From: Escherichia coli | GTDB taxonomy: Bacteria; Pseudomonadota; Gammaproteobacteria; Enterobacterales; Enterobacteriaceae | Reading direction: 5' to 3' (one strand) | Length of the DNA: 64,000 bases | Assembly (NCBI RefSeq): GCF_003019035.1 | Contig: NZ_CP027448.1 | In this document: piece by piece, positions 1 to 64,000 of the stretch | Position numbering within the stretch: the stretch's first letter is position 1 | How the letters are laid out: the number at the start of each line of letters is the position of its first letter | Notes under the pieces: model-generated | The model's input: only the letters and a program-made list of their open reading frames with translations | Databases searched by the model: none | What the model was told of the DNA's origin: nothing | Position numbers and translations under genes: made by a program

Positions 1-225
1 CCTGTTACGGCCATCCTGCATGCGGCTTAAATCCGCCCCGTCTGGCAACCTGCCCTCCAGAAGGCGGGTAAAGACATCCTTATCGACACTGCCCTGCAGC
101 CCCAGTTGTTCAGCCCCCTGGCCGGCCCAGCGTTCTCCCATGCTGCCCAGCACATAGTAATTATCCTTGTCGGTATAATAGTTCCCGGCACTTCCGGCCG
201 ATCTGACCTGCGCAATACTCATCAT
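1..225 (-). CDS. traI: TraI relaxase/helicase, N-terminal 75 codons (partial, runs off window start)
   Basis: Reverse-complement of 1-225 translates MMSIAQVRSAGSAGNYYTDKDNYYVLGSMGERWAGQGAEQLGLQGSVDKDVFTRLLEGRLPDGADL, matching the remembered F TraI N-terminus; ATG at 225, in frame to position 1. Absent from ORF track because no stop in window. Confidence 0.85.
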   Translation of the reverse strand, partial: MMSIAQVRSAGSAGNYYTDKDNYYVLGSMGERWAGQGAEQLGLQGSVDKDVFTRLLEGRLPDGADLSRMQDGRNR

Positions 226-306
226 AAACGTATATCCCTTTGACATATCCCGGCATCAATCCCACAATGGATATACACAAGACATATCCACATAAGGAGG
301 CAAATA

Positions 307-534
307 ATGGAAACCACCGTATTTCTCAGCAACCGCAGCCAGGCGGTCAGACTGCCAAAAGCGGTTGCATTGCCGGAAAACGTAAAACGCGTTGAAGTGA
401 TTGCTGTCGGACGAACCCGAATCATTACGCCTGCCGGAGAGACATGGGACGAATGGTTCGACGGAAACAGTGTCAGCGCTGATTTTATGGATAACAGGGA
501 ACAGCCTGGTATGCAGGAAAGGGAGTCATTCTGA
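307..534 (+). CDS. vapB: VapB/VagC antitoxin (AbrB/SpoVT-type)
   Basis: 75-aa ORF METTVFLSNRSQAVRLPKAV... matches remembered VagC/VapB antitoxins; 1-nt overlap with downstream PIN gene. Confidence 0.85.
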   Translation: METTVFLSNRSQAVRLPKAVALPENVKRVEVIAVGRTRIITPAGETWDEWFDGNSVSADFMDNREQPGMQERESF

Positions 535-932
535 TGCTGAAGTTTATGCTCAATACCAACATCTGCATTTTTACGATAAAGAACAAACCCGCCAGTGTCA
601 GGGAACGTTTTAACCTGAACCAGGGGAGAATGTGCATCAGTTCGGTCACTCTGATGGAGCTGATATATGGTGCAGAAAAAAGCCAGATGCCTGAACGTAA
701 TCTCGCTGTGATCGAGGGATTTGTTTCCCGCATTGACGTTCTGGATTACGACGCTGCTGCTGCCACACACACCGGCCAGATAAGAGCAGAACTTGCCCGT
801 CAGGGACGCCCTGTCGGGCCATTTGATCAAATGATCGCAGGTCATGCCCGCAGTCGGGGACTGATTATTGTGACTAATAACACCCGGGAATTTGAACGTG
901 TGGGCGGCCTGAGAATTGAAGACTGGAGTTGA
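534..932 (+). CDS. vapC: VapC/VagD PIN-domain toxin
   Basis: 132-aa ORF coupled to vapB (stop/start overlap at 532-536); size and sequence consistent with PIN-domain VapC. Confidence 0.85.
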   Translation: MLKFMLNTNICIFTIKNKPASVRERFNLNQGRMCISSVTLMELIYGAEKSQMPERNLAVIEGFVSRIDVLDYDAAAATHTGQIRAELARQGRPVGPFDQMIAGHARSRGLIIVTNNTREFERVGGLRIEDWS

Positions 933-940
933 CCTGTTCA

Positions 941-3094
941 TCAGAAATCATCTCCCGGCTCAACATCCTCCCCGCGCTCCCGGTGCACATTAATGTTCAC
1001 CTCTTCACGACGCTGCATCTGCTGCTGGATGTCCGGATGATTTTCCTGTTGCCATGCCTCATAAGCGGCCATATCCACCACTTCACCGGATTCACTGATC
1101 CCGGGTGGCAGTTGCTGTTCCATCTCTTCTTCCGGTTTCATTTTCAGCTCCTGCTCGATCCCCCCTACCGGAACATTCACACCTGAATCTGACTTCTTAT
1201 CGTTGATGGCAGGAGACACCGGCTGTTGCGGCTGTTCAGCCTGAGTCACGTCTTCTCCGGAAACAACCTCCGGGACATCCGGTTCGAAGAGGCTGGCCAT
1301 CTGACGACCTTCTGCTTCCCTTGCGGCAAGTACGGCACTCAGACGGTTCTCCATTTCCGGGTTGATGTCACGCGGAATAAACTCCGGAGCGACCTTCGGT
1401 CGTGTCTGATATTTCAGAGAGAGTTTTACTGCCGGATACGGTCCGGGCAGGGTGACATAACAGGTCAGATCCGGCAGAGACTGAATGTCGGAATAACTGA
1501 CCAGCGTCTGGCGCTCCATATCCTTACCGGTCGATACCCCGTCACGTACCGGATCAGCACCGTAGGAATACTGCTCGCTGGCTTTCAGGTGCTCTTTCTC
1601 ACCAATTTCACCGGCAGCGAACTCTGCAATCTTATGGCTGGGAGAACGGAAAAAGGCACGGGTGTTCATGACGTCAAACAGCGAGGCAGCCGCTTTCTCA
1701 CCGTAGATATCTTCCAGCTGGGCATAGGACTGGATACCAAACACATAACAGCCACCGAACTTACGGGCTTCCGGCAGGATCTCCACCAGGTCCGGCAGTT
1801 TGTGTAACGTGGGTAACTCATCACAGAAAAACCACACACGACGGTTACGGTTTTCTCCCATTGCCAGCAGACCACGAATGGCAATGGACAGCCACATGGA
1901 GATCACCGGCTTCAGGGAGGCATGGGTGTCGGCATTCGACGAAATAAACAGCCAGCCGTTTTTCTGATCTTCCCGGACACCACGCATCCAGTCACGGATG
2001 GTAAAAGACTCACCGTTATGCTCAATCCCCTGCAGGTAACGGATGGCTTTCACGTAGTTGGTCAGCACAGCACGGATGGAAATCGCCGTTTTCTCAATTT
2101 TCTCTTCCACCAGGTTGGCCGCCGGTGAATTACGCAGGAAGGTACGCAGTTTTTCGATTTTGATGGAAAGCAGTGTGTCCACCAGTTTGCTGTAGCTGCG
2201 GTTGGGGTCATTACGCATCAGGTACGCCGCTTCCGCAAAAATGGTACGTCCTGACCCCTGCCAGAACGGGTCCTCTTTTGTGCCCATCGGGATCAGCGTG
2301 TTCGCGGTATTATCAAAATCCGGCTGTGTCAGGCACTCCTTCCACAAATCCCAGGCGGCACAGCGGGCATCCAGCGGATTCAGGATTTTATCGATGGAGG
2401 GATCATAGTAACTTTTAACAAATTCCCCTGAACGGTCATAAATCACCACCATATCTCCACGCTGACGGGCGTAGTTGGCCAGACGACGGATAACTTCCGA
2501 CTTACCGGCCCCGACCGTGCCGTGCAGACAGAAGTTCTGGATTTCGGAATCCCGGATAATCGGCAGGTCGCCAATCCGTATATCGGAGTCCTTGCCGTCT
2601 TTTTTCAGCATCCGGGCAACGTCTTTCGGATTGTCTGTCAGCTGACGACCACCTGTGACTTCATTTTCGCTCTGTTGTTTACCCTGACGCCCCAGAATCC
2701 AGGAGACAACAAAGAAGGTAATCAGGCAAATAACCAGTGCCACAACTGTGGCCAGAACGAATGCGGACCATAGCTGCTCTCCGCACCAGATCATATATTT
2801 ATCATGCAGTACCTGAGCAGCATTCATCCGGAAGGTTTTGCCGTAATACTGGATCTCATATACCGGCTGGGACTTGATTAAATCCCGCATGCCTTCCAGC
2901 GTGGTACACCACCAGTAAATACAGCCGTTCACAAACGTCTGCCAGCTTATTTTTACCCATAAAACCAGACCAACGAGTATCCAGAAAAAAATAAACAGGC
3001 AGTAAAGCATGATATTGGCGATCTGGCTGAACATGCGGATACGCATGGACGCAATCTGACCGCCCTGGGTCATATCCTTTGCGTTAAAACTCAT
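941..3094 (-). CDS. traD: Type IV coupling protein TraD
   Basis: 717-aa ORF with Walker A (GTVGAGKS), N-terminal TM segments and Q/P/E-rich C-terminal tail ending ...GDDF, as remembered for F TraD. Confidence 0.95.
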
Positions 3095-3345
3095 GATGAT
3101 ATTCCGAAGAAAAAAGTCAGTCGGACTGATTATTAATGATGAAAAGATTAATAACCGTTAAATTCCGGCTTCGCCGGCAACACTTCACGGTCGCACAAAG
3201 AATTTGCACAACCGCTCAGTGTTTTCATATTTATTTCGGAAACGCCGGGGAGAAATAAAATTTATTTTATTTCTTTCCGGGGTTGGACAACGAGCAAAGC
3301 GAGGCGTCAGTCAGGAGGCCGGTCAGACCAGCCTCCGGAAGATAA

Positions 3346-4077
3346 TCAGAGAATATTTGCGATTGATTTGGCCAGCTGGTCTTCGAGAACAGGCTTCGCC
3401 TCTTCAAATTTCAGGTTAACCTTGTTCGCACTGGAGACCACACGGGTCTGATATTTATGCTGGTTACCTGTTTCAGTACTGGTCTGAATTTTCGCACCTG
3501 AAGTGCCCTGACGCAGGGCGGCAACATTATCTGTTGTCACCGTTGTCTTAGTACGCTCTGCAATCTGCACATCCGTGATCATGGTATAGTTCACATCTTC
3601 CACCATCGCATCTGCAGCCATACCCACCAGACCAGCAGCAAGGCCCACACCGAGTGTGGCACCGGCAGAATTGGAATTATATCCGGTAATACCGGCACCT
3701 AACGCTGCACCAACAGCTGCGCCTTCATAACCACGGTTCAGCCATCCCTGAGACTCCCGCAGATCCATCTTATCGGCCTTCAGCACATTCGCCTGAATCC
3801 AGTAGTAGGCTTTATCCGGAGAAGTCACCACCTGATACCCTTTTGCTTTCACAGCATCAGCAATTTTGCCCTGCAGCCCACTCATGTCTTTATCAGACGT
3901 GTTTTTGATCTGCAGAAATACCGTGCGTTCGCTGGCGGGTTCAAGCCAGATGGTCTCACTCATCTGGGTCTTCACCTCAAGGTTACGCTTCTTGATTGCT
4001 GTGCTCATCGCACCACACCCTGAAAGGGCCAGAGTGGAACTGACCAGTGCAACCATCATCAATTTTTTTGTTTTCAT
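3346..4077 (-). CDS. traT: Surface exclusion lipoprotein TraT
   Basis: 243 aa, lipoprotein signal [21 protein letters not shown]; position between traS and traD as in F. Confidence 0.95.
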
Positions 4078-4090
4078 CCAAAATATCCTT

Positions 4091-4600
4091 TTAACTAACA
4101 GACTCTTTTTTGAACAGCCCTATTACTGAGGCTATAGCTGAGAGATTATAACGATTTATGTCTATAGCATAAATAAAGAAAAAGATTATAAACAAAGCAA
4201 TTAATAAAAACTCATATAAGAGTGTATGGGCAAATGAAACCATTGAAAAAGCAATCAAAAATGACAAGATATAAGTTTTGTTCTTATCATACATAAAAGA
4301 TATAACTTTCGACTCATCTCTGAATTTTTCAGGGATAGCAAGATACAACATCATTCCATTAGTAATGGCAACAAAAAGGATAAAACCCATTACGCCACTA
4401 AAACATATATCAAATCCGGCATCTCGGATATCAATTTTATCTGCCAGCAAACGAAGAAATGTTGGCCATAATAAAACCCATAAAAACACATACCCCCCTG
4501 GCTTTATGACCTGTAATAATGGCGGGATATTAACCCCGTCTACAGAGAGTACATCCTTTAGTTTCTGTGTCTCCATTTTTATATCATAGTGAGTGATCAT
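4091..4600 (-). CDS. traS: Entry exclusion inner-membrane protein TraS
   Basis: 169-aa hydrophobic protein located between traG and traT; assigned by position and character, sequence family is variable. Confidence 0.7.
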
Positions 4601-7422
4601 AATGGCCCCTTCAGTCGTTCCTTTTTACCATCAATCATTTTTTTCACAGCCTCTCCTGATGGCTCAGGTATTATCTTTTGACTTTCTCGCTCTTCATTAT
4701 ATTTATTATTCTGAGATAATGCTTCTGTTTTATGGTGATTCTGCAGTTCAGAATACTGTCCTCTTACAATATTTTCCTCGCCATGTATGCTGTTCTGAGT
4801 ATCACCTATATTCCCTTTATATTCTGTGACCATATTATCAACCTGATGTTTTACATCATTACGGATATTACTGTCCTGTGTTCTTTGATCAATAATGGCC
4901 TGATGCCCCTGATGGTCAGCAATAATATTCTGGCTGCCACCACCCGAAGGTACGCTCTCCATTCCTTTACCAATATCGCCACGGGATTCACGCCAGGCAT
5001 TATCAACACCAGGTTGTACCTGTTCTTGCACAAAAGACCATGCCATCGCCCGACGGCGTTCTGCAATCTCCGGTGAACTGGTGTTTGTCAGAATAGCTTC
5101 TGCATACTGCGGCGCGTGTTTCATCACATACTGTGCAAACTGTTGCGACAGGTCTTCACTCATCTGCCCACTCATGCTTTCAGTACGGGATGCCATTTCA
5201 GCATATTCATGGCTGCGGGTCATATTCGTCGTGTACTGGTCGTAACTCTGTTTCGCTGAGTTCAGGGCTGCAGACAACTGGTCCACGCGGGAATCGGCAT
5301 TATTGTCAGTATGGCTTCCGGATTCACTGACTTTGCGACTGGTAAAGTAATCGCTGGCCTCTTTAAAGTCCTTACTGGCTCTAGCGTCAATATCATGGCG
5401 AGCATCATGGGAAGCCCTGCTGCCACTACTGGCTTCATGTGAGTCCAGATCACTACCGTCAATACTGGCTCGCCCACCAACCTTAGCGCCAACATCAACA
5501 CGCACACCAAAAAGGCTGGGCTTTGCATCTAATCCGGCATGAGCATCACCATACAATCCAGCTGATGCAGTCGTACTTCTCGATGCCAGTTCTCTTGTCG
5601 CCTGCTCATTACTGATATTATGCGCCTTCGCATAGCTTTCCACTGCACTGCGCATACGGCTGGCCATCATGGAGTCCTGAGCACTCATCGTGCTGTCAGC
5701 ACCACCGGTGACAGAATCACTGCTCCCCCGGTTAGAACCAAACTGACTGAGCGTGTTCCAGGCACTGGCAATACTGCTGCTGAACCCATGCAGGGCACTT
5801 TCTGCTCTGTTCGATGCTTCCCGGGCCATTTCCTGTTGTGCCGCCGCAATCTGACGCGTTGCATTGATGCCGACCGGTAACCGGGACATCGCTCCGCTTG
5901 CATCCATCACCATATTACCATCACGGGTCTGTGTGGCGGTTGCGCCACTGCCGGTCTGGTACATCATCTGACCAAACGACGTGGTGCTGTTGGTGCTCCA
6001 GCTGAAGCCGTTCACGTTCTCCGTCTGCATGTTGCCGTAGGAGTAATTACCGTCAACCACACTGCCTGCTGCACTGGCGGTCGGGCTGATAGCAGAGGAA
6101 GCGAAATGGCTGTACACACTGGAAAATCCTGCCCCGAGCCCCCTGACCATCATCCAGGATAATGGCGGGATCATCATGGAAAGATACCCGGCAGTGGAAG
6201 CCAGATCGGAGTATTTCAGCTGTATCTGTGAAATTTCCGAGAGCACCACCGGTGCACCATTCTGCTTCGCATAAAATGTCATGGCGCTGTTCAGAATGGC
6301 GTACAACATTGGCCATGACTGCAACCACATCAGGGCAAACACATAGCCTTTCAGGACGGACAGCGTCAGTTTGTTGAAGACAGCCGCCAGTACCAGGAGC
6401 GGGAAAATACCGATGGCGATCCCCGTCAGGATGGTCTGCGTCATGGGCAGTGTCCGCATCGCCACATGACCGATGGAGACATGTGCCAGACGTTGCTTCT
6501 CCATCGATGATGTGGTGGCCAGATTCACCAGGCTGGCCGAATCACCATTACGTGCGGCATAACTGGTGATCCCCTCCTTCAGCGCATTGATGGTGACATT
6601 CTGGCGGATGATCTGGCTGGCTGATTTACTTGAGCCATAGAAGTAACTGTAACTGTCGCCAATCAGCGTACTGAACAACAGGTTCGGATCAGGGCGTCCA
6701 CCAAATAGCTGCTGGGCATAATAATGCCATGTTTTTCCGCCACTCTGTGTGTCCAGATTCAGCTTGTCTTTCAGCGAAACCGACGCGTCCTTACAGGTCA
6801 CGAAATTATTATTGCTGTCATAAACGCCCCGCAGCGGACTGGGGCGGGAAAAAATCAGCGTGTAAGGATCAGCGGAGGCCATCAGTTCCTCCAGCGTGTA
6901 TTTGTGGTTCAGGTAAATATCCCCCATCACGCAGTTCTGCACATAATCCTGGAAAAGATTGGCGATTTCCGGATTACGGGACAAAAAGTCGGTGCTTTTT
7001 GATACCAGTTCTGCGCCAAACAGCATCCCCGTTTTGCTGTAGGTGACACTGTCCGGTTGCGTGAAGATCATCTCGTAACTGGCCACCATTGCATGCCCGA
7101 TACGGGTCGTCAGTGAAAGTGGCATCGCCAGTCCGACCGGCACATTATCCACCCGGTGAATTTTGACCAGGTCACTGTTATCAATAATCTGCACCGATGT
7201 GCGGACATTAACCAGCAGGCTGATAAGCACAAACACGGCCACCCAGCCCAGCAAATCCATCACGTTGTGCCGCTGTACCCACATTACGGCCACCGCTAGA
7301 ACAGACAATGTGAGCGCAATTTTTTCAATGGAATCCCACGTCCGGGTCCCCATAAAGGCGGCAATGGCATTCAGGTTATTCCGCAACCACTCACCACCGG
7401 CAATCACATAAACTTCATTCAC
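4597..7422 (-). CDS. traG: Mating pair stabilisation / pilus assembly protein TraG
   Basis: 941-aa ORF with N-terminal polytopic membrane region; size and synteny match F TraG. Confidence 0.93.
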   Translation of the reverse strand: MNEVYVIAGGEWLRNNLNAIAAFMGTRTWDSIEKIALTLSVLAVAVMWVQRHNVMDLLGWVAVFVLISLLVNVRTSVQIIDNSDLVKIHRVDNVPVGLAMPLSLTTRIGHAMVASYEMIFTQPDSVTYSKTGMLFGAELVSKSTDFLSRNPEIANLFQDYVQNCVMGDIYLNHKYTLEELMASADPYTLIFSRPSPLRGVYDSNNNFVTCKDASVSLKDKLNLDTQSGGKTWHYYAQQLFGGRPDPNLLFSTLIGDSYSYFYGSSKSASQIIRQNVTINALKEGITSYAARNGDSASLVNLATTSSMEKQRLAHVSIGHVAMRTLPMTQTILTGIAIGIFPLLVLAAVFNKLTLSVLKGYVFALMWLQSWPMLYAILNSAMTFYAKQNGAPVVLSEISQIQLKYSDLASTAGYLSMMIPPLSWMMVRGLGAGFSSVYSHFASSAISPTASAAGSVVDGNYSYGNMQTENVNGFSWSTNSTTSFGQMMYQTGSGATATQTRDGNMVMDASGAMSRLPVGINATRQIAAAQQEMAREASNRAESALHGFSSSIASAWNTLSQFGSNRGSSDSVTGGADSTMSAQDSMMASRMRSAVESYAKAHNISNEQATRELASRSTTASAGLYGDAHAGLDAKPSLFGVRVDVGAKVGGRASIDGSDLDSHEASSGSRASHDARHDIDARASKDFKEASDYFTSRKVSESGSHTDNNADSRVDQLSAALNSAKQSYDQYTTNMTRSHEYAEMASRTESMSGQMSEDLSQQFAQYVMKHAPQYAEAILTNTSSPEIAERRRAMAWSFVQEQVQPGVDNAWRESRGDIGKGMESVPSGGGSQNIIADHQGHQAIIDQRTQDSNIRNDVKHQVDNMVTEYKGNIGDTQNSIHGEENIVRGQYSELQNHHKTEALSQNNKYNEERESQKIIPEPSGEAVKKMIDGKKERLKGPL

Positions 7423-8795
7423 AGTGTGCTCCCTCCGAAGTGATAGTTGTTCTGGTAACGACTGAGCATGCGGGCGGAAAGCTGCTGACGCATGTAGCTC
7501 ATCTGACGATCGACAACCAGCAGCGCATCCTGCTGTACCTGCACCTGTGACTGAAACGCCGCAATCTGCCGGGTGGCATCATTCATGTTGTCGTTAATAT
7601 GCTCGATAACCGCTTCGTCATAATTTCCCGTGGCCACCATCGCCCGGGCCTGCTGTATCAGCTCCTGAATGTACTGCAGCAGGATGTCGTAACCGATATA
7701 GTCCGTCAGCTGGTAAATCATGCTGTTGGAAACGCCGAGCATCTGCGGGTCAACCAGATATTTGAAGACGGGGATGGTGGTACTGGAAATAAAACCTTTT
7801 TCCTTGTCATCCAGAGGCGTGTCACTGACCGCTTTGTTCTGAATGCTGGCCAGAAGTTTAGTAATCTGAGACTTCAGTGCATTATCCCGGCTGATGGTCA
7901 CCGGTGTGTCAGCCACCACTTTCAGGCATTTATCAGAATCGTTGCAGTGATAAATTTTTGCTGTGCCGCCTTCCATCATGGCCCGGATAATTGAGCGGTC
8001 AGAGGTTCTGGCTGACAGCGGTGTGATTTCGCCGTTGGGACCAAACACCAGTGAGCCGGTCAGCGTCATCACAAATTCTTTCAGCTCTTTGTTGCCGTCA
8101 AACATTCTGTTTTTGGAAAGCGCATTCCACATGATGTTGATGTTTTTGGTCACCCGCTCCTTATCCTTGTCGCTGGCTTTATCCCTGACACTGTCAGATT
8201 TCCCGCCAACGGTACATCCCTGCCGGGAAGCCGCCCAGTCAGCAAAAATATTGCTCTCACCGGCAATGTCCTGACAGACTTTCTGCTGGGACACCTGCGT
8301 CCGGGGGAAAAGCCCGCCGATAATCCCCTGTGCAGCCTGGCAGGAACTGAGGTTCATACTGTTAATGTCGCTTGCCATTTTCTGCACGAAGTCTTTTGCG
8401 GTTTTTATTTCCGGCACCGTTGTCTGCAGGGCAAGGTCAAAAAAGTAACCGGCAGCATTGCTCATAATCTGCTTAACAAAACGCTGCAACTGCTCACCAT
8501 TAATAAAACTGAACGAGCCGAGATAGGCGTCGATGCCGCCACATCCAGCATTGATATCCGGCAGCGTCATGGAAATTAGCTGAACATTTTTGACCTGAGT
8601 ACGGGCATACAGGGAGCCACCGTAAGCATAGCCGGCGGCCTGCCCCTGCCAGACGCCCGGCTGTGTGGTATTGGAAGCAAATCCCAGCTTATTAAAGAAC
8701 TGATTCATGTCGCTGTTCACATCCGCTGACGCTGCAGGCGTCACCGTCAGTAAGGCGGCACAAAGAACCAGAAGAGGTTTAATGCGTGGCATCAT
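7419..8795 (-). CDS. traH: Pilus assembly protein TraH
   Basis: 458 aa with signal peptide; synteny upstream of traG; 4-nt overlap with traG. Confidence 0.93.
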   Translation of the reverse strand: MMPRIKPLLVLCAALLTVTPAASADVNSDMNQFFNKLGFASNTTQPGVWQGQAAGYAYGGSLYARTQVKNVQLISMTLPDINAGCGGIDAYLGSFSFINGEQLQRFVKQIMSNAAGYFFDLALQTTVPEIKTAKDFVQKMASDINSMNLSSCQAAQGIIGGLFPRTQVSQQKVCQDIAGESNIFADWAASRQGCTVGGKSDSVRDKASDKDKERVTKNINIMWNALSKNRMFDGNKELKEFVMTLTGSLVFGPNGEITPLSARTSDRSIIRAMMEGGTAKIYHCNDSDKCLKVVADTPVTISRDNALKSQITKLLASIQNKAVSDTPLDDKEKGFISSTTIPVFKYLVDPQMLGVSNSMIYQLTDYIGYDILLQYIQELIQQARAMVATGNYDEAVIEHINDNMNDATRQIAAFQSQVQVQQDALLVVDRQMSYMRQQLSARMLSRYQNNYHFGGSTL

Positions 8796-9172
8796 TCTTG
8801 CCCTCCCTTAATGTGTTCTCCCGGTGCATACGACATTTCAGCAGGAATATCTTGATATTTCCGTATATTAATTCGTACATTGGGGACAGAAAAAAATGTA
8901 ACAAGAAACCCGGCTGCAAGCGCATATAACGTATACGGAATGGCATATATCAGGATATTCCACATATAACTCGAATTATTTAATTCCGGGTCCGCTTTCC
9001 ACGAATCAATACAGGCATCAAAAATAATATCCATAACTGTCCATAAAACAATTCTGGCAGTCAGGAATACCAGAGACAACCCAGCATACCTGCCAGTAAT
9101 TCTGGAAATGTATTTATAATCTCGTTCTGTACTTCTGATTTTGAGTTCAGGATTACTTTTATTTTCTCTCAT
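8792..9172 (-). CDS. trbF: TrbF (small membrane protein); start trimmed to internal Met giving 126 aa
   Basis: ORF 8792-9205; position between trbJ and traH as in F; start inferred. Confidence 0.55.
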   Translation of the reverse strand: MRENKSNPELKIRSTERDYKYISRITGRYAGLSLVFLTARIVLWTVMDIIFDACIDSWKADPELNNSSYMWNILIYAIPYTLYALAAGFLVTFFSVPNVRINIRKYQDIPAEMSYAPGEHIKGGQE

Positions 9173-9440
9173 TATAAGCCCCCTCTGATATTTCCGATAA
9201 TTCATTCAGACCGGTCATGCGGCTGTAATATATTTCAGACACCGAAATCCATCCCACAATTGCCCCCACAAAAAACACAACAGAAACAGAAAAGGTAAGA
9301 CTCAGAGAAACGACAATTTCTACAGGGCTGGCGGGATAAAAAAGCCCCTGACGGATAAAGGGGATATTCAGGCTGACGATTATTCCCGTCACGATGCCGG
9401 ATATTCCGGCAATGAGTAACACCACCTGCTTATTTCGCAC
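9159..9440 (-). CDS. trbJ: TrbJ
   Basis: 93-aa membrane ORF in the F-type trbB-trbJ-trbF-traH slot. Confidence 0.55.
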   Translation of the reverse strand: MRNKQVVLLIAGISGIVTGIIVSLNIPFIRQGLFYPASPVEIVVSLSLTFSVSVVFFVGAIVGWISVSEIYYSRMTGLNELSEISEGAYNERK

Positions 9441-9975
9441 CTTTTTTTCCTCCGTACATCTGCAAAACGGTATTCACCCGCGCCATAAAACCGGCGGCAT
9501 CCGTTGCCCCCTGTAAAAGCGGTAATGCCTCAAGCGTGTTGACGTTGACCAGGAAGGTGGTCGGTGTGGCCACCGGGATATTCGGGAAGAAGGTCTGCAT
9601 CACCTCCGGTGGCACCGGTAATGCTTCAGGAAAGGCCGTATCCCCCTGACCATCCAGGGTGTAGGAAAAAACGGAAAAGCCGTACTGCTGTGCCAGCTGT
9701 TTCAGTACCGGGTCAAACTGGTGACAGTAAGGGCAATGCCCCTGCATAAACAGCACCACCTTCCAGTCGGCCAGGTTAACCTGCCTGCCATTACTGAGGC
9801 GGAACCAGCGGGGAGTCGGCTTTGCTGTCCTGGCTGACGTGCCTGCTGCCGGTTGTGCAGGCTGCGTAGCCATACCCTGCGGATTCCAGAGTCGCTCTAT
9901 TTCATCCCGGGTGGAGGCCTGCACAGCAGCGGCGCTCAGCAACAGGGTGAACAGCAGTGATTTAGTGAGAGACAT
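9430..9975 (-). CDS. trbB: TrbB periplasmic thioredoxin-like disulfide isomerase
   Basis: 181 aa, signal peptide, CPYC active-site motif (...MQGHCPYCHQF...). Confidence 0.85.
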   Translation of the reverse strand: MSLTKSLLFTLLLSAAAVQASTRDEIERLWNPQGMATQPAQPAAGTSARTAKPTPRWFRLSNGRQVNLADWKVVLFMQGHCPYCHQFDPVLKQLAQQYGFSVFSYTLDGQGDTAFPEALPVPPEVMQTFFPNIPVATPTTFLVNVNTLEALPLLQGATDAAGFMARVNTVLQMYGGKKGAK

Positions 9976-10246
9976 GTCCGCCCTCCTGCTGCCCTTCCAT
10001 CATGGCCTGTTGCCTGGCTTCCAGTGCCTCACGCTCTTCCCGGCTGACACGGGCAATCCATGCATCCAGCACCTGGTATGCGCCGAACAGTACGAGAATG
10101 GCCGCAATCAGCTCCGCCAGAAAAAAAGCCATCCAGGGTTTGCTGTAAACAAGACGGGCGACGATATGAAACCAGACACCCAGGGAAAATACCCACATTC
10201 CCGTAATATCAAGCCGGGGTAAAGAGAATCTGCGTTTACTTATCAT
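9962..10246 (-). CDS. traQ: TraQ pilin chaperone
   Basis: 94-aa membrane protein in the F-type position. Confidence 0.7.
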   Translation of the reverse strand: MISKRRFSLPRLDITGMWVFSLGVWFHIVARLVYSKPWMAFFLAELIAAILVLFGAYQVLDAWIARVSREEREALEARQQAMMEGQQEGGHVSH

Positions 10247-10326
10247 GTTAAACTCCGGTTATTATTTACATGAGAGTATTCATGTCTGTAATATTCGCGT
10301 TTGTGTGATATTAATCAGAGGTACAA

Positions 10327-10641
10327 ATGGAAAAGCGATCTTTTAAAGAAAAACTGGAAATAATCAGAAACATAATAAGAGAGTCGTTACTGGGAAATGC
10401 GGCAATTATTGCGCTGATATATGCAGCATCACATTCATTACCGGTCAATGCCTTCCCTGACTATCTTGTAATAACTTTATTAAGTATCGCAGCAGGCATC
10501 GTTGTATTATGGTTATTTTCAATTATCTATATTTATTTTTGTGAGCTATTCAGAAGCCACTGGATTGCGGTATGGTTTATCATATGGTCTTCAGTAATCA
10601 ACCTCATTATTTTGTATGGTTTTTATGACCGTTTTATATGA
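10327..10641 (+). CDS. artA: ArtA (anti-sense-orientation ORF within tra region)
   Basis: 104-aa hydrophobic ORF on the opposite strand between traQ and trbA, the F artA arrangement. Confidence 0.55.
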   Translation: MEKRSFKEKLEIIRNIIRESLLGNAAIIALIYAASHSLPVNAFPDYLVITLLSIAAGIVVLWLFSIIYIYFCELFRSHWIAVWFIIWSSVINLIILYGFYDRFI

Positions 10642-10642
10642 C

Positions 10643-10990
10643 TTAGCCTGTCATAAGCCCCCTTATAAAAAACCACATCACTCCGGACCATACCGATGAC
10701 AACACAATACAGATAAATATTCTTCTGAACCTGTCGAAGTTCGTAACGTCCGGTAATGCGGCCGCAACTATTGAAACAACCAGTGCTGCGCCCTGACTCA
10801 TAATTGCACCACACAGAGACCAGAGACTGGCGGTAAGCACATATAAACACGCGATATTAATAACAAGGAAAACCAGTGAGCTCAAGAGAAACATTTTCCT
10901 GTCATTACGCTCAGAAAAGAAATAACCGGCAATAATGACAAATATTAACAGAACAACACCTGTAAACATTTTCAAATAATCTTCACTCAT
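10643..10990 (-). CDS. trbA: TrbA
   Basis: 115-aa membrane ORF between traF and artA/traQ as in F. Confidence 0.6.
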   Translation of the reverse strand: MSEDYLKMFTGVVLLIFVIIAGYFFSERNDRKMFLLSSLVFLVINIACLYVLTASLWSLCGAIMSQGAALVVSIVAAALPDVTNFDRFRRIFICIVLSSVWSGVMWFFIRGLMTG

Positions 10991-11005
10991 AAATCAAATC
11001 CGCGA

Positions 11006-11749
11006 TTAAAAATTGGGTTTAAAATCTTCAGAAACGTTCAGGAACTGTTTTGCCAGGTCGTCCTGCGAAATAAAGCCGTATGATAACGGGCGAACACTGC
11101 CCTGTTTCGGGTCAACCAGCATCATGGCCGGGAAATATTTCACGCCGAGGCGCTGCGCCTGCCCCTGGTCAGTCCGGGAATCCGGCAACAGCGGATTAAT
11201 CACGCCATCCACGGAAACGGGAATAACACTCAGACCATACGTATCCCGGAAGCCATTAATGACCTGCGCCAGTTGCCCGTCGATGGGGTCCTGCCCCCGG
11301 TAAAAAAACATGATGCCGTAGTGTTCAGCCAGTTTCGCAATGGCCTGTCGCTGCTGCGCCTGGTCTGCTGCCAGCTGGTTCCGTACCGTGCCGTTGTAAT
11401 GGCTGTACTGCAGGTTATAGTCCAGTTCAGGATGTGCCAGCATGGCCTTTCTGGCGCTCATGGTGAAAAGCCCGGCCTGCTGAGTCCAGTAATTTTGCAG
11501 CCGGAAATATTTCACAAAATTATCCACGCCGGGATACAGAATGGCTTCGTACAGCGCCCGCTTTGTTGCCGTCTGCAGTGCGGCCAGTTTCTGCATAATA
11601 TCCGGTTCCTGACGGGGGGCTGCAGGTACAGGTTTATTTTCTTTTTCCTTCGGATTTATTTTCTCGTTATACCACTGCCAGCCTGCATCTTTTCCTGACG
11701 CCGGAAAAATAAAGCAGCAGAGTAACAGTGGCAGTAATGCTTTATTCAT
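11006..11749 (-). CDS. traF: TraF periplasmic thioredoxin-fold pilus assembly protein (start set to MNKALL..., 247 aa)
   Basis: ORF 11006-11779; signal peptide after trimmed start; synteny. Confidence 0.88.
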   Translation of the reverse strand: MNKALLPLLLCCFIFPASGKDAGWQWYNEKINPKEKENKPVPAAPRQEPDIMQKLAALQTATKRALYEAILYPGVDNFVKYFRLQNYWTQQAGLFTMSARKAMLAHPELDYNLQYSHYNGTVRNQLAADQAQQRQAIAKLAEHYGIMFFYRGQDPIDGQLAQVINGFRDTYGLSVIPVSVDGVINPLLPDSRTDQGQAQRLGVKYFPAMMLVDPKQGSVRPLSYGFISQDDLAKQFLNVSEDFKPNF

Positions 11750-12002
11750 CTTCATTCCTTTCATCACTTTTTCTTTCATCAGGTTTCTGCAGGTCAGTCA
11801 GGGCAGAAAAACAAAAATACAGAATAAACAGGAGCACACCGGAGTAAAGGATAACGAAAGCAGCGGCAAGCATCCCGTCTGCCGTGGTTTCTTTTACCGT
11901 ATCCCACGACCAGATAATTACCGGAGAAATGACAATCGCTGTAATCAAAAGCCGGATAAGAAAATCAATAAAACGGTTCGACGTGAATATGACTTTCATC
12001 AT
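11742..12002 (-). CDS. trbE: TrbE
   Basis: 86-aa membrane ORF between traN and traF. Confidence 0.6.
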   Translation of the reverse strand: MMKVIFTSNRFIDFLIRLLITAIVISPVIIWSWDTVKETTADGMLAAAFVILYSGVLLFILYFCFSALTDLQKPDERKSDERNEDE

Positions 12003-12025
12003 TTCCCCCGGTTATTTCCCATACC

Positions 12026-13834
12026 TTACTGTCCTGCCTGTTTCAGCTGGTCAGCAATCTGCTCTTTCACTTTCTGCGTCAGAACGCCACTGTCCGGGAT
12101 TTTCTGGTTATTCATCAGGTCTTCGTAGAAGTTAGTGAAATCCAGTCTGTTGAACTGAATTTTCTGCAGCTCATCAACCGTAATCCCCCGACAGTCAGGA
12201 TGCTTCGCTCTGCCAAAACTGATACGCAACTGACCGTTGCGCCCCTGCTGCTGGACTATCTGCGCCAGCTTCGAATCAAACTGACAGTAGCTGCGTTTTT
12301 TCTCCAGACAGACGCCCAGCACTTTCTTCGAACAGAACTCCCCGACGCTGACGGTCAGTTTGTTTGATTTTGCTTTAGCCAGGGCTTTTTCATCACTGCT
12401 GCATTTGGCCAGCCCGATATCCTGTCCCCAGCCGCTGTCCTTACAGCAGTTGCTGTATCCGGCTGCAGCCTTCTTACAAAATTTCGCCTGACCGGTGAAA
12501 GCACGGACATCCACCCCGTTCAGCGCCGCAACATCCTTACCTGCAGCGGCCAGTGCTGCCAGCTGAGAAACAGCTTCAGCAAAATCATTACTCTTCCCGC
12601 CCTGAGCCTTATCGCATTCGCCATCGAGACAGAAGACGTCTCCCCCACAGACCATCACTTTCCCTGATGTTTTTGACTCGCAGGAGTAGGTGGCATATTC
12701 ATGCAGACAGGCACCTTCTTCGGAGTAAAAGGCGCACTGGTGTGACACCAGGGTACAGGCAGGATTGTCGGTGTAGGTCTGACAAGTTCCCTTGTCTGCT
12801 GACTGCGTGACATACGTGTCCCGGTATGCCCAGCAGCTCTGGTACATGCTGTATGACTGACCATCTTTCACCAGCGTCCTGTTCCCGCCAGCCTCCGTAC
12901 ATTCTGTTTTTGTCAGTTTCCCCAGCTCCTTGCTGAACGGGCAGCTTTCAGACCAGACAACATACGGGGTGTACGAGGCTTTTTTTACCCTGACAACCAG
13001 ACGCAGCTTCATTGCCGTATGACGTTTGAATTTTGTATTCCCGACCCGGACGGGGTGAGATGACGTAAAAGCCACACCGGCAGTCAGTGTTTTCTGTACT
13101 GGTGTAAATGAGGCATCTGCTGAGTATTTGGCATTCCAGCTCAGTGGGGTTCCCAGTACTGTAATTGTCATAGGTACACTCTTCTGCAAGTAAGTACGAC
13201 TCCAGCTGTAATGCGCATCGACAATTTCACCGGTAACGGGAGAGGTAATGGAGACAACATACTGACCATTCACTTCACGTGCAGGTAGCTGACTCATTTC
13301 ATACTCCAGCGTCCGGGTTTCCCATGTGGTACTCCCCTGCAGCTTCATACGGGCAGTTCGTGTGCAGTACTGCTCCACCTGTAAATCCCGCTCACAGGTG
13401 TAATTCGTGTATTCACTCCTGCTAATCTCCTGCGCACTGCACTGCTGCCCGGTGTTTCCCACAATGCTGTCAGCCCGGTTCACCACATCCCTGCCGGTCT
13501 GGATAAACGGTGCATCCGGTGAAAGAATGTCTTTCGGCTTGTTCATGAATGATTCTGTAATGGTTTTTCCGGTTTCACCGGTCGCCCATTCCGTGGTGCC
13601 GTCATTTTTCAGGCCGCCATCCCCGCCGGCAGTCACGCCACCGTAATATTTTGTCTCGTCCGGATTCGCGTTATAGCCGGGGATACTCTCCTGTGGCTTA
13701 AAGCCCTGAATACTGCTGCTTCCCTGCCCTTTGATCTGGTGAGCAAAATCAGAACCGGCCCGGTAATCACTGTTGCTGTCAGCCTGTGCCATGCCGGCAA
13801 CCAGAGCCAGTATCAGAGGTAAAATACGTTTCAT
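12026..13834 (-). CDS. traN: Mating pair stabilisation outer-membrane protein TraN
   Basis: 602 aa, signal peptide, Cys-rich C-terminal half; synteny. Confidence 0.93.
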   Translation of the reverse strand: MKRILPLILALVAGMAQADSNSDYRAGSDFAHQIKGQGSSSIQGFKPQESIPGYNANPDETKYYGGVTAGGDGGLKNDGTTEWATGETGKTITESFMNKPKDILSPDAPFIQTGRDVVNRADSIVGNTGQQCSAQEISRSEYTNYTCERDLQVEQYCTRTARMKLQGSTTWETRTLEYEMSQLPAREVNGQYVVSITSPVTGEIVDAHYSWSRTYLQKSVPMTITVLGTPLSWNAKYSADASFTPVQKTLTAGVAFTSSHPVRVGNTKFKRHTAMKLRLVVRVKKASYTPYVVWSESCPFSKELGKLTKTECTEAGGNRTLVKDGQSYSMYQSCWAYRDTYVTQSADKGTCQTYTDNPACTLVSHQCAFYSEEGACLHEYATYSCESKTSGKVMVCGGDVFCLDGECDKAQGGKSNDFAEAVSQLAALAAAGKDVAALNGVDVRAFTGQAKFCKKAAAGYSNCCKDSGWGQDIGLAKCSSDEKALAKAKSNKLTVSVGEFCSKKVLGVCLEKKRSYCQFDSKLAQIVQQQGRNGQLRISFGRAKHPDCRGITVDELQKIQFNRLDFTNFYEDLMNNQKIPDSGVLTQKVKEQIADQLKQAGQ

Positions 13835-14472
13835 TTCCCGGCATCTCCTTTCCCTGCCAGTAAATCATGAGCCACCTGCCGGCAGTCACCCGTGGCGGCC
13901 ACTTTCTCCAGCGCCTGGCCGACCCGCAGGTTTCCCCGGATGATGTCGTATCCCTGACTGCAGAACACCACCAGTGCCGGTACAGTGCGAATGCCGTACT
14001 GTGAAAACAGCGTCGGGTCGATCTGAACACCATCAGTCGCGCCGTCTTTCACCAGGGACAACACAGCTTCAGCGGTGGTCTTCAGGTCATTGTTCACCAT
14101 GCCCCGCAGTGTGGCCGGAATACCGTAGTGCCGGGTTTCGCCCAGCATTCGTTTCAGCCCCTCTTCGGGAATGGAAAACGACACAAAATACAGAGCACCC
14201 TGCCGGGGTTTCCCGTCCTGCGAAGCCTGCTGTTTACGAACCAGCTCATCCAGGAAATGGTTATCTGAACGCTGAAGGGGGTTTTCCAGCACCTGTTTCT
14301 CCGCCCAGGCTTTCAGCTGATGGTCAGGTTTTTCACGCAGTTGTCTGCTTAAATTTTCCTGCTGCTTCAGGAACTGGCGGTTTTCAGGAGTGTTCACGTT
14401 TTCTGACGCCATAACCGCCCCGTTCAGCATCATCAGCAGTGCTGCCAGAGATTTCATACTCAGCTTCATCAT
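13831..14472 (-). CDS. trbC: TrbC periplasmic pilus assembly protein
   Basis: 213 aa with signal peptide; synteny between traU and traN. Confidence 0.88.
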   Translation of the reverse strand: MMKLSMKSLAALLMMLNGAVMASENVNTPENRQFLKQQENLSRQLREKPDHQLKAWAEKQVLENPLQRSDNHFLDELVRKQQASQDGKPRQGALYFVSFSIPEEGLKRMLGETRHYGIPATLRGMVNNDLKTTAEAVLSLVKDGATDGVQIDPTLFSQYGIRTVPALVVFCSQGYDIIRGNLRVGQALEKVAATGDCRQVAHDLLAGKGDAGK

Positions 14473-14477
14473 TCACC

Positions 14478-15470
14478 TCACAGGAAGACACAGTTACGTT
14501 TACGCCACATCAGGTAGCCGAAGTTTTTCTTTGTGTTGGGCGGATTTTTCCCGGTTTCCCAGCGGGTCACGCTGCGCCCGAACGGGTGGCACTGCCCGCT
14601 GTCCGGATACATATTCACCATCTGGTAACGCCAGCGTTCTTTGGGCAGGATTGGGGACGGATATTCATTACAGACGGCGTTATTTTTCCCGATGGTTTCC
14701 ATAATCATGCCCTGACGGTGCAGCTTGAACGCCATGCGTTCACTGACCAGCAGGGAGGACTGCAACGGACTGGACTCATTACTCACCCAGCCATTGAACG
14801 GGTACATACTTCCCTGCGAACCGGCACACCAGAACAGAACATCGAGAGGCATATTAAAGGCGCTGGCAATCGCATCTGCTGCGCAGGCTCCCTGTGCTAT
14901 CGGATTGGCAAAGATGACAGCTTCCGGATTGAGAATGGTGGTCAGGCTGCTGTCCGTCCAGGTGGGGTCAATTTCAGAAAGATAAGCGATATCCAGGTCA
15001 CCACCTTCCAGACAGCCCAGCGATGTGATGATGTTCAGCCAGTACGTCAGCGGGTATTTGTACCAGTGAACGTGATAGAACGCCCCATTTACCTGCTTCT
15101 CATCCTTTTTCGCCGTTCCCTGTGCCGTTTTACCAAAAGCCGGCAGGCTGAAGCCCAGGTTCACCATGCATCCCGGTGACCGGGTGACGTCCGTCAACGC
15201 CATCGGCTCCCAGTAACCAATGGCCAGCCCGATACGCCTGAACAGCGGCGGCGGTGCCGGACAAATCTGAATGGGCATCGACGGGTTCGCCGTGTCGGGG
15301 ACCTTACCCTGACTGACTTTGATACTGCCCAGCGAGAGCGGGAAAATACAGCTCCAGCAGATATCTGTGATCGGGTTTACAAAACGCCCCTCACAGGCAG
15401 AATCCGCAGACGCCGCAGGGACATGACCGGCGAAAAGGAATAACATCAGCAGCCACAGCCTTCGCTTCAT
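14478..15470 (-). CDS. traU: TraU
   Basis: 330 aa with signal peptide MKRRLWLLMLFLFAGHVPAASA; synteny. Confidence 0.93.
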   Translation of the reverse strand: MKRRLWLLMLFLFAGHVPAASADSACEGRFVNPITDICWSCIFPLSLGSIKVSQGKVPDTANPSMPIQICPAPPPLFRRIGLAIGYWEPMALTDVTRSPGCMVNLGFSLPAFGKTAQGTAKKDEKQVNGAFYHVHWYKYPLTYWLNIITSLGCLEGGDLDIAYLSEIDPTWTDSSLTTILNPEAVIFANPIAQGACAADAIASAFNMPLDVLFWCAGSQGSMYPFNGWVSNESSPLQSSLLVSERMAFKLHRQGMIMETIGKNNAVCNEYPSPILPKERWRYQMVNMYPDSGQCHPFGRSVTRWETGKNPPNTKKNFGYLMWRKRNCVFL

Positions 15471-16099
15471 TTTCTGCCCTCCTCTGCCGGAATAAATTCC
15501 ACCTTCAGGAAGCGATCGCCGGGAACGGCGTTCACCCGTGCCGGGACCTGATCAATGCCGAGGCGCTGGCAGAGCACACCGTTCTGGTCAAAGTAAACAC
15601 GGCTGTCCAGAGACTTCTGCATCTCCGGGATACTGCCCTGCACGAGGATAATTTTGCTCTCCAGTGTGGGCGGCGTCTGGCGTTTCATCCAGGCCACCTG
15701 CGCCGGATCATCGCCATTGATGAAATACAGCGTCTGGTTAAAAGGAACATACTGCAGCGGATTCATCACTTCACCCTGACGGGCAAACACCCGCCCTTCG
15801 TTATCCCGGATATCCGCAGCCAGTCTGACGGACGGGTCAAACAACCGGCTGCCGTATTTCTCCGTGCGTCCGATACCGGGCACGGCAGGGGGCCGCAGAC
15901 TGTTGCGGATCACCCGCTCCTTAAAGGCATCCATTTTCCGGCCCATCTCACCGGACTGCTCCAGTGCCGTCAGGCGCTGCATGATCACCGTCAGCATGTC
16001 CGGCTCCTTTACCGGCCACAGATCGCCCCAGGTACCAAGATCGGCGGCGGCCACACTCTGCCCCCATATCAGCAGGGCAATCAACCCCCGGCATCTCAT
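15467..16099 (-). CDS. traW: TraW (start trimmed to MRCRGLIALL..., 210 aa)
   Basis: ORF 15467-16213 overlaps trbI; internal Met followed by signal peptide gives the F-type length. Confidence 0.85.
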   Translation of the reverse strand: MRCRGLIALLIWGQSVAAADLGTWGDLWPVKEPDMLTVIMQRLTALEQSGEMGRKMDAFKERVIRNSLRPPAVPGIGRTEKYGSRLFDPSVRLAADIRDNEGRVFARQGEVMNPLQYVPFNQTLYFINGDDPAQVAWMKRQTPPTLESKIILVQGSIPEMQKSLDSRVYFDQNGVLCQRLGIDQVPARVNAVPGDRFLKVEFIPAEEGRK

Positions 16100-16482
16100 G
16101 GTTCCGCCCTCATTCGCCGGGCAATATCCTGCTGGATTTCCCGGGTGATATCCGGTGCCCCCTGTACCACAGCAGGCGACACCAGAATGACCGCGTGGTG
16201 TTTCTGCTGCCACGCCTGCAGGCTGGCTTCCAGTGCCGTGTTAAAACGCGCTGAAAGAGCTTTTGACTGCGCTTCTGACAGTTGTTTCTGACTGGCGCTG
16301 TCAAAAAACGCATCCACGGTCTGTTTCATGTTGAAGGCGACAGTCACCGGTGCGTTCAGTCTGACAATGCCGTAACTGACGGCTGCGTTCAGTAACACCA
16401 TTGCCAGGCATCCCGGCACCGTCCACCACCAGTGGCTGCGTCGTTCTGCCGTGACGTCGGCGGGTTTCTGCGTTGAACTCAT
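16096..16482 (-). CDS. trbI: TrbI
   Basis: 128 aa with single TM; between traC and traW. Confidence 0.8.
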   Translation of the reverse strand: MSSTQKPADVTAERRSHWWWTVPGCLAMVLLNAAVSYGIVRLNAPVTVAFNMKQTVDAFFDSASQKQLSEAQSKALSARFNTALEASLQAWQQKHHAVILVSPAVVQGAPDITREIQQDIARRMRAEP

Positions 16483-19106
16483 GCCACACTCCTGTATTTC
16501 TCATGTTCTTCCAGCCAGGCTTCCAGCGAAGCCATTTCCGGCCCTGACTTCTTCCACGCCAGCTGCCACACTGCCTCATGAATACTCAGCCCCTCTTTAC
16601 GCTTCTGCTGCACAAACTCAAAATCCGGGCCGTCAGAGCTGTACATGGCGCGGCTTAACGGGTCCACAAACAGACGGTGCCAGGAGGAATGGTTTTCCAC
16701 CTGCAGCAGGAAGGAACTGAACCACTGGTCTTTGGCCGCACCAAACTTACCAATCATGTCACGCTGCAGTGGCAGGAACTGGTCCGGATACAGTTGGTTG
16801 TATTTCGCGAACTCCTTCGCACTCTGTTTGAGGATAATTTTGTAGGAGGAGTTACCCCATGCCGCGCGGGCAGCACTGGAGGCCTTATCAGAGTCAAAGT
16901 CGACGATGTTCTGTGTGATGGTGATATAGGCACCGGTATGACGGCGGGCCGTACGGTAGCCTTTCTCAATAAATTCACCGACCTTGTGATTTTTGAAGTC
17001 CAGCAGACGCCAGCCTTCATCAATAACGTTCAGTTTCTTGAGGTTACGCGGCGTGCGGTACATCCTGTTCTCGATGTAGATAATCAGGGAGAACATCACC
17101 GCAACCAGCAGTGACGGACGGTCTTCCAGTCCGCCCAGCTCCAGCACCACCATTTTTGCGTCATCCCTCAGGGACGGCTCATCAGAGTTAAAATACTGGC
17201 CGTAAGTGCCGTTGGCAGTGTACTGGTCAAGCAGCACAATCATTTCGTCCAGACGGCTGCGTATAGTTGGTGACTCGGCATACTGCTCGCTGTCACTGGC
17301 GTTTTTCAGGAAATCCACCACGTCATCAATACGTGCTCTGTTCTCTTTGGCCAGCCAGGAGGCTCTGACCGCCTGCAACAGCAGACCTTCATGCACTTCA
17401 TCCAGGTTACCGTTGGGGCTGGCCATCACTGACAACTGGTCACGGACACGCTCCGCTGACTGGTCAATATCGGTGATGTTCGCAAACGGGTTAAAACGCA
17501 GGGTTTCACCGTCCAGATACACCCCGCCCATGTTCTCACACAGGGACTTGTATCCATCCCCCATGTCGAACACCACGGCAAAGCCTCCGGAGTCCAGCAC
17601 GCTGCGGATAAGTGGCTGTATCAGCCCGGTTTTACCGGCCCCGGAGGTGCCACAGACCGCCATGTTGTAGTTGGTGTTATTCATCCCCCGGAAGAAAATA
17701 TCGATAAACGCCAGCTGGTTACGGTAGGTGGGTGCCAGCAGACCTGCCGGTGTCAGGGGGTTATCCGCCACTAACGGCATCAGGTTGGCAACATTAAAGC
17801 TCTCTGCGCGCTGAACCACTCCGGCCTCTTTCAGCTGTTTAAACAGCCCTTTCCCGGCCATAAAGGGCAGGCAGGTCAGGAAATTGCGCATGTGGTTAAA
17901 GCGCGGTGAAATCAGCTCAAAACCGTTTTTACGAAAGCTGTTCAGGATGTCCTGCTCCACTTCCAGCGCCGTTTCATTATTGTCCTTGCAGAATGCTGTG
18001 ATGTTGAGGAAGTAGGACACCACGGAGGACTGACCGGAGCCCAGCCGCTGACGCAGTTCCCCCCACTCCTTCGCCTCTTTCTCCACGGACGGAAACCATT
18101 TGGCATAGGAGGTCTTCGACTTTTTCTCCAGGTCCATGTACTTCAGGTTGGCTTCGCTGTGGGTTTTCACCTGGTCTTCCACCACCAGAGTCAGCGTCAG
18201 GATGAACGGACAGGAGATGGACAGTTCCGGGTTCAGCAGGTTGCTGTAGTTGTCGGCCATGTTCCACAGGAAAGCGATTTCCGGGTTACGGGCCAGATGG
18301 AAATTCAGGATGCGGGCCGTGCTGTTCCTGCCGTTCTCACGCAGGCCCAGCGTCAGGTAATCAGCCCGGACTTTCAGATCAAAACTGTCCTCCACACACT
18401 GATAATTCAGATCAGAATACGGGTCCAGCTGACGTCTTTTCGGGTACAGGGAGTCCGGGTTATGGTTAATCATCTCCCCGACAATATCGATAAAGACCTG
18501 TGCATCCACCGTCTGTGTGGTGATACTGGCCCCCTGTAACGACGCCCGGATGATTTTCACCAGGTTTTCCATTTCCAGAATGTCGGCCCGGCTTTTTTTC
18601 TTCGAAGGAGAACAGTACGAGATAAACACCCGGTAATGGCGCAGGGTCAGGGGCAGATTCATCCCCTCCGGCAGCGGAAACTGTGTCGCTGCCGCTTTCA
18701 TATAATAGGCCCGGGTAATGGCGTTAAACCGTTCAGCCTGTTCACCTGACCAGGAGAACTCACGCAGCCCGTATTCAATCCTGTCACCAACCAGCTGACT
18801 GGACATCAGATGGATACACAACGGAATACCGCGCGGCAGTTTGGTGCGCAGCATGTGATCGAGGGCCTCCACAATGGACTCATTCGCCCCATTGATGGGA
18901 ATGGCTTCCAGCATAAAGCCCATCGTGGTGTCATTCATGAACAGACCGGATTCCTGGTTGTAATCACGGTACGGCAGCAGACGGCTGAACTGCGGGAAGC
19001 TCATTTCGCCCAGAACTTCATTGGCCTTTGCGGATTCGTCAGGCAGTTTCAGTGCTGTGACGAGGGAGTTAACCGCCTGAGTGACGGCCTCAAGTGGGTT
19101 ATTCAC
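16479..19106 (-). CDS. traC: TraC (VirB4-like ATPase)
   Basis: 875 aa; Walker A GTSGAGKT; synteny. Confidence 0.95.
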   Translation of the reverse strand: MNNPLEAVTQAVNSLVTALKLPDESAKANEVLGEMSFPQFSRLLPYRDYNQESGLFMNDTTMGFMLEAIPINGANESIVEALDHMLRTKLPRGIPLCIHLMSSQLVGDRIEYGLREFSWSGEQAERFNAITRAYYMKAAATQFPLPEGMNLPLTLRHYRVFISYCSPSKKKSRADILEMENLVKIIRASLQGASITTQTVDAQVFIDIVGEMINHNPDSLYPKRRQLDPYSDLNYQCVEDSFDLKVRADYLTLGLRENGRNSTARILNFHLARNPEIAFLWNMADNYSNLLNPELSISCPFILTLTLVVEDQVKTHSEANLKYMDLEKKSKTSYAKWFPSVEKEAKEWGELRQRLGSGQSSVVSYFLNITAFCKDNNETALEVEQDILNSFRKNGFELISPRFNHMRNFLTCLPFMAGKGLFKQLKEAGVVQRAESFNVANLMPLVADNPLTPAGLLAPTYRNQLAFIDIFFRGMNNTNYNMAVCGTSGAGKTGLIQPLIRSVLDSGGFAVVFDMGDGYKSLCENMGGVYLDGETLRFNPFANITDIDQSAERVRDQLSVMASPNGNLDEVHEGLLLQAVRASWLAKENRARIDDVVDFLKNASDSEQYAESPTIRSRLDEMIVLLDQYTANGTYGQYFNSDEPSLRDDAKMVVLELGGLEDRPSLLVAVMFSLIIYIENRMYRTPRNLKKLNVIDEGWRLLDFKNHKVGEFIEKGYRTARRHTGAYITITQNIVDFDSDKASSAARAAWGNSSYKIILKQSAKEFAKYNQLYPDQFLPLQRDMIGKFGAAKDQWFSSFLLQVENHSSWHRLFVDPLSRAMYSSDGPDFEFVQQKRKEGLSIHEAVWQLAWKKSGPEMASLEAWLEEHEKYRSVA

Positions 19107-19265
19107 ATGAATTCCTTAGTTGAAAAATAAAGCGAGAAATGCGGTAGCCATGAAGGGAATACCTGTAATTAACGCACCATTTCCCGGCGCATATACAAAG
19201 ATTTCTGTTTTCTGAATATCCACTCATGTTCATCCGGAATTAAATCACTATGTTCTGCGACTGAC

Positions 19266-19487
19266 TTATGCATAATGTTTTCTCTGTCTTTCCTGATACG
19301 CCTGACATTCAACGCACAACGTCACACCGGGAAATATTTTCCGCCGGGCTTCCGGAATAGGATTTCCGCATGCTTCACAGAGATAAACAGGAATACCATG
19401 AGCATTTATTTTCTGGCGTATCCGGTTTATTCCTGTCATGCTCAGTTGTTCTGTCACTGAATATGCTTCATCGGCTTCATCACTCAC
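19266..19487 (-). CDS. traR: TraR (DksA/TraR C4 zinc-finger)
   Basis: 73 aa with CxxC...CxxC (CEACGNPIP...CVECQ). Confidence 0.88.
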   Translation of the reverse strand: MSDEADEAYSVTEQLSMTGINRIRQKINAHGIPVYLCEACGNPIPEARRKIFPGVTLCVECQAYQERQRKHYA

Positions 19488-19621
19488 GGAATATTCCTCC
19501 CGACATGTTCTGACACGCTACCGCCCATCCCTTTTCACGCACAGGGCACTCGTTTTACAGGCAGATTTTGAATACAGAAAGCCCGCCGGCATTGCCGGCT
19601 GATATACAACTTCAGGGCCAG

Positions 19622-20137
19622 TTAATTAATACGTGGTTTTCCCCATGCAGACGGTTTAATAACAAAAAACACACTGGATGGCTGATGATAAACATCCTGA
19701 TTATCAATATAAGGCGCTATCCATAATGCAGCCGTCTGCTCACCTGTTCTTAGCGGACGGGGAGGTGTTACCGGCGCAACTGAACTGACCGGAACAACCG
19801 TTTTCACTTCCCGGGCAGCGGTAAACAGCGGGCGTGGTGCCAGCAGTTTCTGCTCCGGATGAGCAGTCACTACAGGCCCGCTGCCGGATGGACTGGCCGT
19901 GCTGGCGGCCCGCACCGTGGTTGTCCGGAAGTTCCCTTCAGCCAGGCGCGGCAGTGATGCCGCAGCCGGCTTTGCATCTGCAGGCTGTTCCAGCTTTTTG
20001 GCCTTCTCGTTGGCCTGCTCCATCGTCATACAGGTATCGGATGTGGTGGCGTTACACTCAAATTCCGTACTGGTTCCGGCACAGCCGGAAAGTAATAAGG
20101 TCCCCAGCAGAGGAATAAATAAAGAAATCTGTTTCAT
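19622..20137 (-). CDS. traV: TraV outer-membrane lipoprotein
   Basis: 171 aa, lipobox LLSGCAG; synteny. Confidence 0.9.
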   Translation of the reverse strand: MKQISLFIPLLGTLLLSGCAGTSTEFECNATTSDTCMTMEQANEKAKKLEQPADAKPAAASLPRLAEGNFRTTTVRAASTASPSGSGPVVTAHPEQKLLAPRPLFTAAREVKTVVPVSSVAPVTPPRPLRTGEQTAALWIAPYIDNQDVYHQPSSVFFVIKPSAWGKPRIN

Positions 20138-20385
20138 TGTCCCTCACCTTTCTCATCGCAGTTCACAAAATCCTTCTTCAAATCCCTGACCGTACAGGTT
20201 TTTACAATGTCAGGATTTTCAAAAACCGTACTCCGTGATGATTTATAAACATATGCCACAATGCGTTTTCCCCCCGCATCAGGTTCTGGTGCACTGACTT
20301 CACATAACGGAGGTGTTATTCCGGACTCATACAGCACCGGATAATTTATTTTTTTGACGCTGCCATCAGAAACCAGCTTATTCAT
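20134..20385 (-). CDS. trbG: TrbG
   Basis: 83-aa ORF between trbD and traV. Confidence 0.6.
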   Translation of the reverse strand: MNKLVSDGSVKKINYPVLYESGITPPLCEVSAPEPDAGGKRIVAYVYKSSRSTVFENPDIVKTCTVRDLKKDFVNCDEKGEGQ

Positions 20386-20396
20386 CGAAGGGTTCC

Positions 20397-20594
20397 TTAT
20401 ATTTCTGAATTCTTCATCACACCGACAGCAGTCATATTAAAATTGTCCGGCAATGACTCAGAACCGAATTTCTCCGGTGCAGGAAGTACGATTCTTGTGG
20501 CGCAGTTACTGAGAACAGCATGCATAAAATCATCTGACACGGTTTTACCCGGCACAGAGAGGGCTGTAATAACATTAATATTACGCATGTTCAT
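20397..20594 (-). CDS. trbD: TrbD (start trimmed to MNMRN..., 65 aa)
   Basis: ORF 20397-20627; position after traP. Confidence 0.55.
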   Translation of the reverse strand: MNMRNINVITALSVPGKTVSDDFMHAVLSNCATRIVLPAPEKFGSESLPDNFNMTAVGVMKNSEI

Positions 20595-21171
20595 TTTTAT
20601 CTCCGTTGTTTCTGTTTGTTCTGTCATCAGGAAGATAAACAGGGCATTTCCTGATTTTTCCCGGCAGGGAAGCGTCTTCCGTATAAACTTCCTTCAGATG
20701 TTCATCTGCGGTTACCCCCCGGATACATTTCATTTTTCCGGGTCGCACCGGATATTTCCCGGTGATCGCTGCCAGCGAGACATACATCAGTGCCAGTGTT
20801 GCCCATAATGCGGTGACCAGTTGCATCAGTGACCGGTCAGTCTCCCTGACATAATCTGCAGCATCAGCCGCACGGTAATGGCAGATATCCTGTATTTCTG
20901 ATCTGCCTGAAGAATCAGAGGAAGAAAACCAGCATTCACTGACCGGGAACTGTCCGGCAGGTGCTGTTTGTCTTACGAAGTTAATCTCCTTAACCAGTAA
21001 TTTCCCCGGCGTGGTGTTGTCCTTCCATAAAACAAACAGAGCCATCAGGGCCATTGTGGCCAGTGGCAGAATGACTGTGTACTTCAGACACCAGAACAGT
21101 CCTCGCAGAACCCGGGCGACAACATACCGAGCGGCATGGCACGCCTGACGGGACGACATATTATTTGCCAT
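20581..21171 (-). CDS. traP: TraP
   Basis: 196-aa membrane protein; synteny after traB. Confidence 0.8.
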   Translation of the reverse strand: MANNMSSRQACHAARYVVARVLRGLFWCLKYTVILPLATMALMALFVLWKDNTTPGKLLVKEINFVRQTAPAGQFPVSECWFSSSDSSGRSEIQDICHYRAADAADYVRETDRSLMQLVTALWATLALMYVSLAAITGKYPVRPGKMKCIRGVTADEHLKEVYTEDASLPGKIRKCPVYLPDDRTNRNNGDKNEHA

Positions 21172-22588
21172 CGTTGCCCCCTCCCTGGCTGCCGGACATA
21201 AACTGCTGCGGATTCAGGTTGCCCAGCTGCTTCAGCATCTGGTCAGTATTAAAGCCGTTAAGATGACTTTCAGCCGATGGCGGAACAGGAACCGGACTTT
21301 CCGGATTGTCTTCTTCCGCTCTGCTCTGCGTGCGTTCCAGCGCCATCTCTTCCACGGTTTTCAGCTGGAAGCCGTCCTGGAACACCACGGTCACTTCGTT
21401 GCCCGCACCAATCGGTATCACCGGGTGATACTGTTCGGCACGTTTGATGTAGTAGTCACTGAGCGTCTGTGCGGCTTTCGATGCGCCGCCACCGATACCC
21501 ATTTTCAGGACATCACCAGCCCCGTAAGCGGCTGTGGCACCCAGCCCGACAGCCGGCTGGGAGGCGCGCTCCATTCCCTGACCGATACCGTCAACAAATC
21601 CCGCGCCCCATGCCCAGCCGAGGATTTTGCCGTTACGCATCACCACTTCGCCCTTGATACCGTTTTTACCCCGGAAGCTGACATGCCCCTTAATCGGCAT
21701 ATCAATAGTTTTGCCGTCCTTCAGGCAACTGATATTGCGGGTGCGTACAATGGCACGCTCACTGGACACATCCCCCCAGGCTTCCAGACCCACAAAACAT
21801 CCCGTTGCGTCATACGTCTTGCTGTTCGGCATTTCCACCAGGCCGGTGATACGCAGCTGCATCGGCACCGTGGATTCATTACCGGTGACAGAGGCATTGG
21901 CATCCGCCCCTTCAATCAGCATGGCTTTCGCAAAACTTCCTGACGGAATGTACGGCAGTGATGGTCCCTGTTTTCCCTCATTACGGGTAAACACCTTACG
22001 CTGTATCCGGTTAGGCACCGGCACAGACTGGTACGTCACCTGTGGTGGTGGCGTGACACCATTCCCGGGATAAAACGCCGTCGGCGGTGGAACAGCAACG
22101 CTGCCCTGCGGCGGGAAGGATACGGGGCTGTTTCCTGGCTGTGGTTCGCCTTCCGGGCCGGGCGGTGAGGCTGGCATCTGCGGTACTGGCTCACCGGTCG
22201 CCGTGACAGGATTAGCACCTAGGGCTTTCACCTGCTCTGCCAGGGCGGCATTGTCCTGTCCCAGCTTTTCAATACGACGCTGGTCATCACCGCGCTGTTT
22301 GTTCAGGACATCCAGCTCGCGACGGATTTCCTCATACTGCTTCTGCATCTGCGCTGCCGTCACCTGCATCTCTGTGGTGGCATGCTGACGCACCTTGTCA
22401 TCAAAGGTCGTATCCACCACACCGGTCATATCCGGCACGGGTTCCTGTTCAGCCACGGCCTCACCGTTACCGGACATGTCCACATCAGACAGATACAGTG
22501 CACCACCAATCGCGGAGGCTGTACCGACAACCACAATCCCCAGCCACAGGTACTGCTTGCGTTTCACAATGGTATTGATACTGGCCAT
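21161..22588 (-). CDS. traB: TraB (VirB10-like)
   Basis: 475 aa, Pro-rich region, N-terminal TM; synteny. Confidence 0.93.
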   Translation of the reverse strand: MASINTIVKRKQYLWLGIVVVGTASAIGGALYLSDVDMSGNGEAVAEQEPVPDMTGVVDTTFDDKVRQHATTEMQVTAAQMQKQYEEIRRELDVLNKQRGDDQRRIEKLGQDNAALAEQVKALGANPVTATGEPVPQMPASPPGPEGEPQPGNSPVSFPPQGSVAVPPPTAFYPGNGVTPPPQVTYQSVPVPNRIQRKVFTRNEGKQGPSLPYIPSGSFAKAMLIEGADANASVTGNESTVPMQLRITGLVEMPNSKTYDATGCFVGLEAWGDVSSERAIVRTRNISCLKDGKTIDMPIKGHVSFRGKNGIKGEVVMRNGKILGWAWGAGFVDGIGQGMERASQPAVGLGATAAYGAGDVLKMGIGGGASKAAQTLSDYYIKRAEQYHPVIPIGAGNEVTVVFQDGFQLKTVEEMALERTQSRAEEDNPESPVPVPPSAESHLNGFNTDQMLKQLGNLNPQQFMSGSQGGGNDGK

Positions 22589-23316
22589 CAGTTGCCCTCC
22601 CCGTCACGGATGACATACACATCCATGCGCGCACCTGCCAGTAACTGGCTGGCAGGCTGGCTGAACATCACGGCACGGGTTCCCGGCTGCCAGAAGTCAC
22701 TTTCCCGGATATTCAGGGCAGACAGCGTTTTATTTTCCACGGCAAAGCGGACCATCTTCAGGTGATTCCCCGTCCATACGGCATCTGCCACTGAAGACAG
22801 CCCCGCTGGGGCCTGCAGGGTTTCCTTTGTCACCGGGACCTGATACCAGCCTGCGGGTAATTTTCCGCCACGGACGGCCTGGCTGATGGTCACAAGCAGG
22901 GATTCGTAAGGCGTGGACGTTTCCCACGCACCGGCTTCTTCTCCGGTTCCGCGCAGGTCACTGACCAGCTGAATGGTACGCCCCGCGCCTTCACGGGGAA
23001 CGGCCTGAATGGAAAGATTCAGACCACGTTCTGTTTCCAGAATGAACGTAAAGGGCTTTTTGTTGACGGTGGCAACCACCACACCGCCGGAGGCGGTCTG
23101 CTCATTATTGGTCAGGGCACCATCCAGACTGTTCACGGCGATAATCCGGTCACCGGGAACGGTAAACAGATTCGGACTGGTATTGCTGATGGCAATACTG
23201 GCCTGACCACCGTTCACCATTGGCACCACGGTGGGGGCCAGCGTACCGTTTGCGGCCATCACGCTGCAGGAAAAAAACAGGCTGCCGAATATTATTGCCG
23301 TATTATTTTTTCTCAT
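22588..23316 (-). CDS. traK: TraK (secretin-like / VirB9-like)
   Basis: 242 aa with signal peptide; synteny. Confidence 0.9.
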
Positions 23317-23869
23317 CGTCTGTTTCCCCGAAATTATCCAGCCAGGTCACCCCGTTTTCCCGCTTCAGAATAAGGATGTAATGTTTGATATCAGTGAAAG
23401 GTTTTGAATCACCAATCCAGGTTTTAAGCACACCACGAATTTCCACACGGCCATACTGAGGCCAGACACGAACACTGGTCTGGAAAAAGGCTGAGTTCAC
23501 GTTATCGTTTTTAATACGCTTAGCTTCTTCAGCCAGAATAACTTTCATCTGGTTCTGTGCGCCCGGGCGGATATATTGCAGAAGCGCCTGATGTGAGGCA
23601 TCGACGGTTTCTGATGAAACATTCAGACGGAGGGCAATAAATGACAGCGCCATCTGCTGTAAATAAGAGGCGTCGGCACTGTTCTGTGACACGGCAAAGG
23701 GGGCATTAAATGCCATTGGCGTCACGGCAGTGCGTTGCTCATTCTGAAGACGGTAGTTATTCACCCCCTGAATGACGTTAACAGAGAGGCTGAGAACAAT
23801 AAGCACTGACATAAATATAAAGGCGATGGCCATTACACGACTGGTACTTAAACGGGCACCGTGTTCCAT
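23303..23869 (-). CDS. traE: TraE (VirB5/VirB8-like pilus assembly)
   Basis: 188 aa, N-terminal TM; synteny. Confidence 0.9.
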
Positions 23870-23890
23870 ATAACAATCCTGGTATCAGTT

Positions 23891-24202
23891 CTATTTAATC
23901 CACTGCCGGAAACACGAATCGGGAACATTATGAAAAATACCGCGCAGCAGGGCTGTTGGCATATACCAGTAAATCAGGTCTCGTAACCAGGAACTGCCCC
24001 GCCCTTTTTTCAGTTTTTTAATCCCGAAATAAACCAGAACCGCTGCACCAATACCGAACAGATATTTCGATGTTGTGATACCCCAGCCAATACAGATTGC
24101 TGCGGGGATCAGTTCATCCAGTGGCAGGCCAAACCAGCGGCTCTGGTTGGTCAGTGTTTCCGGGAAACGATATTTCTTAAGTTTATTCTCGTCTCCCGAC
24201 AT
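23891..24202 (-). CDS. traL: TraL
   Basis: 103-aa membrane protein directly downstream of traA. Confidence 0.85.
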
Positions 24203-24216
24203 CGTTTTATTTCCTG

Positions 24217-24582
24217 TCAGAGGCCAACGACGGCCATACCCACAGCAATAAATACAGAGATGATGGCAAAACCGGCCAGGAACTTGACGTTTTTGGTCAT
24301 CATGTACATGACAGCACCGACCAGAACTTCAGCCAGAACAACCCATTTAACAACACTGGAGTCCTTACCGAAGGTCGCCTTAACCGTGGTGTTACCGCTT
24401 GCCATCAGGTCCTGACCACTGCTACCGGCGGCCATCGCCAGCTGCGGGAAGAACATCATCAGAACAGCAGCCGGGATCACAGCGCGAGCCAGGCGAAGTA
24501 TATTCAGACGAGTGAATTTGGAAAAAAACGATTTCTTTTTGACGGGCGAAGAAGCACCCTGAACACTTAAAACGGCGTCCAT
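24217..24582 (-). CDS. traA: Propilin TraA (F-type pilin)
   Basis: 121 aa; long leader then mature pilin [70 protein letters not shown] matches remembered F pilin. Confidence 0.97.
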
Positions 24583-24615
24583 ATGATTCCTCTGTTTAAT
24601 ATTGATAGATAAAAA

Positions 24616-24843
24616 CTAAAGTTCTTTAAATGTTGACTCGCTCTCTTCGGTCACCTCCCTGAATATTTCTTCGTTATAGAAATCAGGAAACCGTTTCAGA
24701 TGATCTCTGAGACGGATCTGGACTTCTATCGTTTTACTTCTTCCACTACGATCTTTGGCCTTAATAAGTCGGTTATTTGTATCCTCATCGAGATACACCG
24801 AGACCGTTCTGCTTATACCGCCTCTCGCGTTACGCCTCCTCAC
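24616..24843 (-). CDS. traY: TraY (short R100-type, 75 aa, inferred GTG start)
   Basis: C-terminal RHH-like sequence ...RSGRSKTIEVQIRLRDHLKRFPDFYNEEIFRE...; ATG-extended ORF (to 24936) abuts traJ stop leaving no promoter space, so start placed at GTG 24843 preceded by GAGG. Confidence 0.7.
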   Translation of the reverse strand: MRRRNARGGISRTVSVYLDEDTNNRLIKAKDRSGRSKTIEVQIRLRDHLKRFPDFYNEEIFREVTEESESTFKEL

Positions 24844-24936
24844 TAAATTCACCTCTGTTTCCCGACTAATAAAATTATGATTGCACAGAAATCGGCGAAA
24901 AAAAACACGCCAAAATTGGCGTGTCTTATTTAACAT

Positions 24937-25623
24937 TTATTTAACACCATAAAATTCACGAATTATACTTAATAGCGAATCTATTTCTCCTTTATATATA
25001 CATGACACTCTGAATAAATCAAAGTGTTCAAAAAACTCTTTTATTTTCCGTTTAACTGGTTTAATTCGATCCTCAGATGCTCTGTCTGTAATACCCAATT
25101 CTCTGGCAATTGTTGCGTGACCAACACCCAGCATATAAAAAGAGAAAACAACCAATGTTCCTGGAGAAAGATCATTCCATATCGTTAATTGACCAGAAGT
25201 ATTTGTATTACTTACACTCTGATTTAACGCAAAAAATGGATAATCAGGAAACGGATTAATTTGCCATAAAACAACAGATTCGTCATTATAAAAAGAAACA
25301 TTCTCCATCCTTATCTGATAGATTTCGCCATGAAAATTAAAACGACGACAAAATGCAGAGCCATGTCCAAGAGCCTGGCATTCCAGTTCAAGTGATGAAA
25401 GAAAAATTTCAACCTGCAGACGTATATAACTCTCTCCGGATAAAGGTTTATCTTCTCTGGAAAAGAGTTCAATAAAAGCCCCATTGGCATAAAGGATTTT
25501 CCGGTTTTTGTTACGGACACAAACCGGAACGGGAGAATTTCTGTAGATATTCTGAACGTTAAGGATGTATTTATTTACAGATTGACTGTTTAGTGGCCTT
25601 TCTCTACGATCCAGCGCACACAT
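24937..25623 (-). CDS. traJ: TraJ transfer activator (start set to MCALDRR..., 228 aa)
   Basis: ORF 24937-25701; ATG 25623 has GGAGG 5 nt upstream; position between traM and traY. Sequence is not the F allele as I recall it. Confidence 0.75.
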
Positions 25624-25692
25624 AGGAACCTCCAGTAAGGATTCTATGGACAGTCGATGCAGGGAGTTACAGCTCCCTGCATCGGCGATTTT
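25618..25692 (+). ncRNA. finP: FinP antisense RNA (candidate), complementary to traJ RBS/start
   Basis: Plus strand opposite traJ leader shows imperfect stem-loop (25622-25648) then perfect hairpin GATGCAGGGAG-TTAC-AGCTCCCTGCATC (25656-25683) followed by T-rich tract: terminator-like, as expected for FinP. Ends approximate. Confidence 0.55.
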
Positions 25693-25812
25693 CAGTTTCA
25701 ATTTTTAACGTGGTATTAACCACATAATTAATATACTAATTATCTGACGTATTGTCATCTTTTTGAATCATAAAAATTCTTATATTTGAACCAACTCAAA
25801 CTTCATTTTCAT

Positions 25813-26196
25813 TTATTCATCATCATTTTTTGGGAAAAACCGGTCCATCTCAACAGACACTTTCTCTCTGATATCGTCAACCATACTGGCATATTCAAAC
25901 TTCGGGTTTCCGGAGACATGAGGACTGAGAGACTCAATACCTAAAATTTTCGCTACTGATGATTGTGTTTTTACAACGCATTCAAGAAGTAATTTATTAA
26001 ACTCAGTCTGATTAAATGCAGACTCTTTACGCTCCATCTGAGCGTCATATACACGGAGCCCTAATTCAAGAAGCATTGAAGCAGTTCCTGAAAGGCTTAT
26101 ATCTTTATCTCTTGCTCCCTCCTGACGACGCTTTTCAACAATCATGTTAATTTTTTCATGAACCTCATTACTGATATACAGATTTACTCTGGCCAT
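25813..26196 (-). CDS. traM: TraM relaxosome accessory protein
   Basis: 127 aa MARVNLYISNEVHEKINMIVEKRRQEGARDKD... closely matches remembered F TraM. Confidence 0.95.
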   Translation of the reverse strand: MARVNLYISNEVHEKINMIVEKRRQEGARDKDISLSGTASMLLELGLRVYDAQMERKESAFNQTEFNKLLLECVVKTQSSVAKILGIESLSPHVSGNPKFEYASMVDDIREKVSVEMDRFFPKNDDE

Positions 26197-26610
26197 AAGA
26201 CAGTACCTTTTAGATTCTGAAATAAGAGTTTTATTTCATCTACTCATAGTATGGTCTGAAAAAATAAGAGCACCCCTAGCAGCGCCCCTAGGGGCATACT
26301 ATAAAAAAACGCACGGCGCTGCTAGGGGCGGCCCTAATATATCCAAATGTTTTTCATGAAAATTGTCAAAACTGACCCTAACAAGGGTCGTCATAGGGTC
26401 GTTATAGGGTCGTCAACGACCCTATTTAATAATGTAAAATAAATTAAAATACATTATTTAGAACATAAACTAATGATTTAAAAAACAAATCAGCAAAAAC
26501 TTGTTTTTGCGTGGGGTGTGGTGCTTTTGGTGGTGAGAATCACCAACCTGTTGAGCCTTTTTGTGGAGTTGGTTAAATTATTTACGGATAAAGTCACCAG
26601 AGGTGGAAAA
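26197..26610 (+). promoter_or_regulatory. oriT: oriT region; nic predicted between 26519 and 26520 on the plus strand
   Basis: Sequence TTTGCGTGGGGTGT/GGTGCTTTTGGTGGTGAGAATCACC matches remembered F nic region; lies between traM and orf169; direct/inverted repeats at 26280-26340 and 26385-26425 are candidate TraM/TraY/IHF sites. Confidence 0.85.
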
Positions 26611-27120
26611 ATGAAAAAATGGATGTTAGCCATCTGCTTGATGTTTATAAATGAGATCTGCCATGCCACTGATTGCTTTGATCTTGCAGGCTGGGATTAC
26701 AAAATAGATCCTGATTTACTGAGAGCAATATCATGGAAAGAATCCCGTTACCGGGTTAATGCCATCGGTATTAATCCGGTAACGGGATATGGCAGCGGAC
26801 TGATGCAGGTAGATTCCCAGCATTTTAACGAACTGGCCCGCTACGGAATTAAGCCAGAACATCTGACAACAGATCCCTGCATGAACATTTATACCGGTGC
26901 TTATTATCTGGCAATAGCATTTAAAAAATGGGGCGTCACCTGGGAGGCCGTTGGTGCATACAATGCAGGATTCAGGAAATCCGAACGCCAGAACCAGAGA
27001 CGTCTTGCCTACGCATCAGAGGTTTACCGGATTTATACCGGGATAAAAAGCAGTAAAGGTATCCGGCTTCCGGCCACGAAGAAATCACTTCCGGAAATTA
27101 ACAGCGTGCAGAACAATTAA
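26611..27120 (+). CDS. Lytic transglycosylase (F orf169 / gene X / R1 gene 19 type)
   Basis: Start set at [10 protein letters not shown]... (169 aa) inside ORF 26518-27120 because the longer ORF would read across nic; signal peptide and ...WKESRY... transglycosylase-like motif. Confidence 0.85.
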
Positions 27121-27365
27121 TCTTACAGATATTGTCAGATACCGGTTATGCCGCAAAAGCGGCATGGAAGGCCACACACAAAAATATCATATGAGTGACA
27201 ATACTGACTGGCCGAAGCCCCGCGAAGAGGTAACCCATCTTATATATACCCGGTAACTGCGCAGCCTCCTGCCAGACCATTTTTCGCGGGCACAATATTT
27301 ACAGACAACCGGAAATCCGGTCGATGAAATTGAGGTATATCAGACGACACAGCAATGCCGAAAAA

Positions 27366-27417
27366 TGATAATATAAGTAAAGCCCCGAAAAATTTTTCGG
27401 GGCTTTACTTATATTAT
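27366..27417. terminator. Bidirectional rho-independent terminator between convergent orf169 and DUF932 gene
   Basis: Long perfect palindrome GATAATATAAGTAAAGCCCCGAAAAA/TTTTTCGGGGCTTTACTTATATTATC. Confidence 0.6.
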
Positions 27418-27530
27418 CATGACTTCCACTTTCTGAACTGTTCGGCAATCACCCATAACGCCTTGTTGATTCTTATATCACCATCAATACCTGTAATGGC
27501 TCTTGTCCTGGTATTTTTCCCGGAGGCACT

Positions 27531-28319
27531 TCACCCCGATAATCCACCTTTTATCATATTCTCCTGAACCCGCTGCCAGGTTGTCCAGAGATCGTTCTGT
27601 TTGTCTTCCCGACGACGGGGAGTAATTATCTGTTCAGGTGTCACTGGCGTTTTATTTTCATCTTCATACCTGACCATCAGTGCAGCTCTGCCAAATAAAT
27701 GTTGCTCGTCACTGTTAAGATGAATTTCTTTCATCGCCTCCATATTATCAGTGACCTTATCAAAGACACCGAGCACTTCATACGCTCCCTCGATAACCTG
27801 CCCGACAATATCACCTTTATGTGGAACGCGGATTTCGCCAAAATTATTTCCGCACACCAGGCCATTTGTGCAGACAAAACGAAAAATTCCGGGGATCATC
27901 TGATAACTGGATGAACCATCATGTGAATTAAGCAGGATAATTTCAGGAGCTTCCTGTCCGTTAATATGCCCTTCCCTGCGAAGACGTAACATATGTTTAC
28001 TGTATTCGCGACGTCCCAAATCACGAACCCGACTCTGACAGGCAAAGAATGGCTGGAAACCTTCATCACGTAACTTATTGATGATATTGATTGTTGGAAT
28101 ATACGTATAACGTTCACTCCGGGACTCATGTTTATCACCGGAAAATACCGAAGGCACGAACTGCATTAATTCATCATCCGTTAAAGGACGTTCACGGCGG
28201 ATGGAATTATACCGACCAAAACGGGAAGCTAATCGCATAACAGCTACTCCTTTATGAAAGAATAAATTTAATAAAAAATTTTTCCGCTTAATATCATCCC
28301 CCCTGATCTCCATTAACAA
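27531..28319 (-). CDS. DUF932-family leading-region protein
   Basis: 262-aa ORF; family assignment from memory of conserved IncF leading-region proteins; not verified. Confidence 0.7.
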   Translation of the reverse strand: MLMEIRGDDIKRKNFLLNLFFHKGVAVMRLASRFGRYNSIRRERPLTDDELMQFVPSVFSGDKHESRSERYTYIPTINIINKLRDEGFQPFFACQSRVRDLGRREYSKHMLRLRREGHINGQEAPEIILLNSHDGSSSYQMIPGIFRFVCTNGLVCGNNFGEIRVPHKGDIVGQVIEGAYEVLGVFDKVTDNMEAMKEIHLNSDEQHLFGRAALMVRYEDENKTPVTPEQIITPRRREDKQNDLWTTWQRVQENMIKGGLSG

Positions 28320-28356
28320 GATTGCAACAATCAGGAGGGATATTCATCACATCCGG

Positions 28357-28644
28357 TCAGCAGATCGCCCGGATATCGAGGCCGGCACGCTTAATCTGAC
28401 GCAGGAACTGTTTGAAGTGATCGGCTTCCGCAATGTTGATATGGCGGAACTGCTTATCCACACCCTGACTGAGCGCGTAGCTATAACTGAAGGCCATCTT
28501 TTCCGGGTGGCTTTTGCGATATTTTTTCAGCTCAGTCAGGCTGCTGAATTCCAGGACGTCCCACTCTTCCCTGGTGTTTTTTTTCTTCCCGGCAACAAGA
28601 AGCGTGTACGACGCGGTGTTAACGTGGATATTTCGGGTACTCAT
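28357..28644 (-). CDS. DUF905-family small protein (YkfF-like)
   Basis: 95-aa ORF, GAGGAGA RBS upstream of ATG 28644; immediately downstream of repeat copy 1. Confidence 0.65.
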   Translation of the reverse strand: MSTRNIHVNTASYTLLVAGKKKNTREEWDVLEFSSLTELKKYRKSHPEKMAFSYSYALSQGVDKQFRHINIAEADHFKQFLRQIKRAGLDIRAIC

Positions 28645-28666
28645 CCTGCTTTCTCCTCTCTCTGGT

Positions 28667-29314
28667 TTTCAGCCCCCATCATCTTTTGAGTTTCGGGAGC
28701 CGCGGTTTTGACGTTTTGCGGGGACCTGCCTTTTGTTCCCTCCGGTATTCACCATCACCTTTTTGAGAACCTTCGCCGCAAGGGGCATCACTGCCACGGA
28801 CGGAAACGACTGTCCGGGGGCAGACCGCAAAAGTTTTTGCCTGCTTTTGAGCAAAAAGTTTTGCGGGATGTACATTTCACCCCTGGACTGGCGGAGACGG
28901 TTGTGGCTGTATCAGCCCCCGGCGACAGGGGCTTAAACAGGTGAATGGCACCGGACAGAACAACGGGCAGGGACCCGCCGCAACGACGTGAAGCGCGGTT
29001 TGCGAAACGGCGTTGCCCCTTACATCCCGGCGGCCTTTTGCCGGGATGCCGGGAGCGCAGGCCACGGCGCGACAGAGGCGGCGCGACCGGAACGGTCGCT
29101 GCAAGCCCGGGGTTTTCACGCATCGGACCGTAGCGACAGCCCGAAACCGCGCCAGCGGGTTCGGCGGAGACTGGCAGGTGCGCCAGCAGCTGCCTGTCGG
29201 AGTCGGGCCTGACGACCGGATGCCGCCAAGCAGCCGGGAGCCGAAGGTGCGCCCGGCAGATAGGACAACACTGCAGTAGTCAGAATCAGAGCAGAAAGAA
29301 AAAGAGAATAATCA
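28667..29314 (+). repeat. Structured ~0.63-kb leading-region repeat, copy 1 (Frpo/ssi-like candidate single-strand promoter)
   Basis: Near-identical to 34087-34720 and 37421-38033; contains hairpins (28825-28866; CATCCCGGC...GCCGGGATG); ends about 20 bp upstream of the DUF905 start. Confidence 0.75.
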
Positions 29315-29565
29315 CAGGGAAGGTGATGTGATTTCTGACAGGCCATAACCAGAGAAGGCGGGGGAAAAGAACGGGCGCCGCAGGCGCGCGTTCATCCCCG
29401 TTCCTGAAGGGAAACGACCTTCCTGAAGTCAGGTTGTTCATGCCCGTACAACATCAGCAAGGAGAAAGGGGCTACCGGCGAACCAGCAGCCCCTTTATAA
29501 AGGCGCTTCAGTAGTCAGACCAGCATCAGTCCTGAAAAGGCGGGCCTGCGCCCGCCTCCAGGTTG

Positions 29566-29724
29566 CTACTTACCGGATTCGTAAGCCATGAAAGCCGCCA
29601 CCTCCCTGTGTCCGTCTCTGTAACGAATCTCGCACAGCGATTTTCGTGTCAGATAAGTGAATATCAACAGTGTGAGACACACGATCAACACACACCAGAC
29701 AAGGGAACTTCGTGGTAGTTTCAT
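29566..29724 (-). CDS. hok: Hok-family toxin (52 aa), flmA/hok
   Basis: Reverse-complement translates [52 protein letters not shown], the Hok sequence as I recall it; below the 60-aa cutoff so absent from ORF track. Confidence 0.9.
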
Positions 29725-29782
29725 GGCCTTCTTCTCCTTGCGCAAAGCGCGGTAAGAGGCTATCCTGATGTGGACTAGACAT
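29570..29782 (-). CDS. mok: Mok (modulator of killing) overlapping reading frame
   Basis: 70-aa ORF overlapping hok in another frame, the known hok/mok arrangement. Confidence 0.65.
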
Positions 29783-29825
29783 AGGGATGCCTCGTGGTGG
29801 TTAATGAAAATTAACTTACTACGGG
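29758..29825 (+). ncRNA. sok: Sok antisense RNA (candidate)
   Basis: Plus strand opposite mok 5' end, contains hairpin GTTAAT-GAAA-ATTAAC; ends approximate. Confidence 0.45.
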
Positions 29826-30003
29826 GCTATCTTCTTTCTGCCACACAACACGGCAACAAACCACCTTCACGTCATGAGGCAGAAAGCCTCAAGCGCCGGG
29901 CACATCATAGCCCATATACCTGCACGCTGACCACACTCACTTTCCCTGAAAATAATCCGCTCATTCAGACCGTTCACGGGAAATCCGTGTGATTGTTGCC
30001 GCA

Positions 30004-30723
30004 TCACGCTGCCTCCCGGAGTTTGTTCGGCACCATCCACCGCTCCATCTCACGGACAGCGTGACCGGCCTCTCTTGCTGCAAGACTGGCTTCCGCAATA
30101 ACCTGCCAGAACGGCATATCCTGCCACTGCCAGCGTTCCATTCCGGCCAGTGACGGAAAACGCTCGCCCCACTGCCAGAACAGGGTTTCCAGGTCATGCT
30201 CTGCCACCCGGTCACTCCAGCGTGCATGCCAGCTTCCGACTGTTTCCGGCGAATGGAATGCCAGTTCGATTTCAGCCTGAGCGACCAGCGCCTGGTACGC
30301 ACGGGCTTTCTGCTCTGCCTCCCTCGCCTGCTGGCGGCTGTACTTCTGCATGACCAGCGCGGATTTATGGCGACTGCGTTCCCTGACACGAAACCGCACC
30401 GACGGGAACAAGCGCTCTGCTGCATCACCGGGAAGGGGAAGGAGGCAGACCTCGCCCTGTGTTTCAATCAGCACATCGATGGCATACAGCCACTGAAGAC
30501 GGTTGCCGTGCAGTTCTTCTGCGGTCAGGGACGGCATGAAAAATCGCAGGTCAGACAGCGATATCCTGCGGCTTCCGTTCAGACAGCGGAAAAACGCCCC
30601 CGCATACGGATATTCAGCCAGCGTGTTACCCTGATGGCGGCGTTTTTCGGTCTCCGCCACCGCCCGCCATACGGCCTGTTGCTCTGTGCTGAGGGGAACC
30701 AGTGCCTGTGAACGTGCGCTCAT
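30004..30723 (-). CDS. psiA: PsiA (plasmid SOS inhibition protein A)
   Basis: 239 aa; 4-nt overlap with psiB; synteny ssb..psiB-psiA. Confidence 0.88.
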
Positions 30724-31157
30724 GCCTGACCTCCTTCCGCCATCAGGATATGGATGATGTCACTGACGCTGTACCCCTGCGCGTCCAGTGACGCCGCCAG
30801 TGCCAGTGAATGGCTGACGGCTTCCGGTGCAAACCGCCGCTGTACCTGAACCACCGCAAACGGCTCACCACCGGCATTCACCAGAACCAGCACCCAGACC
30901 TGAGAGACATCGCCCGGTGAACATAACGCCAGGTGAAAACGTTCGTGGGCAGGCGTGAAACGGACCTGGACGGGGAAAAATCCGCCAAACTCGCTGCCGT
31001 ACTCGCCGTTCATCGTCCAGTTGTCCGGCGCATCCAGCTCCCGCATCACGGCGTGTGTCAGCTCACGGCGTTCATCACTTCCGGCAGCCCGGATATCTTC
31101 ATATTCCTGTGTGTTCATGGTCTGTAATACATTCAGGGTCAGTTCAGTTTTCATCAC
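30720..31157 (-). CDS. psiB: PsiB (anti-SOS, RecA inhibitor)
   Basis: 145 aa [47 protein letters not shown]...; matches remembered PsiB. Confidence 0.9.
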
Positions 31158-31208
31158 GGTATCTCCCTTGCTGCCGCCCCGTCTCCGGCGGGGCGGTGTG
31201 GTTGTTCA

Positions 31209-33167
31209 TCAGGCGGCATCAGCCAGGTTATCGGTGCGTTCAGTGGCATCCGTCTGTGGGCGTGGTGCACACATCCAGCCAGGCACCCAGCGGTTGTCTT
31301 TCATATGGTGCTCTGCATGTTCAGCCGCATCGCCTTTCTTCATCTTCTCCGCGTCCCGTGCAGCACCGGACAGTCCTGCCTCATTCAGGGCTGCGATAAT
31401 CTGCGGCTTTTTCAGGTGTCCGAAGAAGTTTGCTTTTGTCGGCTGCCACCAGTCGCGCATGTGAAAGCCGATGGCGCTTTCCAGCGAATCCAGCGGACTG
31501 CGTGACGTGTGACCATACTCACGGGTCTGAACACCGTGGATGCTGCATGCAGTGCAGAAACTGAGCAGGGACAACAGAACCTCCTGGCTGAGTGACAGGA
31601 ACGTCGTCATATCCCGTGCCCATCCCTCCGGTAACAGGGCTGCAAGACGGGCTTTTTCTGCCATCATCGCCATGAATGCGGCACCGTCCTTCCCCGATGG
31701 CGCATCGCTGGTCAGCGCATAATGCTCACATTCCAGACGAATTTTTGCGGGATTGCTGTACGCCCCGCTACCAAACACATTCAGGCAGAGCGTCCATGCC
31801 AGCAGTGCCAGGGATTTGTCCGGCTGTTGCATAAGCGCCGCCTGGACTGCCAGCGTGCGCTCTGAGGACATTTTCGTCAGCAGTGGCAGACTGATTTCCT
31901 CCACGGAGGCTTTCTCCTGCACCTGTTCCGTGTGGTCAGCGTCGTCAGCCACATCATCCTCACTGCGTAACTGCACACCACGCTGGACACATACGTTTCC
32001 ATAACGCCAGGACACCACCACGCCACTTCCGGCACGCATCTCCGGCGTCCACGCCCTGACCTTCGCCATGCAGTCAATCAGCTTCATTTCTGCTTCCAGC
32101 AGGTCGGATTCCTCACACTGGTTTTCCAGCGCATCGTAACGTGCCATCAGTTCGTTCAGGCGTTCTTCTTCTGCCTCCGTCAGCACCGCTTCCGGCTCCG
32201 GCAGACTGCGGTATGTTCCGGCATCCTCACGGCACTCACCAACGGCCTCCATGCGTCCGGCACACCATCCCCAGCCCTCGGCTTCCCGAAGGTGTTCAGC
32301 AACAGCCTGGAGTTTTTCCAGCAGGGCAGCATCGAGCGCAACACAGTCCACATAGCCACCCTCGTCGTCGCTGAACAAATCGGTGCGCAGTTCATCTGGC
32401 GAGAAGGCATCAGCCCCCACAAAGCGGAATTTAGTGTTCCCCACCACCGCCACTTCACTTTCGGTCACCAGACGACGAATGGTCTGTACTCCCGGTTTTC
32501 CGCCCCATCCCGACTGACAGGCAGCTTCAAACACCTGCACCTGACGCGCGGTGTCGTTCTCCAGCGCCAGCGCCTGACAGTGCTCTGTGGTGATGCGGTC
32601 TTCTGCCAGCGCATCGAGGATGACAGGCGCAAGGTCTGCCAGTTTCAGCATTCGCTGAACGTGGCGGGGTGAATAGCCCAGCAAATCACCGATTTGTGCA
32701 GGCGTTTTGCCTTCCTGCGCCATTGCACGGAATCCGGCAATCTGTTCGGCAGGGTGCATATCCCGACGATGACCGTTTTCAGTCATTGATGCGGCAGTCG
32801 CCAGTTCCTGCGGAATAACCTTCACGCGGACAGGCCAGTCAGCAGGAAGGATGTTGCGCTCTGCCAGCATGTTGAGTGCTGCCAGTCGGCGACCGCCTGC
32901 GGCGACACCGTAACGGTCACCTGGCAGGGCATGAACAACCAGATTCTGCAGCAGGCCGACGCCCTTAATGGACTCTGCCAGTTCGCTGACGGACTCCGCA
33001 GAATACGGCACCGTGCGCACATTCAGCGGTGACTTAATCAGCGAGGCCAGCGGCACGCTCACTTCAGCCGTCTCCGCCAGCAGGGCCGACAGGACTGTTT
33101 CCTGCGTTTTTGCAGGTTTACGGCTGGATTTACGCTCCGTTTTTACCTTAGACTCTGTAACTGACAT
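31209..33167 (-). CDS. ParB/Srx-domain (ParB-like nuclease) leading-region protein, 652 aa
   Basis: N-terminal ParB-like motif ...LVVHALPGDRYGVAAGGRRLAAL...; start set at ATG 33167 with AAGGAG RBS (ORF track begins 33263). Confidence 0.78.
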   Translation of the reverse strand: MSVTESKVKTERKSSRKPAKTQETVLSALLAETAEVSVPLASLIKSPLNVRTVPYSAESVSELAESIKGVGLLQNLVVHALPGDRYGVAAGGRRLAALNMLAERNILPADWPVRVKVIPQELATAASMTENGHRRDMHPAEQIAGFRAMAQEGKTPAQIGDLLGYSPRHVQRMLKLADLAPVILDALAEDRITTEHCQALALENDTARQVQVFEAACQSGWGGKPGVQTIRRLVTESEVAVVGNTKFRFVGADAFSPDELRTDLFSDDEGGYVDCVALDAALLEKLQAVAEHLREAEGWGWCAGRMEAVGECREDAGTYRSLPEPEAVLTEAEEERLNELMARYDALENQCEESDLLEAEMKLIDCMAKVRAWTPEMRAGSGVVVSWRYGNVCVQRGVQLRSEDDVADDADHTEQVQEKASVEEISLPLLTKMSSERTLAVQAALMQQPDKSLALLAWTLCLNVFGSGAYSNPAKIRLECEHYALTSDAPSGKDGAAFMAMMAEKARLAALLPEGWARDMTTFLSLSQEVLLSLLSFCTACSIHGVQTREYGHTSRSPLDSLESAIGFHMRDWWQPTKANFFGHLKKPQIIAALNEAGLSGAARDAEKMKKGDAAEHAEHHMKDNRWVPGWMCAPRPQTDATERTDNLADAA

Positions 33168-33231
33168 ATATTTCTCCTTTGACCGGGGTGGTTGTATGTC
33201 TGCCGGACGTGATCCCCGTCCGGCACCTCTC

Positions 33232-34720
<1,489 letters not shown>

Positions 34721-34929
34721 GAAAAAGAAGAACAGTAGCAGTAGCAGTAGCAGGAACAACAACATCAGTAACAGACAAATGACAGGCATGAAGAAACAGA
34801 AGCCCCCATCAGAACGTCCGCGTAATGAAAGGGGCGGCGCGTGAGCGCGGCCCCTTTCAGCGCCACCGGCGCGCGGTCTTTTCCCGGCGCGGGCAGACGG
34901 GCATTTATCCTCCCGCCTGCCCGGCGTCT

Positions 34930-35493
34930 TCAGGCACGCAGACGAATAATCATCGTCGGGACATCGGTATAAGCAAACGTGCCGCGCGGCAGCTCCTCGC
35001 GGACGTCAGAAAACGGTAACAGCTTCTCCTGCTGGCGTGGTCCGTTGAGACAGACGGCGACCAGCACGCCACCCGGACGCAACAGGGAAAAGGCCCGCAG
35101 GATATGCCGGATATCCTGCCCGTGGCTGAACGGCGGATTCATGATAACCCGGCTGTAATACTGCGCCGGCTGCCATTCCATGAAGTCGCCACACTGAACC
35201 CTGACACCGTTAAAATTTTCCCGCAGATACCGGACCAGCCCGCTGTTGATTTCCACCGCATCACACATGGCCCCCGGCGCGGTATCCCGAATCGCCCGCA
35301 GTATGGCCCCGGTGCCGGCAGAGGGTTCCAGAATGTGATCACGGTTGCTGATCTCCGCCAGCATCACCAGGCGATCACAGACCGGGGCAGGAGTCACAAA
35401 AAGCTGAGATTCAGCCCGGATTTCAGCAACCGGCGCGGCGTTATCCAGCCTTGCGCGCATCAGCCGGATACGTTCTCTTAACTGACTGTGCAT
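34930..35493 (-). CDS. Small SAM-dependent DNA methyltransferase-like protein (NPPF motif), orphan
   Basis: 187 aa with motif I-like EPSAGTGAIL and motif IV NPPF; no adjacent restriction enzyme. Confidence 0.7.
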   Translation of the reverse strand: MHSQLRERIRLMRARLDNAAPVAEIRAESQLFVTPAPVCDRLVMLAEISNRDHILEPSAGTGAILRAIRDTAPGAMCDAVEINSGLVRYLRENFNGVRVQCGDFMEWQPAQYYSRVIMNPPFSHGQDIRHILRAFSLLRPGGVLVAVCLNGPRQQEKLLPFSDVREELPRGTFAYTDVPTMIIRLRA

Positions 35494-35540
35494 GTCATTA
35501 TCTCCGTCATCCCCCGGGGATTTTCCCGGGGGGATATACC

Positions 35541-36902
35541 TTATTTCTGTGGAATTTCCGTGATTTTCATGTCGGTGATATACACATTCACCAGGCGGAA
35601 ATTATTGTCCATTGTGCGGCGGTAGCGGTATGCCCCGTGGTCTTCTGCTTCTGCCACACTGCGCACGGCCTTACAGTCCCGGGGCAGGGCGGCCCACTGT
35701 GCCTTTGTCATTTCCCGGAAACCTTCCCCCGGATAGTTGACTACCGGCGGACGCTTCGCGGCCTGACTGGCGACGGCAGCCTCTTCTGCCGATGGTGCTT
35801 TGTAGTCCGTGATGCGATCGGGCGTCACTTTCATCGTGCCGCTGTACCCGAGAAAACTGTAATTTGGCGTTGTGACTGAACTCACCACCCCGTTGCTTTT
35901 GTTCACACGGATGATGGTCAGCCACTCGCCCCGGCTGAAAACCTGTCCGCCCGGCTCAAAATCCTGTGTCCGGGTAACCACGCCGCCGCTTTCGTCCAGC
36001 ATGGCACGCTCATAGATCAGGCGGTTCTGATAGTGGTTAACCCAGCGTTGCTGACGCTGGATCTGCCGTTCATGACAGCGGATCGCAATTTCGCGGGCCT
36101 GCTCCGTGGTGATGATGTCATCATCCAGGGCCGACCATAACGATCGACTTCCTTCATACTGGCTTTTTTCTGCCGGGCGCGGATACGTATCCAGCGGGAA
36201 ACAGGCGCTAATATGGTCATGACTGCTGATGAGTTTTGCCATATTCAGATCCAGCGATTCAGCCCGCCACATCGTCAGATATTTCTGCGACTGTGCGATG
36301 GTCTTTTCAGCCTTGCGCAAATCAGCTTCGATTTTTTTGATACGACGCCAGCGAACGTCCGGACGTTCTTTATACTTCGCGTGAAGCAGTGCCGACCGCG
36401 CGCGTTCTTCCCAGTATTCCGCACGTTCAAAGAGCATCACGGCACGTTTCATGCCGTTTTCAATACGCTGCGCATCACGACGGGCGCGGCGTTCGCTGTG
36501 ATGCCCCACAAGAATGGGCTGACCGGGCGGGATCATCGCGGCCAGTCTTTCCACTTCATCAAGTGCCTGTGCGGATTCACTGGCCCGCTTTCCGCTGTAT
36601 CCGGTAAACCGCTCCGCCCGTGCTTCCTGACGTTCAGCGAGCGTGCTGTCTTCATCCTCAATCTCTCCGGCAAGTGAGAGGAGCACGTCTTCCCGGCCCG
36701 GTGTCCAGGCTGGCGCGACAAACAGCGCCTGTTTGGGTGCCCAGCGAAAACCGGCATCATGCACTTTTTTATACGTCTCCGGGTCGAGGCGTGACGCGGC
36801 ATACAGGCGCAGTTTGTTGTCATCCGGTGAGTAGGTCGCGCGGTACATCTGCACAGGGCTGGCGGCTTCCGGGGCGGTCATGGTGATGGCTGCTAATGTC
36901 AT
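35541..36902 (-). CDS. Conserved leading-region protein (DUF3560-like, 453 aa)
   Basis: Long ORF, charged/helical middle region; family name from memory, unverified. Confidence 0.6.
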   Translation of the reverse strand: MTLAAITMTAPEAASPVQMYRATYSPDDNKLRLYAASRLDPETYKKVHDAGFRWAPKQALFVAPAWTPGREDVLLSLAGEIEDEDSTLAERQEARAERFTGYSGKRASESAQALDEVERLAAMIPPGQPILVGHHSERRARRDAQRIENGMKRAVMLFERAEYWEERARSALLHAKYKERPDVRWRRIKKIEADLRKAEKTIAQSQKYLTMWRAESLDLNMAKLISSHDHISACFPLDTYPRPAEKSQYEGSRSLWSALDDDIITTEQAREIAIRCHERQIQRQQRWVNHYQNRLIYERAMLDESGGVVTRTQDFEPGGQVFSRGEWLTIIRVNKSNGVVSSVTTPNYSFLGYSGTMKVTPDRITDYKAPSAEEAAVASQAAKRPPVVNYPGEGFREMTKAQWAALPRDCKAVRSVAEAEDHGAYRYRRTMDNNFRLVNVYITDMKITEIPQK

Positions 36903-36953
36903 AAAATGTTCTCCTTCCGTCTGTTGCCGCCCCTCGCGGGGCGGCTCACCTCA

Positions 36954-37184
36954 TCAGTTAAAAGCGCGTTTCAGTTCGAGTGTGCGGAGCACCTGCCCGA
37001 AGGCCGTGTTTTTCATGGCGGGGATGTGTACACCACGCCCCCGGTGAAAACTCCGGGCTATGTGTCGCCCGAAGGCTTTCAGCACGGGGTCAATTTCCGG
37101 CGCGGGGATGTCTTCGCGTCTGAAACGGGGATGACGGCGGGGCTTTACAGCCGCTGCGGAAGGTGAAACAATACTTACCGTCAT
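36954..37184 (-). CDS. Small basic hypothetical protein (76 aa)
   Basis: AAGGAG RBS 8 nt upstream of ATG 37184; first ORF downstream of repeat copy 3. Confidence 0.45.
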   Translation of the reverse strand: MTVSIVSPSAAAVKPRRHPRFRREDIPAPEIDPVLKAFGRHIARSFHRGRGVHIPAMKNTAFGQVLRTLELKRAFN

Positions 37185-37420
37185 AAATGAAACTCCTTAT
37201 GACTGTTGAATGGAACCGCAGAAACTGCTCGAACAGTTTTTGCGGTGTGGATTAAGCAGGTCCTCCCCGGCCTGCTTTTTTCATATCTGCGTCTGACGTT
37301 CTCCGGTGTTTTCCTCCTTCTGTTCCTGCGTTCTCATTACCTGCCAGCCGGATGACTGACAGAACAAATAAATGCGTATTGCCGGAGCCTGAAATAAATC
37401 CTGATTTTTAAAGAACATCA

Positions 37421-38033
37421 CCCGTTGAGTTTCGGGAGCCGCGGTTTTGACGTTTCGCGGGAACCTGCTGCTGTATTCCCTGTGGTATGAACTTCACCCG
37501 TTTGAGAACCTTCGCCGCAAGGGGCATCACTGCCACGGCCTGACGCACCTGTCCTGGGCAGAACGCAAAATTTTTTACCGGGTTTGGGGTAAAAAATTTT
37601 GTGGGCTGTTCATTTACCCTGGACAGTCAGTGCGGCAGGTTGTGGCTGTATCAGCCCCCGGCGACAGGGACTCATACGGGTGTGTGGCACCCGGCAGGCA
37701 ATGAGCAGGGACCCGCCGCAACGACGGAGAGCGCGTGCGCGAAACGGCGTTGCCCCTTACATCCCGGCGGCCTTTTGCCGGGATGCCAGGAGCGCAGGCC
37801 ACGGCGCGACAGAGGCGGCGCGACCGGAACGGTCGCTGCAAGCCAGGGGGTTTCACGCATCGGACCGTAGCGGCAGCCCGAAACCGCGCCAGCGGGTTCG
37901 GCGGAGACTGGCAGGTGCGCCAGCAGCTGCCTGTCGGAGTCGGGCCTGACGACCGGATGCCGCCAGGCAGCCGGGAGCCGAAGGTGCGCCCGGCAGACAG
38001 AACAACACTGCAGTAGTCAGAATCAGAGCAGCA
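37421..38033 (+). repeat. Structured leading-region repeat, copy 3 (Frpo/ssi-like), diverged 5' part
   Basis: 3' two-thirds nearly identical to copies 1 and 2; 5' part diverged but hairpin retained with compensatory changes (37563-37603). Confidence 0.75.
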
Positions 38034-38224
38034 GATAAAGGAACAACAACAACATCAGGAACAGTTCCACAACATAAGAAAGAAACACTCCTGAGTCAGA
38101 CACATCACAGACGGGAAGGGTAACGGGCGACGCGCCAGCGTGGCCCGCTTCCCTTCCGGCAGGCGTCAGCCTGCCAGGGGTTTTCGCGCGGGCTGACAGG
38201 CGGCCTCCACCGCCTGCCCCTGTA

Positions 38225-38416
38225 TCACCTGTTTCTGCTGCCCTGTAAGATGTAGTGACCGCCCAGGAAAACCGCCTGCTGATTCGCCACAAAATCGCAG
38301 ATTTCATCAACAATCTGCGCGGTGGTGAGCGGTTTCTGCCCCATTTCACGACGCCGCGCATTAATCACGGCCCTGTAATTACGCAGAATTTCGCGGGTTT
38401 CTGTGCTGATATTCAT
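38225..38416 (-). CDS. Small hypothetical protein (63 aa)
   Basis: ATGA overlap with upstream gene (38413-38416) suggests translational coupling. Confidence 0.45.
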   Translation of the reverse strand: MNISTETREILRNYRAVINARRREMGQKPLTTAQIVDEICDFVANQQAVFLGGHYILQGSRNR

Positions 38417-38835
38417 GACATCGTCTCCCCGTCCAGCGCCTGTAACACAACGTCCATTGCTTCGCGTTCCTCCCTGACGAATGCGTCACCGTCGCCCCCG
38501 TTCTCACTCCCGACGGCATACAGGCGCTTCATTTCACTGCCTGCCAGCGCCATCACTTTTTCCAGCATCACCGCCGGGACTGTCACATGACGGCTGGCGC
38601 GCTTTTCTTCCATCAGTTCACGAACAACGTCGTGAACAACGCTGACATCCGCACCATGCTCAAAGGCATCGTCCAGCCGCTGCATGACGGTTTCCAGCTC
38701 ATCGTCTGCCAGACTCCAGTCCTGAGCTATGTGGCGCACATCCCCACGGGTCAGCACCACGGCAAAAACGCATTCACTGTCCGGCACGTCTGTATCCAGC
38801 ACTTCGCGGATAATTTCTTTAACAGTACAGTACAT
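38413..38835 (-). CDS. Acidic leading-region protein (DUF1380-like), paralog of 40542-40976
   Basis: 140 aa starting MYCTVKEII...; shares MY.T....RE.... N-terminus and acidic character with the 144-aa ORF. Confidence 0.6.
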   Translation of the reverse strand: MYCTVKEIIREVLDTDVPDSECVFAVVLTRGDVRHIAQDWSLADDELETVMQRLDDAFEHGADVSVVHDVVRELMEEKRASRHVTVPAVMLEKVMALAGSEMKRLYAVGSENGGDGDAFVREEREAMDVVLQALDGETMS

Positions 38836-38881
38836 GTTCTCGTCTCCTTTACAGGGGCGGCATTGCCGCCCCGTCCGTTAA

Positions 38882-39307
38882 TCAGTCCAGTGCCGCGTAA
38901 ATCGCGTTACATTCGGGGTGAAATTCGATGTGGCTCCACAACTGCGCATCGCGCATCCTGTACAGGTGAGTCAGTCCTGCATCACCGCTGTCGTGGTACA
39001 GCCACAACTGACGGTTAATCACAAGGGAAGTCACAATGATGCCTGCGGCATCGGCGCTGACCGTACGGTCAAACCAGTTTTCACCGTTCACCATGTGGAA
39101 ACGGTCGCCATCCGGCATCATGTAACCGCCACCGTCCGGCAGGCGGATGAAGTGCCAGAATCCGCCTTCATATTCCGGCATCATTTTTTTCGCCAGCGCG
39201 TACACAGATGCCTCGGCATACAGAAAATCATTGCCAAACAGATACAGCAGAAAGGAGAGACGGTCGCATTCTTCAACATTCAGAGTGACAGGTTTCGCAT
39301 ACTGCAT
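38882..39307 (-). CDS. ardB: ArdB/KlcA-family anti-restriction protein (141 aa)
   Basis: ...[21 protein letters not shown]...[23 protein letters not shown]... matches remembered ArdB/KlcA pattern; start at ATG 39307 with GGAGG RBS (track ORF begins 39487). Confidence 0.78.
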
Positions 39308-39719
39308 GGGATTTCCTCCGTTGTTCACATATTCCGCGACACCGGGCGGTGCCGTGCCTCCATAAAAGCCGGGCGATAAGGCGGGGATGCACAGGGCGCA
39401 AGGGAAGCCGCAGCCTGACGCACACGGCTGACGGGAGTTGGAGGGGGAGACCGCGAAATCTGAGCGGGTGAACGACCGGAAAATCACGGCAGACGGGAAG
39501 GAGGGACCGGGTGACCGCAGCGTTCATTTTACCCTTGCATCCCCGCCAGCCCGGCTAAGATGGAGGCACGGCACAGCCCGCACACGACACGGTGGCCACA
39601 TAACTGAAAACCCACAAGGCCATGCCTGCATGGCCGGGTAAAGCGGAGCCGGCGGCGACTTCCTTTGTGCTCTGTCCGGGGACCGGCAGAAAAAAAAGCG
39701 GGGATTTTCCCCGCCATCA

Positions 39720-40496
39720 TCAGCCCCTGATTTTTGCCAGGGCATCCGCCATGCTGCGGATTTCGGCCCGGGCTTCCCGGACAACTTCCCGCAGAACACC
39801 ACGGTCAAACCTCTGGCGGGGCGGTTCATCCGGTATACGCAGCACATCGCAGGCCAGCCCACTGGACAGGATATGTTCAATACAATCGCTGACCAGATAC
39901 ATTTCCACCGCCGAAAAACGTGCGCCCCGGTTCAGGATGGCATCGAGCACCACGGGCAGGTTTTCGTCGTCCTCATCGAGCCAGCAGGGGTGATCGCTTT
40001 CCTTCACGACCAGGCGAAAGCGGCGCGTCTGGCGGGTCAGTAACGTCTGACCAGTGGTGGTCAGCGCCGCCCGGATACGCCGCGTATCTTCTGCCACCCG
40101 GCAACTGACACTGCGTACCGCATCGCGCACCGCCGCAAGTACAGCCCTGATTTCGTCTTCGGTCAGCCATTCACCGGCATACGGAAAAGACACCTGCGTT
40201 CCGTCTGCCGGAAGTACCGGCAGCGACTGCCACTGACTGCCGGACAGTACAAGTTCCTCCCCGGTTCCGGTCAGTTTGTGAATGGCGGAGGCCAGGAGCG
40301 GCGGCAGTACGCCGCCGTGACGGTTTATAAGTAACGTCGCCAGCTGGGGCGCATCCAGCCGCACGTAAATGCTGATCCAACCCGGATAGTTCGGGTTTCG
40401 CTGGTCAACATCAGTCTCTTCCGGCCAGCCCTGCGCCAGCAGCAGGTCGCGGGCGTGACGACAAATCAGTGCATTCAGCGTTGTGTTTTCGTTCAT
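39720..40496 (-). CDS. Hypothetical leading-region protein (258 aa), function unknown
   Basis: Uninterrupted ORF in operon context; no family recognised. Confidence 0.55.
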
Positions 40497-40541
40497 GATT
40501 AATCGTTCTCCCTGTATCGCCGCCCGGAGGCGGCGATAACA

Positions 40542-40976
40542 TCAGTCGTTTTCGTGTGTGTTGTTTTTCAGCAGGCTGCGGGTCTGATTAACCACCGCCT
40601 GACGGCGGGTGACGCATTCCGGGACGGCGAGGCCGTTATCACGGGCGGCCCATTCACGCTTCCACAGTGCCTGTTCAGCGGTCTGAATCAGGGACGCCAG
40701 CAGTTCAGCAGGGACGGTCACCTGGCGGTTTTCACTCACGTTGCTGATAATCTCCATCGCCGCACAGGAAGAAATACCGGACTCAGTCCGCTGGTCTTCC
40801 GGGATGTCCTCCAGCCGCGCCAGGACGGTCCTGATTTCATGATCGGACAGGGAAATATCCATTCCGTCAGCGAGGGCCTGAGTTTCTTCCGGGGACCAGA
40901 TAACCAGCATCAGCGGCGTGTCTCCCGGATACTGCGCTGCCAGCTCCCGGCACAGCGTTTCGCATGTTCCGTACAT
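40542..40976 (-). CDS. Acidic leading-region protein (DUF1380-like), paralog of 38413-38835
   Basis: 144 aa starting MYGTCETLCRELA... Confidence 0.6.
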   Translation of the reverse strand: MYGTCETLCRELAAQYPGDTPLMLVIWSPEETQALADGMDISLSDHEIRTVLARLEDIPEDQRTESGISSCAAMEIISNVSENRQVTVPAELLASLIQTAEQALWKREWAARDNGLAVPECVTRRQAVVNQTRSLLKNNTHEND

Positions 40977-40989
40977 TCTCGTCTCCTTC

Positions 40990-41211
40990 TCAATCTTTGA
41001 AGCAGGAATCCAGTTCCAGAATTTCGGTATACGCCTCCATAAACAGGCGATTGGCGCGATACAGCGTCTGGCGTGTCAGGCGTTCAACAAGCACATCGGA
41101 ATCAAAGCGACAGCGATGCTCCATATCGTTCAGCCTGGCCCGAAGGTCACACATGGTGTTGGCCACCTCCGCCACGTCGGCGCGAAGTTTTTCGTGTCCG
41201 GCATAGTTCAT
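40990..41211 (-). CDS. Small hypothetical protein (73 aa)
   Basis: Directly abuts the upstream methyltransferase gene (41212). Confidence 0.45.
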   Translation of the reverse strand: MNYAGHEKLRADVAEVANTMCDLRARLNDMEHRCRFDSDVLVERLTRQTLYRANRLFMEAYTEILELDSCFKD

Positions 41212-41895
41212 TTACGCAGCCTCCGGTTCAAACCAGTTATCATTCGCGGCCCCCTGCTGCATGGCCCGTTGCACGGCGGCCATTCGTTGCTGTCCGGCAC
41301 GGTGATACTGTTCAAGCAGCTCGATACCGATATACCGGCGTCCGGACTGAAGGGCGACCACGCAGGTTGAGCCGCTGCCTGCAAACGGGTCCAGCACAAT
41401 CGCGTTCGGATGTGTGAAGCTCTCAATCAGTGGTTGCAGGCTGGTAACGGGCTTTTCCGTCGGGTGATGGCGGTTGCCTGAATATTTCCAGCCCAGCACG
41501 TCCGGCAGCAGGTTTTGTGGCAGACGTGGACGGCCTTTTGCCAGGATGTAGGCGCATTCGTGGCGATAGCCCACATATGCGGCCTTCGATGTGTAGTTTT
41601 TGGTGAAGACCAGGTGCTCGACCACACTGAATCCCGCATTTTTCCAGGCGGCCATAAAGCGATCGACGCGGTTCCAGCCATAGAGGCTCACCATCAGCGC
41701 GTCTTTTTTCAGCACACGGTACATTTCATTACAGGCCGGTTGCAGCCATTCATCGGTTTTATCACCCGCGATGGTACGTCCCTGACGGTCACGAAAACCG
41801 ACGAGGTACGGCGGGTCAGTCAGCATGAAATCAATGGCGTTATCAGGGATACGGGCCATAACATCGATGCAGTTACCGAGGACAAAACGGGACAT
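41212..41895 (-). CDS. DNA methyltransferase (N6-adenine/N4-cytosine family, DPPY motif), orphan
   Basis: 227 aa with DPPY (motif IV) preceding FAGSGST (motif I); no cognate nuclease nearby. Confidence 0.85.
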   Translation of the reverse strand: MSRFVLGNCIDVMARIPDNAIDFMLTDPPYLVGFRDRQGRTIAGDKTDEWLQPACNEMYRVLKKDALMVSLYGWNRVDRFMAAWKNAGFSVVEHLVFTKNYTSKAAYVGYRHECAYILAKGRPRLPQNLLPDVLGWKYSGNRHHPTEKPVTSLQPLIESFTHPNAIVLDPFAGSGSTCVVALQSGRRYIGIELLEQYHRAGQQRMAAVQRAMQQGAANDNWFEPEAA

Positions 41896-42278
41896 AACAA
41901 CGCTCCTTCTTTCACAGAGGGCACCGGGAGGGCCCCCTGTGGTGCCCGTTCCCCGCTGCCTGTGGGCTGTTCACCGCGTCCGGTAACTGGTCAGGCCGAC
42001 CGTGGAATACCGCAGCCGTCGTCTTTTTGACGGCAAGGTTATGCCGCGAAAGCGGCTTGAAGGGCGTTCATCAGAAAAGGGCGACGGGCTGGCGTACACT
42101 GTCACCGACGCCAGCCGGGAGCGGTAAAAGCGACCGTTCCGTGCCCGCCGGACGCGGGACACTGACCACAGGCAGCGTTCCTGCCGCGCCGCGTCAGCCG
42201 GCGCAGTAAAAAGAGGAGCACGGCGACATCCTTTGTCGGAAAAGAAACGGGCGGTTGCCCGCCCGTCTCCGTCATACT

Positions 42279-43205
42279 TCATCCGCCATAATGCGCCACA
42301 TTGTCGACTATCCACGCAGGTCCGGTGACCTCCGGCAGCTCATCGTCATCTGTCGGGGAAGACCATTCCTGTTCCCCCCACAGAACATCAACAAGCTCTC
42401 CACGCTCATATCGCTGCCAGCCACAGAAATTGCAGCCCTGTTCGGCATACCAGTGCTCCAGCGTGCAGCCGAAACGGCGGCTTAATTCTGCAACAACGTC
42501 GCTTTCCGGCTGACACCACGGCGTGTCAAAATCCACCTGAATGAAGTTTTCTCCCTGACGGCCGATATTCAGGTCATACCCACAAGGCCACTTCACGCCA
42601 TACCGTTCCGTATACCAGTGATATGCAGAAGGAACACCGTTCAGAACACCACCGTTAAAGCCGTTCACTTCAACATCCAGGCGGGTCGGCAGAACCGTCA
42701 GCAGGTCAAACGGCATGGTTTTTTCCGGCACTACGTTGTCACACAGACGGTTCCACCACACCGATACATCCTCGTTACTCCAGAAGCCACACCAGTCACC
42801 TCTTTTTGCGGTGAAAAGTGCGGTGATGGTATCCCTGACATCGTCCGGTAATCCTTCCCAGCGACGCTGTCCAGTACCGCTCTGCAGCCAGAGTTCATGC
42901 AGCATCAGGCAGTTTTGCTCATCCAGCAGTACACCGTCCTGCAGATATGTCAGCCAGCGGGTGAACGCGATATTCTCCGGCGATACAACGCCACGCCCGG
43001 CAGCCGTCAGTCCGGGGCATGGTTCAAACCGCACATCTTCAGTGGTCTGCAGAAGTCCGGCACTTCCGGCCAGAAACAGCTGAATACCTTCATTTGTGGC
43101 GCGGCGATAAAGCGGTGTGACTGCGCCGCTGGCCAGTCGTTTAATCTCAGCGATCTGTGCCGGTTCACCAGAAAAATACATACGATTCGAGCACCAGTTT
43201 GGCAT
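42279..43205 (-). CDS. Conserved leading-region protein with MPNWCxN N-terminus (DUF1281/Api92-like as recalled), 308 aa
   Basis: ATG 43205 preceded by GAGGAGA; track ORF starts 43250. Family name from memory. Confidence 0.65.
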   Translation of the reverse strand: MPNWCSNRMYFSGEPAQIAEIKRLASGAVTPLYRRATNEGIQLFLAGSAGLLQTTEDVRFEPCPGLTAAGRGVVSPENIAFTRWLTYLQDGVLLDEQNCLMLHELWLQSGTGQRRWEGLPDDVRDTITALFTAKRGDWCGFWSNEDVSVWWNRLCDNVVPEKTMPFDLLTVLPTRLDVEVNGFNGGVLNGVPSAYHWYTERYGVKWPCGYDLNIGRQGENFIQVDFDTPWCQPESDVVAELSRRFGCTLEHWYAEQGCNFCGWQRYERGELVDVLWGEQEWSSPTDDDELPEVTGPAWIVDNVAHYGG

Positions 43206-43559
43206 GGGAATTCTCCTCTCACATGCGGCCTCCATCAGGCCGTGCCGCACCTGTAACCGGGCGACCGCATACGAATGCAGGTGCGGCCCCGAAGCCGCAG
43301 CGCGTGGAGGAGGAACGACGAAACGTGACCGGGTGAGGAGGCCGGCGACAGCGACACACTTGCATCGGATGCAGCCCAGTTAACGTGCCGGCACGGCCTG
43401 GGTAACCAGGTATTTTGTCCACAGAACCGTGCACAAAATGCTGTGGATAAGCTGGACACAGCAGCCCACAGCAGGCATACAGCCACACCCTCAGAGAATT
43501 GAACGTTTTTTAGCCGCAACAATGACATTTGACTGTATGTGGATTCAGTTATTAGAATG

Positions 43560-43575
43560 CTGTATATGCATACAG
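43560..43575 (+). promoter_or_regulatory. LexA operator (SOS box) upstream of impC
   Basis: CTGTATATGCATACAG fits CTGT-N8-ACAG; a weaker CTGTATGTGGATTCAG lies at 43542-43557. Confidence 0.75.
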
Positions 43576-43598
43576 CAAAAGAAAAGAGAGATGAGAAC

Positions 43599-43847
43599 AT
43601 GATCCGCATTGAAATTCTTTTCGACCGCCAGAGCACAAAAAACCTCAAATCAGGCACACTTCAGGCGCTACAGAATGAAATCGAACAACGACTGAAACCA
43701 CACTACCCGGAAATCTGGCTGCGTATAGACCAGGGCAGCGCCCCGTCTGTATCTGTCACAGGAGCCCGCAACGACAAGGATAAAGAACGTATCCTGTCTC
43801 TGCTGGAAGAAATCTGGCAGGACGACAGCTGGCTGCCTGCAGCATGA
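43599..43847 (+). CDS. impC: DinI-like small protein (ImpC-like)
   Basis: 82 aa MIRIEILFDRQ...EEIWQDDSWLPAA; start chosen downstream of the LexA box. Confidence 0.75.
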   Translation: MIRIEILFDRQSTKNLKSGTLQALQNEIEQRLKPHYPEIWLRIDQGSAPSVSVTGARNDKDKERILSLLEEIWQDDSWLPAA

Positions 43848-44281
43848 GTACCGTTTATCACCGTCCGGCTGACCCTTCAGGCGATGACAGTTACGTGCGA
43901 CCGTTGTTTGCCGATCGTTGCCAGGCCGGTTTTCCTTCGCCTGCCACTGATTATGCTGAGCAGGAACTGGATCTGAACAGCTATTGCATCAGCAGACCTG
44001 CAGCCACCTTCTTTCTGCGCGCCAGCGGTGAATCGATGAACCAGGCTGACGTGCAGAATGGTGATCTGCTGGTAGTGGACAGGGCCGAAAAACCACAACA
44101 CGGGGACATCGTTATCGCTGAGATCGACGGTGAGTTCACCGTCAAACGACTGCTGTTGCGCCCACGCCCGGCACTGGAGCCGGTTTCAGACAGCCCGGAG
44201 TTCCGCACACTGTATCCGGAAAACATCTGTATTTTTGGTGTTGTCACTCACGTGATACACAGGACGCGGGAGTTACGCTGA
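43844..44281 (+). CDS. impA: UmuD/ImpA-like S24 peptidase subunit of error-prone polymerase
   Basis: 145 aa with Ser-Lys dyad context (ASGESM ... FTVKRL). Confidence 0.88.
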   Translation: MSTVYHRPADPSGDDSYVRPLFADRCQAGFPSPATDYAEQELDLNSYCISRPAATFFLRASGESMNQADVQNGDLLVVDRAEKPQHGDIVIAEIDGEFTVKRLLLRPRPALEPVSDSPEFRTLYPENICIFGVVTHVIHRTRELR

Positions 44282-44407
44282 TGTTTACACTGGCTGATAT
44301 CAACAGTTTCTACGCCTCATGTGAAAAAGTTTTCCGCCCGGACCTTCGCAACGAACCGGTCATCGTACTCAGCAATAACGATGGCTGTGTGATCGCACGC
44401 AGCCCAG
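44281..44407 (+). pseudogene. impB: 5' fragment of umuC/impB-like Y-family polymerase gene, interrupted by insertion
   Basis: Translates MFTLADINSFYASCEKVFRPDLRNEPVIVLSNNDGCVIARSP then homology is lost at 44408. Confidence 0.85.
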
Positions 44408-44453
44408 ATTATGTGGAATTGCAAGTAACGTTGTAGTGCTGATGAGGAAAATT

Positions 44454-46682
44454 TTATCTGACTACAATATTGATATCGTTTTCCGCAACAATCAGCATCA
44501 CGGCAGGTAAACCCTCCACACGCATTTTCTGGTGTAATTTTTTGATTAAATTATCATCTTCATTACTGGCTTTTGCGGAAAAGCCTTGTGGATGGGAGTG
44601 CCATTCGCCAACATAATCGACAACACGAGCGGTCAACTGGTGAACCCGTTCTAATGCTTCTTGTTGTCCCGCTTCTCCCCGGACAAAGGAGGCTGGAGAG
44701 GATTTACTGTCGATAGGTTCAGGGAGCACGTCAACCAGAATAATCGTTTTGTTCTTAAAATCTGTTATGCCAACAATTGCACCTCCTGTTTCATTAGGCA
44801 GTGCCTGTAAGCGGGTGTGCTGCAATTTTTGCGCTAAGCCCTGGTCATATTTAACAACCCATTCGCCAGAAATTATAGATACCACGGAATAGAGTTCAAT
44901 TTCATGTGCATCCATCGCGCCTGATATTTCATCAGATACCCAGATACACAATCGAGCATTTCCTTTGAGTGCAGTCTGGCGAAGTTGGCGTGAGAGGATA
45001 CCGGCATGAACATGAATACATTCACTGGACATACGTACAGAAATATCCCGACATCCACCACCGACCCAACGATCGCCATAATTGTGCTGTAGGTGAGTAC
45101 TTCCCCACTCACTGCTCAAAATTGCCCGATAGTATTGCCCCTCAATTGCATCAATTCGGCATTGTCTGTCTACATCCTCCATTAACATCACGCTAGACTG
45201 ACCCGATGGAGTCAGAAACAGGCTAACTATTCTGGGTATATCATCTTTTAACACTAGAGTCCTCGGCACCTCAAAGGTGGTACTGACATCCACAACTAAG
45301 TCTGCCTCATTCATTGCCTTAGCAATATCATCATCGTCATCAAGAATACTTTTATGGATCGCCTGAGGGAGGGGCTCATGCGGATAAATAGATTTGGCAA
45401 TATGCTGAATAATATGGGGTTTTGAGACTCCAATATGACAATCAAACCCAATATGGCGAGACAAATTATGTGGAAGAAGCCGATCTGGATCAATAAAAGT
45501 CCATGTCCCCCACCCCATTCGAATCCAAATATCAGCCAATGTACTACCAAGAGCGCCAACTCCAGCTAAAATACCTCGAAAAGCTGCACTCTCTGAATCA
45601 ACAGCAGATATGTCTCTCGCATGTGTGGCCTTCATAGCCGAACGTATTTCAACTGGTAAAAGCGGTAATTGTCGCCACTTGGTACTAATTGATCCGCCAA
45701 GAAGCCGTACGCGATGCTGTACTCCTCGCTCATTTTTTGGCGCCAGCATATCTAGTGCAGTGGCAAGTTCACCGAGTGAACTTTGCACAACATAGCCCAT
45801 CACATCCGTACGTTCTGTTTCTCCGTTTCTTAGACGGGGGATCCAAAGCAGGATAAGTAAGCCTTCTCCTTTACCAGACGTTGGGCGGATACCATCACTT
45901 GGTATTGCTTCATAAACAGCGTCAGTTAGTGGTTTTAGGAGCTCACTTCCCCATTCATTAAGTTGTTCTTCTAATTTTCCCAGATTATCCGGGTATGTAG
46001 CCACCGTAGAAACATCGACAGGAGGAACAGCAATAGTTAATAAGCGAAATGGCTTAACGCTTGAGGTATCTTGTTCTGGTACAGCCCTTAAAATAATCGG
46101 TCGCCCCTCACTGACCATCTGGAGACTGAGCTTATTGTCAGTCGCGTGATGATAATCGGGGTAATTGGCTGGCAAAATGAGCTGATAGGGACTCAAATAA
46201 AAAAGTTGCTCAAGTGGCTGATCTTCTCGATGTAGATGCAGTTCGGCCGATTCTCTAAGCCACCAAAAAATGCGCTCAAGGAATCTCTCGGGGGTCCAAC
46301 TGCGCTCAACTGCGCTCCAGGAGGCCTCATATAGGCAAAGAATTCGTGGTGAGCCAGGTTCTCCAGCATGCTGGTGAGAAAGAACAGGGAAATCTTTCCG
46401 CAATGCATGAACCAAGATAGGTATGCTTGATTTGGGATTGACCTCAATAGCCAATCGTTCTTTACGACGAATACGGGCTTGATTACCAGAAGCCACAGTC
46501 CCATCAGCAGCATCAATGATTAGATATTCCGAGCGGTTATCATTTATTTCAGAAAATCGTAATTCTCTGACTGTGACGTAAGGATGATTCTCGCATGCTT
46601 TAAGCAGCGAAATCGTTTGTGGATAAAGGCTATCGCGCCCCGATGAATCGAGGCGCTCACCCAATTCGAAATATTCGATCAT
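44454..46682 (-). CDS. Multidomain E2-like / E1-like (ThiF) / JAB-JAMM peptidase fusion protein (742 aa)
   Basis: HQH..10 aa..C (E2-like), GILAGVGALGSTLADIW...IDPD (ThiF Rossmann), EWHSHPQGFSAKASNEDD (JAMM HxH..S..D) read directly from the translation; ATGA overlap with upstream MBL gene. Confidence 0.75.
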   Translation of the reverse strand: MIEYFELGERLDSSGRDSLYPQTISLLKACENHPYVTVRELRFSEINDNRSEYLIIDAADGTVASGNQARIRRKERLAIEVNPKSSIPILVHALRKDFPVLSHQHAGEPGSPRILCLYEASWSAVERSWTPERFLERIFWWLRESAELHLHREDQPLEQLFYLSPYQLILPANYPDYHHATDNKLSLQMVSEGRPIILRAVPEQDTSSVKPFRLLTIAVPPVDVSTVATYPDNLGKLEEQLNEWGSELLKPLTDAVYEAIPSDGIRPTSGKGEGLLILLWIPRLRNGETERTDVMGYVVQSSLGELATALDMLAPKNERGVQHRVRLLGGSISTKWRQLPLLPVEIRSAMKATHARDISAVDSESAAFRGILAGVGALGSTLADIWIRMGWGTWTFIDPDRLLPHNLSRHIGFDCHIGVSKPHIIQHIAKSIYPHEPLPQAIHKSILDDDDDIAKAMNEADLVVDVSTTFEVPRTLVLKDDIPRIVSLFLTPSGQSSVMLMEDVDRQCRIDAIEGQYYRAILSSEWGSTHLQHNYGDRWVGGGCRDISVRMSSECIHVHAGILSRQLRQTALKGNARLCIWVSDEISGAMDAHEIELYSVVSIISGEWVVKYDQGLAQKLQHTRLQALPNETGGAIVGITDFKNKTIILVDVLPEPIDSKSSPASFVRGEAGQQEALERVHQLTARVVDYVGEWHSHPQGFSAKASNEDDNLIKKLHQKMRVEGLPAVMLIVAENDINIVVR

Positions 46683-47866
46683 TGGTTTGATACACCTGCC
46701 CTAGGAGCGGCGGCCGTAGCAGCACTTACCGCAGCTGAAACAGCACCAACAATAGCGGGTATTAACTTCCCGTCTCCAGCCACTTCAAATTCAAGGAACG
46801 CTGTATCTTTAAGATCCCCCGTACAGCTAAACCAACCATCAACACTGTCCAGAATATCCTCATACTCACGCTTAGCCCGGATGCACGGTGGATCATAATC
46901 ATCATCAAGTATCTGATTGCTACTCGATACAATTGTTGCCCCGGAACGAGCCTGACCTAAAGCATTACGGGCCGCATCACAAACTTCAGCATTCTCCCCC
47001 CATTGTGACCAGCTATCATAGGAAAGTGAATGCCATGAACAATGATGCGGTGTGAGGAGAAGATCATATTCTAGTGCCTCAGCATTGCTTTTGTAACGAT
47101 CCCATAATCGCTCCCAGATGAGAACTTCTGCGTCTCCACCTAATAGAAAGTGCATAGGATTACGGGAATATGCAGAGGGCAGTATTTTCATGTTCATGAT
47201 GATACTGGATTCGTTTTTAGAAAGAGCTTCTTCCAAATATTCATCATCTTCATGTGGTGCGGGCGCCAGAAGCTGTGCGGAGAACACTTCTGAAATTTGC
47301 CCGTCAATTCTGGTGAATGTATCTCCAGCTTTGATAAGAATGGCACTCAGATCATCTGTTTTGCCATTAATATCTTCACCCATGATAAGGATTCGATTAC
47401 CGCTAGATGCATAACCATGTTCCCGCCAGTATTTTACTCGGCGCCGTGCTTCTGTATTAAATGCCTGAGCATCTTCGCAAAGTGTGTGACTTTTGGAACG
47501 ACGCCGAAAAATCAATGGTGATGACCACAATTCTCGAATAATGATACGCTTTTCTGAACGTTTCACATCGTCATCTGGATAATCTTCAGGACGGCCCAGC
47601 CAGAAATGTTTACGCAGGCCACCGCAATGATCCTGATCGGGATGACTGAGCATAAAAACATCAATAAAGGGACGATCTTTTTCATCATACTTCAATCTGC
47701 TACGTAATGCCGAGGCAACATCAGGTGTGTCATCATTGGGGTTATCAGCAGCAGAGCGAATATGTACATCAATCAGAATGGATGTGCCCCGGGTGTCGGC
47801 CAAACGTACCAGTGTCATATCACCGTTGCCGACTTGGAAAAAAGTAATTTTGGCTGCCATCGACAT
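46679..47866 (-). CDS. Metallo-beta-lactamase-fold protein (395 aa) with Ala/Gly-rich C-terminal tail
   Basis: MBL-like motifs ...LIDVH..., SHPDQDHCGG, ...TPHHCSWH...; C-terminus ...AIVGAVSAAVSAATAAAPRAGVSNQ. Confidence 0.75.
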   Translation of the reverse strand: MSMAAKITFFQVGNGDMTLVRLADTRGTSILIDVHIRSAADNPNDDTPDVASALRSRLKYDEKDRPFIDVFMLSHPDQDHCGGLRKHFWLGRPEDYPDDDVKRSEKRIIIRELWSSPLIFRRRSKSHTLCEDAQAFNTEARRRVKYWREHGYASSGNRILIMGEDINGKTDDLSAILIKAGDTFTRIDGQISEVFSAQLLAPAPHEDDEYLEEALSKNESSIIMNMKILPSAYSRNPMHFLLGGDAEVLIWERLWDRYKSNAEALEYDLLLTPHHCSWHSLSYDSWSQWGENAEVCDAARNALGQARSGATIVSSSNQILDDDYDPPCIRAKREYEDILDSVDGWFSCTGDLKDTAFLEFEVAGDGKLIPAIVGAVSAAVSAATAAAPRAGVSNQ

Positions 47867-47994
47867 CTCCTTTAGGGATACGAAAGATTGAGGTTAAGAG
47901 CATCTATTGCTAAGATACATCTAGTAATTATACTAGTCTAGTAATTAGACGTATATTTTGGACTTAAATTGTAAGTACAGGAAATTATTGATAA
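47867..47994. promoter_or_regulatory. Divergent promoter/operator region with tandem direct repeats (TCTAGTAATTA x2)
   Basis: AT-rich intergenic region between divergent MBL operon and WYL gene; repeats at about 47918-47950. Confidence 0.4.
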
Positions 47995-48849
47995 ATGAGT
48001 GATAAAATGGTGAGAACTGGTCATTGGAGCCAAGAAAGACGGCTTGAATTCATCGATTTTCGCCTACTGTGGGAAGGTCGGCTTAACCGTGCAGATCTCA
48101 CGACATTTTTCAGAATTTCAGTTCCGCAAGCCTCATTAGATTTGGCAAAATATCAAGAAGTTGCGCCAAACAACATGGTGTATGATCGAACTCAGAAGGC
48201 TTACATTACGACTCCTGATTTCAAACCTGTTTTTACAAGCTTTGACAGTAATCATTACCTGAATGAACTACTTGGGCGAGAAAATGAAATAGTGGATCCT
48301 GATGATAGTTTCATTGGGTGGGTACCCCCGGTAGCCAGCCTTCCTCTCCCTGCCAGGAAAGTACAACCTGAAATATTGATTGATTTAATTCGAGCCATGC
48401 AAAGAAAACAGGCTTTGGTTGTTGATTATCGCTCAATGACTAATGAACCAGCAATTCGTACGCTATACCCAACAGCATTTGCACATGATGGGCATCGGTG
48501 GCATGTTCGTGCTTATTGTTTTAAGTCTACAATGTTTAAAGATTTTGTTCTTGGTAGGTTTTTTAAAATCGTTGAATTTGTTTCCCCACCGACATCAATT
48601 CCACAAGATGTGGACTGGAATACATTTATTGACGTGGTAATAGGTCCAAACCCTAACTACGATATGAATAAACGGCTATCTATTGAACATGATTATCAAA
48701 TGGTAAAAGGAGAAGCAAAAATCCACATACGTAAAGCGCAATTATATTATCTTAATCGTCGATTAAATTTGGATGTAAATAGCGATGGTTCAATAGATGA
48801 CAAACAGCAGATCATCATGCTCAGAATAGACGAGTCTAAAACCTATTAA
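47995..48849 (+). CDS. HTH-WYL domain transcriptional regulator (BrxR/CapW-like)
   Basis: 284 aa; central ...HDGHRWHVRAYCFKSTMFKDFVLGRFFKI... fits the WYL pattern; N-terminal HTH-like region. Confidence 0.7.
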   Translation: MSDKMVRTGHWSQERRLEFIDFRLLWEGRLNRADLTTFFRISVPQASLDLAKYQEVAPNNMVYDRTQKAYITTPDFKPVFTSFDSNHYLNELLGRENEIVDPDDSFIGWVPPVASLPLPARKVQPEILIDLIRAMQRKQALVVDYRSMTNEPAIRTLYPTAFAHDGHRWHVRAYCFKSTMFKDFVLGRFFKIVEFVSPPTSIPQDVDWNTFIDVVIGPNPNYDMNKRLSIEHDYQMVKGEAKIHIRKAQLYYLNRRLNLDVNSDGSIDDKQQIIMLRIDESKTY

Positions 48850-48861
48850 GGGAATATTTAT

Positions 48862-49380
48862 ATGAATGCGAATGATGTTAACAAACGGAATAAAGAATGG
48901 ATGATTGTAATCATTATTATCTATCTTTTTATTTTGTTATGTATAGCAACATACGCTATTGGGGCTATGTCTCTAGGTTGGTTACCAACACCTTACGCAC
49001 CATTAAGGGTGCCACTGATGTGCGGAGCAATTGCCTATATAGGTGGTTGTTTATATTGTTTTCGTGCAATTTACCTCAATAAATGTATTAGAAAACAATG
49101 GGATCCAGATTGGCATGTATGGTATTTCATTCGCCCACTGACCAGTACAATCGCAGGTGCTATCAGTTATTTATTCCTTAAGGCGGGGTTGTTAGTTTTG
49201 GAGTCTAGTTCCAATGTAGGAGCTAGTGAAATGGGTTTCTTTGCGCTGGCATTTATTGCTGGTTTTAACGTCGATAAATTTGTCGCAAAAATCGAGGAAG
49301 TTGCAAAGGCTGTCTGGGGTATTGAAAAAACTCGAAGCTCGACTAATAATGATGCGAAAAATTCGGAAAAAAAAGAATAG
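48862..49380 (+). CDS. Small membrane protein (about 4 predicted TM helices, 172 aa)
   Basis: Hydrophobic segments throughout; 12 bp downstream of the WYL gene. Confidence 0.55.
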   Translation: MNANDVNKRNKEWMIVIIIIYLFILLCIATYAIGAMSLGWLPTPYAPLRVPLMCGAIAYIGGCLYCFRAIYLNKCIRKQWDPDWHVWYFIRPLTSTIAGAISYLFLKAGLLVLESSSNVGASEMGFFALAFIAGFNVDKFVAKIEEVAKAVWGIEKTRSSTNNDAKNSEKKE

Positions 49381-49426
49381 TCTGGATGTATTTAAATTAA
49401 AATGAAATTAGTGCTGAGCTATTTTA

Positions 49427-50746
49427 TTACTTTCTCTTATTTCCTGGGGTCGCGCCCCCAGTGAGCTTATTCAAAAGTTTGTCCACTGCCTGTATATCGT
49501 TTTCTACAGCGGCTTGTTCGTCATCAGTCAAAGGGATTTCCTGCATCAGCTTGAGTAGATTCTGGCGACCTTCCAAGTATTGTGCTTCAGATGAAGATTT
49601 TGGCATATAAAATGAGCATTTTGCACATGCCATCCGATGGGGGCATTGCTCAAAAAAGTCATAAGTACAGAAACCGTGTCCAAGATCATAATAACGCCAT
49701 GGCTTCCCGGATGCTACCAGCCCTTCAGCTATCGCGTCTTGATCAATGAGAACTGAAACCATGCGGCGATTACATTCAAAGTAACCAGCTTTATCCAGTG
49801 ATCCTGCCAACCTCGTCGGTGTAATTTCGACATAATGTCGGGTAGATTCAGGTGAAGAATGCCCCAACCATTTCTGTAGCTCAAAAATATCAAGTGGTTC
49901 CCTGGCGTTGTAAAGCTGACTGGCTATAGTGGCTCTTGCCCGATGGCTGGTGATTTTACCTCTGGCATCCTGCTCAGGTATACCAGCCTTTCTGCATAGC
50001 AAAGGGATTAGCGAATTATTAATATAACTACTGTGTACCCGTTTCCCCCTGTGCATGAACAAAAAACGGACGCTTTCACCTGTTTTAGAATCTTCCTGGA
50101 GGGGGTGGGGGTTACGAACAAGTTCCCATTGTTCGATATATTCCCCGATAATAGGGTCAACTGGCTTTGTGAATGCCGCGTAAGTCTTGCTAACGGGTAC
50201 ATCTATCAGACAGATACGGGATACATTATTTTCTTCTGGCTGTTGCCAGCGGATACACCCACACTGCATACGTAGAATTTCATCACGTCTGAGGCCTCCA
50301 AATAACCAGAGAACGCTGAGTGCTCTGACCATCTCCAGTGGATAAAAATAAGGATATGCAACACAGTTTGGTAAATCCGACTCCTGCAGGTTCTGTCCGG
50401 CGTGAAGTAATTTACACCACATATCATCGGCCACAATACGAGGCTCTGGTCCAACCAGGGAAGTCAAGCTACGCGGTGCCCTGAAAACTCTTTCTGGGCT
50501 GAATCGTACAGGTATCCATCCCCATTCCTGCAAGTCATGAAAGAAAGTTCTAATATGACCCAACATCCTGGCTCTCGCTGCAGGCATCATCATTTTGCCA
50601 CGACGGTCACGATACATGCCCCCAGGGGTTGCCCATTCACCAACTTTCATTCTACAAGCGGCGGTCACCCAGACGATCGCGGTGTCCCGTGTCCAATCAG
50701 ATGGTGACAGACAGGTTGGATAGCACTCAGCTAACCAGCTGACCAC
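49427..50746 (-). CDS. Tyrosine recombinase/integrase (439 aa)
   Basis: Catalytic signature residues: ...GGLRRDE..., ...SHRARAT..., ...LGHSSPESTRHYV... Confidence 0.85.
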   Translation of the reverse strand: MVSWLAECYPTCLSPSDWTRDTAIVWVTAACRMKVGEWATPGGMYRDRRGKMMMPAARARMLGHIRTFFHDLQEWGWIPVRFSPERVFRAPRSLTSLVGPEPRIVADDMWCKLLHAGQNLQESDLPNCVAYPYFYPLEMVRALSVLWLFGGLRRDEILRMQCGCIRWQQPEENNVSRICLIDVPVSKTYAAFTKPVDPIIGEYIEQWELVRNPHPLQEDSKTGESVRFLFMHRGKRVHSSYINNSLIPLLCRKAGIPEQDARGKITSHRARATIASQLYNAREPLDIFELQKWLGHSSPESTRHYVEITPTRLAGSLDKAGYFECNRRMVSVLIDQDAIAEGLVASGKPWRYYDLGHGFCTYDFFEQCPHRMACAKCSFYMPKSSSEAQYLEGRQNLLKLMQEIPLTDDEQAAVENDIQAVDKLLNKLTGGATPGNKRK

Positions 50747-51677
50747 ACTTTAGCAAAACGTACCAACCGGACAAAATAGATGAAGGGCGAAGTACTGAGG
50801 TAGCACGCCACCGTTTGCACCATACCAGCCATTTAGTTGGTACATCAGCTGTTGCATTATATTCGCGGGGAGGACGGCGACGTTGTGTTATTCGGTAATC
50901 AACCCCTTCCTCAATAGTCCCTGATGCAGCCAGTATACGCGATAGAGTAGCTGAGGCTTCCCGGAGGGAATCCGGGCACGTTGCAGCAATCTGTTGCAAC
51001 GTGGTCACGGTGATATGGTCTAGTTGAGCATCCCTTTGCAGAAGCATTGCCATACACATGGCATTTCTGATGCCGTTGTTCCGACTATCACGAGGCACAT
51101 ATCCCAGAACCTGCATCATATTGTCAAGCTGGCTGACGGCAAAATCGGTGCTCTGTCGGCCAAAAACCTTAAGACAGAGCCGATATTGATAGAATATGCC
51201 ACAGTGTTCCAGCCGCTCAAACCCACATAGCAACCATGCTAACGCTATAACATATTGCCGACAGTTGCCGCTGGCTCCAAACCGTCGACGAAATTCCCCT
51301 TCGCTGTTGCAAATAACTTCTAACCACTCTTCTTGTGTCCAGGCCCAGTATGTTTTCCGGATGCGCTGCATCTCTAGGACTATATCGTGAATAGATGAAT
51401 TGTAGGGGGCCTTGGCCGCATGCATTTTTGTTAGCGTGTCGCGTAGTGGTAAAAGAAGGCGGGAAAGCCGTTTTTGTATATCAGGTGACCAGTTTTTACC
51501 TCCTTGCTGGAAGTGGTCGACCAATGTATCCAGTGCCGCAAGCTCGCTTTCAGAGATCTCCGATCGGGTATCCCAAAGTAGGGCAGGAAGACTGAGTGAT
51601 GTTGTCGGACAAGGCGCTGTATGTTCAGATTGCATCATGGAGAAGGATCCTGCTGTTGTAGTACAGTAAGGCGGCAA
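50727..51677 (-). CDS. Recombinase-operon middle gene (316 aa), divergent/uncertain
   Basis: Overlaps both neighbours (translational coupling); no clear R-H-R-Y motifs seen by eye. Confidence 0.55.
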   Translation of the reverse strand: MPPYCTTTAGSFSMMQSEHTAPCPTTSLSLPALLWDTRSEISESELAALDTLVDHFQQGGKNWSPDIQKRLSRLLLPLRDTLTKMHAAKAPYNSSIHDIVLEMQRIRKTYWAWTQEEWLEVICNSEGEFRRRFGASGNCRQYVIALAWLLCGFERLEHCGIFYQYRLCLKVFGRQSTDFAVSQLDNMMQVLGYVPRDSRNNGIRNAMCMAMLLQRDAQLDHITVTTLQQIAATCPDSLREASATLSRILAASGTIEEGVDYRITQRRRPPREYNATADVPTKWLVWCKRWRATSVLRPSSILSGWYVLLKCGQLVS

Positions 51678-52687
51678 GTATGCAAGGATGCGACCGTGTA
51701 ATTGAAACGACTACTCAGATCACGTGCGCTGAGATGAATATAGAGCAGAGTTGACTGGATACGACGGTGGCCAGCGAATGCAGCAATTTCGTGGATGTCC
51801 CACCCCACGCGTGCCAGTTCTGTCAGACAAAGATGTCGGAATGTGTGGGTGCTGATGAGTGGAAGATCAGCCTTAATAGCTAAACCGCGAACTACTTTTG
51901 ACCAAGTCCAGTTGCTAATAGGTTCTGCCCGATTACGCGGAGAGCGTGAGAGAAACAACGGACCGCGAGATGAGCTTAGCATACGACGTTCAGTGAGCCA
52001 TGCTGTGTAGAGTTCCCCCGTCACAGGAGAATAGGGCACAACCCGACCAAAGCGGTTTTTGGTATGCTCAGCGCGCACAGTGAGCAAGCGTTGAGAAGGG
52101 TCAATATCTCCGGTAGCTACTGTGCAAAGTTCTTCTCTGCGTAATCCGCAGTCGTAGGCCAGTGCCAGCATAAAACGAGTACGGATATCAGCTTGTCCGG
52201 CTACCTCAAGAAAGCGCAACCACTCCGCATCATCCGGGATCCACGGTAGCCGCCGCTGCAACGGCACTATACCAGCTTTTCCTTTCCCTCCGTTTTTCCA
52301 GACACCTCGTCTGACAGGATTTCTCTCCCGTATCCCCTCCTCACAAAGCCAATAGTTGTACAGTCGTACCACCGTCAGCCGGTGGCGGATAGTGGCAGCT
52401 GCCAGCTGGCGACCGGTATGCAGGCTGCGGACATAGAGTGCGACCGTATCACGTCCAGCGACAGCAGCCGTCAGGGCAACAGAGTGACAGAAAGCGAGCC
52501 AGTCATTGACGCCACGGGCATAGGCATCAATGGTGTTTGGAGCACACAGCAGGTCCTCCTGCAGGCACACCCACCGGCAAGCTGAAGGATCGGCCGACAG
52601 AAAAGGCAGCGCATCCAGCAGTTTCTTGTGCACAGCATCCCCCTTTTCGATAACAGAATGTGTTGTATGAAATATAGTCAATTCCAA
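51635..52687 (-). CDS. Tyrosine recombinase (XerC/D-like, 350 aa)
   Basis: ...CGLRREEL..., ...HTFRHLCLTELA..., ...GHRRIQSTLLYIH...; start lies 9 bp from element end. Confidence 0.85.
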   Translation of the reverse strand: MELTIFHTTHSVIEKGDAVHKKLLDALPFLSADPSACRWVCLQEDLLCAPNTIDAYARGVNDWLAFCHSVALTAAVAGRDTVALYVRSLHTGRQLAAATIRHRLTVVRLYNYWLCEEGIRERNPVRRGVWKNGGKGKAGIVPLQRRLPWIPDDAEWLRFLEVAGQADIRTRFMLALAYDCGLRREELCTVATGDIDPSQRLLTVRAEHTKNRFGRVVPYSPVTGELYTAWLTERRMLSSSRGPLFLSRSPRNRAEPISNWTWSKVVRGLAIKADLPLISTHTFRHLCLTELARVGWDIHEIAAFAGHRRIQSTLLYIHLSARDLSSRFNYTVASLHTCRLTVLQQQDPSP

Positions 52688-52696
52688 ATAACATAG

Positions 52697-53841
52697 AAGC
52701 GAAGCGGCTGGGCATAAAAATGGGAGTACCGTGGTTTCAGCTGAAGTCGGTGAAATTTCCGGAGCCGGTCATCGCCTTCTCCAGTAATTACGCGCTATAC
52801 GCATCGATGTCGAACAGGGTTATGTCTCATCTCGAGGAGCTGGCGCCGGGCGTGGAGCAGTACAGTATTGATGAGATGTTTCTCGACGTGCGGGGTATTG
52901 ACAGCTGCATCGATTTCGAGGATTTCGGCCGGCAGCTGCGTGAACACGTCAGGAACGGGACTGGCCTGACTATCGGTGTCGGAATGGGGCTAACCAAAAC
53001 GCTGGCAAAGTCAGCACAGTGGGCTTCCAAAGAGTGGCCACAGTTTGGTGGCGTGCTGGCGTTAACGCCAGGCAATATCCGCCGTACGGAAAAACTGCTG
53101 TCACTGCAGCCGGTGGAGGAAATCTGGGGGGTAGGCAGCAGGATATCAAAGAAGCTGAACACAATGGGGATAACAACTGCACTGCAGCTGGCGCGCGCTA
53201 ACCCTGTATTTATCAGGAAAAACTTCAATGTGGTTCTGGAGAGAACGGTCCGGGAACTCACCGGAGAAAGCTGTATTTCACTGGAGGAAGCACCGCCCCC
53301 CAAACAGCAGATAGTCTGCAGCAGGAGCTTTGGGGAACGTGTCACAACTTATGAAGCCATGCGACAGGCAGTTTGTCAGTACGCTGAGCGTGCAGCTGAA
53401 AAGCTGCGCGGCGAGCGTCAGTTCTGCAGGCATATTGCCGTGTTTGTGAAAACATCGCCGTTCGCCGTAAATGAGCCCTACTACGGTAATCTGGCCAGTG
53501 AAAAACTGCTCATCCCCACGCAGGATACACGGGACATCATTGCCGCTGCCGTCAGAGCTCTGGACAGGATCTGGGGGGATGGTCACCGTTACGCAAAGGC
53601 AGGCTGTATGCTGAACGATTTCGCTCCTGACGGGGTTTCGCTGTTGAACCTGTTCGATGATACTCAGCTCCGAAGCAACAGCAATCAGCTGATGAAAGTT
53701 GTGGACGGTATTAATCATTCAGGACTCGGAAAAGTGTGGTTTGCAGGCCGGGGGATTGCATCTGAATGGCAAATGAAACGGGAGATGCTTTCACCAGACT
53801 ATACAACTCGCTGGTCTGAACTACCAGTAGCGAAATTATGA
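52697..53841 (+). pseudogene. impB: 3' portion of umuC/impB-like Y-family polymerase gene (continues frame of 44281-44407)
   Basis: EAKRLGIKMGVPWFQLKSVKFPEPVIAFSSNYALYASMSNRVM...SRSFGERVTTYEAMRQAV... matches remembered UmuC/MucB; track ORF 52720-53841 starts at internal Met. Confidence 0.88.
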
Positions 53842-53977
53842 GTCACGTAGAAGTTGAGAAAAAGTGGTGATTTCAGTGTGAAAGAATTTTTATTTTTCTT
53901 TTATAATCAAAGAAGTAGCCATGAAATAGGCATGGTGAAAAACATAAGACAAGGATGCTCTCCGGCATCCTTGTCGC

Positions 53978-54949
53978 TTACTCACTTGACTCAGGAAGTC
54001 TTTCCAGAATACGTTTTATTGCCTCATCTATCTCCGACTGTGCCTCAGCGGAAATGCGGGAAAACTCATAAACAACAAGTCGTTTCTTTGAATCAATTTT
54101 CTTTCTTGCAAATTGGTTGCGATCTGAAAATTCTCTCAGCTTCTCAGTTTGAACCGTGCGGGTCGGGCGAACTATCAGCGATTTGCTCTCAGCTCTGATA
54201 ACAGCCAGAATTTTGCTTTTATCAATTGCCGGATAATCTGGCATGGTCTTCAACCGATGCTGAACTTTTTCCATCAGTTCTGTTACTGATCTTTGCTTGT
54301 TGTTTGCTTCTTCAGCTAGTTTCAGTAAAAAATGATAATCCGGCAACGAAATATCATTTATCACAGGGAAAACTGCAACCATTTCATCTGGCACTGCTGC
54401 GGCCTGAAACGCACGAGTCACTTTCGCAGGAGAGAGATTTTCTGCCTGAGCAATCTCTTCCTTCGTCATACTGGTTCCATACGTAACTTCGAGTCGTTTT
54501 CCCAGCTCACGCAAGCTATGCTCACGTGCGGTTTGTATGTCTTTTGCCAGTTGTCGTGCATCTGACAGTTCAATATCGTCCTTTGTAACAAGTATTTCGA
54601 ATTTAACATTGCTATAAATGCAGGCTGCCCGGCGACGTGTGCCGTCCAGGATCTCAATTCGCCCGTTGACCTCTCTCCCAATAGCGGGGAAAAACTGCTG
54701 CAGTTTTATGGTACGGGAAATGTCACTGACTGACTCAGGGGATAACATTGCCTGGTCGCGACCATTAACAGATGAATCAACAAATGTCTTCGATTCGATC
54801 TCACCGCTTAGCACAACCGTTTTCACAAATTTGGCCTGTTTACCAGATTTGAGAGTAAAGGTTTTCACATCGCCATCGCTTTCAAGCATTCGCGCAAATT
54901 CTGAATTGCTGTTGCCAAGAACTCGGCCACGAGCTAAAACTTTCCTCAT
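53978..54949 (-). CDS. parB: ParB partition protein (P1/P7-type)
   Basis: 323 aa, ParB-like HTH region; 4-nt overlap with parA. Confidence 0.82.
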   Translation of the reverse strand: MRKVLARGRVLGNSNSEFARMLESDGDVKTFTLKSGKQAKFVKTVVLSGEIESKTFVDSSVNGRDQAMLSPESVSDISRTIKLQQFFPAIGREVNGRIEILDGTRRRAACIYSNVKFEILVTKDDIELSDARQLAKDIQTAREHSLRELGKRLEVTYGTSMTKEEIAQAENLSPAKVTRAFQAAAVPDEMVAVFPVINDISLPDYHFLLKLAEEANNKQRSVTELMEKVQHRLKTMPDYPAIDKSKILAVIRAESKSLIVRPTRTVQTEKLREFSDRNQFARKKIDSKKRLVVYEFSRISAEAQSEIDEAIKRILERLPESSE

Positions 54950-56151
54950 TTTGATGCTCCACGGATATATTCAATTCGATCAAAAACAGCCTTAGTAAAT
55001 CGTTCAGCTTCAGTTCGGGCTTTTTTCAGTGCTTCAACACTTCCAGGGTAGGAAACGGGGTTTGCACTAATAATGGTGTCAAACGACTCACCACACCGTT
55101 CGAATCCGTCAAGTCGCGGCAGTGACGCATCAAGAATGTTACTTGCGTACACTTCACGCGCCAGACTATGTGACGTCTCGTGGTCACGTTTGCCGGTCAT
55201 TTTTGACATAAACCCAATACTGGCGCTGAGCCTGGGTTCCACACCTTCTTCTTCAAGGCGTTCCAGCATCTCCGGTAAACGTGTCAGGTATTTCAACGTG
55301 GAGTGAAAATCAACCTGTGCCGGTGGAGTAGGGGTCAAGAGCAAATCGCTCGCGGCCAGTCCATTCAGGAGGAACGGATCAAGGTGAGGGCCTGTATCAA
55401 TAAAGACAAAATCATAATCACCTGCGATACGGTCAATAATTGTTTTTTTGAGCACCTCAGAAGGTTTCAGACCTGGTAAATGTTCTGTAACTAATGACTC
55501 CCACTGGCTGGCGACAAAGCCGTCGTCGATCGACGCAGGGATGATATCGACGCCTGGGATAATAGTTGGGCGAATTACAGCTTCTCTCAACGTTTCTGCA
55601 TCGAGATCATTCAGCATTGCCTGGGCTGCTGTTTCAAGAACAGTACCAATGCTATGAGTGTGATCAAGAAACATAGTACTGGATGCCTGCGGATCAAGGT
55701 CAATAACCAGGATGCGGAGATCATGACGAAGCAAGTCCGGATGTACTCGTAATGCATGTGCGAGAGTGACTGTCGTGACTGTTTTTGATACACCGCCTTT
55801 AAGATTGACGACAAAAATCACGTATGGTTCTTTGTGAATATCGCGGTACTTAGGTATTTGACGGTGGGCGTAAATGTCGATAACGTTCTGAATAGTGAGA
55901 GCGTATTGCTCTACGTTGCCAACCTGCTTTTTATTGAATTCGTAACCGCTGTCCTCCATCTCTTTTACAGCAAGTTCAACGATGCGACGGCTTAACTTAG
56001 GCAGTTTTGCCACAGCATTTCTGGTATATGTCTGATGATATTGAGTCAGATTAAATTCTTTTCTCTGAGCCTCAATATCCCTGCTCATAGCCTGAAGTAA
56101 GGCACTTGCTCTGAGAGCTATGGTGCCAACACTACCGTAATCACGTCTCAT
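54946..56151 (-). CDS. parA: ParA partition ATPase (type Ia, with N-terminal HTH extension)
   Basis: 401 aa; deviant Walker A VNLKGGVSKT. Confidence 0.9.
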   Translation of the reverse strand: MRRDYGSVGTIALRASALLQAMSRDIEAQRKEFNLTQYHQTYTRNAVAKLPKLSRRIVELAVKEMEDSGYEFNKKQVGNVEQYALTIQNVIDIYAHRQIPKYRDIHKEPYVIFVVNLKGGVSKTVTTVTLAHALRVHPDLLRHDLRILVIDLDPQASSTMFLDHTHSIGTVLETAAQAMLNDLDAETLREAVIRPTIIPGVDIIPASIDDGFVASQWESLVTEHLPGLKPSEVLKKTIIDRIAGDYDFVFIDTGPHLDPFLLNGLAASDLLLTPTPPAQVDFHSTLKYLTRLPEMLERLEEEGVEPRLSASIGFMSKMTGKRDHETSHSLAREVYASNILDASLPRLDGFERCGESFDTIISANPVSYPGSVEALKKARTEAERFTKAVFDRIEYIRGASK

Positions 56152-56569
56152 TGTTTTCCCCTTCCCCTAAAGATGGATTCCTTGCGCGTCAAATATGTGT
56201 AAAGCTTAATCACATTGTACACAACACAACAAAACGTACAACATTTATAACCACGACATTAAATTAATGTACGTGGCATTATATTTATCACCAAAAGGAA
56301 TAGGTAGTGCTCGCCGCAGCCTTGAGACCGAGCATCGCGAGCGAACTGGCGAGGAAGCGCAACGGCGCTATAGTCACATAATGCTCGTACGCACCTGATT
56401 TAAAGGATATTGTGGGAAACACCCAAAGTTTTCTCTGACAGTTCAGATCAACTTTTCCACATACTCACAGACTGTTTTTTAAGCTATTTTTATTCCTTTT
56501 TAAAAGTTTTCTCCTTTTTGTCCATTTTAGGATGCCCAGAGACCGCGTCATGTCTGCCTTTCAGGCCTC

Positions 56570-56700
56570 CTTTATGGGAATCACCCAGGGTTATGCTGGG
56601 AAATACCACGGATTAATATGGGTAACAGCCCGAATTTTTATGGGAAATGCCACGAGTTGGTATGGGAAACACCTCGTATTGCTATGGGAAACGCCCCTGG
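56570..56700 (+). repeat. Iteron array upstream of rep (six about 22-bp repeats, core ATGGGAAA)
   Basis: Repeats centred near 56573, 56597, 56618, 56641, 56663, 56685. Confidence 0.7.
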
Positions 56701-56744
56701 TTTAAATTCGTGTTTTATGACTGTGGATAACACGTTAATTTCCC

Positions 56745-57503
56745 TTGTTGGATGGGCTTTTGCATGACAATATGGGCGAGTTAAAAACAACCCATACGAT
56801 AATGACAATGACAATAAGTACCGCGAAAAAATCAGTCAACATTAGTCAATCCAATGAACTGACAGAAGCAGCTTACTACTTGCCGTTGCAAGCCAAGAGG
56901 GTGCTATGGTTATGCCTTATTCAGTGCTATCCACTGAAAGATGATCCTGATTCGGTATCGCCAGTATTCACAGTTCTTGTTGCTGATTATCAAAAGTATT
57001 TCAAAGTGTCTGTTGATACAGCGTCATCTGATGTTAAAAAGGGCGTCACTGCACTGGCTGAAAGTAGTGTTGTGTTTTATCCCAAAGACGGAGAGTTTGA
57101 CGAGATCAAACGGCCCTGGCTGGCTGAGGCTGGGCTAAAAAAAGGGCGCGGAAAATGGCAAATTGAATTTAATTACAAAGTCATGCCCTATCTGATGGGA
57201 CTGACCAGCCAGTTCACCACGTATTCACTCTATGACTGCGGAAAAATAAACAGTGTTAGGGTCATTCGACTGTATGAAAGCCTGTGCCAGTACCGTTCCA
57301 GCGGAGTATGGGTTACTACTCAGGAATGGCTGTCAGAGCGATTCATGCTTCCTGAATCGCAAAGATCAAACTTCGCTGAAATGAAGAGAACGTTTATCAA
57401 TCCGGCACTGAAAAAGATAAACGCAAATACACCACTTAAAGCCGCAATGACACAGAATGAAGATGGCAGGTTAGTCTTCACCATTGTTGATTCGAAAAAC
57501 TAA
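56745..57503 (+). CDS. Iteron-binding replication initiator (RepFIB-like)
   Basis: 252-aa ORF flanked by iterons on both sides; true start may be upstream non-ATG. Confidence 0.7.
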   Translation: MLDGLLHDNMGELKTTHTIMTMTISTAKKSVNISQSNELTEAAYYLPLQAKRVLWLCLIQCYPLKDDPDSVSPVFTVLVADYQKYFKVSVDTASSDVKKGVTALAESSVVFYPKDGEFDEIKRPWLAEAGLKKGRGKWQIEFNYKVMPYLMGLTSQFTTYSLYDCGKINSVRVIRLYESLCQYRSSGVWVTTQEWLSERFMLPESQRSNFAEMKRTFINPALKKINANTPLKAAMTQNEDGRLVFTIVDSKN

Positions 57504-57529
57504 CCAGGTTTGTTTACCATAATAATGAA

Positions 57530-57620
57530 CCTGGGCTATTTCCCATACCAGCCCAGCGACACACACTAACCAGGCCTGTTTTCCATTCTATGGAAAACTT
57601 GGTGTGTTTCCCATAGTCTG
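57530..57620 (+). repeat. Downstream inverted iterons (TTTCCCATA)
   Basis: Copies at about 57538 and 57607 in inverted orientation; further copies at 58130-58175. Confidence 0.55.
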
Positions 57621-58189
57621 GGCAATGGGTTCGGGGTTCTGGCGGTATCATCCCGGGCAGATCTCAACGCCCTTGTATTAATTCCCCGCACCGTTTCAGA
57701 GTAAGCACCCTTTTTAGAGCGTAGTGTAAACCCCTGCTTACACTACGCTCTAAAAAGGGCGCTTACAACTGCTCGTTAGCCTATGAATAACAATCAGAAA
57801 GTACCATAACAGACCCGAAAAAAATGAAATATAAGAGAAGATCAGCGGGTGAAGAAAAAGTTCAAAAAATGGCTACCGGGGAGGAAGGAAAGTACCGGAT
57901 GGAAAGAGTCCCCACGAAAGCAGACTGACAGACATCACAAATCCCCGGGAGGAGACTTGTGTATAAGAGACAGCTCAGATACAGGGAAAGTGCAGAATGG
58001 CAACTATGATGTCTGGCGGCAATGCGAGTTCACCGGAACGATACATAGATTCTGTTTACCTCTCTCTCAACGAGTTTAGTCTCCAGGATTCCCGGGGCGG
58101 TTCAGTCTGGCGACTCATCCTAATCATGCCTGTTTCCCATCCAACGGGAAAACCTGGGGTATTTCCCATATACTGGCCAGAGCATTTTC

Positions 58190-58996
58190 TCAGGATAATT
58201 GTTTCAGCATCACAACCGCATCAGATTCCGGCATCGCAAACTGCACCCGGTGCCGTGCAGCCACATCCAGTGCAAACACCTTCGTGTAGACCTCCGTTGA
58301 GCTGATGGACTTATGCCCCATCAGGCTCTGCAGGACCTTCAGCGGTATACCGGCATACAGCATGTGCATCGCATAGGAATGGCGGAACGTATGTGGTGTG
58401 ACCGGAACAGAGAACGTCACACCGTCAGCAGCAGCGGCGGCAACCGCCTCCCCAATCCAGGTCCTGACCGTTCTGTCCGTCACTTCCCAGATCCGCGCTT
58501 TCTCTGTCCTGCCTGTTCGTTTATTACGCCGTTCCATGGGGATTTTCAGTGTGGCCACCATCGTCTGCAGCTGGCTGACGTACCAGGCATCAGAGAGCGG
58601 AACCAGCCGGTGAGTCTGCTGACCGGCGGGCATTCTTCCTGCCGTCCTGGCTGCTTTTTCGGTCCGTTGTTTCAGGGTCGCAAGCTGCACAAACGGATAC
58701 GGAGGCGCGAGCGAAAAATCCCCCCGCGTCAGCGCCAGTGCTTCATTAATGCGCGCACCGGTGTTCCACAGTGTGGCCAGCAGCATCTTGCGGCGCAGAT
58801 CCGGGACGTAATGGAGCAGGGCACTCACTTCCGGAGCCAGCAGATATTTCGGCAGTTCATCATGGACCATCGACATCTGGCGAAGTGCCAGAGCTGCCGG
58901 ATAATCAATGACAACAGGAAGTTGTGGAGACTGTCCGGCAGAATACACTGCCGGTACCATGGCTGCAGACTGGCTGTGTATAACGGAGCCTGACAT
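58190..58996 (-). CDS. resD: ResD-like tyrosine recombinase (multimer resolvase, 268 aa)
   Basis: ...HTFRHSYAMHMLYAGIPLKVLQSLMGHKSISSTEVYTKV...; downstream of ccdAB as in F. Confidence 0.82.
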   Translation of the reverse strand: MSGSVIHSQSAAMVPAVYSAGQSPQLPVVIDYPAALALRQMSMVHDELPKYLLAPEVSALLHYVPDLRRKMLLATLWNTGARINEALALTRGDFSLAPPYPFVQLATLKQRTEKAARTAGRMPAGQQTHRLVPLSDAWYVSQLQTMVATLKIPMERRNKRTGRTEKARIWEVTDRTVRTWIGEAVAAAAADGVTFSVPVTPHTFRHSYAMHMLYAGIPLKVLQSLMGHKSISSTEVYTKVFALDVAARHRVQFAMPESDAVVMLKQLS

Positions 58997-59522
<526 letters not shown>

Positions 59523-61831
59523 AATGCACCTCATCTTACATACTCTCTGTACATCATTAAGTATACACCAGTATTACGCTATAACATGCCTCCGGAAACG
59601 GAATATTGTTATCTGGCTATTATTAACACAATCATCAATAACTGACCTAAAAAGTGATCATGGAAATAATAACCGTCAATGTAGTAACCATGATAAATTA
59701 CAGGATGACTGTTTTTCTATGATCCGATTTTTATGGGATTCAGGATTTTCCGGAAGTGAATCAGGATCAGTGAATAAGCGAAGCGATCTTTTCTGCCGCT
59801 GATGACTGACTCGGGAACACGGGAAGAAACACAACATAGAGCGTCATGTCAGCGAAGCGTGACACCACATCCTGTAAAAGCGGACCAGCGGGCGGCAGCG
59901 AAGGATCTGCGGATCCGGAACTACCTTTTTTCGGATCTTATTAGTGTAGAAGAACGATTGTTGCGGTGAGGGGATTATTGCTTAGGAAGCAAAATTCAAA
60001 ACTGACTAAGCCAGAAATAGCAACAACAAGATAAGGAAATTTTCCCCCTCAGCCCCTGCATGCCGTGAGGGGGAGCAACTACCCAGCTACAGTTTTCATT
60101 TTATGATACGTCTTCACTAGGTAATACCTGTGAACTGACAGAGTCTTTATGGAGTGTATGGCGGACCTAAATTTGATCCCTGAAAACTGTCAGCGCTGCG
60201 AGGACGAAGAAAGTATTACGGCTAAAGCCGTAATACCTCCCCATCCAGCTTCAAGCTATGTAGAAACTTATGTGGGTAGAGCAGTCCCGACAGGGCAGTA
60301 CCGCATTGACAGGCCGTCAGGGCCGCTTACGAGCTTGTATGACAAGGGGGCCGTCTGGATATAGCGAATTATTGTACGGTAAGCCTTTTTTGAACACCTT
60401 ACCTATTGCTATAGAGGGAAACTCCTACGTTATACGCCGCTTTCAGGGGATTCGACCTTAATGAGACAACTCAAATATGATCGACAACTTAAACGCGATA
60501 GCTGCTGATAAAATCAATCCATTACGCGTTTCAATTGATTAAATAATGCACTTAATGTACAAAAATTTCCGATCTCAAAACTGAACCCTAAAGATACCAG
60601 GCATCTCCCCCAGGAAGCGCCCTCATGCGTTTTCCTGTTCCGCCTCTGCCACCTACCTTCTGTTTCATACTTGTTGTATTATTGTTTTTTGTTTTCAATC
60701 CCCAAGGAGACGTCGCTATATGACTGTGCGGGAGACAGAGGAAAACATTGAACAAATCTTCCCTGAGCTTTCGAACTTAATTGATATTATTAATAAATGG
60801 CTTTCCCATGGAAACATTGATCCCGAACTGGCACACTTCATCATTTATCTTCTTGATTACCTAACCACCACACACAAAAGCATATAAAAAATTTCCTTGC
60901 ACATCCATTTCTTTGCGAATATTATTATCCCCGCTGAATATGATTCAATATCGCACGCTACTCATCCATCCCTGGATAATGAGTACATAGGTTGAAGTTT
61001 CAACACCCCCACTACGGGGGTGTTTTTTTACCAATAAAAACAAATCACACCATCGCCATACCCTGTTTGCCAGACATTGATTGGTAAATATGCGTAACTC
61101 GCTATAATACAAAAAGAAAAATCAGAACCAGAAACTAGTTTCCAGATAAAAAACACCCTCCCGAAGGAGGGGACAGACACATTCATATTTCCCAAAACAG
61201 GAATTTTTATTTTTATGACGCATTAATGAAGTTACTTCATCTCCAGTAGATTAACTTCATTTAAAGTGGAGATCAATCATATTTATTACGACTCTAAACC
61301 ATTACAACAACCACAATAAGATATCACCTCAAATATAAAAGACAATTCTTACAAAAACATTCTGAAAACAAAAAAAATACAGATAAACACCAATAAAAAC
61401 AGAAAACTCCTACAAGATTAAAGATGGTAAAATAATATAGAACTGTTAGTCTAATGGAGAAGGCGCATCTAATTCAGAGCAATCTATTGCGAAGAATCAG
61501 AACAACAGTTATCCACAGATTCTGGGGATAACTGCAGAAAGAAGATGTGCAAGAAAAGTCAGCCCCCCGGGAAAGTATTCTTTCTGTTGGGAATCCAATC
61601 ACTATAGGATTCGCGAAGATGGTCAGTACCCGAGTAAAGTAGTTTACACTCTTACTGGCGCTGAACCGAAAAGGCAAAAAAGAAGTTCCAGGCCTGTATC
61701 TGACTAAAAGTGAAGACGCTAACTTCTGGCTATCGGTCCGCAAAACCGTGGTGTGGATGGTCTGACTGTTTTCCCATAAGGCAAACCAGCCTTTGAACAC
61801 ATAAAATATTTTTCTGGACTTTTATATAAAT

Positions 61832-64000: not shown

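Follow-up and report, generated by a model that had tools for sequence, protein, structure and literature searches.

The Frpo element of plasmid F was reportedly described in 1997 as a single-stranded-DNA promoter, its promoter mechanism is said to have been established by the same work, and three such elements, ssi1-3 of ColIb-P9, were reportedly described in 1999 and 2004. In the literature on F and on ColIb-P9/pESBL, transcription and priming by RNA polymerase at these elements are specific for ssDNA and stimulated by SSB, and downstream expression is early (zygotic). The promoter mechanism is established for F (Couturier et al., 2023; Fraikin et al., 2026): Frpo drives early expression of leading genes in vivo (Couturier et al., 2023) and, under the names ssp1a/ssp1b, primes complementary-strand synthesis (Fraikin et al., 2026). 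Frpo elements have been catalogued across thousands of conjugative elements (Samuel et al., 2024) and assigned to the "class 1" ssDNA promoters (Wen et al., 2025). The class 2 and 3 leading-region hairpins (ssp2/"Frpo3"), the minus-strand origin of filamentous phages and ssoA of rolling-circle plasmids have no sequence homology to Frpo; like Frpo, they are ssDNA fold-backs that mimic a sigma-70 promoter and are inactivated in the duplex. The element, its fold and its function are thus already known, and thousands of sequenced plasmids carry Frpo. Here we describe three copies in one window (the whole 64,000-nucleotide stretch of Escherichia coli DNA that was analysed, from contig NZ_CP027448.1), starting from an earlier note on a hairpin within them.

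Three Frpo elements in an IncF leading region

The window is an IncF conjugative plasmid (Table 1). Its F-type nic motif, GGTGT/GGTGCTTT, is on the + strand, which is therefore the transferred (T) strand, and the leading region is all of the window above 26.5 kb, that is, at higher coordinates than nic. Three direct repeats of about 640 bp are found there, their Frpo elements lying 2.2-11.5 kb 3' of nic. The genes downstream of each repeat are typical leading-region genes, all on the - strand, and the + strand is their template. The hairpin segments are in register inside the repeats, and so the earlier note was right to treat them as homologous; the arm sequences and coordinates that it quoted are also correct.

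The three repeats are copies of the Frpo/ssiD class-1 single-stranded-DNA promoter, in which the hairpin caps a stem-loop of about 320 nt at its apex. The Frpo/ssiD element makes up the left ~350 nt of each repeat. Compared over about 355 nt with reference sequences (Samuel et al., 2024, Supplementary file 4; F plasmid, NC_002483), copy 1 is 96.6% identical to F Frpo1 and 95.7% to ssiD (D90178), copy 2 is 95.8% identical to F Frpo1, and copy 3 is 92.4% identical to F Frpo2. The element occurs in at least 5000 PLSDB plasmids, mostly conjugative plasmids of Escherichia, Klebsiella, and Salmonella.

The likeness to Frpo1 and Frpo2 of F (92-97% nucleotide identity) extends to the leading-region position, the strand, the long stem-loop and the downstream genes, ygeA/DUF932 and ssb-psiB-psiA. 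However, F has two Frpo copies and the window three; the operon headed by the extra one (DUF3560 and methyltransferase) is missing from F at this location. Upstream of ssb, the apex is of the Frpo1 type (G·G) here and of the T-A type in F. ColIb-P9 (IncI1) resembles the window in having three dispersed leading-region copies (ssi1-3, also Frpo1-3). Its upper stem is homologous to that of the window (~78% identical over ~115 nt), whereas the lower stem cannot be aligned. Its apex design is the one seen here, with a G·G-centred type in ssi1 and T-type variants in ssi2/3; in the latter the mismatch is T·T and lies near the loop, not at the centre.

Rfam covariance models at the gathering threshold matched UptR, traJ_5, FinP, AS-pc01, sok, and AS-traG in the window, and none of the matches overlaps the repeats or the hairpin. 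A scan of the element with the linear sigma-70 consensus gave no canonical site. An intrinsic terminator was considered for the hairpin of copy 1 and rejected: a terminator scan of 28600-29400 gave no site at 28825-28866, and the stem is rich in A/T and is itself part of a larger one.

Beyond the Frpo stem-loop, each repeat continues for about 300 nt. These extensions are 97% identical between copies, against 67-95% for the Frpo part, and fold moderately (z -4.0). They contain a small hairpin, CATCCCGGCGGCCTTTTGCCGGGATG, to which a small hairpin in ColIb ssi is related, and a motif, GACCGGAACGGTCGC, that is present also in Salmonella Frpo* sequences. Above copy 3, a GC-rich fold-back region matches F plasmid 7279-7388 and lies just upstream, in the sense of the - strand, of an antirestriction gene; a class 2 ssDNA promoter and replication roadblock (ssp2, "Frpo3") has been described separately at this position.

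Table 1. Positions of the features discussed in the text
Feature	Position	Strand	Basis or detail
traJ 5'UTR/FinP	25617-25725		Rfam match
oriT nic motif GGTGT/GGTGCTTT	26515-26527	+	exact + strand match
DUF932 gene (ygeA-like), downstream of copy 1	27531-28319	-	
95-aa ORF, downstream of copy 1	28357-28644	-	
Repeat copy 1 (Frpo1 position)	28665-29302	+	
Long imperfect stem-loop of copy 1 (Frpo/ssi class 1), predicted for the T-strand	28690-29008	+	DNA MFE, covariation
Candidate promoter boxes, 5' arm	28762-28791	+	TTGAGA (28763-28768), 17-nt spacer, CATCAC in the mismatched bubble
Apical hairpin, copy 1	28825-28866	+	8 pairs, G·G mismatch (28833/28858), 7 pairs, 10-nt loop
Candidate promoter boxes, 3' arm	28883-28915	+	TGGACT, 20-nt spacer, TATCAG opposite the same bubble
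Repeat extension, copy 1	29003-29302		
sok of the hok/sok system, between copies 1 and 2	29722-29898	-	Rfam match
psiA, downstream of copy 2	30004-30723	-	
psiB, downstream of copy 2	30720-31157	-	
ParB-like gene, downstream of copy 2	31209-33263	-	
ssb, downstream of copy 2	33527-34105	-	
Repeat copy 2	34088-34725	+	
Apical hairpin, copy 2	34248-34289	+	same G·G mismatch (34256/34281) and one extra closing C-G pair
Repeat extension, copy 2	34426-34725		
Methyltransferase gene, downstream of copy 3	34930-35493	-	
DUF3560 gene, downstream of copy 3	35541-36902	-	
76-aa ORF, downstream of copy 3	36954-37184	-	
AS-pc01 (antisense RNA of pHK01), just below copy 3	37179-37280	+	Rfam match
Repeat copy 3	37404-38039	+	
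Apical hairpin, copy 3	37564-37603	+	16 contiguous pairs including one G·T; 8-nt loop
Repeat extension, copy 3	37740-38039		
Antirestriction gene	38882-39487	-	
GC-rich fold-back region	39673-39783		match to F plasmid

Pairing, covariation and the strand under selection

When the + strand is folded as DNA, the hairpin forms the tip of the long stem-loop (-94.6 kcal/mol for copy 1, 321 nt folded). Going down from the tip, there are an asymmetric loop, a conserved helix (TGTCCGGGG/CCCCTGGAC), a strongly covarying helix, a conserved mismatched bubble (CATCAC opposite TATCAG) and a long lower stem. Regions of about 650 nt fold with z-scores of -9.6 (copy 1) and -10.8. The + strand apices alone have folding energies of -16.1 (copy 1; z -5.2), -18.2 (copy 2; z -6.1), and -13.0 kcal/mol (copy 3; z -5.1), a stability that none of 200 shuffles reached in any of the three. 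The apex of copy 3 is less stable than those of copies 1 and 2 although it is fully paired.

A column-by-column comparison shows six stem positions that differ between copies 1/2 and copy 3. According to the earlier note, the two arms had changed concordantly so that pairing was kept. This is true of one pair, where G-C is replaced by A-T (TTTTTGC/GCAAAAA in copies 1/2, TTTTTAC/GTAAAAA in copy 3). At the centre of the hairpin, pairing is gained rather than kept: copies 1/2 have a G·G mismatch, overlooked in the note, at which AAAAGTTTTT and AAAAAGTTTT are non-complementary, and copy 3 has a T-A pair. The remaining two changes leave copy 3 with a weaker stem base, G-C having become G·T and C-G having become A·G. 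Two or more concordant Watson-Crick pairs arose from six random stem substitutions in about 0.6% of simulations, so the concordance is more than chance.

The concordance is nevertheless one old allelic difference common to many plasmids, because F Frpo2 has arms identical to those of copy 3, the loop alone differing. The Frpo1-type allele is centred on G·G, and the Frpo2-type allele is paired throughout (T-A/A-T). Apex alleles are exchanged among Frpo copies. What separates copies 1/2 from copy 3 is a difference between two old alleles, not the outcome of co-evolution within this plasmid. T-type apices are found on lower stems of the copy-1/2 type too. Such mosaic elements, with a copy-3-type apex (L051:5054-5398, L028:189-533, and others in the stem-loop alignment described below), imply recombination or gene conversion between Frpo copies.

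Covariation was studied in about 157 copies, drawn from 19 PLSDB plasmid regions, published sequences and one metagenome DNA-pattern scan. A PsiB alignment search of species-representative genomes gave only four loci, too few to use, and was replaced by this sampling. The metagenome scan was anchored on a conserved 5'-arm block, TTTGAGARCC(N)TTCGCCGC, which lies outside the apex; for finding apices, a search anchored on the conserved 5'-arm block took the place of a noisier anchor-regex search. Near-identical E. coli-type psiB contigs (L002, L003, L005) are filed under Oscillibacter, Streptomyces, and Chryseobacterium, probably through assembly contamination. Two alignments were made, one of the apex (A3, 28 distinct variants) and one of the whole stem-loop (A4, 115 distinct sequences).

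In the apex alignment, 90.2% of cells are paired, against 42-65% with slid partners, and both sides have changed in 7 of the 17 pairs. The number of both-sides-changed cells is 26 (5.6 ± 1.9 in shuffles). Here and in the whole stem-loop, the counts are of cells and not of independent events, which are few, the alleles being common to many plasmids of joint ancestry. The covariation score was reached by none of 500 shuffles. Variable pairs include G-C/A-T at columns 17-32 and G-C/G·T/A-T/C-G at columns 5-44. In the whole stem-loop, 86.5% of cells are paired, against 42-48% when slid, 42 pairs have changed on both sides, and again none of 500 shuffles reached the observed score. MAFFT misaligns the CCCCTG-GAC/CCCTGGAC columns in this alignment, making helix 7 (74% paired) and the A·C counts there artefactual. 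Tested on many homologues, the main contention of the earlier note, selection on single-strand secondary structure and not on coding, is supported.

As an alternative, the inverted repeat might be a palindrome recognized in duplex form, as an operator for a dimeric protein, or a by-product of gene conversion between repeats without selection on pairing. Inverted repeats are typical of operators, and apex alleles are shuffled between copies (T-type apices on copy-1/2-type lower stems), so that the two concordant changes of the window count as one inherited event. However, operators conserve bases, whereas here unrelated hairpins replace apex modules with pairing kept, and a covarying stem of about 150 bp carries the hairpin at its tip. 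Pairs have also changed independently in other lineages (G-C/G·T/A-T at columns 5-44; G·G/G-C/T-A/A·A at the centre), and the strand asymmetry of wobble pairs described next is unexpected for duplex recognition. Together these points make either version highly improbable.

The earlier note had left the selected molecule as ssDNA or RNA. A G·T pair on the + strand is a C·A mismatch on the other strand or in mRNA. On the + strand, G·T exceeds A·C by 21 cells to 4 in the apex alignment and by about 780 to 270 in the whole hairpin, the latter counted in the well-aligned part only, with the misaligned columns left out. Two G·T pairs, at 28798/28902 and 28799/28901, are near-invariant, and the apex is 1.5-3.5 kcal/mol more stable on the + than on the - strand. 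The excess of G·T, some three to five to one, argues for selection of the fold in the transferred DNA strand rather than in RNA of mRNA sense, which narrows the alternative to transferred ssDNA. That the hairpin is the Frpo apex and is selected as an ssDNA structure is, taken jointly, very probable.

By the same evidence, it is very unlikely that the hairpin is selected as RNA in the 5' leaders of the early transcripts, where it might, for instance, affect stability or the control of translation. With promoter boxes at TTGAGA-17-CATCAC, the apex would be part of the transcript and its complement could fold as an RNA hairpin; folded as DNA, the - strand still gives -11.5 to -14.7 kcal/mol. However, the favored G·T pairs (21:4 in the apex, about 3:1 in the whole hairpin), including the two near-invariant ones, would be C·A in RNA of mRNA sense, the G·G mismatch would be C·C, and the hairpin coincides with no Rfam family.

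A modular apex and two placements of the promoter boxes

At least five unrelated apical hairpin modules are carried on the same conserved flanks (TGTCCGGGG/CCCCTGGAC) and lower stem. They are an A4-5 G T4-5 type with central G·G; a fully paired A4T6/A6T4 type (copy 3 and F Frpo2), of which ColIb-P9 ssi2/3 have the T·T variant; a long Klebsiella/Serratia apex; a type with the arms GGCGACAT...ATGTCGCC; and a short GC hairpin without an A/T tract. One metagenome contig (L034:4-348) has an otherwise normal Frpo1-type element from which the whole apical hairpin is absent, TGTCC-GGGG being joined straight to ATGTACATTT; either a natural deletion or a faulty assembly at the inverted repeat may account for the absence. 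With the short GC type, it indicates that the particular A/T hairpin is not indispensable.

The centre of the apex is unpaired in 18 of the A3 variants (G·G, A·A, and the A·G of F Frpo1), T-A in 8 and G-C in 2. Counted by copies, it is G·G in 26, A·A in 5 (a diverged variant), T-A in 50, and G-C in 4. A purine·purine mismatch at the centre of an A/T helix that is otherwise perfect also recurs in sequence-diverged apices (L026, L118, L027, and Salmonella Frpo*5/7). We did not find the modular apex, the + strand wobble bias or the recurrent central mismatch described in the Frpo literature consulted. We suggest tentatively, as a possibility with the odds against it, that the apex is a swappable module whose recurrent mismatch may itself be functional. 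If so, the mismatch might be a kink or weak point that tunes promoter strength or the melting of the hairpin by UvrD or the replisome, or it might suppress cruciform extrusion or deletion in the duplex plasmid. Operons headed by different apex alleles (G·G, G-C, T-A, short GC) would then differ in their kinetics of expression or conversion.

The -35 and -10 positions are not printed in Couturier et al. (2023), Samuel et al. (2024) or its preprint, Wen et al. (2025), Fraikin et al. (2026), or a 2020 review. Two candidate placements can be made (Table 1), with the apex upstream of -35 in one and within the transcribed part in the other. In the 5' arm, TTGAGA-17-(C/T)ATCAC is the best sigma-70 match, and its spacing is constant. 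The 3'-arm candidate, TGGAC(N)-20/23-TATCAG, better fits the class-2 analogy and a truncated Frpo2 fragment that worked in a construct (Samuel et al., 2024). All apex types, those of ColIb-P9 included, keep the CCCTGGAC/GTCCGGGG helix. The conclusion that the structure is one of ssDNA is independent of the placement.

On another reading, the A/T-rich apical helix does not serve as a structural cap alone and is also a sequence-specific UP-like element. Its 3' arm, AAAAA(G/A)TTTT, would be contacted by the alpha C-terminal domains of RNA polymerase upstream of a -35 at CCCTGGAC, a sequence conserved across all the apex types. Four of the five types keep the A-run of the 3' arm and the T-run of the 5' arm despite otherwise differing sequences, and an A+T-rich UP element upstream of -35 has been described in Frpo structures (Samuel et al., 2024). 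However, several plasmids have the short GC apex in otherwise intact elements, and the A-run is separated from TGGAC by about 19 nt and an unpaired 13-nt loop. TGGAC lies 20 nt (copy 1) or 23 nt (copy 3) from the bubble, a spacing that suits a sigma-70 promoter poorly, and the alternative TTGAGA-17-CATCAC would put the apex downstream of the start site. We consider a UP-like role doubtful, though it is compatible with selection of the apex as an ssDNA structure.

Proposed mechanism and meaning for plasmid establishment

In the mechanism we propose, which extends to this plasmid what is established for F, the + strand, nicked at about 26520, would enter the recipient with its 5' end first during conjugation. 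The three ~320-nt elements on it would then each fold back into a long imperfect stem-loop that mimics duplex promoter DNA, from which the sigma-70 RNA polymerase of the host would transcribe genes towards oriT before the complementary strand is made. The genes served would be the DUF932/ygeA-like gene; ssb, psiB, and psiA; and the DUF3560 and methyltransferase genes. The RNA made from the element could also prime complementary-strand synthesis. The A/T-rich apical hairpin of 16-17 bp would be the structure selected in the transferred DNA strand. As a fast-folding local hairpin, we infer, it would nucleate and close the long stem in competition with SSB; taken on its own, such a nucleation or cap role seems to us about an even call. 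Its A/T tract may additionally act like a UP element.

The comparison adds nothing new on the existence of Frpo. What it adds is that the fold appears to be selected on the transferred strand, and that a conserved lower stem is combined with an interchangeable apex. Frpo-type promoters set the time at which an incoming resistance plasmid first expresses genes. The early functions that they drive, SOS inhibition, SSB, anti-restriction, and methylation, bear on plasmid establishment and the evasion of host defences, and the modular apex gives simple, testable variants with which ssDNA promoters can be dissected.

Follow-up and report, generated by a model that had tools for sequence, protein, structure and literature searches.

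Probable hairpin promoters and uncharacterised early-entry genes in the oriT-distal leading region of an F-type plasmid from Escherichia coli

The segment at positions 38225-43205 of the analysed window, i.e., the whole stretch of 64,000 nucleotides, is the early-entry, oriT-distal part of the leading region of an F-type (IncF) conjugative plasmid. It is best explained, with a probability of about 0.8, by three early transcription units under hairpin promoters working on single-stranded DNA (ssDNA) only. At the start of each unit, a long hairpin would fold solely on the incoming single-stranded DNA and rebuild a sigma-70-like promoter. Recipient RNA polymerase would transcribe the units minutes after entry, and complementary-strand synthesis would shut them off. 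In the proposed arrangement, a class-2-type hairpin drives the DUF1281 gene (unit 1), a class-3 hairpin drives the genes for a methyltransferase, YubE, DUF1380 and YchA (258 aa) up to an intrinsic terminator (unit 2), and the class-2 hairpin ssp2 drives those for KlcA/ArdB, a DUF1380 paralogue and a 63-aa protein (unit 3). Coordinates of the features are summarized in Table 1.

Table 1. Features of the leading region, ordered by position in the window.
Feature	Position	Strand	Match or structure
oriT nick-site sequence	26511-26527	+	exact match to GTGGGGTGTGGTGCTTT
Class-1 (Frpo/ssiD-type) ssDNA promoter copy	37427-37759	+	78% identical to F ssiD
GC-rich hairpin downstream of 63-aa gene	38114-38157	-	inverted repeat I5; no T-run
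63-aa basic protein, pI 9.8	38225-38416	-	
DUF1380 copy B (YcjA/YubJ), 140 aa	38413-38835	-	paralogue of copy A; phrog_9024 E=2.7e-5
KlcA/ArdB anti-restriction protein (yfgB in F)	38882-39307	-	Pfam PF03230; phrog_10132
Class-2 ssDNA promoter hairpin ssp2, upstream of klcA	39343-39580	+	inverted repeat I1
Intrinsic terminator directly after 258-aa gene	39697-39715	-	GGCGGGGAAAATCCCCGC then eight T
YchA/YubG/NgrC family, 258 aa	39720-40496	-	
DUF1380 copy A (YcgB/YubF), 144 aa	40542-40976	-	PF07128
YubE family, 73 aa	40990-41211	-	Pfam PF27407
Orphan beta-class N6-adenine DNA methyltransferase	41212-41895	-	NF010253; PF01555
Class-3 ssDNA promoter hairpin (ssp3 type), upstream of methyltransferase operon	41954-42177	+	inverted repeat I2
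DUF1281 / Api92-like (YubB/YccB/YfdA), 308 aa, acidic	42279-43205	-	PF06924 + PF18406
Putative class-2-type ssDNA promoter hairpin, upstream of DUF1281 gene	43236-43400	+	inverted repeat I3, 27-nt arms

The nick site was located by its match to GTGGGGTGTGGTGCTTT, which we take to be the F oriT nick sequence, and since it lies on the plus strand, this strand is the transferred one. The cluster is 11.7-16.7 kb away from this F-type nick site, and the nick separates traM and the tra operon from psiA, psiB, a ParB-like gene and ssb, in agreement with the leading-region setting proposed in an earlier note on this DNA. All ORFs named there were recovered where it had placed them. The eight ORFs of the cluster are all encoded on the minus strand, for which the transferred strand is the template; each of them features a GGAG-type Shine-Dalgarno (SD) site and is under purifying selection (dN/dS 0.07-0.42, with homologues down to 26% identity). 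The former description as a tightly packed, same-strand cluster is correct regarding the strand, but a single packed block was not found, because two non-coding gaps of approximately 400 nt (39308-39719 and 41896-42278), each with a large conserved hairpin, interrupt the cluster.

Both gaps are probable ssDNA promoters, of class 2 and class 3, respectively. The repeat of ssp2 possesses 32-nt arms that are 88% complementary (folding z=-4.9), and the element shares 83% identity with Frpo' 4 from Samuel et al. In the class-2 family alignment, 93% of cells were paired, compared to 32-39% in slid controls, and 28 of 52 pairs were compensatory; none of 500 shuffles reached this level. On the transferred strand (T-strand), ssp2 gains 5 kcal/mol in stability over the complementary strand, and the class-2 arm carries -35-like and -10-like hexamers 15 nt apart, which is a short spacing for sigma-70. 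The F homologue of ssp2 was shown to be both the yfgB promoter and a replication roadblock (F literature). For the class-3 hairpin, a folding z of -5.7 and compensatory changes in 19 of 94 pairs (7 loci) were obtained; its T-strand folds 6-10 kcal/mol better than the complement in four homologues, and its nucleotide identity amounts to 74-80% versus approximately 50% in the flanking genes. Previous work described class 2 promoters preceding klcA and ardA as well as class 3 promoters preceding M.EcoGIX and its counterpart in F, confirmed them by 5' RACE and reported them as conserved in F (PMC12672017).

Furthermore, a third hairpin precedes the DUF1281 gene. It contains all class-2 invariant blocks (GCCGTGCC, AAGCCGCA, GACCGGGTGA, CTTGCA, TAAnnT and GGCACGGC) and fits the covarying structure of this family, but is weaker than the others, with a z of only -2.7 and no strand asymmetry. 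Judged from these sequence features, it would act as the promoter of DUF1281; papers on F count four leading-region operons with one ssDNA promoter each, a number that would rise to five if this hairpin is included. The terminator directly after the 258-aa gene closes the methyltransferase operon, and the GC-rich hairpin that follows the 63-aa gene is a possible operon end. The class-1 copy, which shares 93.6% identity with the F sequence preceding ssb, represents the oriT-proximal boundary of the cluster and heads the next operon, comprising a 76-aa ORF, DUF3560 and a second methyltransferase.

Two genes of the cluster belong to known anti-restriction families, as previously noted. KlcA matches the solved structures of KlcA (PDB 2kmg, E=4e-17) and ArdB (PDB 2wj9, E=9e-7) and is 93.6% identical to the F protein. 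The methyltransferase scored 486 bits against NCBIfam NF010253 (cut-off 244) and shows an N-terminal DPPY motif followed by a C-terminal FAGSG motif; its dN/dS is approximately 0.1, and no nuclease gene was found adjoining it, in line with its designation as an orphan DPPY methyltransferase. It is a homologue of M.EcoGIX, an enzyme shown to be single-strand specific (PMC7736820), and the F counterpart was termed an M.EcoGIX homologue (PMC12672017).

For close homologues on F and pESBL, induction in the recipient was shown, class 2 and class 3 transcription start sites were mapped, and the M.EcoGIX-type enzyme was reported to methylate the entering single strand, thereby protecting it from type II restriction. 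In F, ssp2 is located between yffB and the ArdB-like gene yfgB, and by driving yfgB it helps to escape type I and type II restriction; its deletion lowered transfer into EcoKI and EcoGIII hosts, and the link of yfgB itself to anti-restriction is solely its 93% identity to R64 ArdB (F literature). By analogy to these 91-96% identical homologues, expression, promoter function and anti-restriction activity would be carried over to the plasmid analyzed here.

The region is well known, near-unchanged across thousands of plasmids and not new: in PLSDB, it occurs at ≥90% identity in at least 5000 plasmids, among them classical F and an IncI-gamma/K1 plasmid. As shown by Wen et al. 2025 and Fraikin et al. 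2026, the F homologues are organised in operons that are induced in the recipient via ssDNA promoters. Moreover, every unknown ORF appears in the list of the largest "uncharacterized" families of leading regions compiled by Samuel et al. 2024, who proposed anti-defence roles for them (PMC11541004, Supplementary Table 1), namely YchA/YubG as family 10, DUF1380 as families 7 and 14, YubE/YfcA as family 11 and DUF1281 as family 27; the 63-aa protein probably corresponds to family 6, as judged from source name and position rank. The suggestion of the earlier note that the unknown ORFs are candidate novel anti-defence factors is reasonable regarding their candidate status, but their novelty is superseded by that study. 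Added here are the covariation support for both gap promoters, the third, class-2-type hairpin before DUF1281, the rejection of a 103-aa ORF, the positional conservation of YchA and the YchA model lacking a fold match.

The closest known system comprises the ssp3/ssp2 operons of F (NC_002483, 54166-57837; yfdA, yffB and yfgB are Lesterlin-lab names). Genes, gene order and hairpins are the same, with 94.6% nucleotide identity over 5.4 kb, and the published data on recipient induction, the ssp2 roadblock and anti-restriction apply. In contrast to F, where about half of DUF1281 aligns, the protein aligns over its full length here, and an extra Frpo-driven operon (34930-37759) lies between the cluster and ssb. 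The IncI1 pESBL/ColIb-P9 leading region shares promoter classes 1-3 and the methyltransferase and KlcA families, but its conjugation machinery is of the MOBP/MPF_I type instead of MOBF/MPF_F, and it encodes ardA, which is missing from the 64,000-nt window. The IncI-gamma/K1 plasmid (MOBP, MPF_I) harbors the whole module at >90% protein identity, with a parM-type partition pair between DUF1281 and the methyltransferase operon. Among the islands of Samuel et al. 2024, ssp2 corresponds to candidate Frpo' 4 and its class-2 relatives to Frpo* 1 and Frpo* 3. Their study provided statistics and candidates for these families without separating the promoter classes, and the class-3 element went undetected there, as it has no match to the published Frpo elements.

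The six uncharacterised proteins appear to be real, co-transcribed cargo of the early units. DUF1281 matches Api92 (PDB 2ijr, E=1.5e-51), evolves at a dN/dS of 0.24-0.31 and has a net charge of -21, its previous family assignment being upheld; the structure was deposited merely as 'Hypothetical protein api92', and the UniProt domain name is 'YubB ferredoxin-like'. Likewise, the two acidic DUF1380-like paralogues predicted previously were identified as such, copy A with a pI of 4.55 and a dN/dS of 0.22-0.31, and copy B with a pI of 4.41, a dN/dS of approximately 0.22 and 27% identity to copy A (E=6e-9). YubE, the 73-aa ORF that is now named in Pfam, shows a dN/dS of 0.21-0.23 and is always preceded by the methyltransferase in the loci compared. 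Diverged YchA homologues retain their position in this neighbourhood: they reside immediately before KlcA/ArdA, or with a single small ORF in between, at five of the six loci, and are otherwise the last gene of the methyltransferase operon, whose order methyltransferase-YubE-DUF1380-YchA is preserved even where YchA is merely 38-39% identical. The 63-aa protein, named solely 'plasmid protein' and lacking an informative name, has a gene with a 4-nt overlap with the stop of the preceding one (dN/dS 0.07-0.33). The 258-aa and 63-aa ORFs had no matches in Pfam, NCBIfam and PADLOC, PDB profile searches with DUF1380 and YubE gave none, and the confident structure model predicted for YchA resembled no solved or annotated fold. 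Homology searches did not assign any of the ORFs to unrelated housekeeping functions. Conserved catalytic-looking residues were not found in the six proteins, and they therefore most likely bind host or plasmid macromolecules during establishment.

Regarding their function, it is tentatively considered possible, at somewhat below even odds, that at least one of YubE, the DUF1380 copies, YchA, the 63-aa protein and DUF1281 directly inhibits a host defence other than classical restriction-modification (R-M), e.g., BREX, type I-E/I-F CRISPR or abortive-infection systems. This published hypothesis refines the explanation by early units under ssDNA promoters and is not a strict alternative to it. 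The families are enriched in leading regions, co-oriented with anti-defence genes and co-transcribed with KlcA and with the methyltransferase that confers protection. The DUF1380 copies and DUF1281 (net charges of -11, -17 and -21, respectively) are strongly acidic, small to mid-sized and adjoin anti-restriction genes, and in this respect resemble DNA mimics such as ArdA and Ocr; a sequence relationship was not detectable, and small cytosolic proteins are commonly acidic. Deletion of ssp2 in F also cuts transfer into hosts with predicted R-M or related systems, e.g., BREX, but loss of KlcA alone can account for this effect. Similarity searches including PADLOC yielded nothing positive for an anti-defence role, no sequence or structure match to known anti-CRISPR or anti-restriction proteins was obtained, and the DIAMOND and Foldseek columns for these families read 'NA' in the previous survey (PMC11541004). 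Moreover, the leading-region protein YfjB/HerB was found to reprogram the host instead of blocking a defence (PMC13370423), and location in the leading region alone therefore does not equal an anti-defence function.

This precedent from the same region also speaks for establishment functions apart from defence, such as reprogramming of host transcription or physiology, single-strand handling or control of complementary-strand synthesis, which are considered somewhat unlikely for the unknown proteins. The small, basic 63-aa protein would fit a nucleic-acid binder, and one function of ssp2, that of a replication roadblock, is unrelated to defence. However, no DNA-binding or enzymatic domain was matched, and transfer between isogenic K-12 strains was unaffected when ssp2 of F was deleted or replaced, a change that would abolish expression of its operon; this argues against a general establishment role of that operon. 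It is slightly less probable, and thus unlikely, that YubE, DUF1380 and YchA play an accessory role to the single-strand methyltransferase rather than being independent effectors, e.g., by bringing it to the entering strand or keeping it stable there, with DUF1380 copy B and the 63-aa protein assisting KlcA. The gene order methyltransferase-YubE-DUF1380-YchA is retained where the partners diverge to 31-56% identity, and homologues of the 63-aa protein (47-60% identity) come after KlcA or ArdA in the diverged loci L010, L012 and L013. YchA homologues in L008, L010 and L011 occur without methyltransferase, YubE and DUF1380, which speaks against an accessory role. KlcA and ArdB work on their own in assays from the literature, which likewise counts against it. 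Purified native M.EcoGIX was inactive without its partner DNA polymerase I, in favor of a need for helpers, but the enzyme cloned alone on a vector methylated DNA in vivo (PMC7736820).

A reading in which some small ORFs represent annotation artefacts is highly improbable. It does hold for a 103-aa 'hypothetical protein' ORF (41971-42282; pI 11.7), which is probably not a gene because it overlies the conserved class-3 hairpin, shows a dN/dS of 0.7-1.7 and lacks an SD site. The 63-aa and 73-aa ORFs, on the other hand, combine SD sites and low dN/dS values with intact homologues at 41-60% identity.

The window represents an F-type (IncF) conjugative plasmid. An exact copy of the F nick sequence, GTGGGGTGTGGTGCTTT, was found at oriT on the plus strand, and the plus strand from approximately position 26,520 upwards is therefore the transferred strand, with its 5' end entering the recipient first. 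Between 27.5 and 43.2 kb, every gene is encoded on the minus strand, namely psiA, psiB, a gene of ParB type and ssb among others, followed by the cluster under study (38225–43205), so that the transferred strand serves as the template for these genes. The distance from the nick site to the cluster amounts to 11.7–16.7 kb.

A megablast search of PLSDB with positions 38000–43400 returned matches in at least 5000 plasmid records, and at least 3924 records showed a query coverage of at least 80%. Classical F features the same gene order with an identity of 94.6%. Furthermore, the module from the methyltransferase gene to the 63-aa gene is present with more than 90% protein identity on an IncI-gamma/K1 plasmid possessing an unrelated transfer system (MOBP, MPF_I). 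Given its presence in at least 5000 sequenced plasmids, the six uncharacterised genes of the module, encoding YubE, DUF1380-A, DUF1380-B, YchA/YubG, the 63-aa protein and the DUF1281 protein, belong to the most abundant plasmid genes without known function. In Enterobacterales, acquired antibiotic resistance resides to a large extent on F-like and IncI plasmids; knowledge of the roles of the six genes would reveal how plasmids survive the initial minutes after arrival in a new host, and it might suggest ways of blocking transfer.

The ORFs and families named in the earlier note were borne out by coordinates, ribosome-binding sites, dN/dS values and matches to Pfam, NCBIfam and PDB entries. All ORFs were found where they had been placed, each preceded by a GGAG-type ribosome-binding site, and pairwise dN/dS values of 0.07–0.42 for all eight ORFs (compared with homologues of 26–96% identity) indicate that they are real genes. 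DUF1380-A (pI 4.55) matched PF07128, and DUF1380-B (pI 4.4, phrog_9024), which is without a Pfam match, is 27% identical to it (E=6e-9). The DUF1281/Api92-like protein was assigned to PF06924 and PF18406 and matched PDB entry 2ijr (E=1.5e-51), and the 73-aa ORF corresponds to YubE of the recently created Pfam family PF27407. For the 258-aa and 63-aa ORFs, no match was obtained in Pfam, NCBIfam or PADLOC. When every ORF was scanned against NCBIfam, PHROGs and PADLOC, the unknowns received no function, all PHROG matches being families of unknown function. Neither single sequences nor profiles of DUF1380 and YubE retrieved anything meaningful from the PDB sequences, and in profile-profile comparison DUF1380 was unrelated to YchA and to KlcA. 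No functional study of yubE/F/G/J, ychA, ycgB, DUF1380 or DUF1281 came up in a search of the literature.

Databases also contain fusions joining DUF1380 to YchA (375–418 aa) or YubE to DUF1380 (217–222 aa), among them the entries P0006, P0056, P0081, P0268 and P0291. These are mostly single-member clusters from read assemblies, with P0056 occurring on five contigs. Since most are assembly singletons that probably result from frameshifts, the fusions were rejected as evidence for a complex.

Two genes of the cluster have known anti-restriction relatives. KlcA is a member of the Antirestrict family (PF03230) and matched PDB entries 2kmg (E=4e-17) and 2wj9 (E=9e-7) as well as phrog_10132 (E=3e-19). 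Its F homologue yfgB, 93% identical to R64 ArdB, is cited as the ArdB-like anti-RM gene for the effect of deleting ssp2, the class-2 single-stranded-DNA promoter hairpin before klcA (bioRxiv 10.64898/2026.01.09.698686). In vivo inhibition of type I R-M by KlcA would be carried over from R64 ArdB. The methyltransferase is of the beta-class N6-adenine type, with DPPY near residue 27 before FAGSG near residue 173 of the translation, and matched NF010253 with 486 bits (cut-off 244) and PF01555. It is an orphan without a cognate nuclease and is located in the leading region next to yubE and a class-3 hairpin, with the transferred strand as its template. M.EcoGIX, homologues of which are numerous on IncI1 and IncF plasmids, methylates the motif SAY in single-stranded DNA only and leaves double-stranded DNA unmethylated (PMC7736820). 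The likeness of the window protein to M.EcoGIX runs via F, whose methyltransferase is called an M.EcoGIX homologue (PMC12672017) and is 91% identical to the window protein. On the basis of close homology, both the methyltransferase and KlcA very probably act against restriction.

The earlier note had described the genes as tightly packed on one strand. The common strand was confirmed, whereas packing is not uniform: non-coding gaps contain long inverted repeats, three of which stand out (see table).

Coordinates of features in the window
Feature	Position	Strand	Remarks
traM	25813-26196	minus	tra operon runs downwards from traM
oriT nick-site sequence	26511-26527	+	exact match
ssiE copy	27115-27303		97% identical
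Frpo/ssiD class-1 copy	28673-29022		96% identical to F ssiD
Frpo/ssiD class-1 copy	34096-34445		95% identical to F ssiD
AS-pc01 antisense RNA	37179-37280	+ (transferred strand)	Rfam RF02875, 89.7 bits; between third Frpo copy and start of 76-aa ORF
Frpo/ssiD class-1 copy (third)	37427-37759		78% identical to F ssiD
ssp2, 238 nt	39343-39580	+	between 258-aa gene and klcA; folding z=-4.9; 83% identical to Frpo' 4
Intrinsic terminator	directly after stop codon of 258-aa gene	minus	GC stem and eight T
Class-3 hairpin, 224 nt	41954-42177	+	upstream of methyltransferase gene; folding z=-5.7
Class-2-type hairpin, 165 nt	43236-43400	+	upstream of DUF1281 gene; folding z=-2.7
Sigma-70-like promoter	43529-43558	+	TTGACT-18-TAGAAT; heads dinI-like/umuD/umuC unit
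Perfect LexA box	43560-43575	+	CTGTATATGCATACAG; dinI-like/umuD/umuC unit
E2/E1(ThiF)/JAB fusion protein	44454-46682		inside split umuC
MBL-fold protein, 'anti-phage 6A-MBL system'	46679-47866		inside split umuC; NF058524, 426 bits
BrxR/WYL-type regulator	47995-48849		inside split umuC
Three tandem ORFs	49427-52687		inside split umuC; tyrosine-recombinase profiles: 350 aa strong, 439 aa weak

In order to describe the class-2 hairpins, ssp2 and the element upstream of the DUF1281 gene were aligned with ten relatives (n=12). Some of the relatives precede klcA or ardA on diverged plasmids, and others are the elements Frpo' 4, Frpo* 1 and Frpo* 3 proposed by Samuel et al. The blocks GCCGTGCC, AAGCCGCA, GAmCGGGTGA, CTTG, TAnnnT and GGCACGGC are common to all twelve elements. 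Standard pairs occupied 93.1% of the cells of the consensus hairpin, compared to 32–39% when the 3' partners were slid, and compensatory pairs were counted at 28 of 52 positions versus 5–10 after sliding; in 500 column shuffles, no observed measure was ever reached. Moreover, TTGnnn and TAnnnT are retained in all twelve elements as candidate -35-like and -10-like hexamers, with a counted spacer of 15 nt, which is short for sigma-70.

For the class-3 element, a seven-locus alignment revealed 19 compensatory pairs out of 94, and the element keeps 74–80% nucleotide identity in loci whose adjacent genes share only about 50%. It did not match the Frpo/ssi sequences of Samuel et al. (PMC11541004). 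Folding with DNA parameters favoured the transferred strand over its complement by 5–10 kcal/mol for ssp2 and, in four homologues, for the class-3 element, and known Frpo copies displayed the same asymmetry. The hairpin upstream of the DUF1281 gene showed no strand asymmetry in this analysis; as judged from its sequence, it represents a putative promoter. In the plasmid locus L006, which is otherwise identical, a group II intron reverse transcriptase gene (3636–5360; RVT_N, RVT_1, GIIM, HNH) lies between the dinI-like gene and the DUF1281 gene, at the position of this hairpin.

Two new classes of single-stranded-DNA promoters, class 2 before klcA and ardA and class 3 before the M.EcoGIX gene, were previously defined; 5' RACE confirmed them in the IncI1 plasmid pESBL, and F has conserved them. 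RNA-seq of early transconjugants revealed induction of two operons in F, those with the homologues of KlcA and M.EcoGIX (PMC12672017). Single-strand-dependent transcription from class-2 promoters was shown in pESBL and for F homologues (PMC12672017, bioRxiv 10.64898/2026.01.09.698686). F ssp2 is located between yffB and yfgB, drives yfgB, and stalls complementary-strand synthesis until it is resolved by UvrD; F also depends on it to transfer efficiently into several wild strains and into hosts with EcoKI or EcoGIII (bioRxiv 10.64898/2026.01.09.698686). The architecture of the cluster is secure, and its early single-strand-dependent expression is very probable by close homology. In the proposed arrangement, the DUF1281 gene would be transcribed from the class-2-type hairpin. 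The class-3 hairpin would drive the genes for the methyltransferase, YubE, DUF1380-A and YchA up to the terminator, and ssp2 those for KlcA, DUF1380-B and the 63-aa protein up to a GC-rich hairpin. In the next unit, the third Frpo/ssiD copy would precede a 76-aa ORF, a DUF3560 gene (453 aa) and a second, SAM-dependent methyltransferase gene (187 aa). This last operon is present in the window and absent from F. The 187-aa protein showed weak similarity, far below threshold, to rRNA adenine methyltransferase models. The antisense RNA AS-pc01, detected close to the third Frpo copy, was first described on plasmid pHK01 (Rfam RF02875).

RefSeq annotates a 103-aa 'hypothetical protein' (41971–42282, WP_032143366 family) over the class-3 hairpin. 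Its overlap with the hairpin, lack of a ribosome-binding site, pI of 11.7 and dN/dS of 0.7–1.7 argue against a gene; this ORF was rejected and is probably an annotation artefact repeated in thousands of plasmid records.

YchA belongs to a small family, for which a search of 1.84 billion clustered proteins yielded 178 representatives at E<=0.001, and its named AFDB matches all originate from Enterobacterales. An AlphaFold2 model based on a 21-sequence alignment reached a pLDDT of 88.4 and a pTM of 0.82 (pLDDT 41 with single-sequence input) and superposes on AFDB's models of the family with a TM of 0.98. Searches of the PDB with the single sequence and the profile returned nothing meaningful, and a Pfam scan of the family alignment gave no match even at E<=10. 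Residues A144, R155, E166 and W172 are invariant. The family alignment shows no conserved His, Cys or Asp pattern, which suggests that YchA may be a binding protein rather than an enzyme.

Of the results on the unknowns, the conserved gene neighbourhood tells the most. The order methyltransferase–YubE–DUF1380–YchA is kept in three diverged loci (YchA 38–39% identical). In one of them, L013, two tandem YchA paralogues are encoded (6799–8789). In three other loci (YchA 26–30% identical), the methyltransferase gene is missing upstream and ychA lies directly upstream of the KlcA or ArdA gene; in one of these, it comes after the DUF1281 gene. A class-2 hairpin separates ychA from the KlcA/ArdA gene in most diverged loci. 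In three diverged loci, a homologue of the 63-aa protein (47–60% identical) is encoded after KlcA or ArdA. Several of the compared plasmid loci L008, L010, L011, L012 and L013 also carry a DNA polymerase III theta gene (HolE-like, PF06440) just downstream of the ArdA/KlcA unit.

The six unknowns are real and conserved, are probably transcribed together early after entry, and remain close to anti-restriction genes across loci. The earlier proposal that they are candidate anti-defence factors is reasonable, but it is already a published hypothesis, and no positive evidence for it was found. Leading regions are hotspots of anti-defence genes, and Supplementary Table 1 of the same study lists YchA/YubG as family 10, DUF1380 as families 7 and 14, YfcA (YubE) as family 11 and DUF1281 as family 27; the matched families are marked 'NA' for both sequence and structure comparison with known anti-CRISPR and anti-restriction proteins (PMC11541004). 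Family 6 of that table, a 'plasmid protein', is probably the 63-aa ORF. Direct inhibition of a defence system by at least one of the unknowns is given a probability of about 0.4. None of the six resembles a characterised inhibitor (anti-CRISPR, anti-restriction or DNA mimic), the published DIAMOND and Foldseek columns reading 'NA' (PMC11541004) and PADLOC remaining blank. Identity with AcrIE9 or AcrIE10, which derive mostly from Klebsiella plasmids and are often located near flmC, was rejected on genomic context, that is, on their reported setting and not on sequence.

The retention of ychA directly upstream of the KlcA/ArdA gene down to 26% identity, together with its recurrence at the end of the methyltransferase operon, supports the idea of a functional tie between YchA and anti-restriction. 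An accessory role of the unknowns to the methyltransferase or KlcA is judged improbable. An establishment function unrelated to defence, for which the leading-region protein YfjB/HerB offers a precedent by reprogramming the host rather than blocking defence (PMC13370423), is unlikely. Inhibitor, accessory and establishment readings are not mutually exclusive across six proteins. It is tentatively proposed, as a rather doubtful possibility, that YchA represents an unrecognised class of early-establishment effector with its own fold and, more broadly, that at least one unknown inhibits defence by an undescribed mechanism. YchA might, for example, bind to the hairpin roadblock or to a restriction or repair complex of the host. 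The cluster is already known, and the window adds no special variant of the published question. Refinements are minor and comprise the promoter assignments, the hairpin upstream of the DUF1281 gene, the mis-annotated ORF, the YchA and 63-aa neighbourhoods and the orphan fold of YchA.

Divergent from the DUF1281 gene, a dinI-like gene, umuD and a umuC remnant constitute a plus-strand unit (43529–44436). The umuC gene is split: its first 51 codons are located at 44281–44436, and its last 373 residues, matching the UmuC profile from position 51 onward, are encoded at 52720–53841, with approximately 8.3 kb in between. Among the three tandem ORFs of this insert, the 316-aa ORF had no profile match. 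Judged by its gene content, the insert looks like a recombinase-trio mobile element that would place a defence system beside the anti-defence region of the plasmid.

Follow-up and report, generated by a model that had tools for sequence, protein, structure and literature searches.

A very probable class 3 single-stranded DNA promoter upstream of the leading-region methylase operon of an Escherichia coli IncF-type plasmid

Introduction

Single-strand promoters allow anti-defence genes to be expressed between the entry of a plasmid and second-strand synthesis, and the class 3 promoter controls a promiscuous methylase that shields the incoming DNA from restriction. In early transconjugants of the plasmid pESBL, six operons are induced, each of which lies after a strongly folding segment, with starts mapped by 5′ RACE (PMC12672017). 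Wen et al. (NAR 2025; PMC12672017) distinguish class 1 (Frpo/ssi1-3) from class 2, which precedes klcA and ardA, and from class 3, a distinct hairpin 5′ of M.EcoGIX that has a 5′-RACE start and goes with zygotic induction of the M.EcoGIX operon; they describe both class 2 and class 3 as conserved in F. A 2026 bioRxiv preprint, which names ssp1-3 and put ssp3 in the place of ssp2 in F, describes ssp3 as equivalent in promoter strength and as lacking roadblock activity (10.64898/2026.01.09.698686). Coordinates and promoter boxes of class 3/ssp3 are absent from the text of both PMC12672017 and 10.64898/2026.01.09.698686, and PMC10104558 deals with ssi3, not with the class 3 element.

Here, we analyze a GC-rich gap between two leading-region genes of an Escherichia coli plasmid (contig NZ_CP027448.1, assembly GCF_003019035.1), within a stretch of 64,000 nucleotides that we call the window. 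The gap, from 41896 to about 42236, is very probably the plasmid's class 3 single-stranded DNA (ssDNA) promoter (ssp3), driving the leading-region methylase operon. Measurements of promoter activity exist for the pESBL and F copies, and the window copy is assigned by homology.

Results

The window is part of an IncF-type plasmid, and the gap (41896-42278, 383 nt, GC content 0.64-0.66) lies inside its leading region, with the methylase ATG (41895-41893, minus strand) on its left, the DUF1281 stop codon (42279-42281) on its right and a distance of about 15.4 kb to the nick at ~26.52 kb (Table 1). A gap of about 380 bp upstream of a methyltransferase operon, as described in an earlier reading of the sequence without database searches (the sequence-only reading), is thus present, with the caveat that RefSeq/PGAP lays a 103-aa open reading frame (ORF) over it. 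In F-like plasmids it is the nicked strand that enters the recipient, 5′ end first and beginning with the leading region. All leading-region genes of the window are on the minus strand, and given that the F-type nic sequence is on the + strand, it is the + strand that is transferred and that serves as their template. The methylase has 92% amino-acid identity (208/227, BLASTP) to M.EcoGIX of pESBL, and its gene is predicted to be the one that the gap element drives.

Table 1 Features of the locus, in order of their position in the window.
Feature	Position	Strand	Remarks
tra operon	222 to about 25,700	minus	
traM	end near 26,197		
F-type nic/nick sequence GTGGGGTGT/GGTGC	26510-26524	+	
F-type nick sequence, longer stretch TTTGCGTGGGGTGT/GGTGCTTT	about 26,505-26,530	+	
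Segment below -75 kcal/mol	34800-35129		
Segment below -75 kcal/mol	39280-39649		Class 2; 96% to the segment before the F antirestriction gene (preprint: yfgB)
Segments below -75 kcal/mol: three large repeats			Class 1
Methylase gene, N6/N4 DNA methylase	41212-41895	minus	Pfam PF01555, NCBIfam PRK13699
Module, very probable class 3/ssp3-type ssDNA promoter	41896..42236	+ (transferred)	Left end, methylase ATG; right end, end of R100-type homology
Basal helix, 5′ half	41902-41915	+	Pairs with 42206-42219 (GTAAAAAGAGGAGC); inverted repeat I5, DNA minimum free energy (MFE) fold
Shine-Dalgarno AAGGAG	41903-41908	minus	7 nt before methylase ATG; assigned from sequence
Side hairpin, helices h1/h2	41926-41953	+	5′ UTR under the proposed start
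Perfect 12-bp helix, template arm	41954-41965	+	Pairs with 42166-42177; inverted repeat I1
Predicted transcription start	41961, plus or minus 2 nt	minus	Inferred; 7 nt downstream of candidate -10
Mismatch bubble, template-arm side (GCTGTTCA)	41966-41973	+	
PGAP 103-aa hypothetical protein	41971-42282	minus	ATG 42282-42280 overlaps DUF1281 TGA 42281-42279
10-bp helix above bubble, 5′ arm	41974-41983	+	Pairs with 42148-42157; helices 4 and 5
Apical domain	41984-42147	+	Three-way junction in consensus fold
Candidate -10 GACACT (family nACACT)	42158-42163	+	Non-template 3′ arm, in mismatch bubble
Intrinsic-terminator-like hairpin and U-run	42238-42270	minus	DUF1281 gene; module separate from promoter
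Upstream DUF1281 (Api92-like) gene	42279-43250	minus	Pfam PF06924, PF18406

Comparison with other IncF leading regions matches the gap to pESBL (NC_018659.1) 54398-54781, at 96.1% identity over 384 columns with about 15 differences, and to positions 53781-54165 of the F plasmid at 94.8% identity. The gene order in pESBL is the same (DUF1281, ‘hypothetical’, methylase). The sequence-only reading had suggested that the gap may hold a further single-strand promoter or a regulatory element with no relation to the three large repeats of the window, and the promoter option is supported because the gap is orthologous to the pESBL segment 5′ of M.EcoGIX that holds the class 3 promoter. The three large repeats are Frpo/class 1 elements with a 93-97% match to F's Frpo regions, and a blastn search across the whole window found between them and the gap only chance-level matches of 20-22 nt (E = 0.24-2.9). 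An Rfam scan of 30-50 kb gave, for the gap region, a single, chance-level hit to Erse (RF02757), with 19.5 bits against a gathering threshold of 138 (E = 0.075).

Folding of the gap as both ssDNA and RNA, a check that had been proposed for it, reveals structure well beyond chance on both. As + strand DNA the 383 nt reach -109.6 kcal/mol (z = -6.3, 0 of 100 shuffles as good) and as minus-strand RNA -193.8 kcal/mol (z = -5.1), and dinucleotide-preserving shuffles of the gap fold 29 kcal/mol worse. Using the recipe of PMC12672017 (sliding 300-nt DNA folds in 10-nt steps, DNA parameters, threshold of -75 kcal/mol), 41910-42209 folds at -88.3 kcal/mol compared with a regional mean of -50.8 (sd 12.9) over 26-44.8 kb, and the gap element is among the six segments of this region that fall below the threshold. 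The gap shares with class 3 the homology, the place in the leading region upstream of an M.EcoGIX-type methylase, the template on the transferred strand and an energy below -75 kcal/mol. As for the reconstitution of -35 and -10 boxes by the stem, there is a conserved nACACT in the bubble and no -35 match.

The segment is widespread. It occurs in at least 5,000 PLSDB plasmids and in 3,447 of 5,426 complete E. coli genomes, nearly always at 95-99% identity, and 2 of the best 5,000 PLSDB records are at least 99% identical to the window copy. It is also better conserved than its surroundings, with 96.1% identity to pESBL in the gap versus 89.6% in the methylase gene, and 82.7% in the core versus 69.9% in neighbouring coding sequence when compared with a pKpQIL-type plasmid. 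Wider homologues, collected by scanning species-representative genomes for an invariant 18-mer and then with nhmmer, include copies in Citrobacter, Klebsiella, Raoultella, Enterobacter and Cedecea, and also in Hafnia, Edwardsiella, Erwinia, Buttiauxella and Entomohabitans, and at many loci of the species-representative genomes there are two or three copies. A downstream gene could be recognised for 29 copies, and in these a distance of 41-50 nt separates the end of the element from a same-strand start codon, which usually belongs to a methylase and otherwise to a DUF1281 gene or to the gene for an uncharacterised protein of ~77 aa. The window copy itself has four private changes (T41988, A42133, T42138 and a 1-nt deletion near 41934), three of which break consensus-helix pairs near the junction, and its core folds at -75.0 kcal/mol versus -80 to -83 for pESBL, R100-type and related copies (5-8 weaker).

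The structure is conserved across these homologues. A consensus fold built on an alignment of 35 distinct homologous copies (A3) has 68 pairs, with 97.4% of the alignment cells paired. Changes on both sides are seen in 19 pairs, compared with 9.6 (sd 1.3) in column shuffles, where 0 of 500 reach 19, and with 3-8 when the partners are slid as a control. This covariation confirms the earlier impression of more GC-rich palindromes in the gap, and the palindrome singled out at the time, GCCGTC-GTCTTTTT-GACGGC at 42015-42034, has compensatory changes in three of five pairs (helix 9).

The main feature is an imperfect 30-nt inverted repeat, 41954-41983 with 42148-42177, around a branched top. Its 12-bp helix (41954-41965/42166-42177) has six pairs with changes on both sides, and the sequence is wholly different between the Escherichia, Klebsiella, Citrobacter and Hafnia groups while the pairing is kept. 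The clearest case of covariation is the lower 12-14 bp of the main stem, which read CGCTGCCTGTGG in Escherichia, TGCCGCACGCTGCC in Klebsiella, TGCTGCCCGGAGCC in Citrobacter and TACTGCACGGGGCC in Hafnia, with a partner arm that matches the group's own sequence in all four. In the side hairpin, compensatory changes affect two of the three pairs of h2 (AU:19/GC:12 and UA:24/CG:9). Unlike the stems, the bubble above the 12-bp helix is constant in sequence, with (C)TGT(T/A)C on the 5′ arm and nACACTG on the 3′ arm. At the base, the pairing of 41902-41915 with 42206-42219 puts the template of the Shine-Dalgarno region in a duplex, and a GAGGAG motif recurs at the position of the 5′ half in most homologues.

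The apical junction consists of a helix (41986-41990/42138-42142), a long hairpin A (41991-42060) that encloses the palindrome, and a domain B (42062-42135) with a hairpin at 42090-42095/42108-42113. The MFE fold of the window and the consensus fold disagree in the inner part, where the former has a GCGAAAGC mini-hairpin and the latter the long hairpin A. The long hairpin A, not the mini-hairpin, is favoured by a double change in a single lineage (Kp_L006).

The sequence of the apical domain is almost invariant across genera, far beyond what structure alone needs, which bears on another possible function. The element could chiefly or additionally be a single-strand initiation (priming) site for complementary-strand synthesis, at which either a host priming factor recognises the invariant apical domain or the transcript of RNA polymerase serves as the primer. 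The domain contains AAGCGG, which we take to resemble PriA-type sites, and GCGAAAGC, presumably akin to very stable DNA mini-hairpins. Frpo/class 1 transcripts do prime DNA synthesis in vitro and apparently in vivo (PMC12672017; 10.64898/2026.01.09.698686). However, a search of the literature for AAGCGG together with the primosome found no report, and early conversion has been described at ssp1 loci and a roadblock at ssp2, with promoter strength as the sole property given for ssp3 (10.64898/2026.01.09.698686). We regard such a priming role as unlikely.

For the gap as a promoter, an anatomy can be proposed in some detail. An RNA polymerase that moves leftwards out of the hairpin must read the 5′ arm as template, which makes the 3′ arm the non-template strand. 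The only conserved -10-like element on the 3′ arm is nACACT, which we propose as a candidate -10 element with A (-11) and T (-7) unpaired. A42159, C42162, T42163 and G42164 are invariant in 35/35 homologues, and the A.C (-11) and T.T (-7) mismatches are kept in 34 of them, with the bases between them paired; the exception (L017) is a copy with an aberrant left arm. Structural work has shown that sigma-70 reads the second and sixth bases of the -10 element base-specifically. The 12-bp helix is proposed to be the duplex downstream of the -10, containing +1, and the 10-bp helix above the bubble would cover promoter positions from about -22 to -13. From a start near 41961 we infer a 5′ UTR of about 66 nt that includes the side hairpin and the Shine-Dalgarno sequence. 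The corresponding predicted start is at about 54715 in pESBL (NC_018659.1), 67 nt before the M.EcoGIX ATG at 54782, and at about 54099 in F (NC_002483.1).

Scans with the sigma-70 consensus and with weight matrices found no acceptable -35 element 16-18 nt upstream of the candidate -10, and likewise no duplex-type sigma-70 promoter on either strand of the gap. Once the DNA is duplex, the 5′ arm faces the non-template sequence GTGAACAG, which has no T at -7, and the element would be silent as double-stranded DNA because GTGAACAG takes the place of nACACT. Three other candidates were rejected. The best + strand pair, CAGAAA-N17-TACACT (42072/42095), has its -10 in a 12-nt hairpin loop and fails on geometry, given that the +1 template would be the hexamer itself; GGGACA-N18-TATGCC is present in pESBL, and in neither the window nor F; and TTGACG, in the palindrome at 42015-42034, is not conserved. 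In the class 1 element of the window, the 5′ arm holds the best promoter-like match, which is directed at the loop, so the 3′-arm geometry proposed here may not be the sole one.

The gap also contains a terminator-like hairpin of the upstream gene. The sequence-only reading had noted such a hairpin on the minus strand at about 42231-42262; the hairpin exists, and the real site is ~7 nt to the right. Its core stem (42247-42254/42259-42266, which can extend to 42243-42270) reads GGAGACGGGCGG-GCAA-CCGCCCGUUUCU on the minus strand, then UUUUCC in a U-run at 42238-42246. It begins 10 nt past the stop codon of DUF1281, and a 52-nt stretch of RNA around it (42230-42281) has a folding energy of -24.3 kcal/mol. 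A U-run after a GC-rich hairpin, close downstream of a stop codon, is the anatomy of an intrinsic terminator, and termination of DUF1281 is predicted here. A consensus terminator scan does not list the hairpin, a miss that may come from the scan extending the stem into the T-run. In R100-type plasmids, which have no DUF1281 gene, homology to the gap stops at about 42236 (query position 341), just before the hairpin, and since the hairpin is missing where DUF1281 is missing it is assigned to the DUF1281 module.

As to which molecule folds, the results on balance favour the transferred DNA strand over the mRNA. With DNA parameters the + strand folds better than its complement in 35/35 homologues, by a mean of 5.7 kcal/mol, and with RNA parameters it folds better than the mRNA sense in 34/35, counts that are not independent trials because the homologues are related. 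The background strand difference in the window is +1.1 (sd 4.0), with 5.5% of windows reaching -5.7, and a better-folding transferred strand is common to all five candidate ssDNA promoters of the window. The main stem (I1) has G.T in 37 cells, spread over eight positions of which four have multi-sequence support, versus A.C (G.U on the mRNA) in four single cells. Over the pairs common to both strand models the wobbles tie (8 G.T versus 9 A.C); each strand's alifold model gathers its own wobbles, and the informative measures are the main stem and the energy asymmetry.

These results weigh against action at the RNA level, in which a DUF1281-methylase transcript would have the gap as its structured leader or intercistronic region and 42206-42219 would pair with the Shine-Dalgarno region at 41902-41915 and hold down methylase translation. 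The strong minus-strand RNA fold, the pairing of the Shine-Dalgarno region with an upstream GCUCCUC and the recurrence of GAGGAG at this site would all fit. However, a strong predicted terminator separates DUF1281 from the element and should leave little read-through RNA, R100- and Klebsiella-type plasmids have no co-oriented gene directly upstream of the element, and the published evidence is for ssDNA-dependent transcription. As the main function this is very unlikely, and the Shine-Dalgarno pairing in RNA could be a secondary safety device.

The 103-aa ORF is probably spurious, an artefact of GC-rich DNA. The same hypothetical-protein label lies over the gap in RefSeq records of the plasmid type studied, of pESBL and of F, and were the protein real, it would be translationally coupled to DUF1281 through the ATGA overlap of its start codon with the DUF1281 stop codon. 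That the gap encodes such a protein is highly improbable, despite a PGAP call repeated in thousands of records. The ORF matches no Pfam or NCBIfam family, its equivalent in Klebsiella plasmids is flagged as a frameshifted pseudogene or not annotated, and in R100-type plasmids it has a different start and N-terminus. Among the homologues, indels between groups are not multiples of three, all three frames of the core are interrupted by stops in 31/35 copies, and the frame that stays open longest differs between groups, so that neither a conserved frame nor a known family points to coding. The substitutions compensate across stems and follow no codon pattern.

The notion that the gap holds nothing except a terminator and a GC-rich spacer, with the folding due to its high GC content, is refuted, even though GC-rich DNA does fold strongly, by the dinucleotide-preserving shuffles, covariation far above the controls, a core more conserved than adjacent coding sequence in pKpQIL-type plasmids and duplication of the module before other genes.

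Discussion

We show that the gap upstream of the methylase operon is strongly conserved and important for function, and that it is an orthologue of a published element, in line with the suggestion of the sequence-only reading that it may hold a single-strand promoter or regulatory element. The element is thus already known and the novelty of the identification is low. New here are the strand bias, the covarying fold, the bubble -10 candidate, the reuse of the module, the spurious ORF and the separate terminator.

In the mechanism that we propose, the + strand would enter the recipient 5′ to 3′ during conjugation, starting from the nick near 26.52 kb. About 15.4 kb later the gap segment would arrive and fold on itself into a long stem with a three-way junction on top. 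Host sigma-70 RNA polymerase would recognise the folded DNA and transcribe leftwards with the 5′ arm as template, so that the methylase and the downstream genes could be made before a complementary strand exists. Second-strand synthesis would then remove the hairpin and turn the promoter off.

A more far-reaching reading, which we consider doubtful, is that the element combines a promoter and a priming site in an architecture distinct from Frpo, as a portable module placed before any gene needed on entry. The -10 would be recognised through two pre-flipped bases (A at -11 and T at -7) with no -35, and the nearly invariant top (41986-42135) would offer a host factor a platform for sequence-specific docking, candidates being the alpha or sigma-4 domain of RNA polymerase, SSB or a PriA-type primosome.

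For annotation, the element matters because it is labelled a hypothetical protein in thousands of RefSeq records. Precise targets for mutagenesis are available in the covarying stems, in the unpaired A and T of the bubble, both invariant, and in the invariant top. For engineering, reuse before three gene families suggests a portable, self-extinguishing promoter.

The two modules of the gap can be set beside several known systems. The hairpin at 42238-42270 resembles Rho-independent terminators in its GC-rich 8-12-bp stem, its GCAA loop, its U-run and its position 10 nt after the stop codon, and differs in that its U-run is interrupted (UUUCUUUUCC); it is a predicted terminator. The minus-strand origin of M13/f1 is likewise folded ssDNA with promoter-like features that recruits sigma-70 RNA polymerase, and it makes a short primer, not an mRNA. 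We know of no sequence relationship between this origin and the gap element.

Class 2/ssp2, upstream of klcA/ardB-type genes, is also a leading-region hairpin promoter, with a sequence unrelated to that of the gap element. The class 2 copy of the window (about 39330-39600) has TTGCAT-N15-TAAGAT on its 3′ arm with the -11 A mismatched, the same orientation as proposed here. In contrast to ssp2, a roadblock to replication that UvrD resolves, ssp3 reportedly lacks roadblock activity (10.64898/2026.01.09.698686).

Frpo/ssi1-3 (Masai and Arai 1997; Couturier et al. 2023, PMC9849209) works on the same principle, as a leading-region hairpin of the transferred strand that has mismatches at the -10 and is read by host RNA polymerase only while single-stranded, and it shares the transferred-strand folding bias of the gap element. 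However, Frpo/class 1 forms a simple, ~284-nt hairpin that carries TTGAGA-N17-(C/T)ATCAC on its 5′ arm and has no sequence similarity to the gap, whereas the gap element has a three-way-junction top, no -35 match and a candidate -10 on the 3′ arm that points outwards.

The closest system is the class 3/ssp3 element of pESBL and F, with which the gap element has in common its descent, its position (ending at the methylase ATG), its neighbourhood, its strand relative to oriT and its folding-energy signature. The window copy differs from that of pESBL at about 15 sites, and its four private changes weaken the consensus helices.

Results

The folded single-stranded DNA promoter 5' of the M.EcoGIX-type methylase gene (class 3, or ssp3) has an apical sequence (window 41986-42066) that is near-invariant from Escherichia to Edwardsiella and Erwinia, in contrast to the stems flanking its candidate -10, which covary freely. 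Changes private to the window copy are found at 41988, 42133 and 42138, together with a 1-nt deletion near 41934. They disrupt pairs of two helices (h6 and h10) of the fold derived from the consensus of 35 copies, and shift the local folding towards an alternative hairpin (42118-42125 / 42133-42140). CP055749 is 99.5% identical to the window over the intergenic gap, and these private changes are probably common to it as well.

In other Enterobacterales plasmids the class 3 element is duplicated, with copies before DUF1281 genes and before the gene for an uncharacterised protein of ~77 aa (MTVKAFINRLSxYPDDALCCGTFWLADDFL...), for which no Pfam match was found. Upstream of the DUF1281 gene of the window there is no class 3-type element. 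Three contigs (L015, L017 and L020) assigned to Oscillospiraceae, Clostridiales and Oscillibacter MAGs also carry near-identical E. coli-type copies; the most likely reason is misbinning of contigs from enterobacterial plasmids. The hypothetical proteins annotated over the element (WP_011254640, WP_001310011 and WP_010892536) appear in thousands of plasmid records and are probably spurious.

Coordinates of the promoter elements and associated features (window positions unless a reference plasmid or a locus holding a class 3 homologue, L, is named).
Feature	Coordinates	Strand	Remark
Class 1 (Frpo) elements, the three large repeats	28665-29302, 34088-34725, 37404-38039		93-97% identity to F Frpo1/Frpo2 regions
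Sixth segment below -75 kcal/mol	34800-35129	transferred-strand DNA	
Class 2 (ssp2) segment	39280-39720	transferred	-84 kcal/mol per 300 nt (DNA fold)
Hypothetical protein over class 3 element (RefSeq/PGAP)	41971-42282; pESBL 54394-54705; F 53784-54089	minus (window)	
Duplicated class 3 copies before DUF1281 / ~77-aa protein genes	L007:2485-2953, L012:2822-3170, L049:599-952; L008:2486-2830, L032:13503-13849, L047:6390-6735, L057:3274-3621		

The sixth segment of the window to fold below the threshold of the published search overlaps part of an ORF (34930-35493) and adjoins a class 1 repeat. Elsewhere, the Rfam family AS-pc01 (RF02875, 'Antisense to pHK01_035') has a match on the plus strand at 37179-37280, whose 89.7 bits exceed the gathering score of 79. 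Between 43539 and 49380, a umuC shortened to 51 codons (44281-44436) comes after dinI-like and umuD genes. Beyond it lie cargo genes for ThiF-family, metallohydrolase and WYL-domain proteins, a block that resembles an insertion by which umuC was truncated.

Comparison with published promoter types

By homology, the strongly folding segment directly upstream of the KlcA/ArdB-type antirestriction gene represents the class 2 (ssp2) element, a promoter and roadblock: it shares 96% identity with F 56341-56782, which precedes the F antirestriction gene that the preprint names yfgB. On the 3' arm of the window segment stands TTGCAT-N15-TAAGAT, in which the A at -11 is mismatched. Within each class 1 repeat is a hairpin of ~284 nt whose 5' arm bears an invariant TTGAGA-N17-(C/T)ATCAC, a placement that would direct transcription at the loop; this orientation is the reverse of that proposed for class 3, in which transcription would leave the hairpin.

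What the first reader, a model, noticed from the sequence alone, without database searches (positions are those of the whole stretch)
44281..53841. Plasmid SOS-mutagenesis operon retains LexA box, impC and impA but has impB disrupted
The LexA operator, DinI-like impC and UmuD-like impA look intact, while the polymerase subunit gene is split into a 42-codon 5' piece and a 3' piece. The plasmid has presumably lost error-prone translesion synthesis, and the inserted element may be transcribed under SOS control by read-through from the imp promoter into its left end.
Basis: inference. Interest (0 to 1): 0.45.

Follow-up and report, generated by a model that had tools for sequence, protein, structure and literature searches.

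The report
Defence-carrying integrative element splits plasmid impB
A plasmid's SOS mutagenesis operon has lost its polymerase gene to an 8.3 kb site-specific mobile element that carries an anti-phage system, targets one conserved spot in umuC-type genes in many bacteria, and here looks stranded, so the case is explainable and only moderately new.

Summary
Two LexA boxes over a promoter, intact impC and impA, and an impB split after nt 128 are all present. The interpretation needs three corrections.

1. The insert (44409-52697, 8,289 bp) is a site-specific integrative element. It has a short (IntA) and a long (IntB) tyrosine recombinase, 13-bp inverted ends and a 6-bp core, and makes no target duplication. 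It belongs to the TnpC-less, Tn554-related class. Relatives sit at this exact hexamer (impB nt 123-128) in umuC-family genes of Entero-, Alpha- and Betaproteobacteria and Acidobacteria, mostly in this orientation and occasionally reversed. Its cargo is the 6A-MBL anti-phage system, a WYL/BrxR-type regulator and a membrane protein.

2. The two "impB pieces" are not halves of one gene. The 5' piece is IncI/K-type (41/42 aa identical). The 3' piece is an IncF-type umuC (67% identical to IncI ImpB). Identity collapses at the element's end, which implies recombination through the element.

3. Read-through from the imp promoter enters antisense to the convergent defence genes. intB carries a +1 frameshift shared by related plasmids, so self-excision is unlikely, and any restored gene would be chimeric.

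Verdict: an ordinary gene disruption by a new member of a known kind of element. Interest is moderate.

The parts
43529..43558 (+). imp promoter-like site (TTGACT-18-TAGAAT)
   Evidence: 10 of 12 consensus matches; it overlaps LexA box 1
43533..43548 (.). LexA box 1, CTGTATGTGGATTCAG
   Evidence: 14/20 to the 20-mer consensus
43560..43575 (.). LexA box 2, CTGTATATGCATACAG
   Evidence: 16/20 to the consensus
43599..43847 (+). impC (DinI-like), intact
   Evidence: Pfam PF06183, 65 bits; identical to the protein of the intact operon in pESBL-283
43844..44281 (+). impA (UmuD-like S24 peptidase), intact
   Evidence: Pfam PF00717, 83.5 bits; one substitution relative to pESBL-283
44281..44408 (+). 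5' piece of impB (IncI/K-type allele, codons 1-42 plus 2 nt); the ORF runs on to a stop at 44436
   Evidence: 41/42 aa identical to IncI ImpB. Only 5 nt differences from pESBL-283 across 43600-44408.
44403..44408 (.). Target-derived core hexamer CCCAGA (impB nt 123-128)
   Evidence: Junction comparison with the empty site in pESBL-283 and with other insertions
44409..52697 (.). Integrative element, 8,289 bp
   Evidence: Boundaries come from copies in other targets. The element is 98-99.9% identical in E. coli, E. albertii and Klebsiella plasmids and in the E. coli CEC15 chromosome.
44409..44421 (+). Cargo-side terminal inverted repeat TTATGTGGAATTG
   Evidence: 12/13 complementary to the other end
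44454..46682 (-). 6A-MBL cap2_3 protein (E2-E1-JAB fusion, 742 aa)
   Evidence: NCBIfam NF058523, 661 bits against a cutoff of 320; Pfam Prok-E2_A, ThiF and Prok-JAB
46679..47866 (-). 6A-MBL MBL-fold protein (395 aa)
   Evidence: NCBIfam NF058524, 425.6 bits against a cutoff of 220
47912..47957 (.). Divergent-promoter region with tandem or palindromic TCTAGTAATTA repeats; a candidate operator of the WYL regulator
   Evidence: a promoter-like site at 47907-47934. The operator role is an inference.
47995..48849 (+). WYL-domain regulator, annotated as BrxR family in RefSeq copies
   Evidence: Pfam WYL, 33.6 bits; annotation in L004
48862..49380 (+). 172-aa predicted membrane protein with no family match
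   Evidence: conserved alongside the regulator in the 83%-identical cargo variant
49427..51677 (-). intB, the long tyrosine recombinase. Here it is split by a +1 frameshift near 50740 into ORFs 50727-51677 and 49427-50746.
51635..52687 (-). intA, the short tyrosine recombinase (332 aa from the GTG at 52633; the ORF is open to the TTG at 52687)
   Evidence: Pfam Phage_integrase, 101.6 bits, plus a SAM-like N-terminal domain; R-H-R-H-Y positions are invariant in alignment A1
52679..52691 (+). IntA-side terminal inverted repeat CAATTCCAAATAA
52692..52697 (.). Element-borne core hexamer CATAGA
   Evidence: The same hexamer is found next to nine different umuC-family targets
52698..53841 (+). 3' piece of a different (IncF-type) umuC/samB-like gene, codons 43-423; first internal ATG at 52720
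   Evidence: 67% aa identity to IncI ImpB. About 92% identical by hand count over the 37 nt right of the junction to the umuC of a C. koseri IncFIB plasmid (tblastn 92% aa over residues 1-76). 85% identical to SamB.

Best explanation
The region is a LexA-regulated impCAB-type SOS mutagenesis operon whose polymerase gene is occupied by an 8,289-bp site-specific integrative element.

The element:
- It encodes a short tyrosine recombinase (IntA, ~332 aa) and a long one (IntB, 736 aa when intact). IntB has an unclassified helical N-terminal domain, then core-binding and catalytic domains, then a Cys-rich tail.
- It ends in 13-bp inverted repeats. In a circular form these would flank a 6-bp core: CAATTCCAAATAA-CATAGA-TTATGTGGAATTG.
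- It inserts without target duplication at one fixed hexamer of umuC-family genes, running from the 3rd nt of codon 41 to the 2nd nt of codon 43.
- After insertion, the element's own hexamer stays at the IntA end and the target's hexamer stays at the cargo end.
- By gene content and homology it belongs with the TnpC-less, Tn554-related two-recombinase elements. The lack of a TnpC-like orientation factor fits the observation that near-identical copies occur in both orientations. That link is an inference.
- Its cargo is a complete-looking 6A-MBL anti-phage system (E2-E1-JAB 'cap2_3' plus an MBL-fold enzyme), a divergently transcribed WYL/BrxR-type regulator and a small membrane protein.

This copy:
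- The left flank (impC, impA, impB codons 1-42) is the IncI/K-type imp operon.
- The right flank is the 3' part of a different, IncF-type umuC.
- The present arrangement therefore arose by recombination through the element, not by a simple insertion. The route could be homologous exchange between two element copies, or site-specific recombination between an element end and a second umuC site.
- intB carries a +1 frameshift inside a predicted helix. The same frameshift is present in pSE11-2 and in ColV-plasmid remnants. The element is thus most likely an immobilised passenger retained for its defence cargo.

Consequences:
- ImpC and ImpA should still be SOS-induced.
- No plasmid polymerase V catalytic subunit is made.
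- SOS read-through would run antisense into the defence operon.
For: Anatomy and domains.

Boundaries and the no-duplication, 6-bp rule:
- The same element sits in IncI-type impB in pAMSC6, with attL gcgcgcagCCCGGA|TTATGTGG and attR AAATAACATAGA|ggcaaaagcc. The intact pESBL-283 reads gcgcgcagCCCGGAggcaaaagcc.
- It also sits in E. coli chromosomal umuC.
- In a Klebsiella plasmid umuC it sits at the same hexamer in reverse. Only direct reverse insertion restores an ORF there.

Target conservation: the same codon-41-43 hexamer is used in Pantoea, Erwinia, Paracoccus, Terriglobus, Pyrinomonadaceae and Comamonas. In metagenome contigs, CATAGA lies next to further umuC alleles.

Class assignment:
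- A short recombinase plus a long 730-780-aa recombinase, as single ORFs, is the rule across homologs.
- IntA homologs occur on pRHL2 and pREL1, plasmids listed for the Tn554-related TnpC-less class in PMC3414803.

Frameshift.

Chimeric flanks: identity to pESBL-283 is ~100% up to the junction and 55-70% after it. The same pattern holds against pAMSC6. Only 5 SNPs lie in the 809 bp to the left. Protein identity is 41/42 on one side and 255/382 on the other.

Cargo: NCBIfam equivalogs for both 6A-MBL proteins score well above cutoff. The literature context is operon type 6a of Iyer 2006, and 6A-MBL is cited as an experimentally confirmed anti-phage system.
Against: - Nothing here is experimental.
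- The frameshifted intB leaves two open ORFs with an overlapping GTG restart, so residual activity through translational coupling cannot be excluded. An intact copy elsewhere in the cell could act in trans on the intact ends.
- Direct sequence comparison with Tn554 TnpA, TnpB and TnpC was not possible because no sequence was held. I did not confirm that the pRHL2 locus I hit, which is degenerate, is the one tabulated by Van Houdt et al.
- No plasmid was found that carries the IncF-type allele with its own 5' half. The 'two parents' scenario is therefore inferred from the identity break alone.
- Two of the five left-flank SNPs lie within 12 bp of the junction. This leaves the exact crossover point ambiguous by a few bases.
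- What determines orientation is unknown. Hexamer identity does not explain it, since matches range from 1/6 to 4/6.
Confidence: 0.8

Rival explanations
1. First reader's model. A single impB gene was split by a simple insertion. The element is brought under SOS control by read-through from the imp promoter, and frequent excision could restore ImpB.
For: The joined pieces give a full 423-aa ORF. No terminator-like site is predicted between impA and the element. SOS-coupled integrase expression has been proposed for rulB elements (PMC4542609), and co-directional relatives exist.
Against: The flanks are non-cognate: 41/42 against 67% identity. All genes at the entered end are on the opposite strand. 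intB is frameshifted.
Confidence: 0.12
2. The insert is a three-recombinase element (RIT, GInt or the Pseudomonas rulB 'integron-like element'), because three consecutive recombinase-like ORFs are seen.
For: Three overlapping minus-strand ORFs lie at 49427-52687. rulB ILEs and GInts carry three recombinase genes and use 6-nt staggered cuts.
Against: - The second and third ORFs form one 736-aa gene in intact copies and in all distant homologs.
- The middle ORF has no recombinase domain.
- BLASTP finds no meaningful similarity to the pGRT1 ILE recombinases.
- The ILE site is the D codon of SN(N/S)DGC, about 24 bp upstream of this site.
- No ginD, tetR-like or tnpC-like ORF is present.
Confidence: 0.04
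3. The identity break at the junction reflects ordinary mosaicism of umuC-family alleles, through homologous recombination in the conserved 5' coding region, and is unrelated to the element.
For: Leading regions of IncF and IncI plasmids share homologous segments. Two SNPs cluster in the last 12 bp of the left flank.
Against: The switch from ~100% to ~60% identity falls within ≤12 bp of the element's end in a 1.27-kb gene. Right up to the junction, the left flank is IncI-like and unlike the IncF-type 5' sequence seen in L091.
Confidence: 0.1

Closest known systems
Tn554-related two-recombinase elements lacking TnpC (Van Houdt et al. 2012, PMC3414803; Famint36 and Famint41 pairs on actinobacterial plasmids such as pRHL2 and pREL1)
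   Same: - An adjacent, co-directional short (~350 aa) and abnormally long (611-828 aa) tyrosine recombinase.
- The long one has a large N-terminal extension of no known domain.
- No TnpC partner.
- Identical copies occur on chromosomes and plasmids.
- IntA homologs (45% and 32% identity) are found on the same plasmids.
- Compact 3.3-3.5 kb two-gene versions exist (L024, L007).
   Different: - That class was described mainly in Actinobacteria, with no target defined.
- The subfamily found here is in Proteobacteria and Acidobacteria and has a precisely conserved target in umuC-family genes.
- It carries cargo: 6A-MBL, ars genes and others.
- Direct similarity to Tn554 TnpA and TnpB was not tested.
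Pseudomonas rulB-targeting integron-like elements (Rhodes et al. 2014, PMC4542609; pWW0::ILE, pGRT1, PAGI-5)
   Same: - Site-specific insertion into the 5' end of a umuC-family gene downstream of a LexA-regulated promoter.
- A conserved recombinase module plus variable cargo.
- Movement between chromosomal and plasmid copies of the target.
- An apparent 3-bp 'repeat' at the junctions.
   Different: - Three recombinases plus a small fourth gene.
- No detectable sequence relationship to IntA or IntB.
- The site is the D codon of SN(N/S)DGC, ~24 bp upstream.
- The recombinases are always co-directional with rulAB; here they are divergent.
Strand-biased circularizing integrative elements and GInts (Idola et al. 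2023, PMC10214605; Bardaji et al. 2017, PMC5385486)
   Same: [quoted passage not shown]
- 13-19-bp imperfect terminal inverted repeats.
- A 6-bp core whose two copies differ after insertion.
- Target specificity.
- No transfer genes.
   Different: - No separate tfp/ginC or srap/ginD genes.
- The element-borne hexamer stays constant at the IntA-proximal end. In SEs, the target hexamer sits next to the intA end and a footprint of the previous site sits at the far end.
- The host range here spans several phyla.
Near-identical copies of this very element (pAMSC6, E. coli CEC15 chromosome, pSE11-2, ColV plasmids, K. pneumoniae IncFIB/HI1B plasmids)
   Same: 98-99.9% nucleotide identity, with the same ends and cargo.
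   Different: - pAMSC6 and CEC15 have an intact intB and cognate flanks.
- ColV plasmids keep only an IS1-truncated recombinase module.
- The Klebsiella copies are inverted and create an in-frame UmuC(1-41)::IntA ORF.

Membership tests
impCAB / umuDC-type SOS mutagenesis operon | LexA operator(s) at the promoter | tested here: met
   Two CTG-N10-CAG boxes overlap or follow a -35/-10 site
impCAB / umuDC-type SOS mutagenesis operon | DinI-like ImpC and UmuD-like self-cleaving ImpA | tested here: met
   Pfam hits above cutoff. The proteins are identical or differ by one residue from those of an intact operon.
impCAB / umuDC-type SOS mutagenesis operon | Intact Y-family polymerase subunit (ImpB/UmuC) | tested here: not met
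   The gene is interrupted after nt 128, and its two parts come from different alleles
Tn554-related two-recombinase elements (TnpC-less class) | Adjacent co-directional short and long tyrosine recombinases, both with catalytic residues | tested here: met
   IntA is 332 aa and IntB 736 aa in intact copies. R-H-R-H-Y columns are invariant. The IntB core has a Xer-like fold. In the window itself, intB is frameshifted.
Tn554-related two-recombinase elements (TnpC-less class) | Homology to the published members | tested here: inconclusive
   tblastn hits at 45% and 32% identity on pRHL2 and pREL1. The pRHL2 locus is a degenerate short-plus-long pair. Identity with the tabulated loci was not checked, and Tn554 itself was not compared.
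Tn554-related two-recombinase elements (TnpC-less class) | Site-specific insertion without target duplication, with a 6-bp core | tested here: met
   Filled and empty site comparisons in four targets
Pseudomonas rulB integron-like elements | Homologous recombinase trio plus a small fourth gene | tested here: not met
   BLASTP E-values of 0.006, 4e-4 and 0.048 over short motifs only. Gene content differs.
Pseudomonas rulB integron-like elements | Insertion at the GAT of SN(N/S)DGC, 123 bp into rulB | tested here: not met
   The window's site is codons 41-43, and the ILE site corresponds to codon 34 in ImpB numbering
RIT (recombinase in trio) | Three separate catalytic tyrosine recombinases and 34-bp terminal repeats | tested here: not met
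   The apparent trio is produced by a frameshift. The middle ORF lacks a recombinase domain. The terminal repeats are 13 bp.
SE / GInt | Four core genes (intA-tfp-intB-srap, or ginABCD) | tested here: not met
   There are only two recombinase genes and no further small ORF on that strand. Whether the IntB N- and C-terminal regions are fused Tfp-like or Srap-like domains could not be tested.
6A-MBL anti-phage system | E2-E1-JAB 'cap2_3' protein plus the dedicated MBL-fold protein, encoded adjacently | tested here: met
   NF058523 at 661 bits (cutoff 320) and NF058524 at 425.6 bits (cutoff 220). The genes overlap by 4 bp.
6A-MBL anti-phage system | Protection against phage | not testable with these tools
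   Known only from the literature

The most novel reading that the evidence does not exclude
umuC-family genes may act as a phylum-spanning landing pad. At least three element lineages use three different conserved motifs within the first ~80 codons:
- SN(N/S)DGC, used by the Pseudomonas ILEs;
- codons 41-43, used by the IntA/IntB subfamily seen here;
- SSNYxL|Y at codon ~76, used by a ~41%-identical sister subfamily found in mucB of IncL/M and umuC of IncFIB plasmids.

The TnpC-less Tn554-like lineage inserts in either orientation and keeps its own 6-bp core. By recombining at or through its ends it can join segments of different plasmids. It would then be an undescribed, non-self-transmissible vehicle that loads defence systems (6A-MBL) and resistance genes (ars) onto conjugative plasmids. 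In co-directional copies, including an in-frame UmuC(1-41)::IntA fusion, recombinase expression would be coupled to the SOS response.
Probability: 0.45. Interest if true: 0.6.

Novelty: new member of a known kind. Interest (0 to 1): 0.4.

Why it matters
For this plasmid, what looks like an SOS mutagenesis operon is really a LexA-controlled impC-impA remnant. A stranded anti-phage module sits where the polymerase should be. Predictions of plasmid-borne mutagenesis or "SOS-induced element expression" would therefore be wrong.

More generally, the case shows that umuC, impB, mucB and samB genes on conjugative plasmids and chromosomes are a precise, reusable docking site for two-recombinase elements. 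This may explain why these genes are so often annotated as pseudogenes. It offers a way for non-mobilizable defence and resistance cargo to hitch rides on plasmids. It also yields a compact two-gene recombinase system (3.3 kb in Pantoea) with a defined 13-6-13 site and a conserved natural target that could be tested directly.

Tried and rejected
- Trio reading. I first read the three minus-strand ORFs as a recombinase trio (RIT, GInt or ILE). I rejected this after aligning with the Klebsiella and CEC15 copies (single 736-aa IntB), after BLASTP against the pGRT1 ILE recombinases, and after hhalign of the IntB sub-domains.
- 3-bp duplication. I considered 'AGA' a target duplication. I rejected this because the shared bases are 3, 2 and 1 nt in different targets, and a 6-bp core model fits all of them.
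- In-situ inversion. I considered it as the origin of the reversed Klebsiella copy. I rejected it because only direct reverse insertion restores an ORF (reasoned).
- Core-hexamer identity as the determinant of orientation. Not supported, since matches range from 1/6 to 4/6.
- Read-through from parAB as a driver of intA. Unlikely, because a strong terminator follows parB (53975-53948).
- LexA boxes inside the element. None found apart from chance CTG-N10-CAG matches inside coding sequence.
- A high-identity empty site spanning both flanks. None exists in PLSDB. This absence is what revealed the chimeric flanks.
- A cognate 5' half for the IncF-type allele. Sought in plasmids and metagenome contigs and not found.
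- Literature searches for umuC with three tyrosine recombinases, for Cap2 with metallo-beta-lactamase, and for umuC defence hotspots returned nothing relevant.
Full report
**1. Observation**

- A sigma-70-like promoter lies at 43529-43558 (TTGACT-18-TAGAAT).
- It is overlapped by one LexA box (43533-43548) and followed by a near-consensus second box (43560-43575, CTGTATATGCATACAG).
- impC (43599-43847, DinI family) and impA (43844-44281, S24 peptidase) score well above the Pfam cutoffs.
- ImpC is identical to, and ImpA differs by one residue from, the proteins of an intact impCAB operon on the IncI-gamma/K plasmid pESBL-283.
- impB begins at 44281 and matches the IMS family only to profile position 40. 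The ORF then runs 9 codons into foreign DNA and stops at 44436.
- The remainder of a Y-family polymerase gene (IMS 49-146, IMS_C, DUF4113) occupies 52698-53841.
- Joining 44281-44408 to 52698-53841 gives a clean 423-aa ORF.

**2. What the insert is**

The insert is 8,289 bp (44409-52697). Its limits are set by copies of the same element (98-99.9% identical) that sit in other flanks:
- K. pneumoniae IncFIB/HI1B plasmids;
- E. coli chromosomal umuC in strain CEC15;
- the IncI/K-type impB of pAMSC6.

The minus strand at the right end encodes a short tyrosine recombinase, IntA (51635-52633/52687). Two further ORFs follow (50727-51677 and 49427-50746).
- In the Klebsiella, CEC15, pAMSC6 and Erwinia copies, and in every distant homolog, these two ORFs are a single gene of about 730-780 aa, IntB.
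- The window has one extra base (GTGGTC**A**GCTGG, near 50740). The same extra base is present in pSE11-2 and in a ColV plasmid remnant. It is absent from the Klebsiella (L001) and CEC15 (L004) copies compared, and pAMSC6 carries the intact 736-aa IntB (WP_046201802.1), identical to CEC15's.
- hhalign links residues 431-610 to the IntA catalytic domain (92.9%) and weakly links 261-430 to its core-binding domain. The first ~260 residues and the Cys-rich tail match nothing.
- The frameshift falls inside a predicted helix (285-305), so it is probably inactivating.

The ends are 13-bp inverted repeats: TTATGTGGAATTG at the cargo end and CAATTCCAAATAA at the IntA end.

**3. Cargo**
- 44454-46682 is an E2-E1-JAB fusion, and 46679-47866 is an MBL-fold protein.
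- Both match the NCBIfam equivalogs for the '6A-MBL' anti-phage system far above cutoff: 661 against 320 bits, and 426 against 220 bits.
- This is operon type 6a of Iyer et al. 2006. It is cited as experimentally confirmed in recent work.
- A divergent WYL regulator, annotated as BrxR family in RefSeq copies, and a 172-aa membrane protein follow.
- The intergenic region holds tandem TCTAGTAATTA repeats that overlap a promoter-like site.
- All cargo ORFs are full length.

**4. Insertion chemistry, read from the junctions**

Filled and empty sites compare as follows.

| Target | Cargo-end junction | IntA-end junction | Empty or intact site |
|---|---|---|---|
| IncI impB (pAMSC6 / pESBL-283) | gcgcgcag CCCGGA \| element | element …AAATAA CATAGA \| ggcaaaagcc | gcgcgcagCCCGGAggcaaaagcc |
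| E. coli umuC (CEC15) | gcccgaaa CGCTGA \| element | element …CATAGA \| ggcaaaggcg | not examined |
| Window | gcacgcag CCCAGA \| element | element …CATAGA \| agcgaagcgg | none available (see section 7) |

Sources.

- There is no target duplication. The 'AGA' seen at both ends of the window's copy is partial identity between two different hexamers.
- The target's hexamer (impB nt 123-128) stays at the cargo end. An element-borne hexamer stays at the IntA end.
- CATAGA recurs next to nine different umuC-family alleles.
- The inferred circular junction is a classical 13-6-13 tyrosine-recombinase core.
- In the Klebsiella plasmids the same element sits at the same hexamer in reverse. Only direct reverse insertion restores an ORF (A-R-C-K-L-A). 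That arrangement produces an in-frame UmuC(1-41)::IntA ORF of 394 aa.

**5. The family and its target**
- IntA has thousands of homologs.
- A scan of one genome per species, followed by tblastn with ImpB, found relatives with 49-83% IntA identity abutting umuC fragments at the same codon-41-43 hexamer. These are in Erwinia, Pantoea, Paracoccus, Terriglobus and Pyrinomonadaceae. One Pantoea element is a cargo-less 3.3 kb copy.
- A Comamonas plasmid copy carries ars genes.
- Among the IntA-end junctions scored for the CATAGA subfamily, eight are in the window's orientation and one is reversed. One Rhodobacter relative is also co-directional.
- A sister subfamily with ~41-43% IntA identity and the same short-plus-long gene pair inserts at a second motif, SSNYxL|Y near codon 76. 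It is found in mucB of an IncL/M plasmid, umuC of a C. koseri IncFIB plasmid and a Pseudomonadaceae plasmid.
- Many ~50%-identical homologs in Actinobacteria and Chloroflexi are compact 3.5-kb two-gene elements with no detectable umuC flank.

**6. Comparison with known systems**
- *Pseudomonas rulB elements.* Insertion of recombinase-bearing elements into rulB was shown experimentally by Rhodes et al. 2014. Those elements have three recombinases that show no meaningful BLASTP similarity to IntA or IntB. They insert at the D codon of SN(N/S)DGC, about 24 bp upstream. The window's element is therefore analogous, not a member.
- *GInts and SEs.* They share the 6-nt core logic and the pairing of an ordinary with a large recombinase, but they need four genes.
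- *Tn554-related elements.* This is the best fit: the class defined by Van Houdt et al. 2012, with a ~350-aa recombinase, a 611-828-aa recombinase and no TnpC. IntA homologs lie on plasmids from their table. The papers read cite Bastos & Murphy 1988 for TnpC influencing or determining the orientation of Tn554 insertions. The absence of TnpC here fits the two orientations observed. That link is an inference.

**7. The flanks are not cognate**
- No plasmid in PLSDB holds a high-identity uninterrupted version of the joined flanks.
- Against the intact pESBL-283 operon, identity is ~100% from impC to the junction and 55-70% immediately after it. The same holds against pAMSC6, where the element itself differs uniformly by ~0.5%.
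- Only five nucleotide differences lie in the 809 bp to the left, two of them within 12 bp of the junction.
- At the protein level, residues 1-42 are 41/42 identical to IncI ImpB. Residues 43-423 are 255/382 identical.
- The 3' allele resembles IncF-type umuC/samB: about 92% identical by hand count over the 37 nt right of the junction to a C. koseri IncFIB plasmid umuC (tblastn 92% aa over residues 1-76), and 85% identical to SamB.
- It lies in an IncF backbone context, next to parB-parA-repFIB.
- In the high-identity PLSDB rows shown, it is never listed as an intact CDS.
- The arrangement therefore arose by recombination at or through the element. Either two element copies in different umuC homologs underwent homologous exchange, or an element end recombined site-specifically with a second umuC site. 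I cannot separate these two routes.

**8.
- SOS induction should still produce ImpC and ImpA.
- The polymerase lacks either its N-terminal catalytic Asp (the 3' ORF from ATG 52720) or everything else (the 51-aa peptide). Loss of plasmid polymerase V is the reasonable inference. Rhodes et al. saw no UV-tolerance loss after rulB disruption, so this remains untested.
- Read-through from the imp promoter meets no predicted terminator. It runs antisense into cap2_3 and MBL, so it cannot express them.
- The recombinase genes face away from the imp promoter, and a strong terminator after parB shields them from that side.
- A weak outward promoter-like site (52650-52678) faces the 3' polymerase ORF. 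Its significance is unknown.
- Excision by this copy alone is unlikely because of the frameshift. If it happened, it would create a chimeric gene.

**9. Verdict**

This is a correctly observed but ordinary gene disruption. The agent is a new member of a known kind of mobile element, carrying a recently recognised defence system. The moderately interesting points are:
- the precise target, conserved across phyla;
- the flexibility of orientation;
- the constant element-borne hexamer;
- the non-cognate flanks.

All mechanistic statements about recombination, regulation and immobility are inferences from sequence comparison.

Noticed in passing
L001 10275-11459 (K. pneumoniae plasmid NZ_CP023917); protein P0023: In the reversed Klebsiella insertion, the IntA reading frame stays open through the element end. 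It fuses in frame to UmuC codons 1-41, giving an annotated 394-aa 'integrase' directly downstream of umuD. That would place the recombinase under the SOS promoter. A database protein with IMS plus Phage_integrase domains (P0023) shows the same fusion.
   Followed up: partly
L091 4706-5010, L092 4657-4960, L094 4840-4975: A sister subfamily (IntA ~41-43% identical, same short-plus-long recombinase pair, arms TAAGTTAAGTGGAATGC) inserts at a second conserved motif, SSNYxL|Y near codon 76. The targets are umuC of a C. koseri IncFIB plasmid, mucB of a Klebsiella IncL/M plasmid and a Pseudomonadaceae plasmid.
   Followed up: partly
L007 9955-13217 (Pantoea rodasii): A cargo-less, ~3.3-kb minimal version of the element (intA plus intB only) lies in umuC at the same hexamer, with the same CATAGA at the IntA end.
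   Followed up: partly
L024 and many 3.4-3.6 kb contigs among L013-L085: IntA homologs at ~50% identity in Actinobacteria, Chloroflexi and other phyla lie in compact two-gene elements (370 aa plus 777 aa). These often assemble as stand-alone ~3.5-kb contigs, which suggests multicopy elements. No umuC-like flank was detected.
   Followed up: no
L003 8288-12312 (pAPEC-O2-211A-ColV) and about 100 ColV/IncF plasmids: Many avian and extra-intestinal E. coli and Salmonella IncF plasmids keep only the recombinase module (window 49386-52697 equivalent, with the same frameshift) next to the umuC 3' remnant. It is truncated on the cargo side by IS1.
   Followed up: partly
window 52650-52720: An outward-facing promoter-like site (ATAACA-17-TATAGT) at the IntA end of the element points into the 3' polymerase piece, whose first ATG (52720) opens a 373-aa ORF. 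This recalls the 'rulB(2)' ORF discussed for Pseudomonas elements.
   Followed up: no
window 47912-47957: Tandem or palindromic TCTAGTAATTA repeats lie between the divergent MBL and WYL genes and overlap a promoter-like site. They are a likely operator of the WYL/BrxR-type regulator.
   Followed up: no
L005 and L090 (E. coli G3/10 chromosome; pKMi029_1): A cargo variant (83% identical 6A-MBL/WYL module) travels with a more distant recombinase pair (IntA 63.5% identical, end hexamer CATATA). It uses the same umuC hexamer. This shows exchange of cargo and recombinase modules.
   Followed up: partly
L100 1-4896 (metagenome contig): A derivative in IncI-type impB retains the first 131 bp and the recombinase module of the element. 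It has ~1.2 kb of unrelated sequence in place of the 6A-MBL cargo.
   Followed up: no
IntB residues 651-677 (alignment A2): An invariant C-x7-C-x-H-x3-C-x2-C motif lies in the C-terminal tail of the long recombinase, followed by two long helices. AF2 models the Cys region at low confidence. It may bind a metal or be a fused accessory (TnpC/Srap-like) domain.
   Followed up: no
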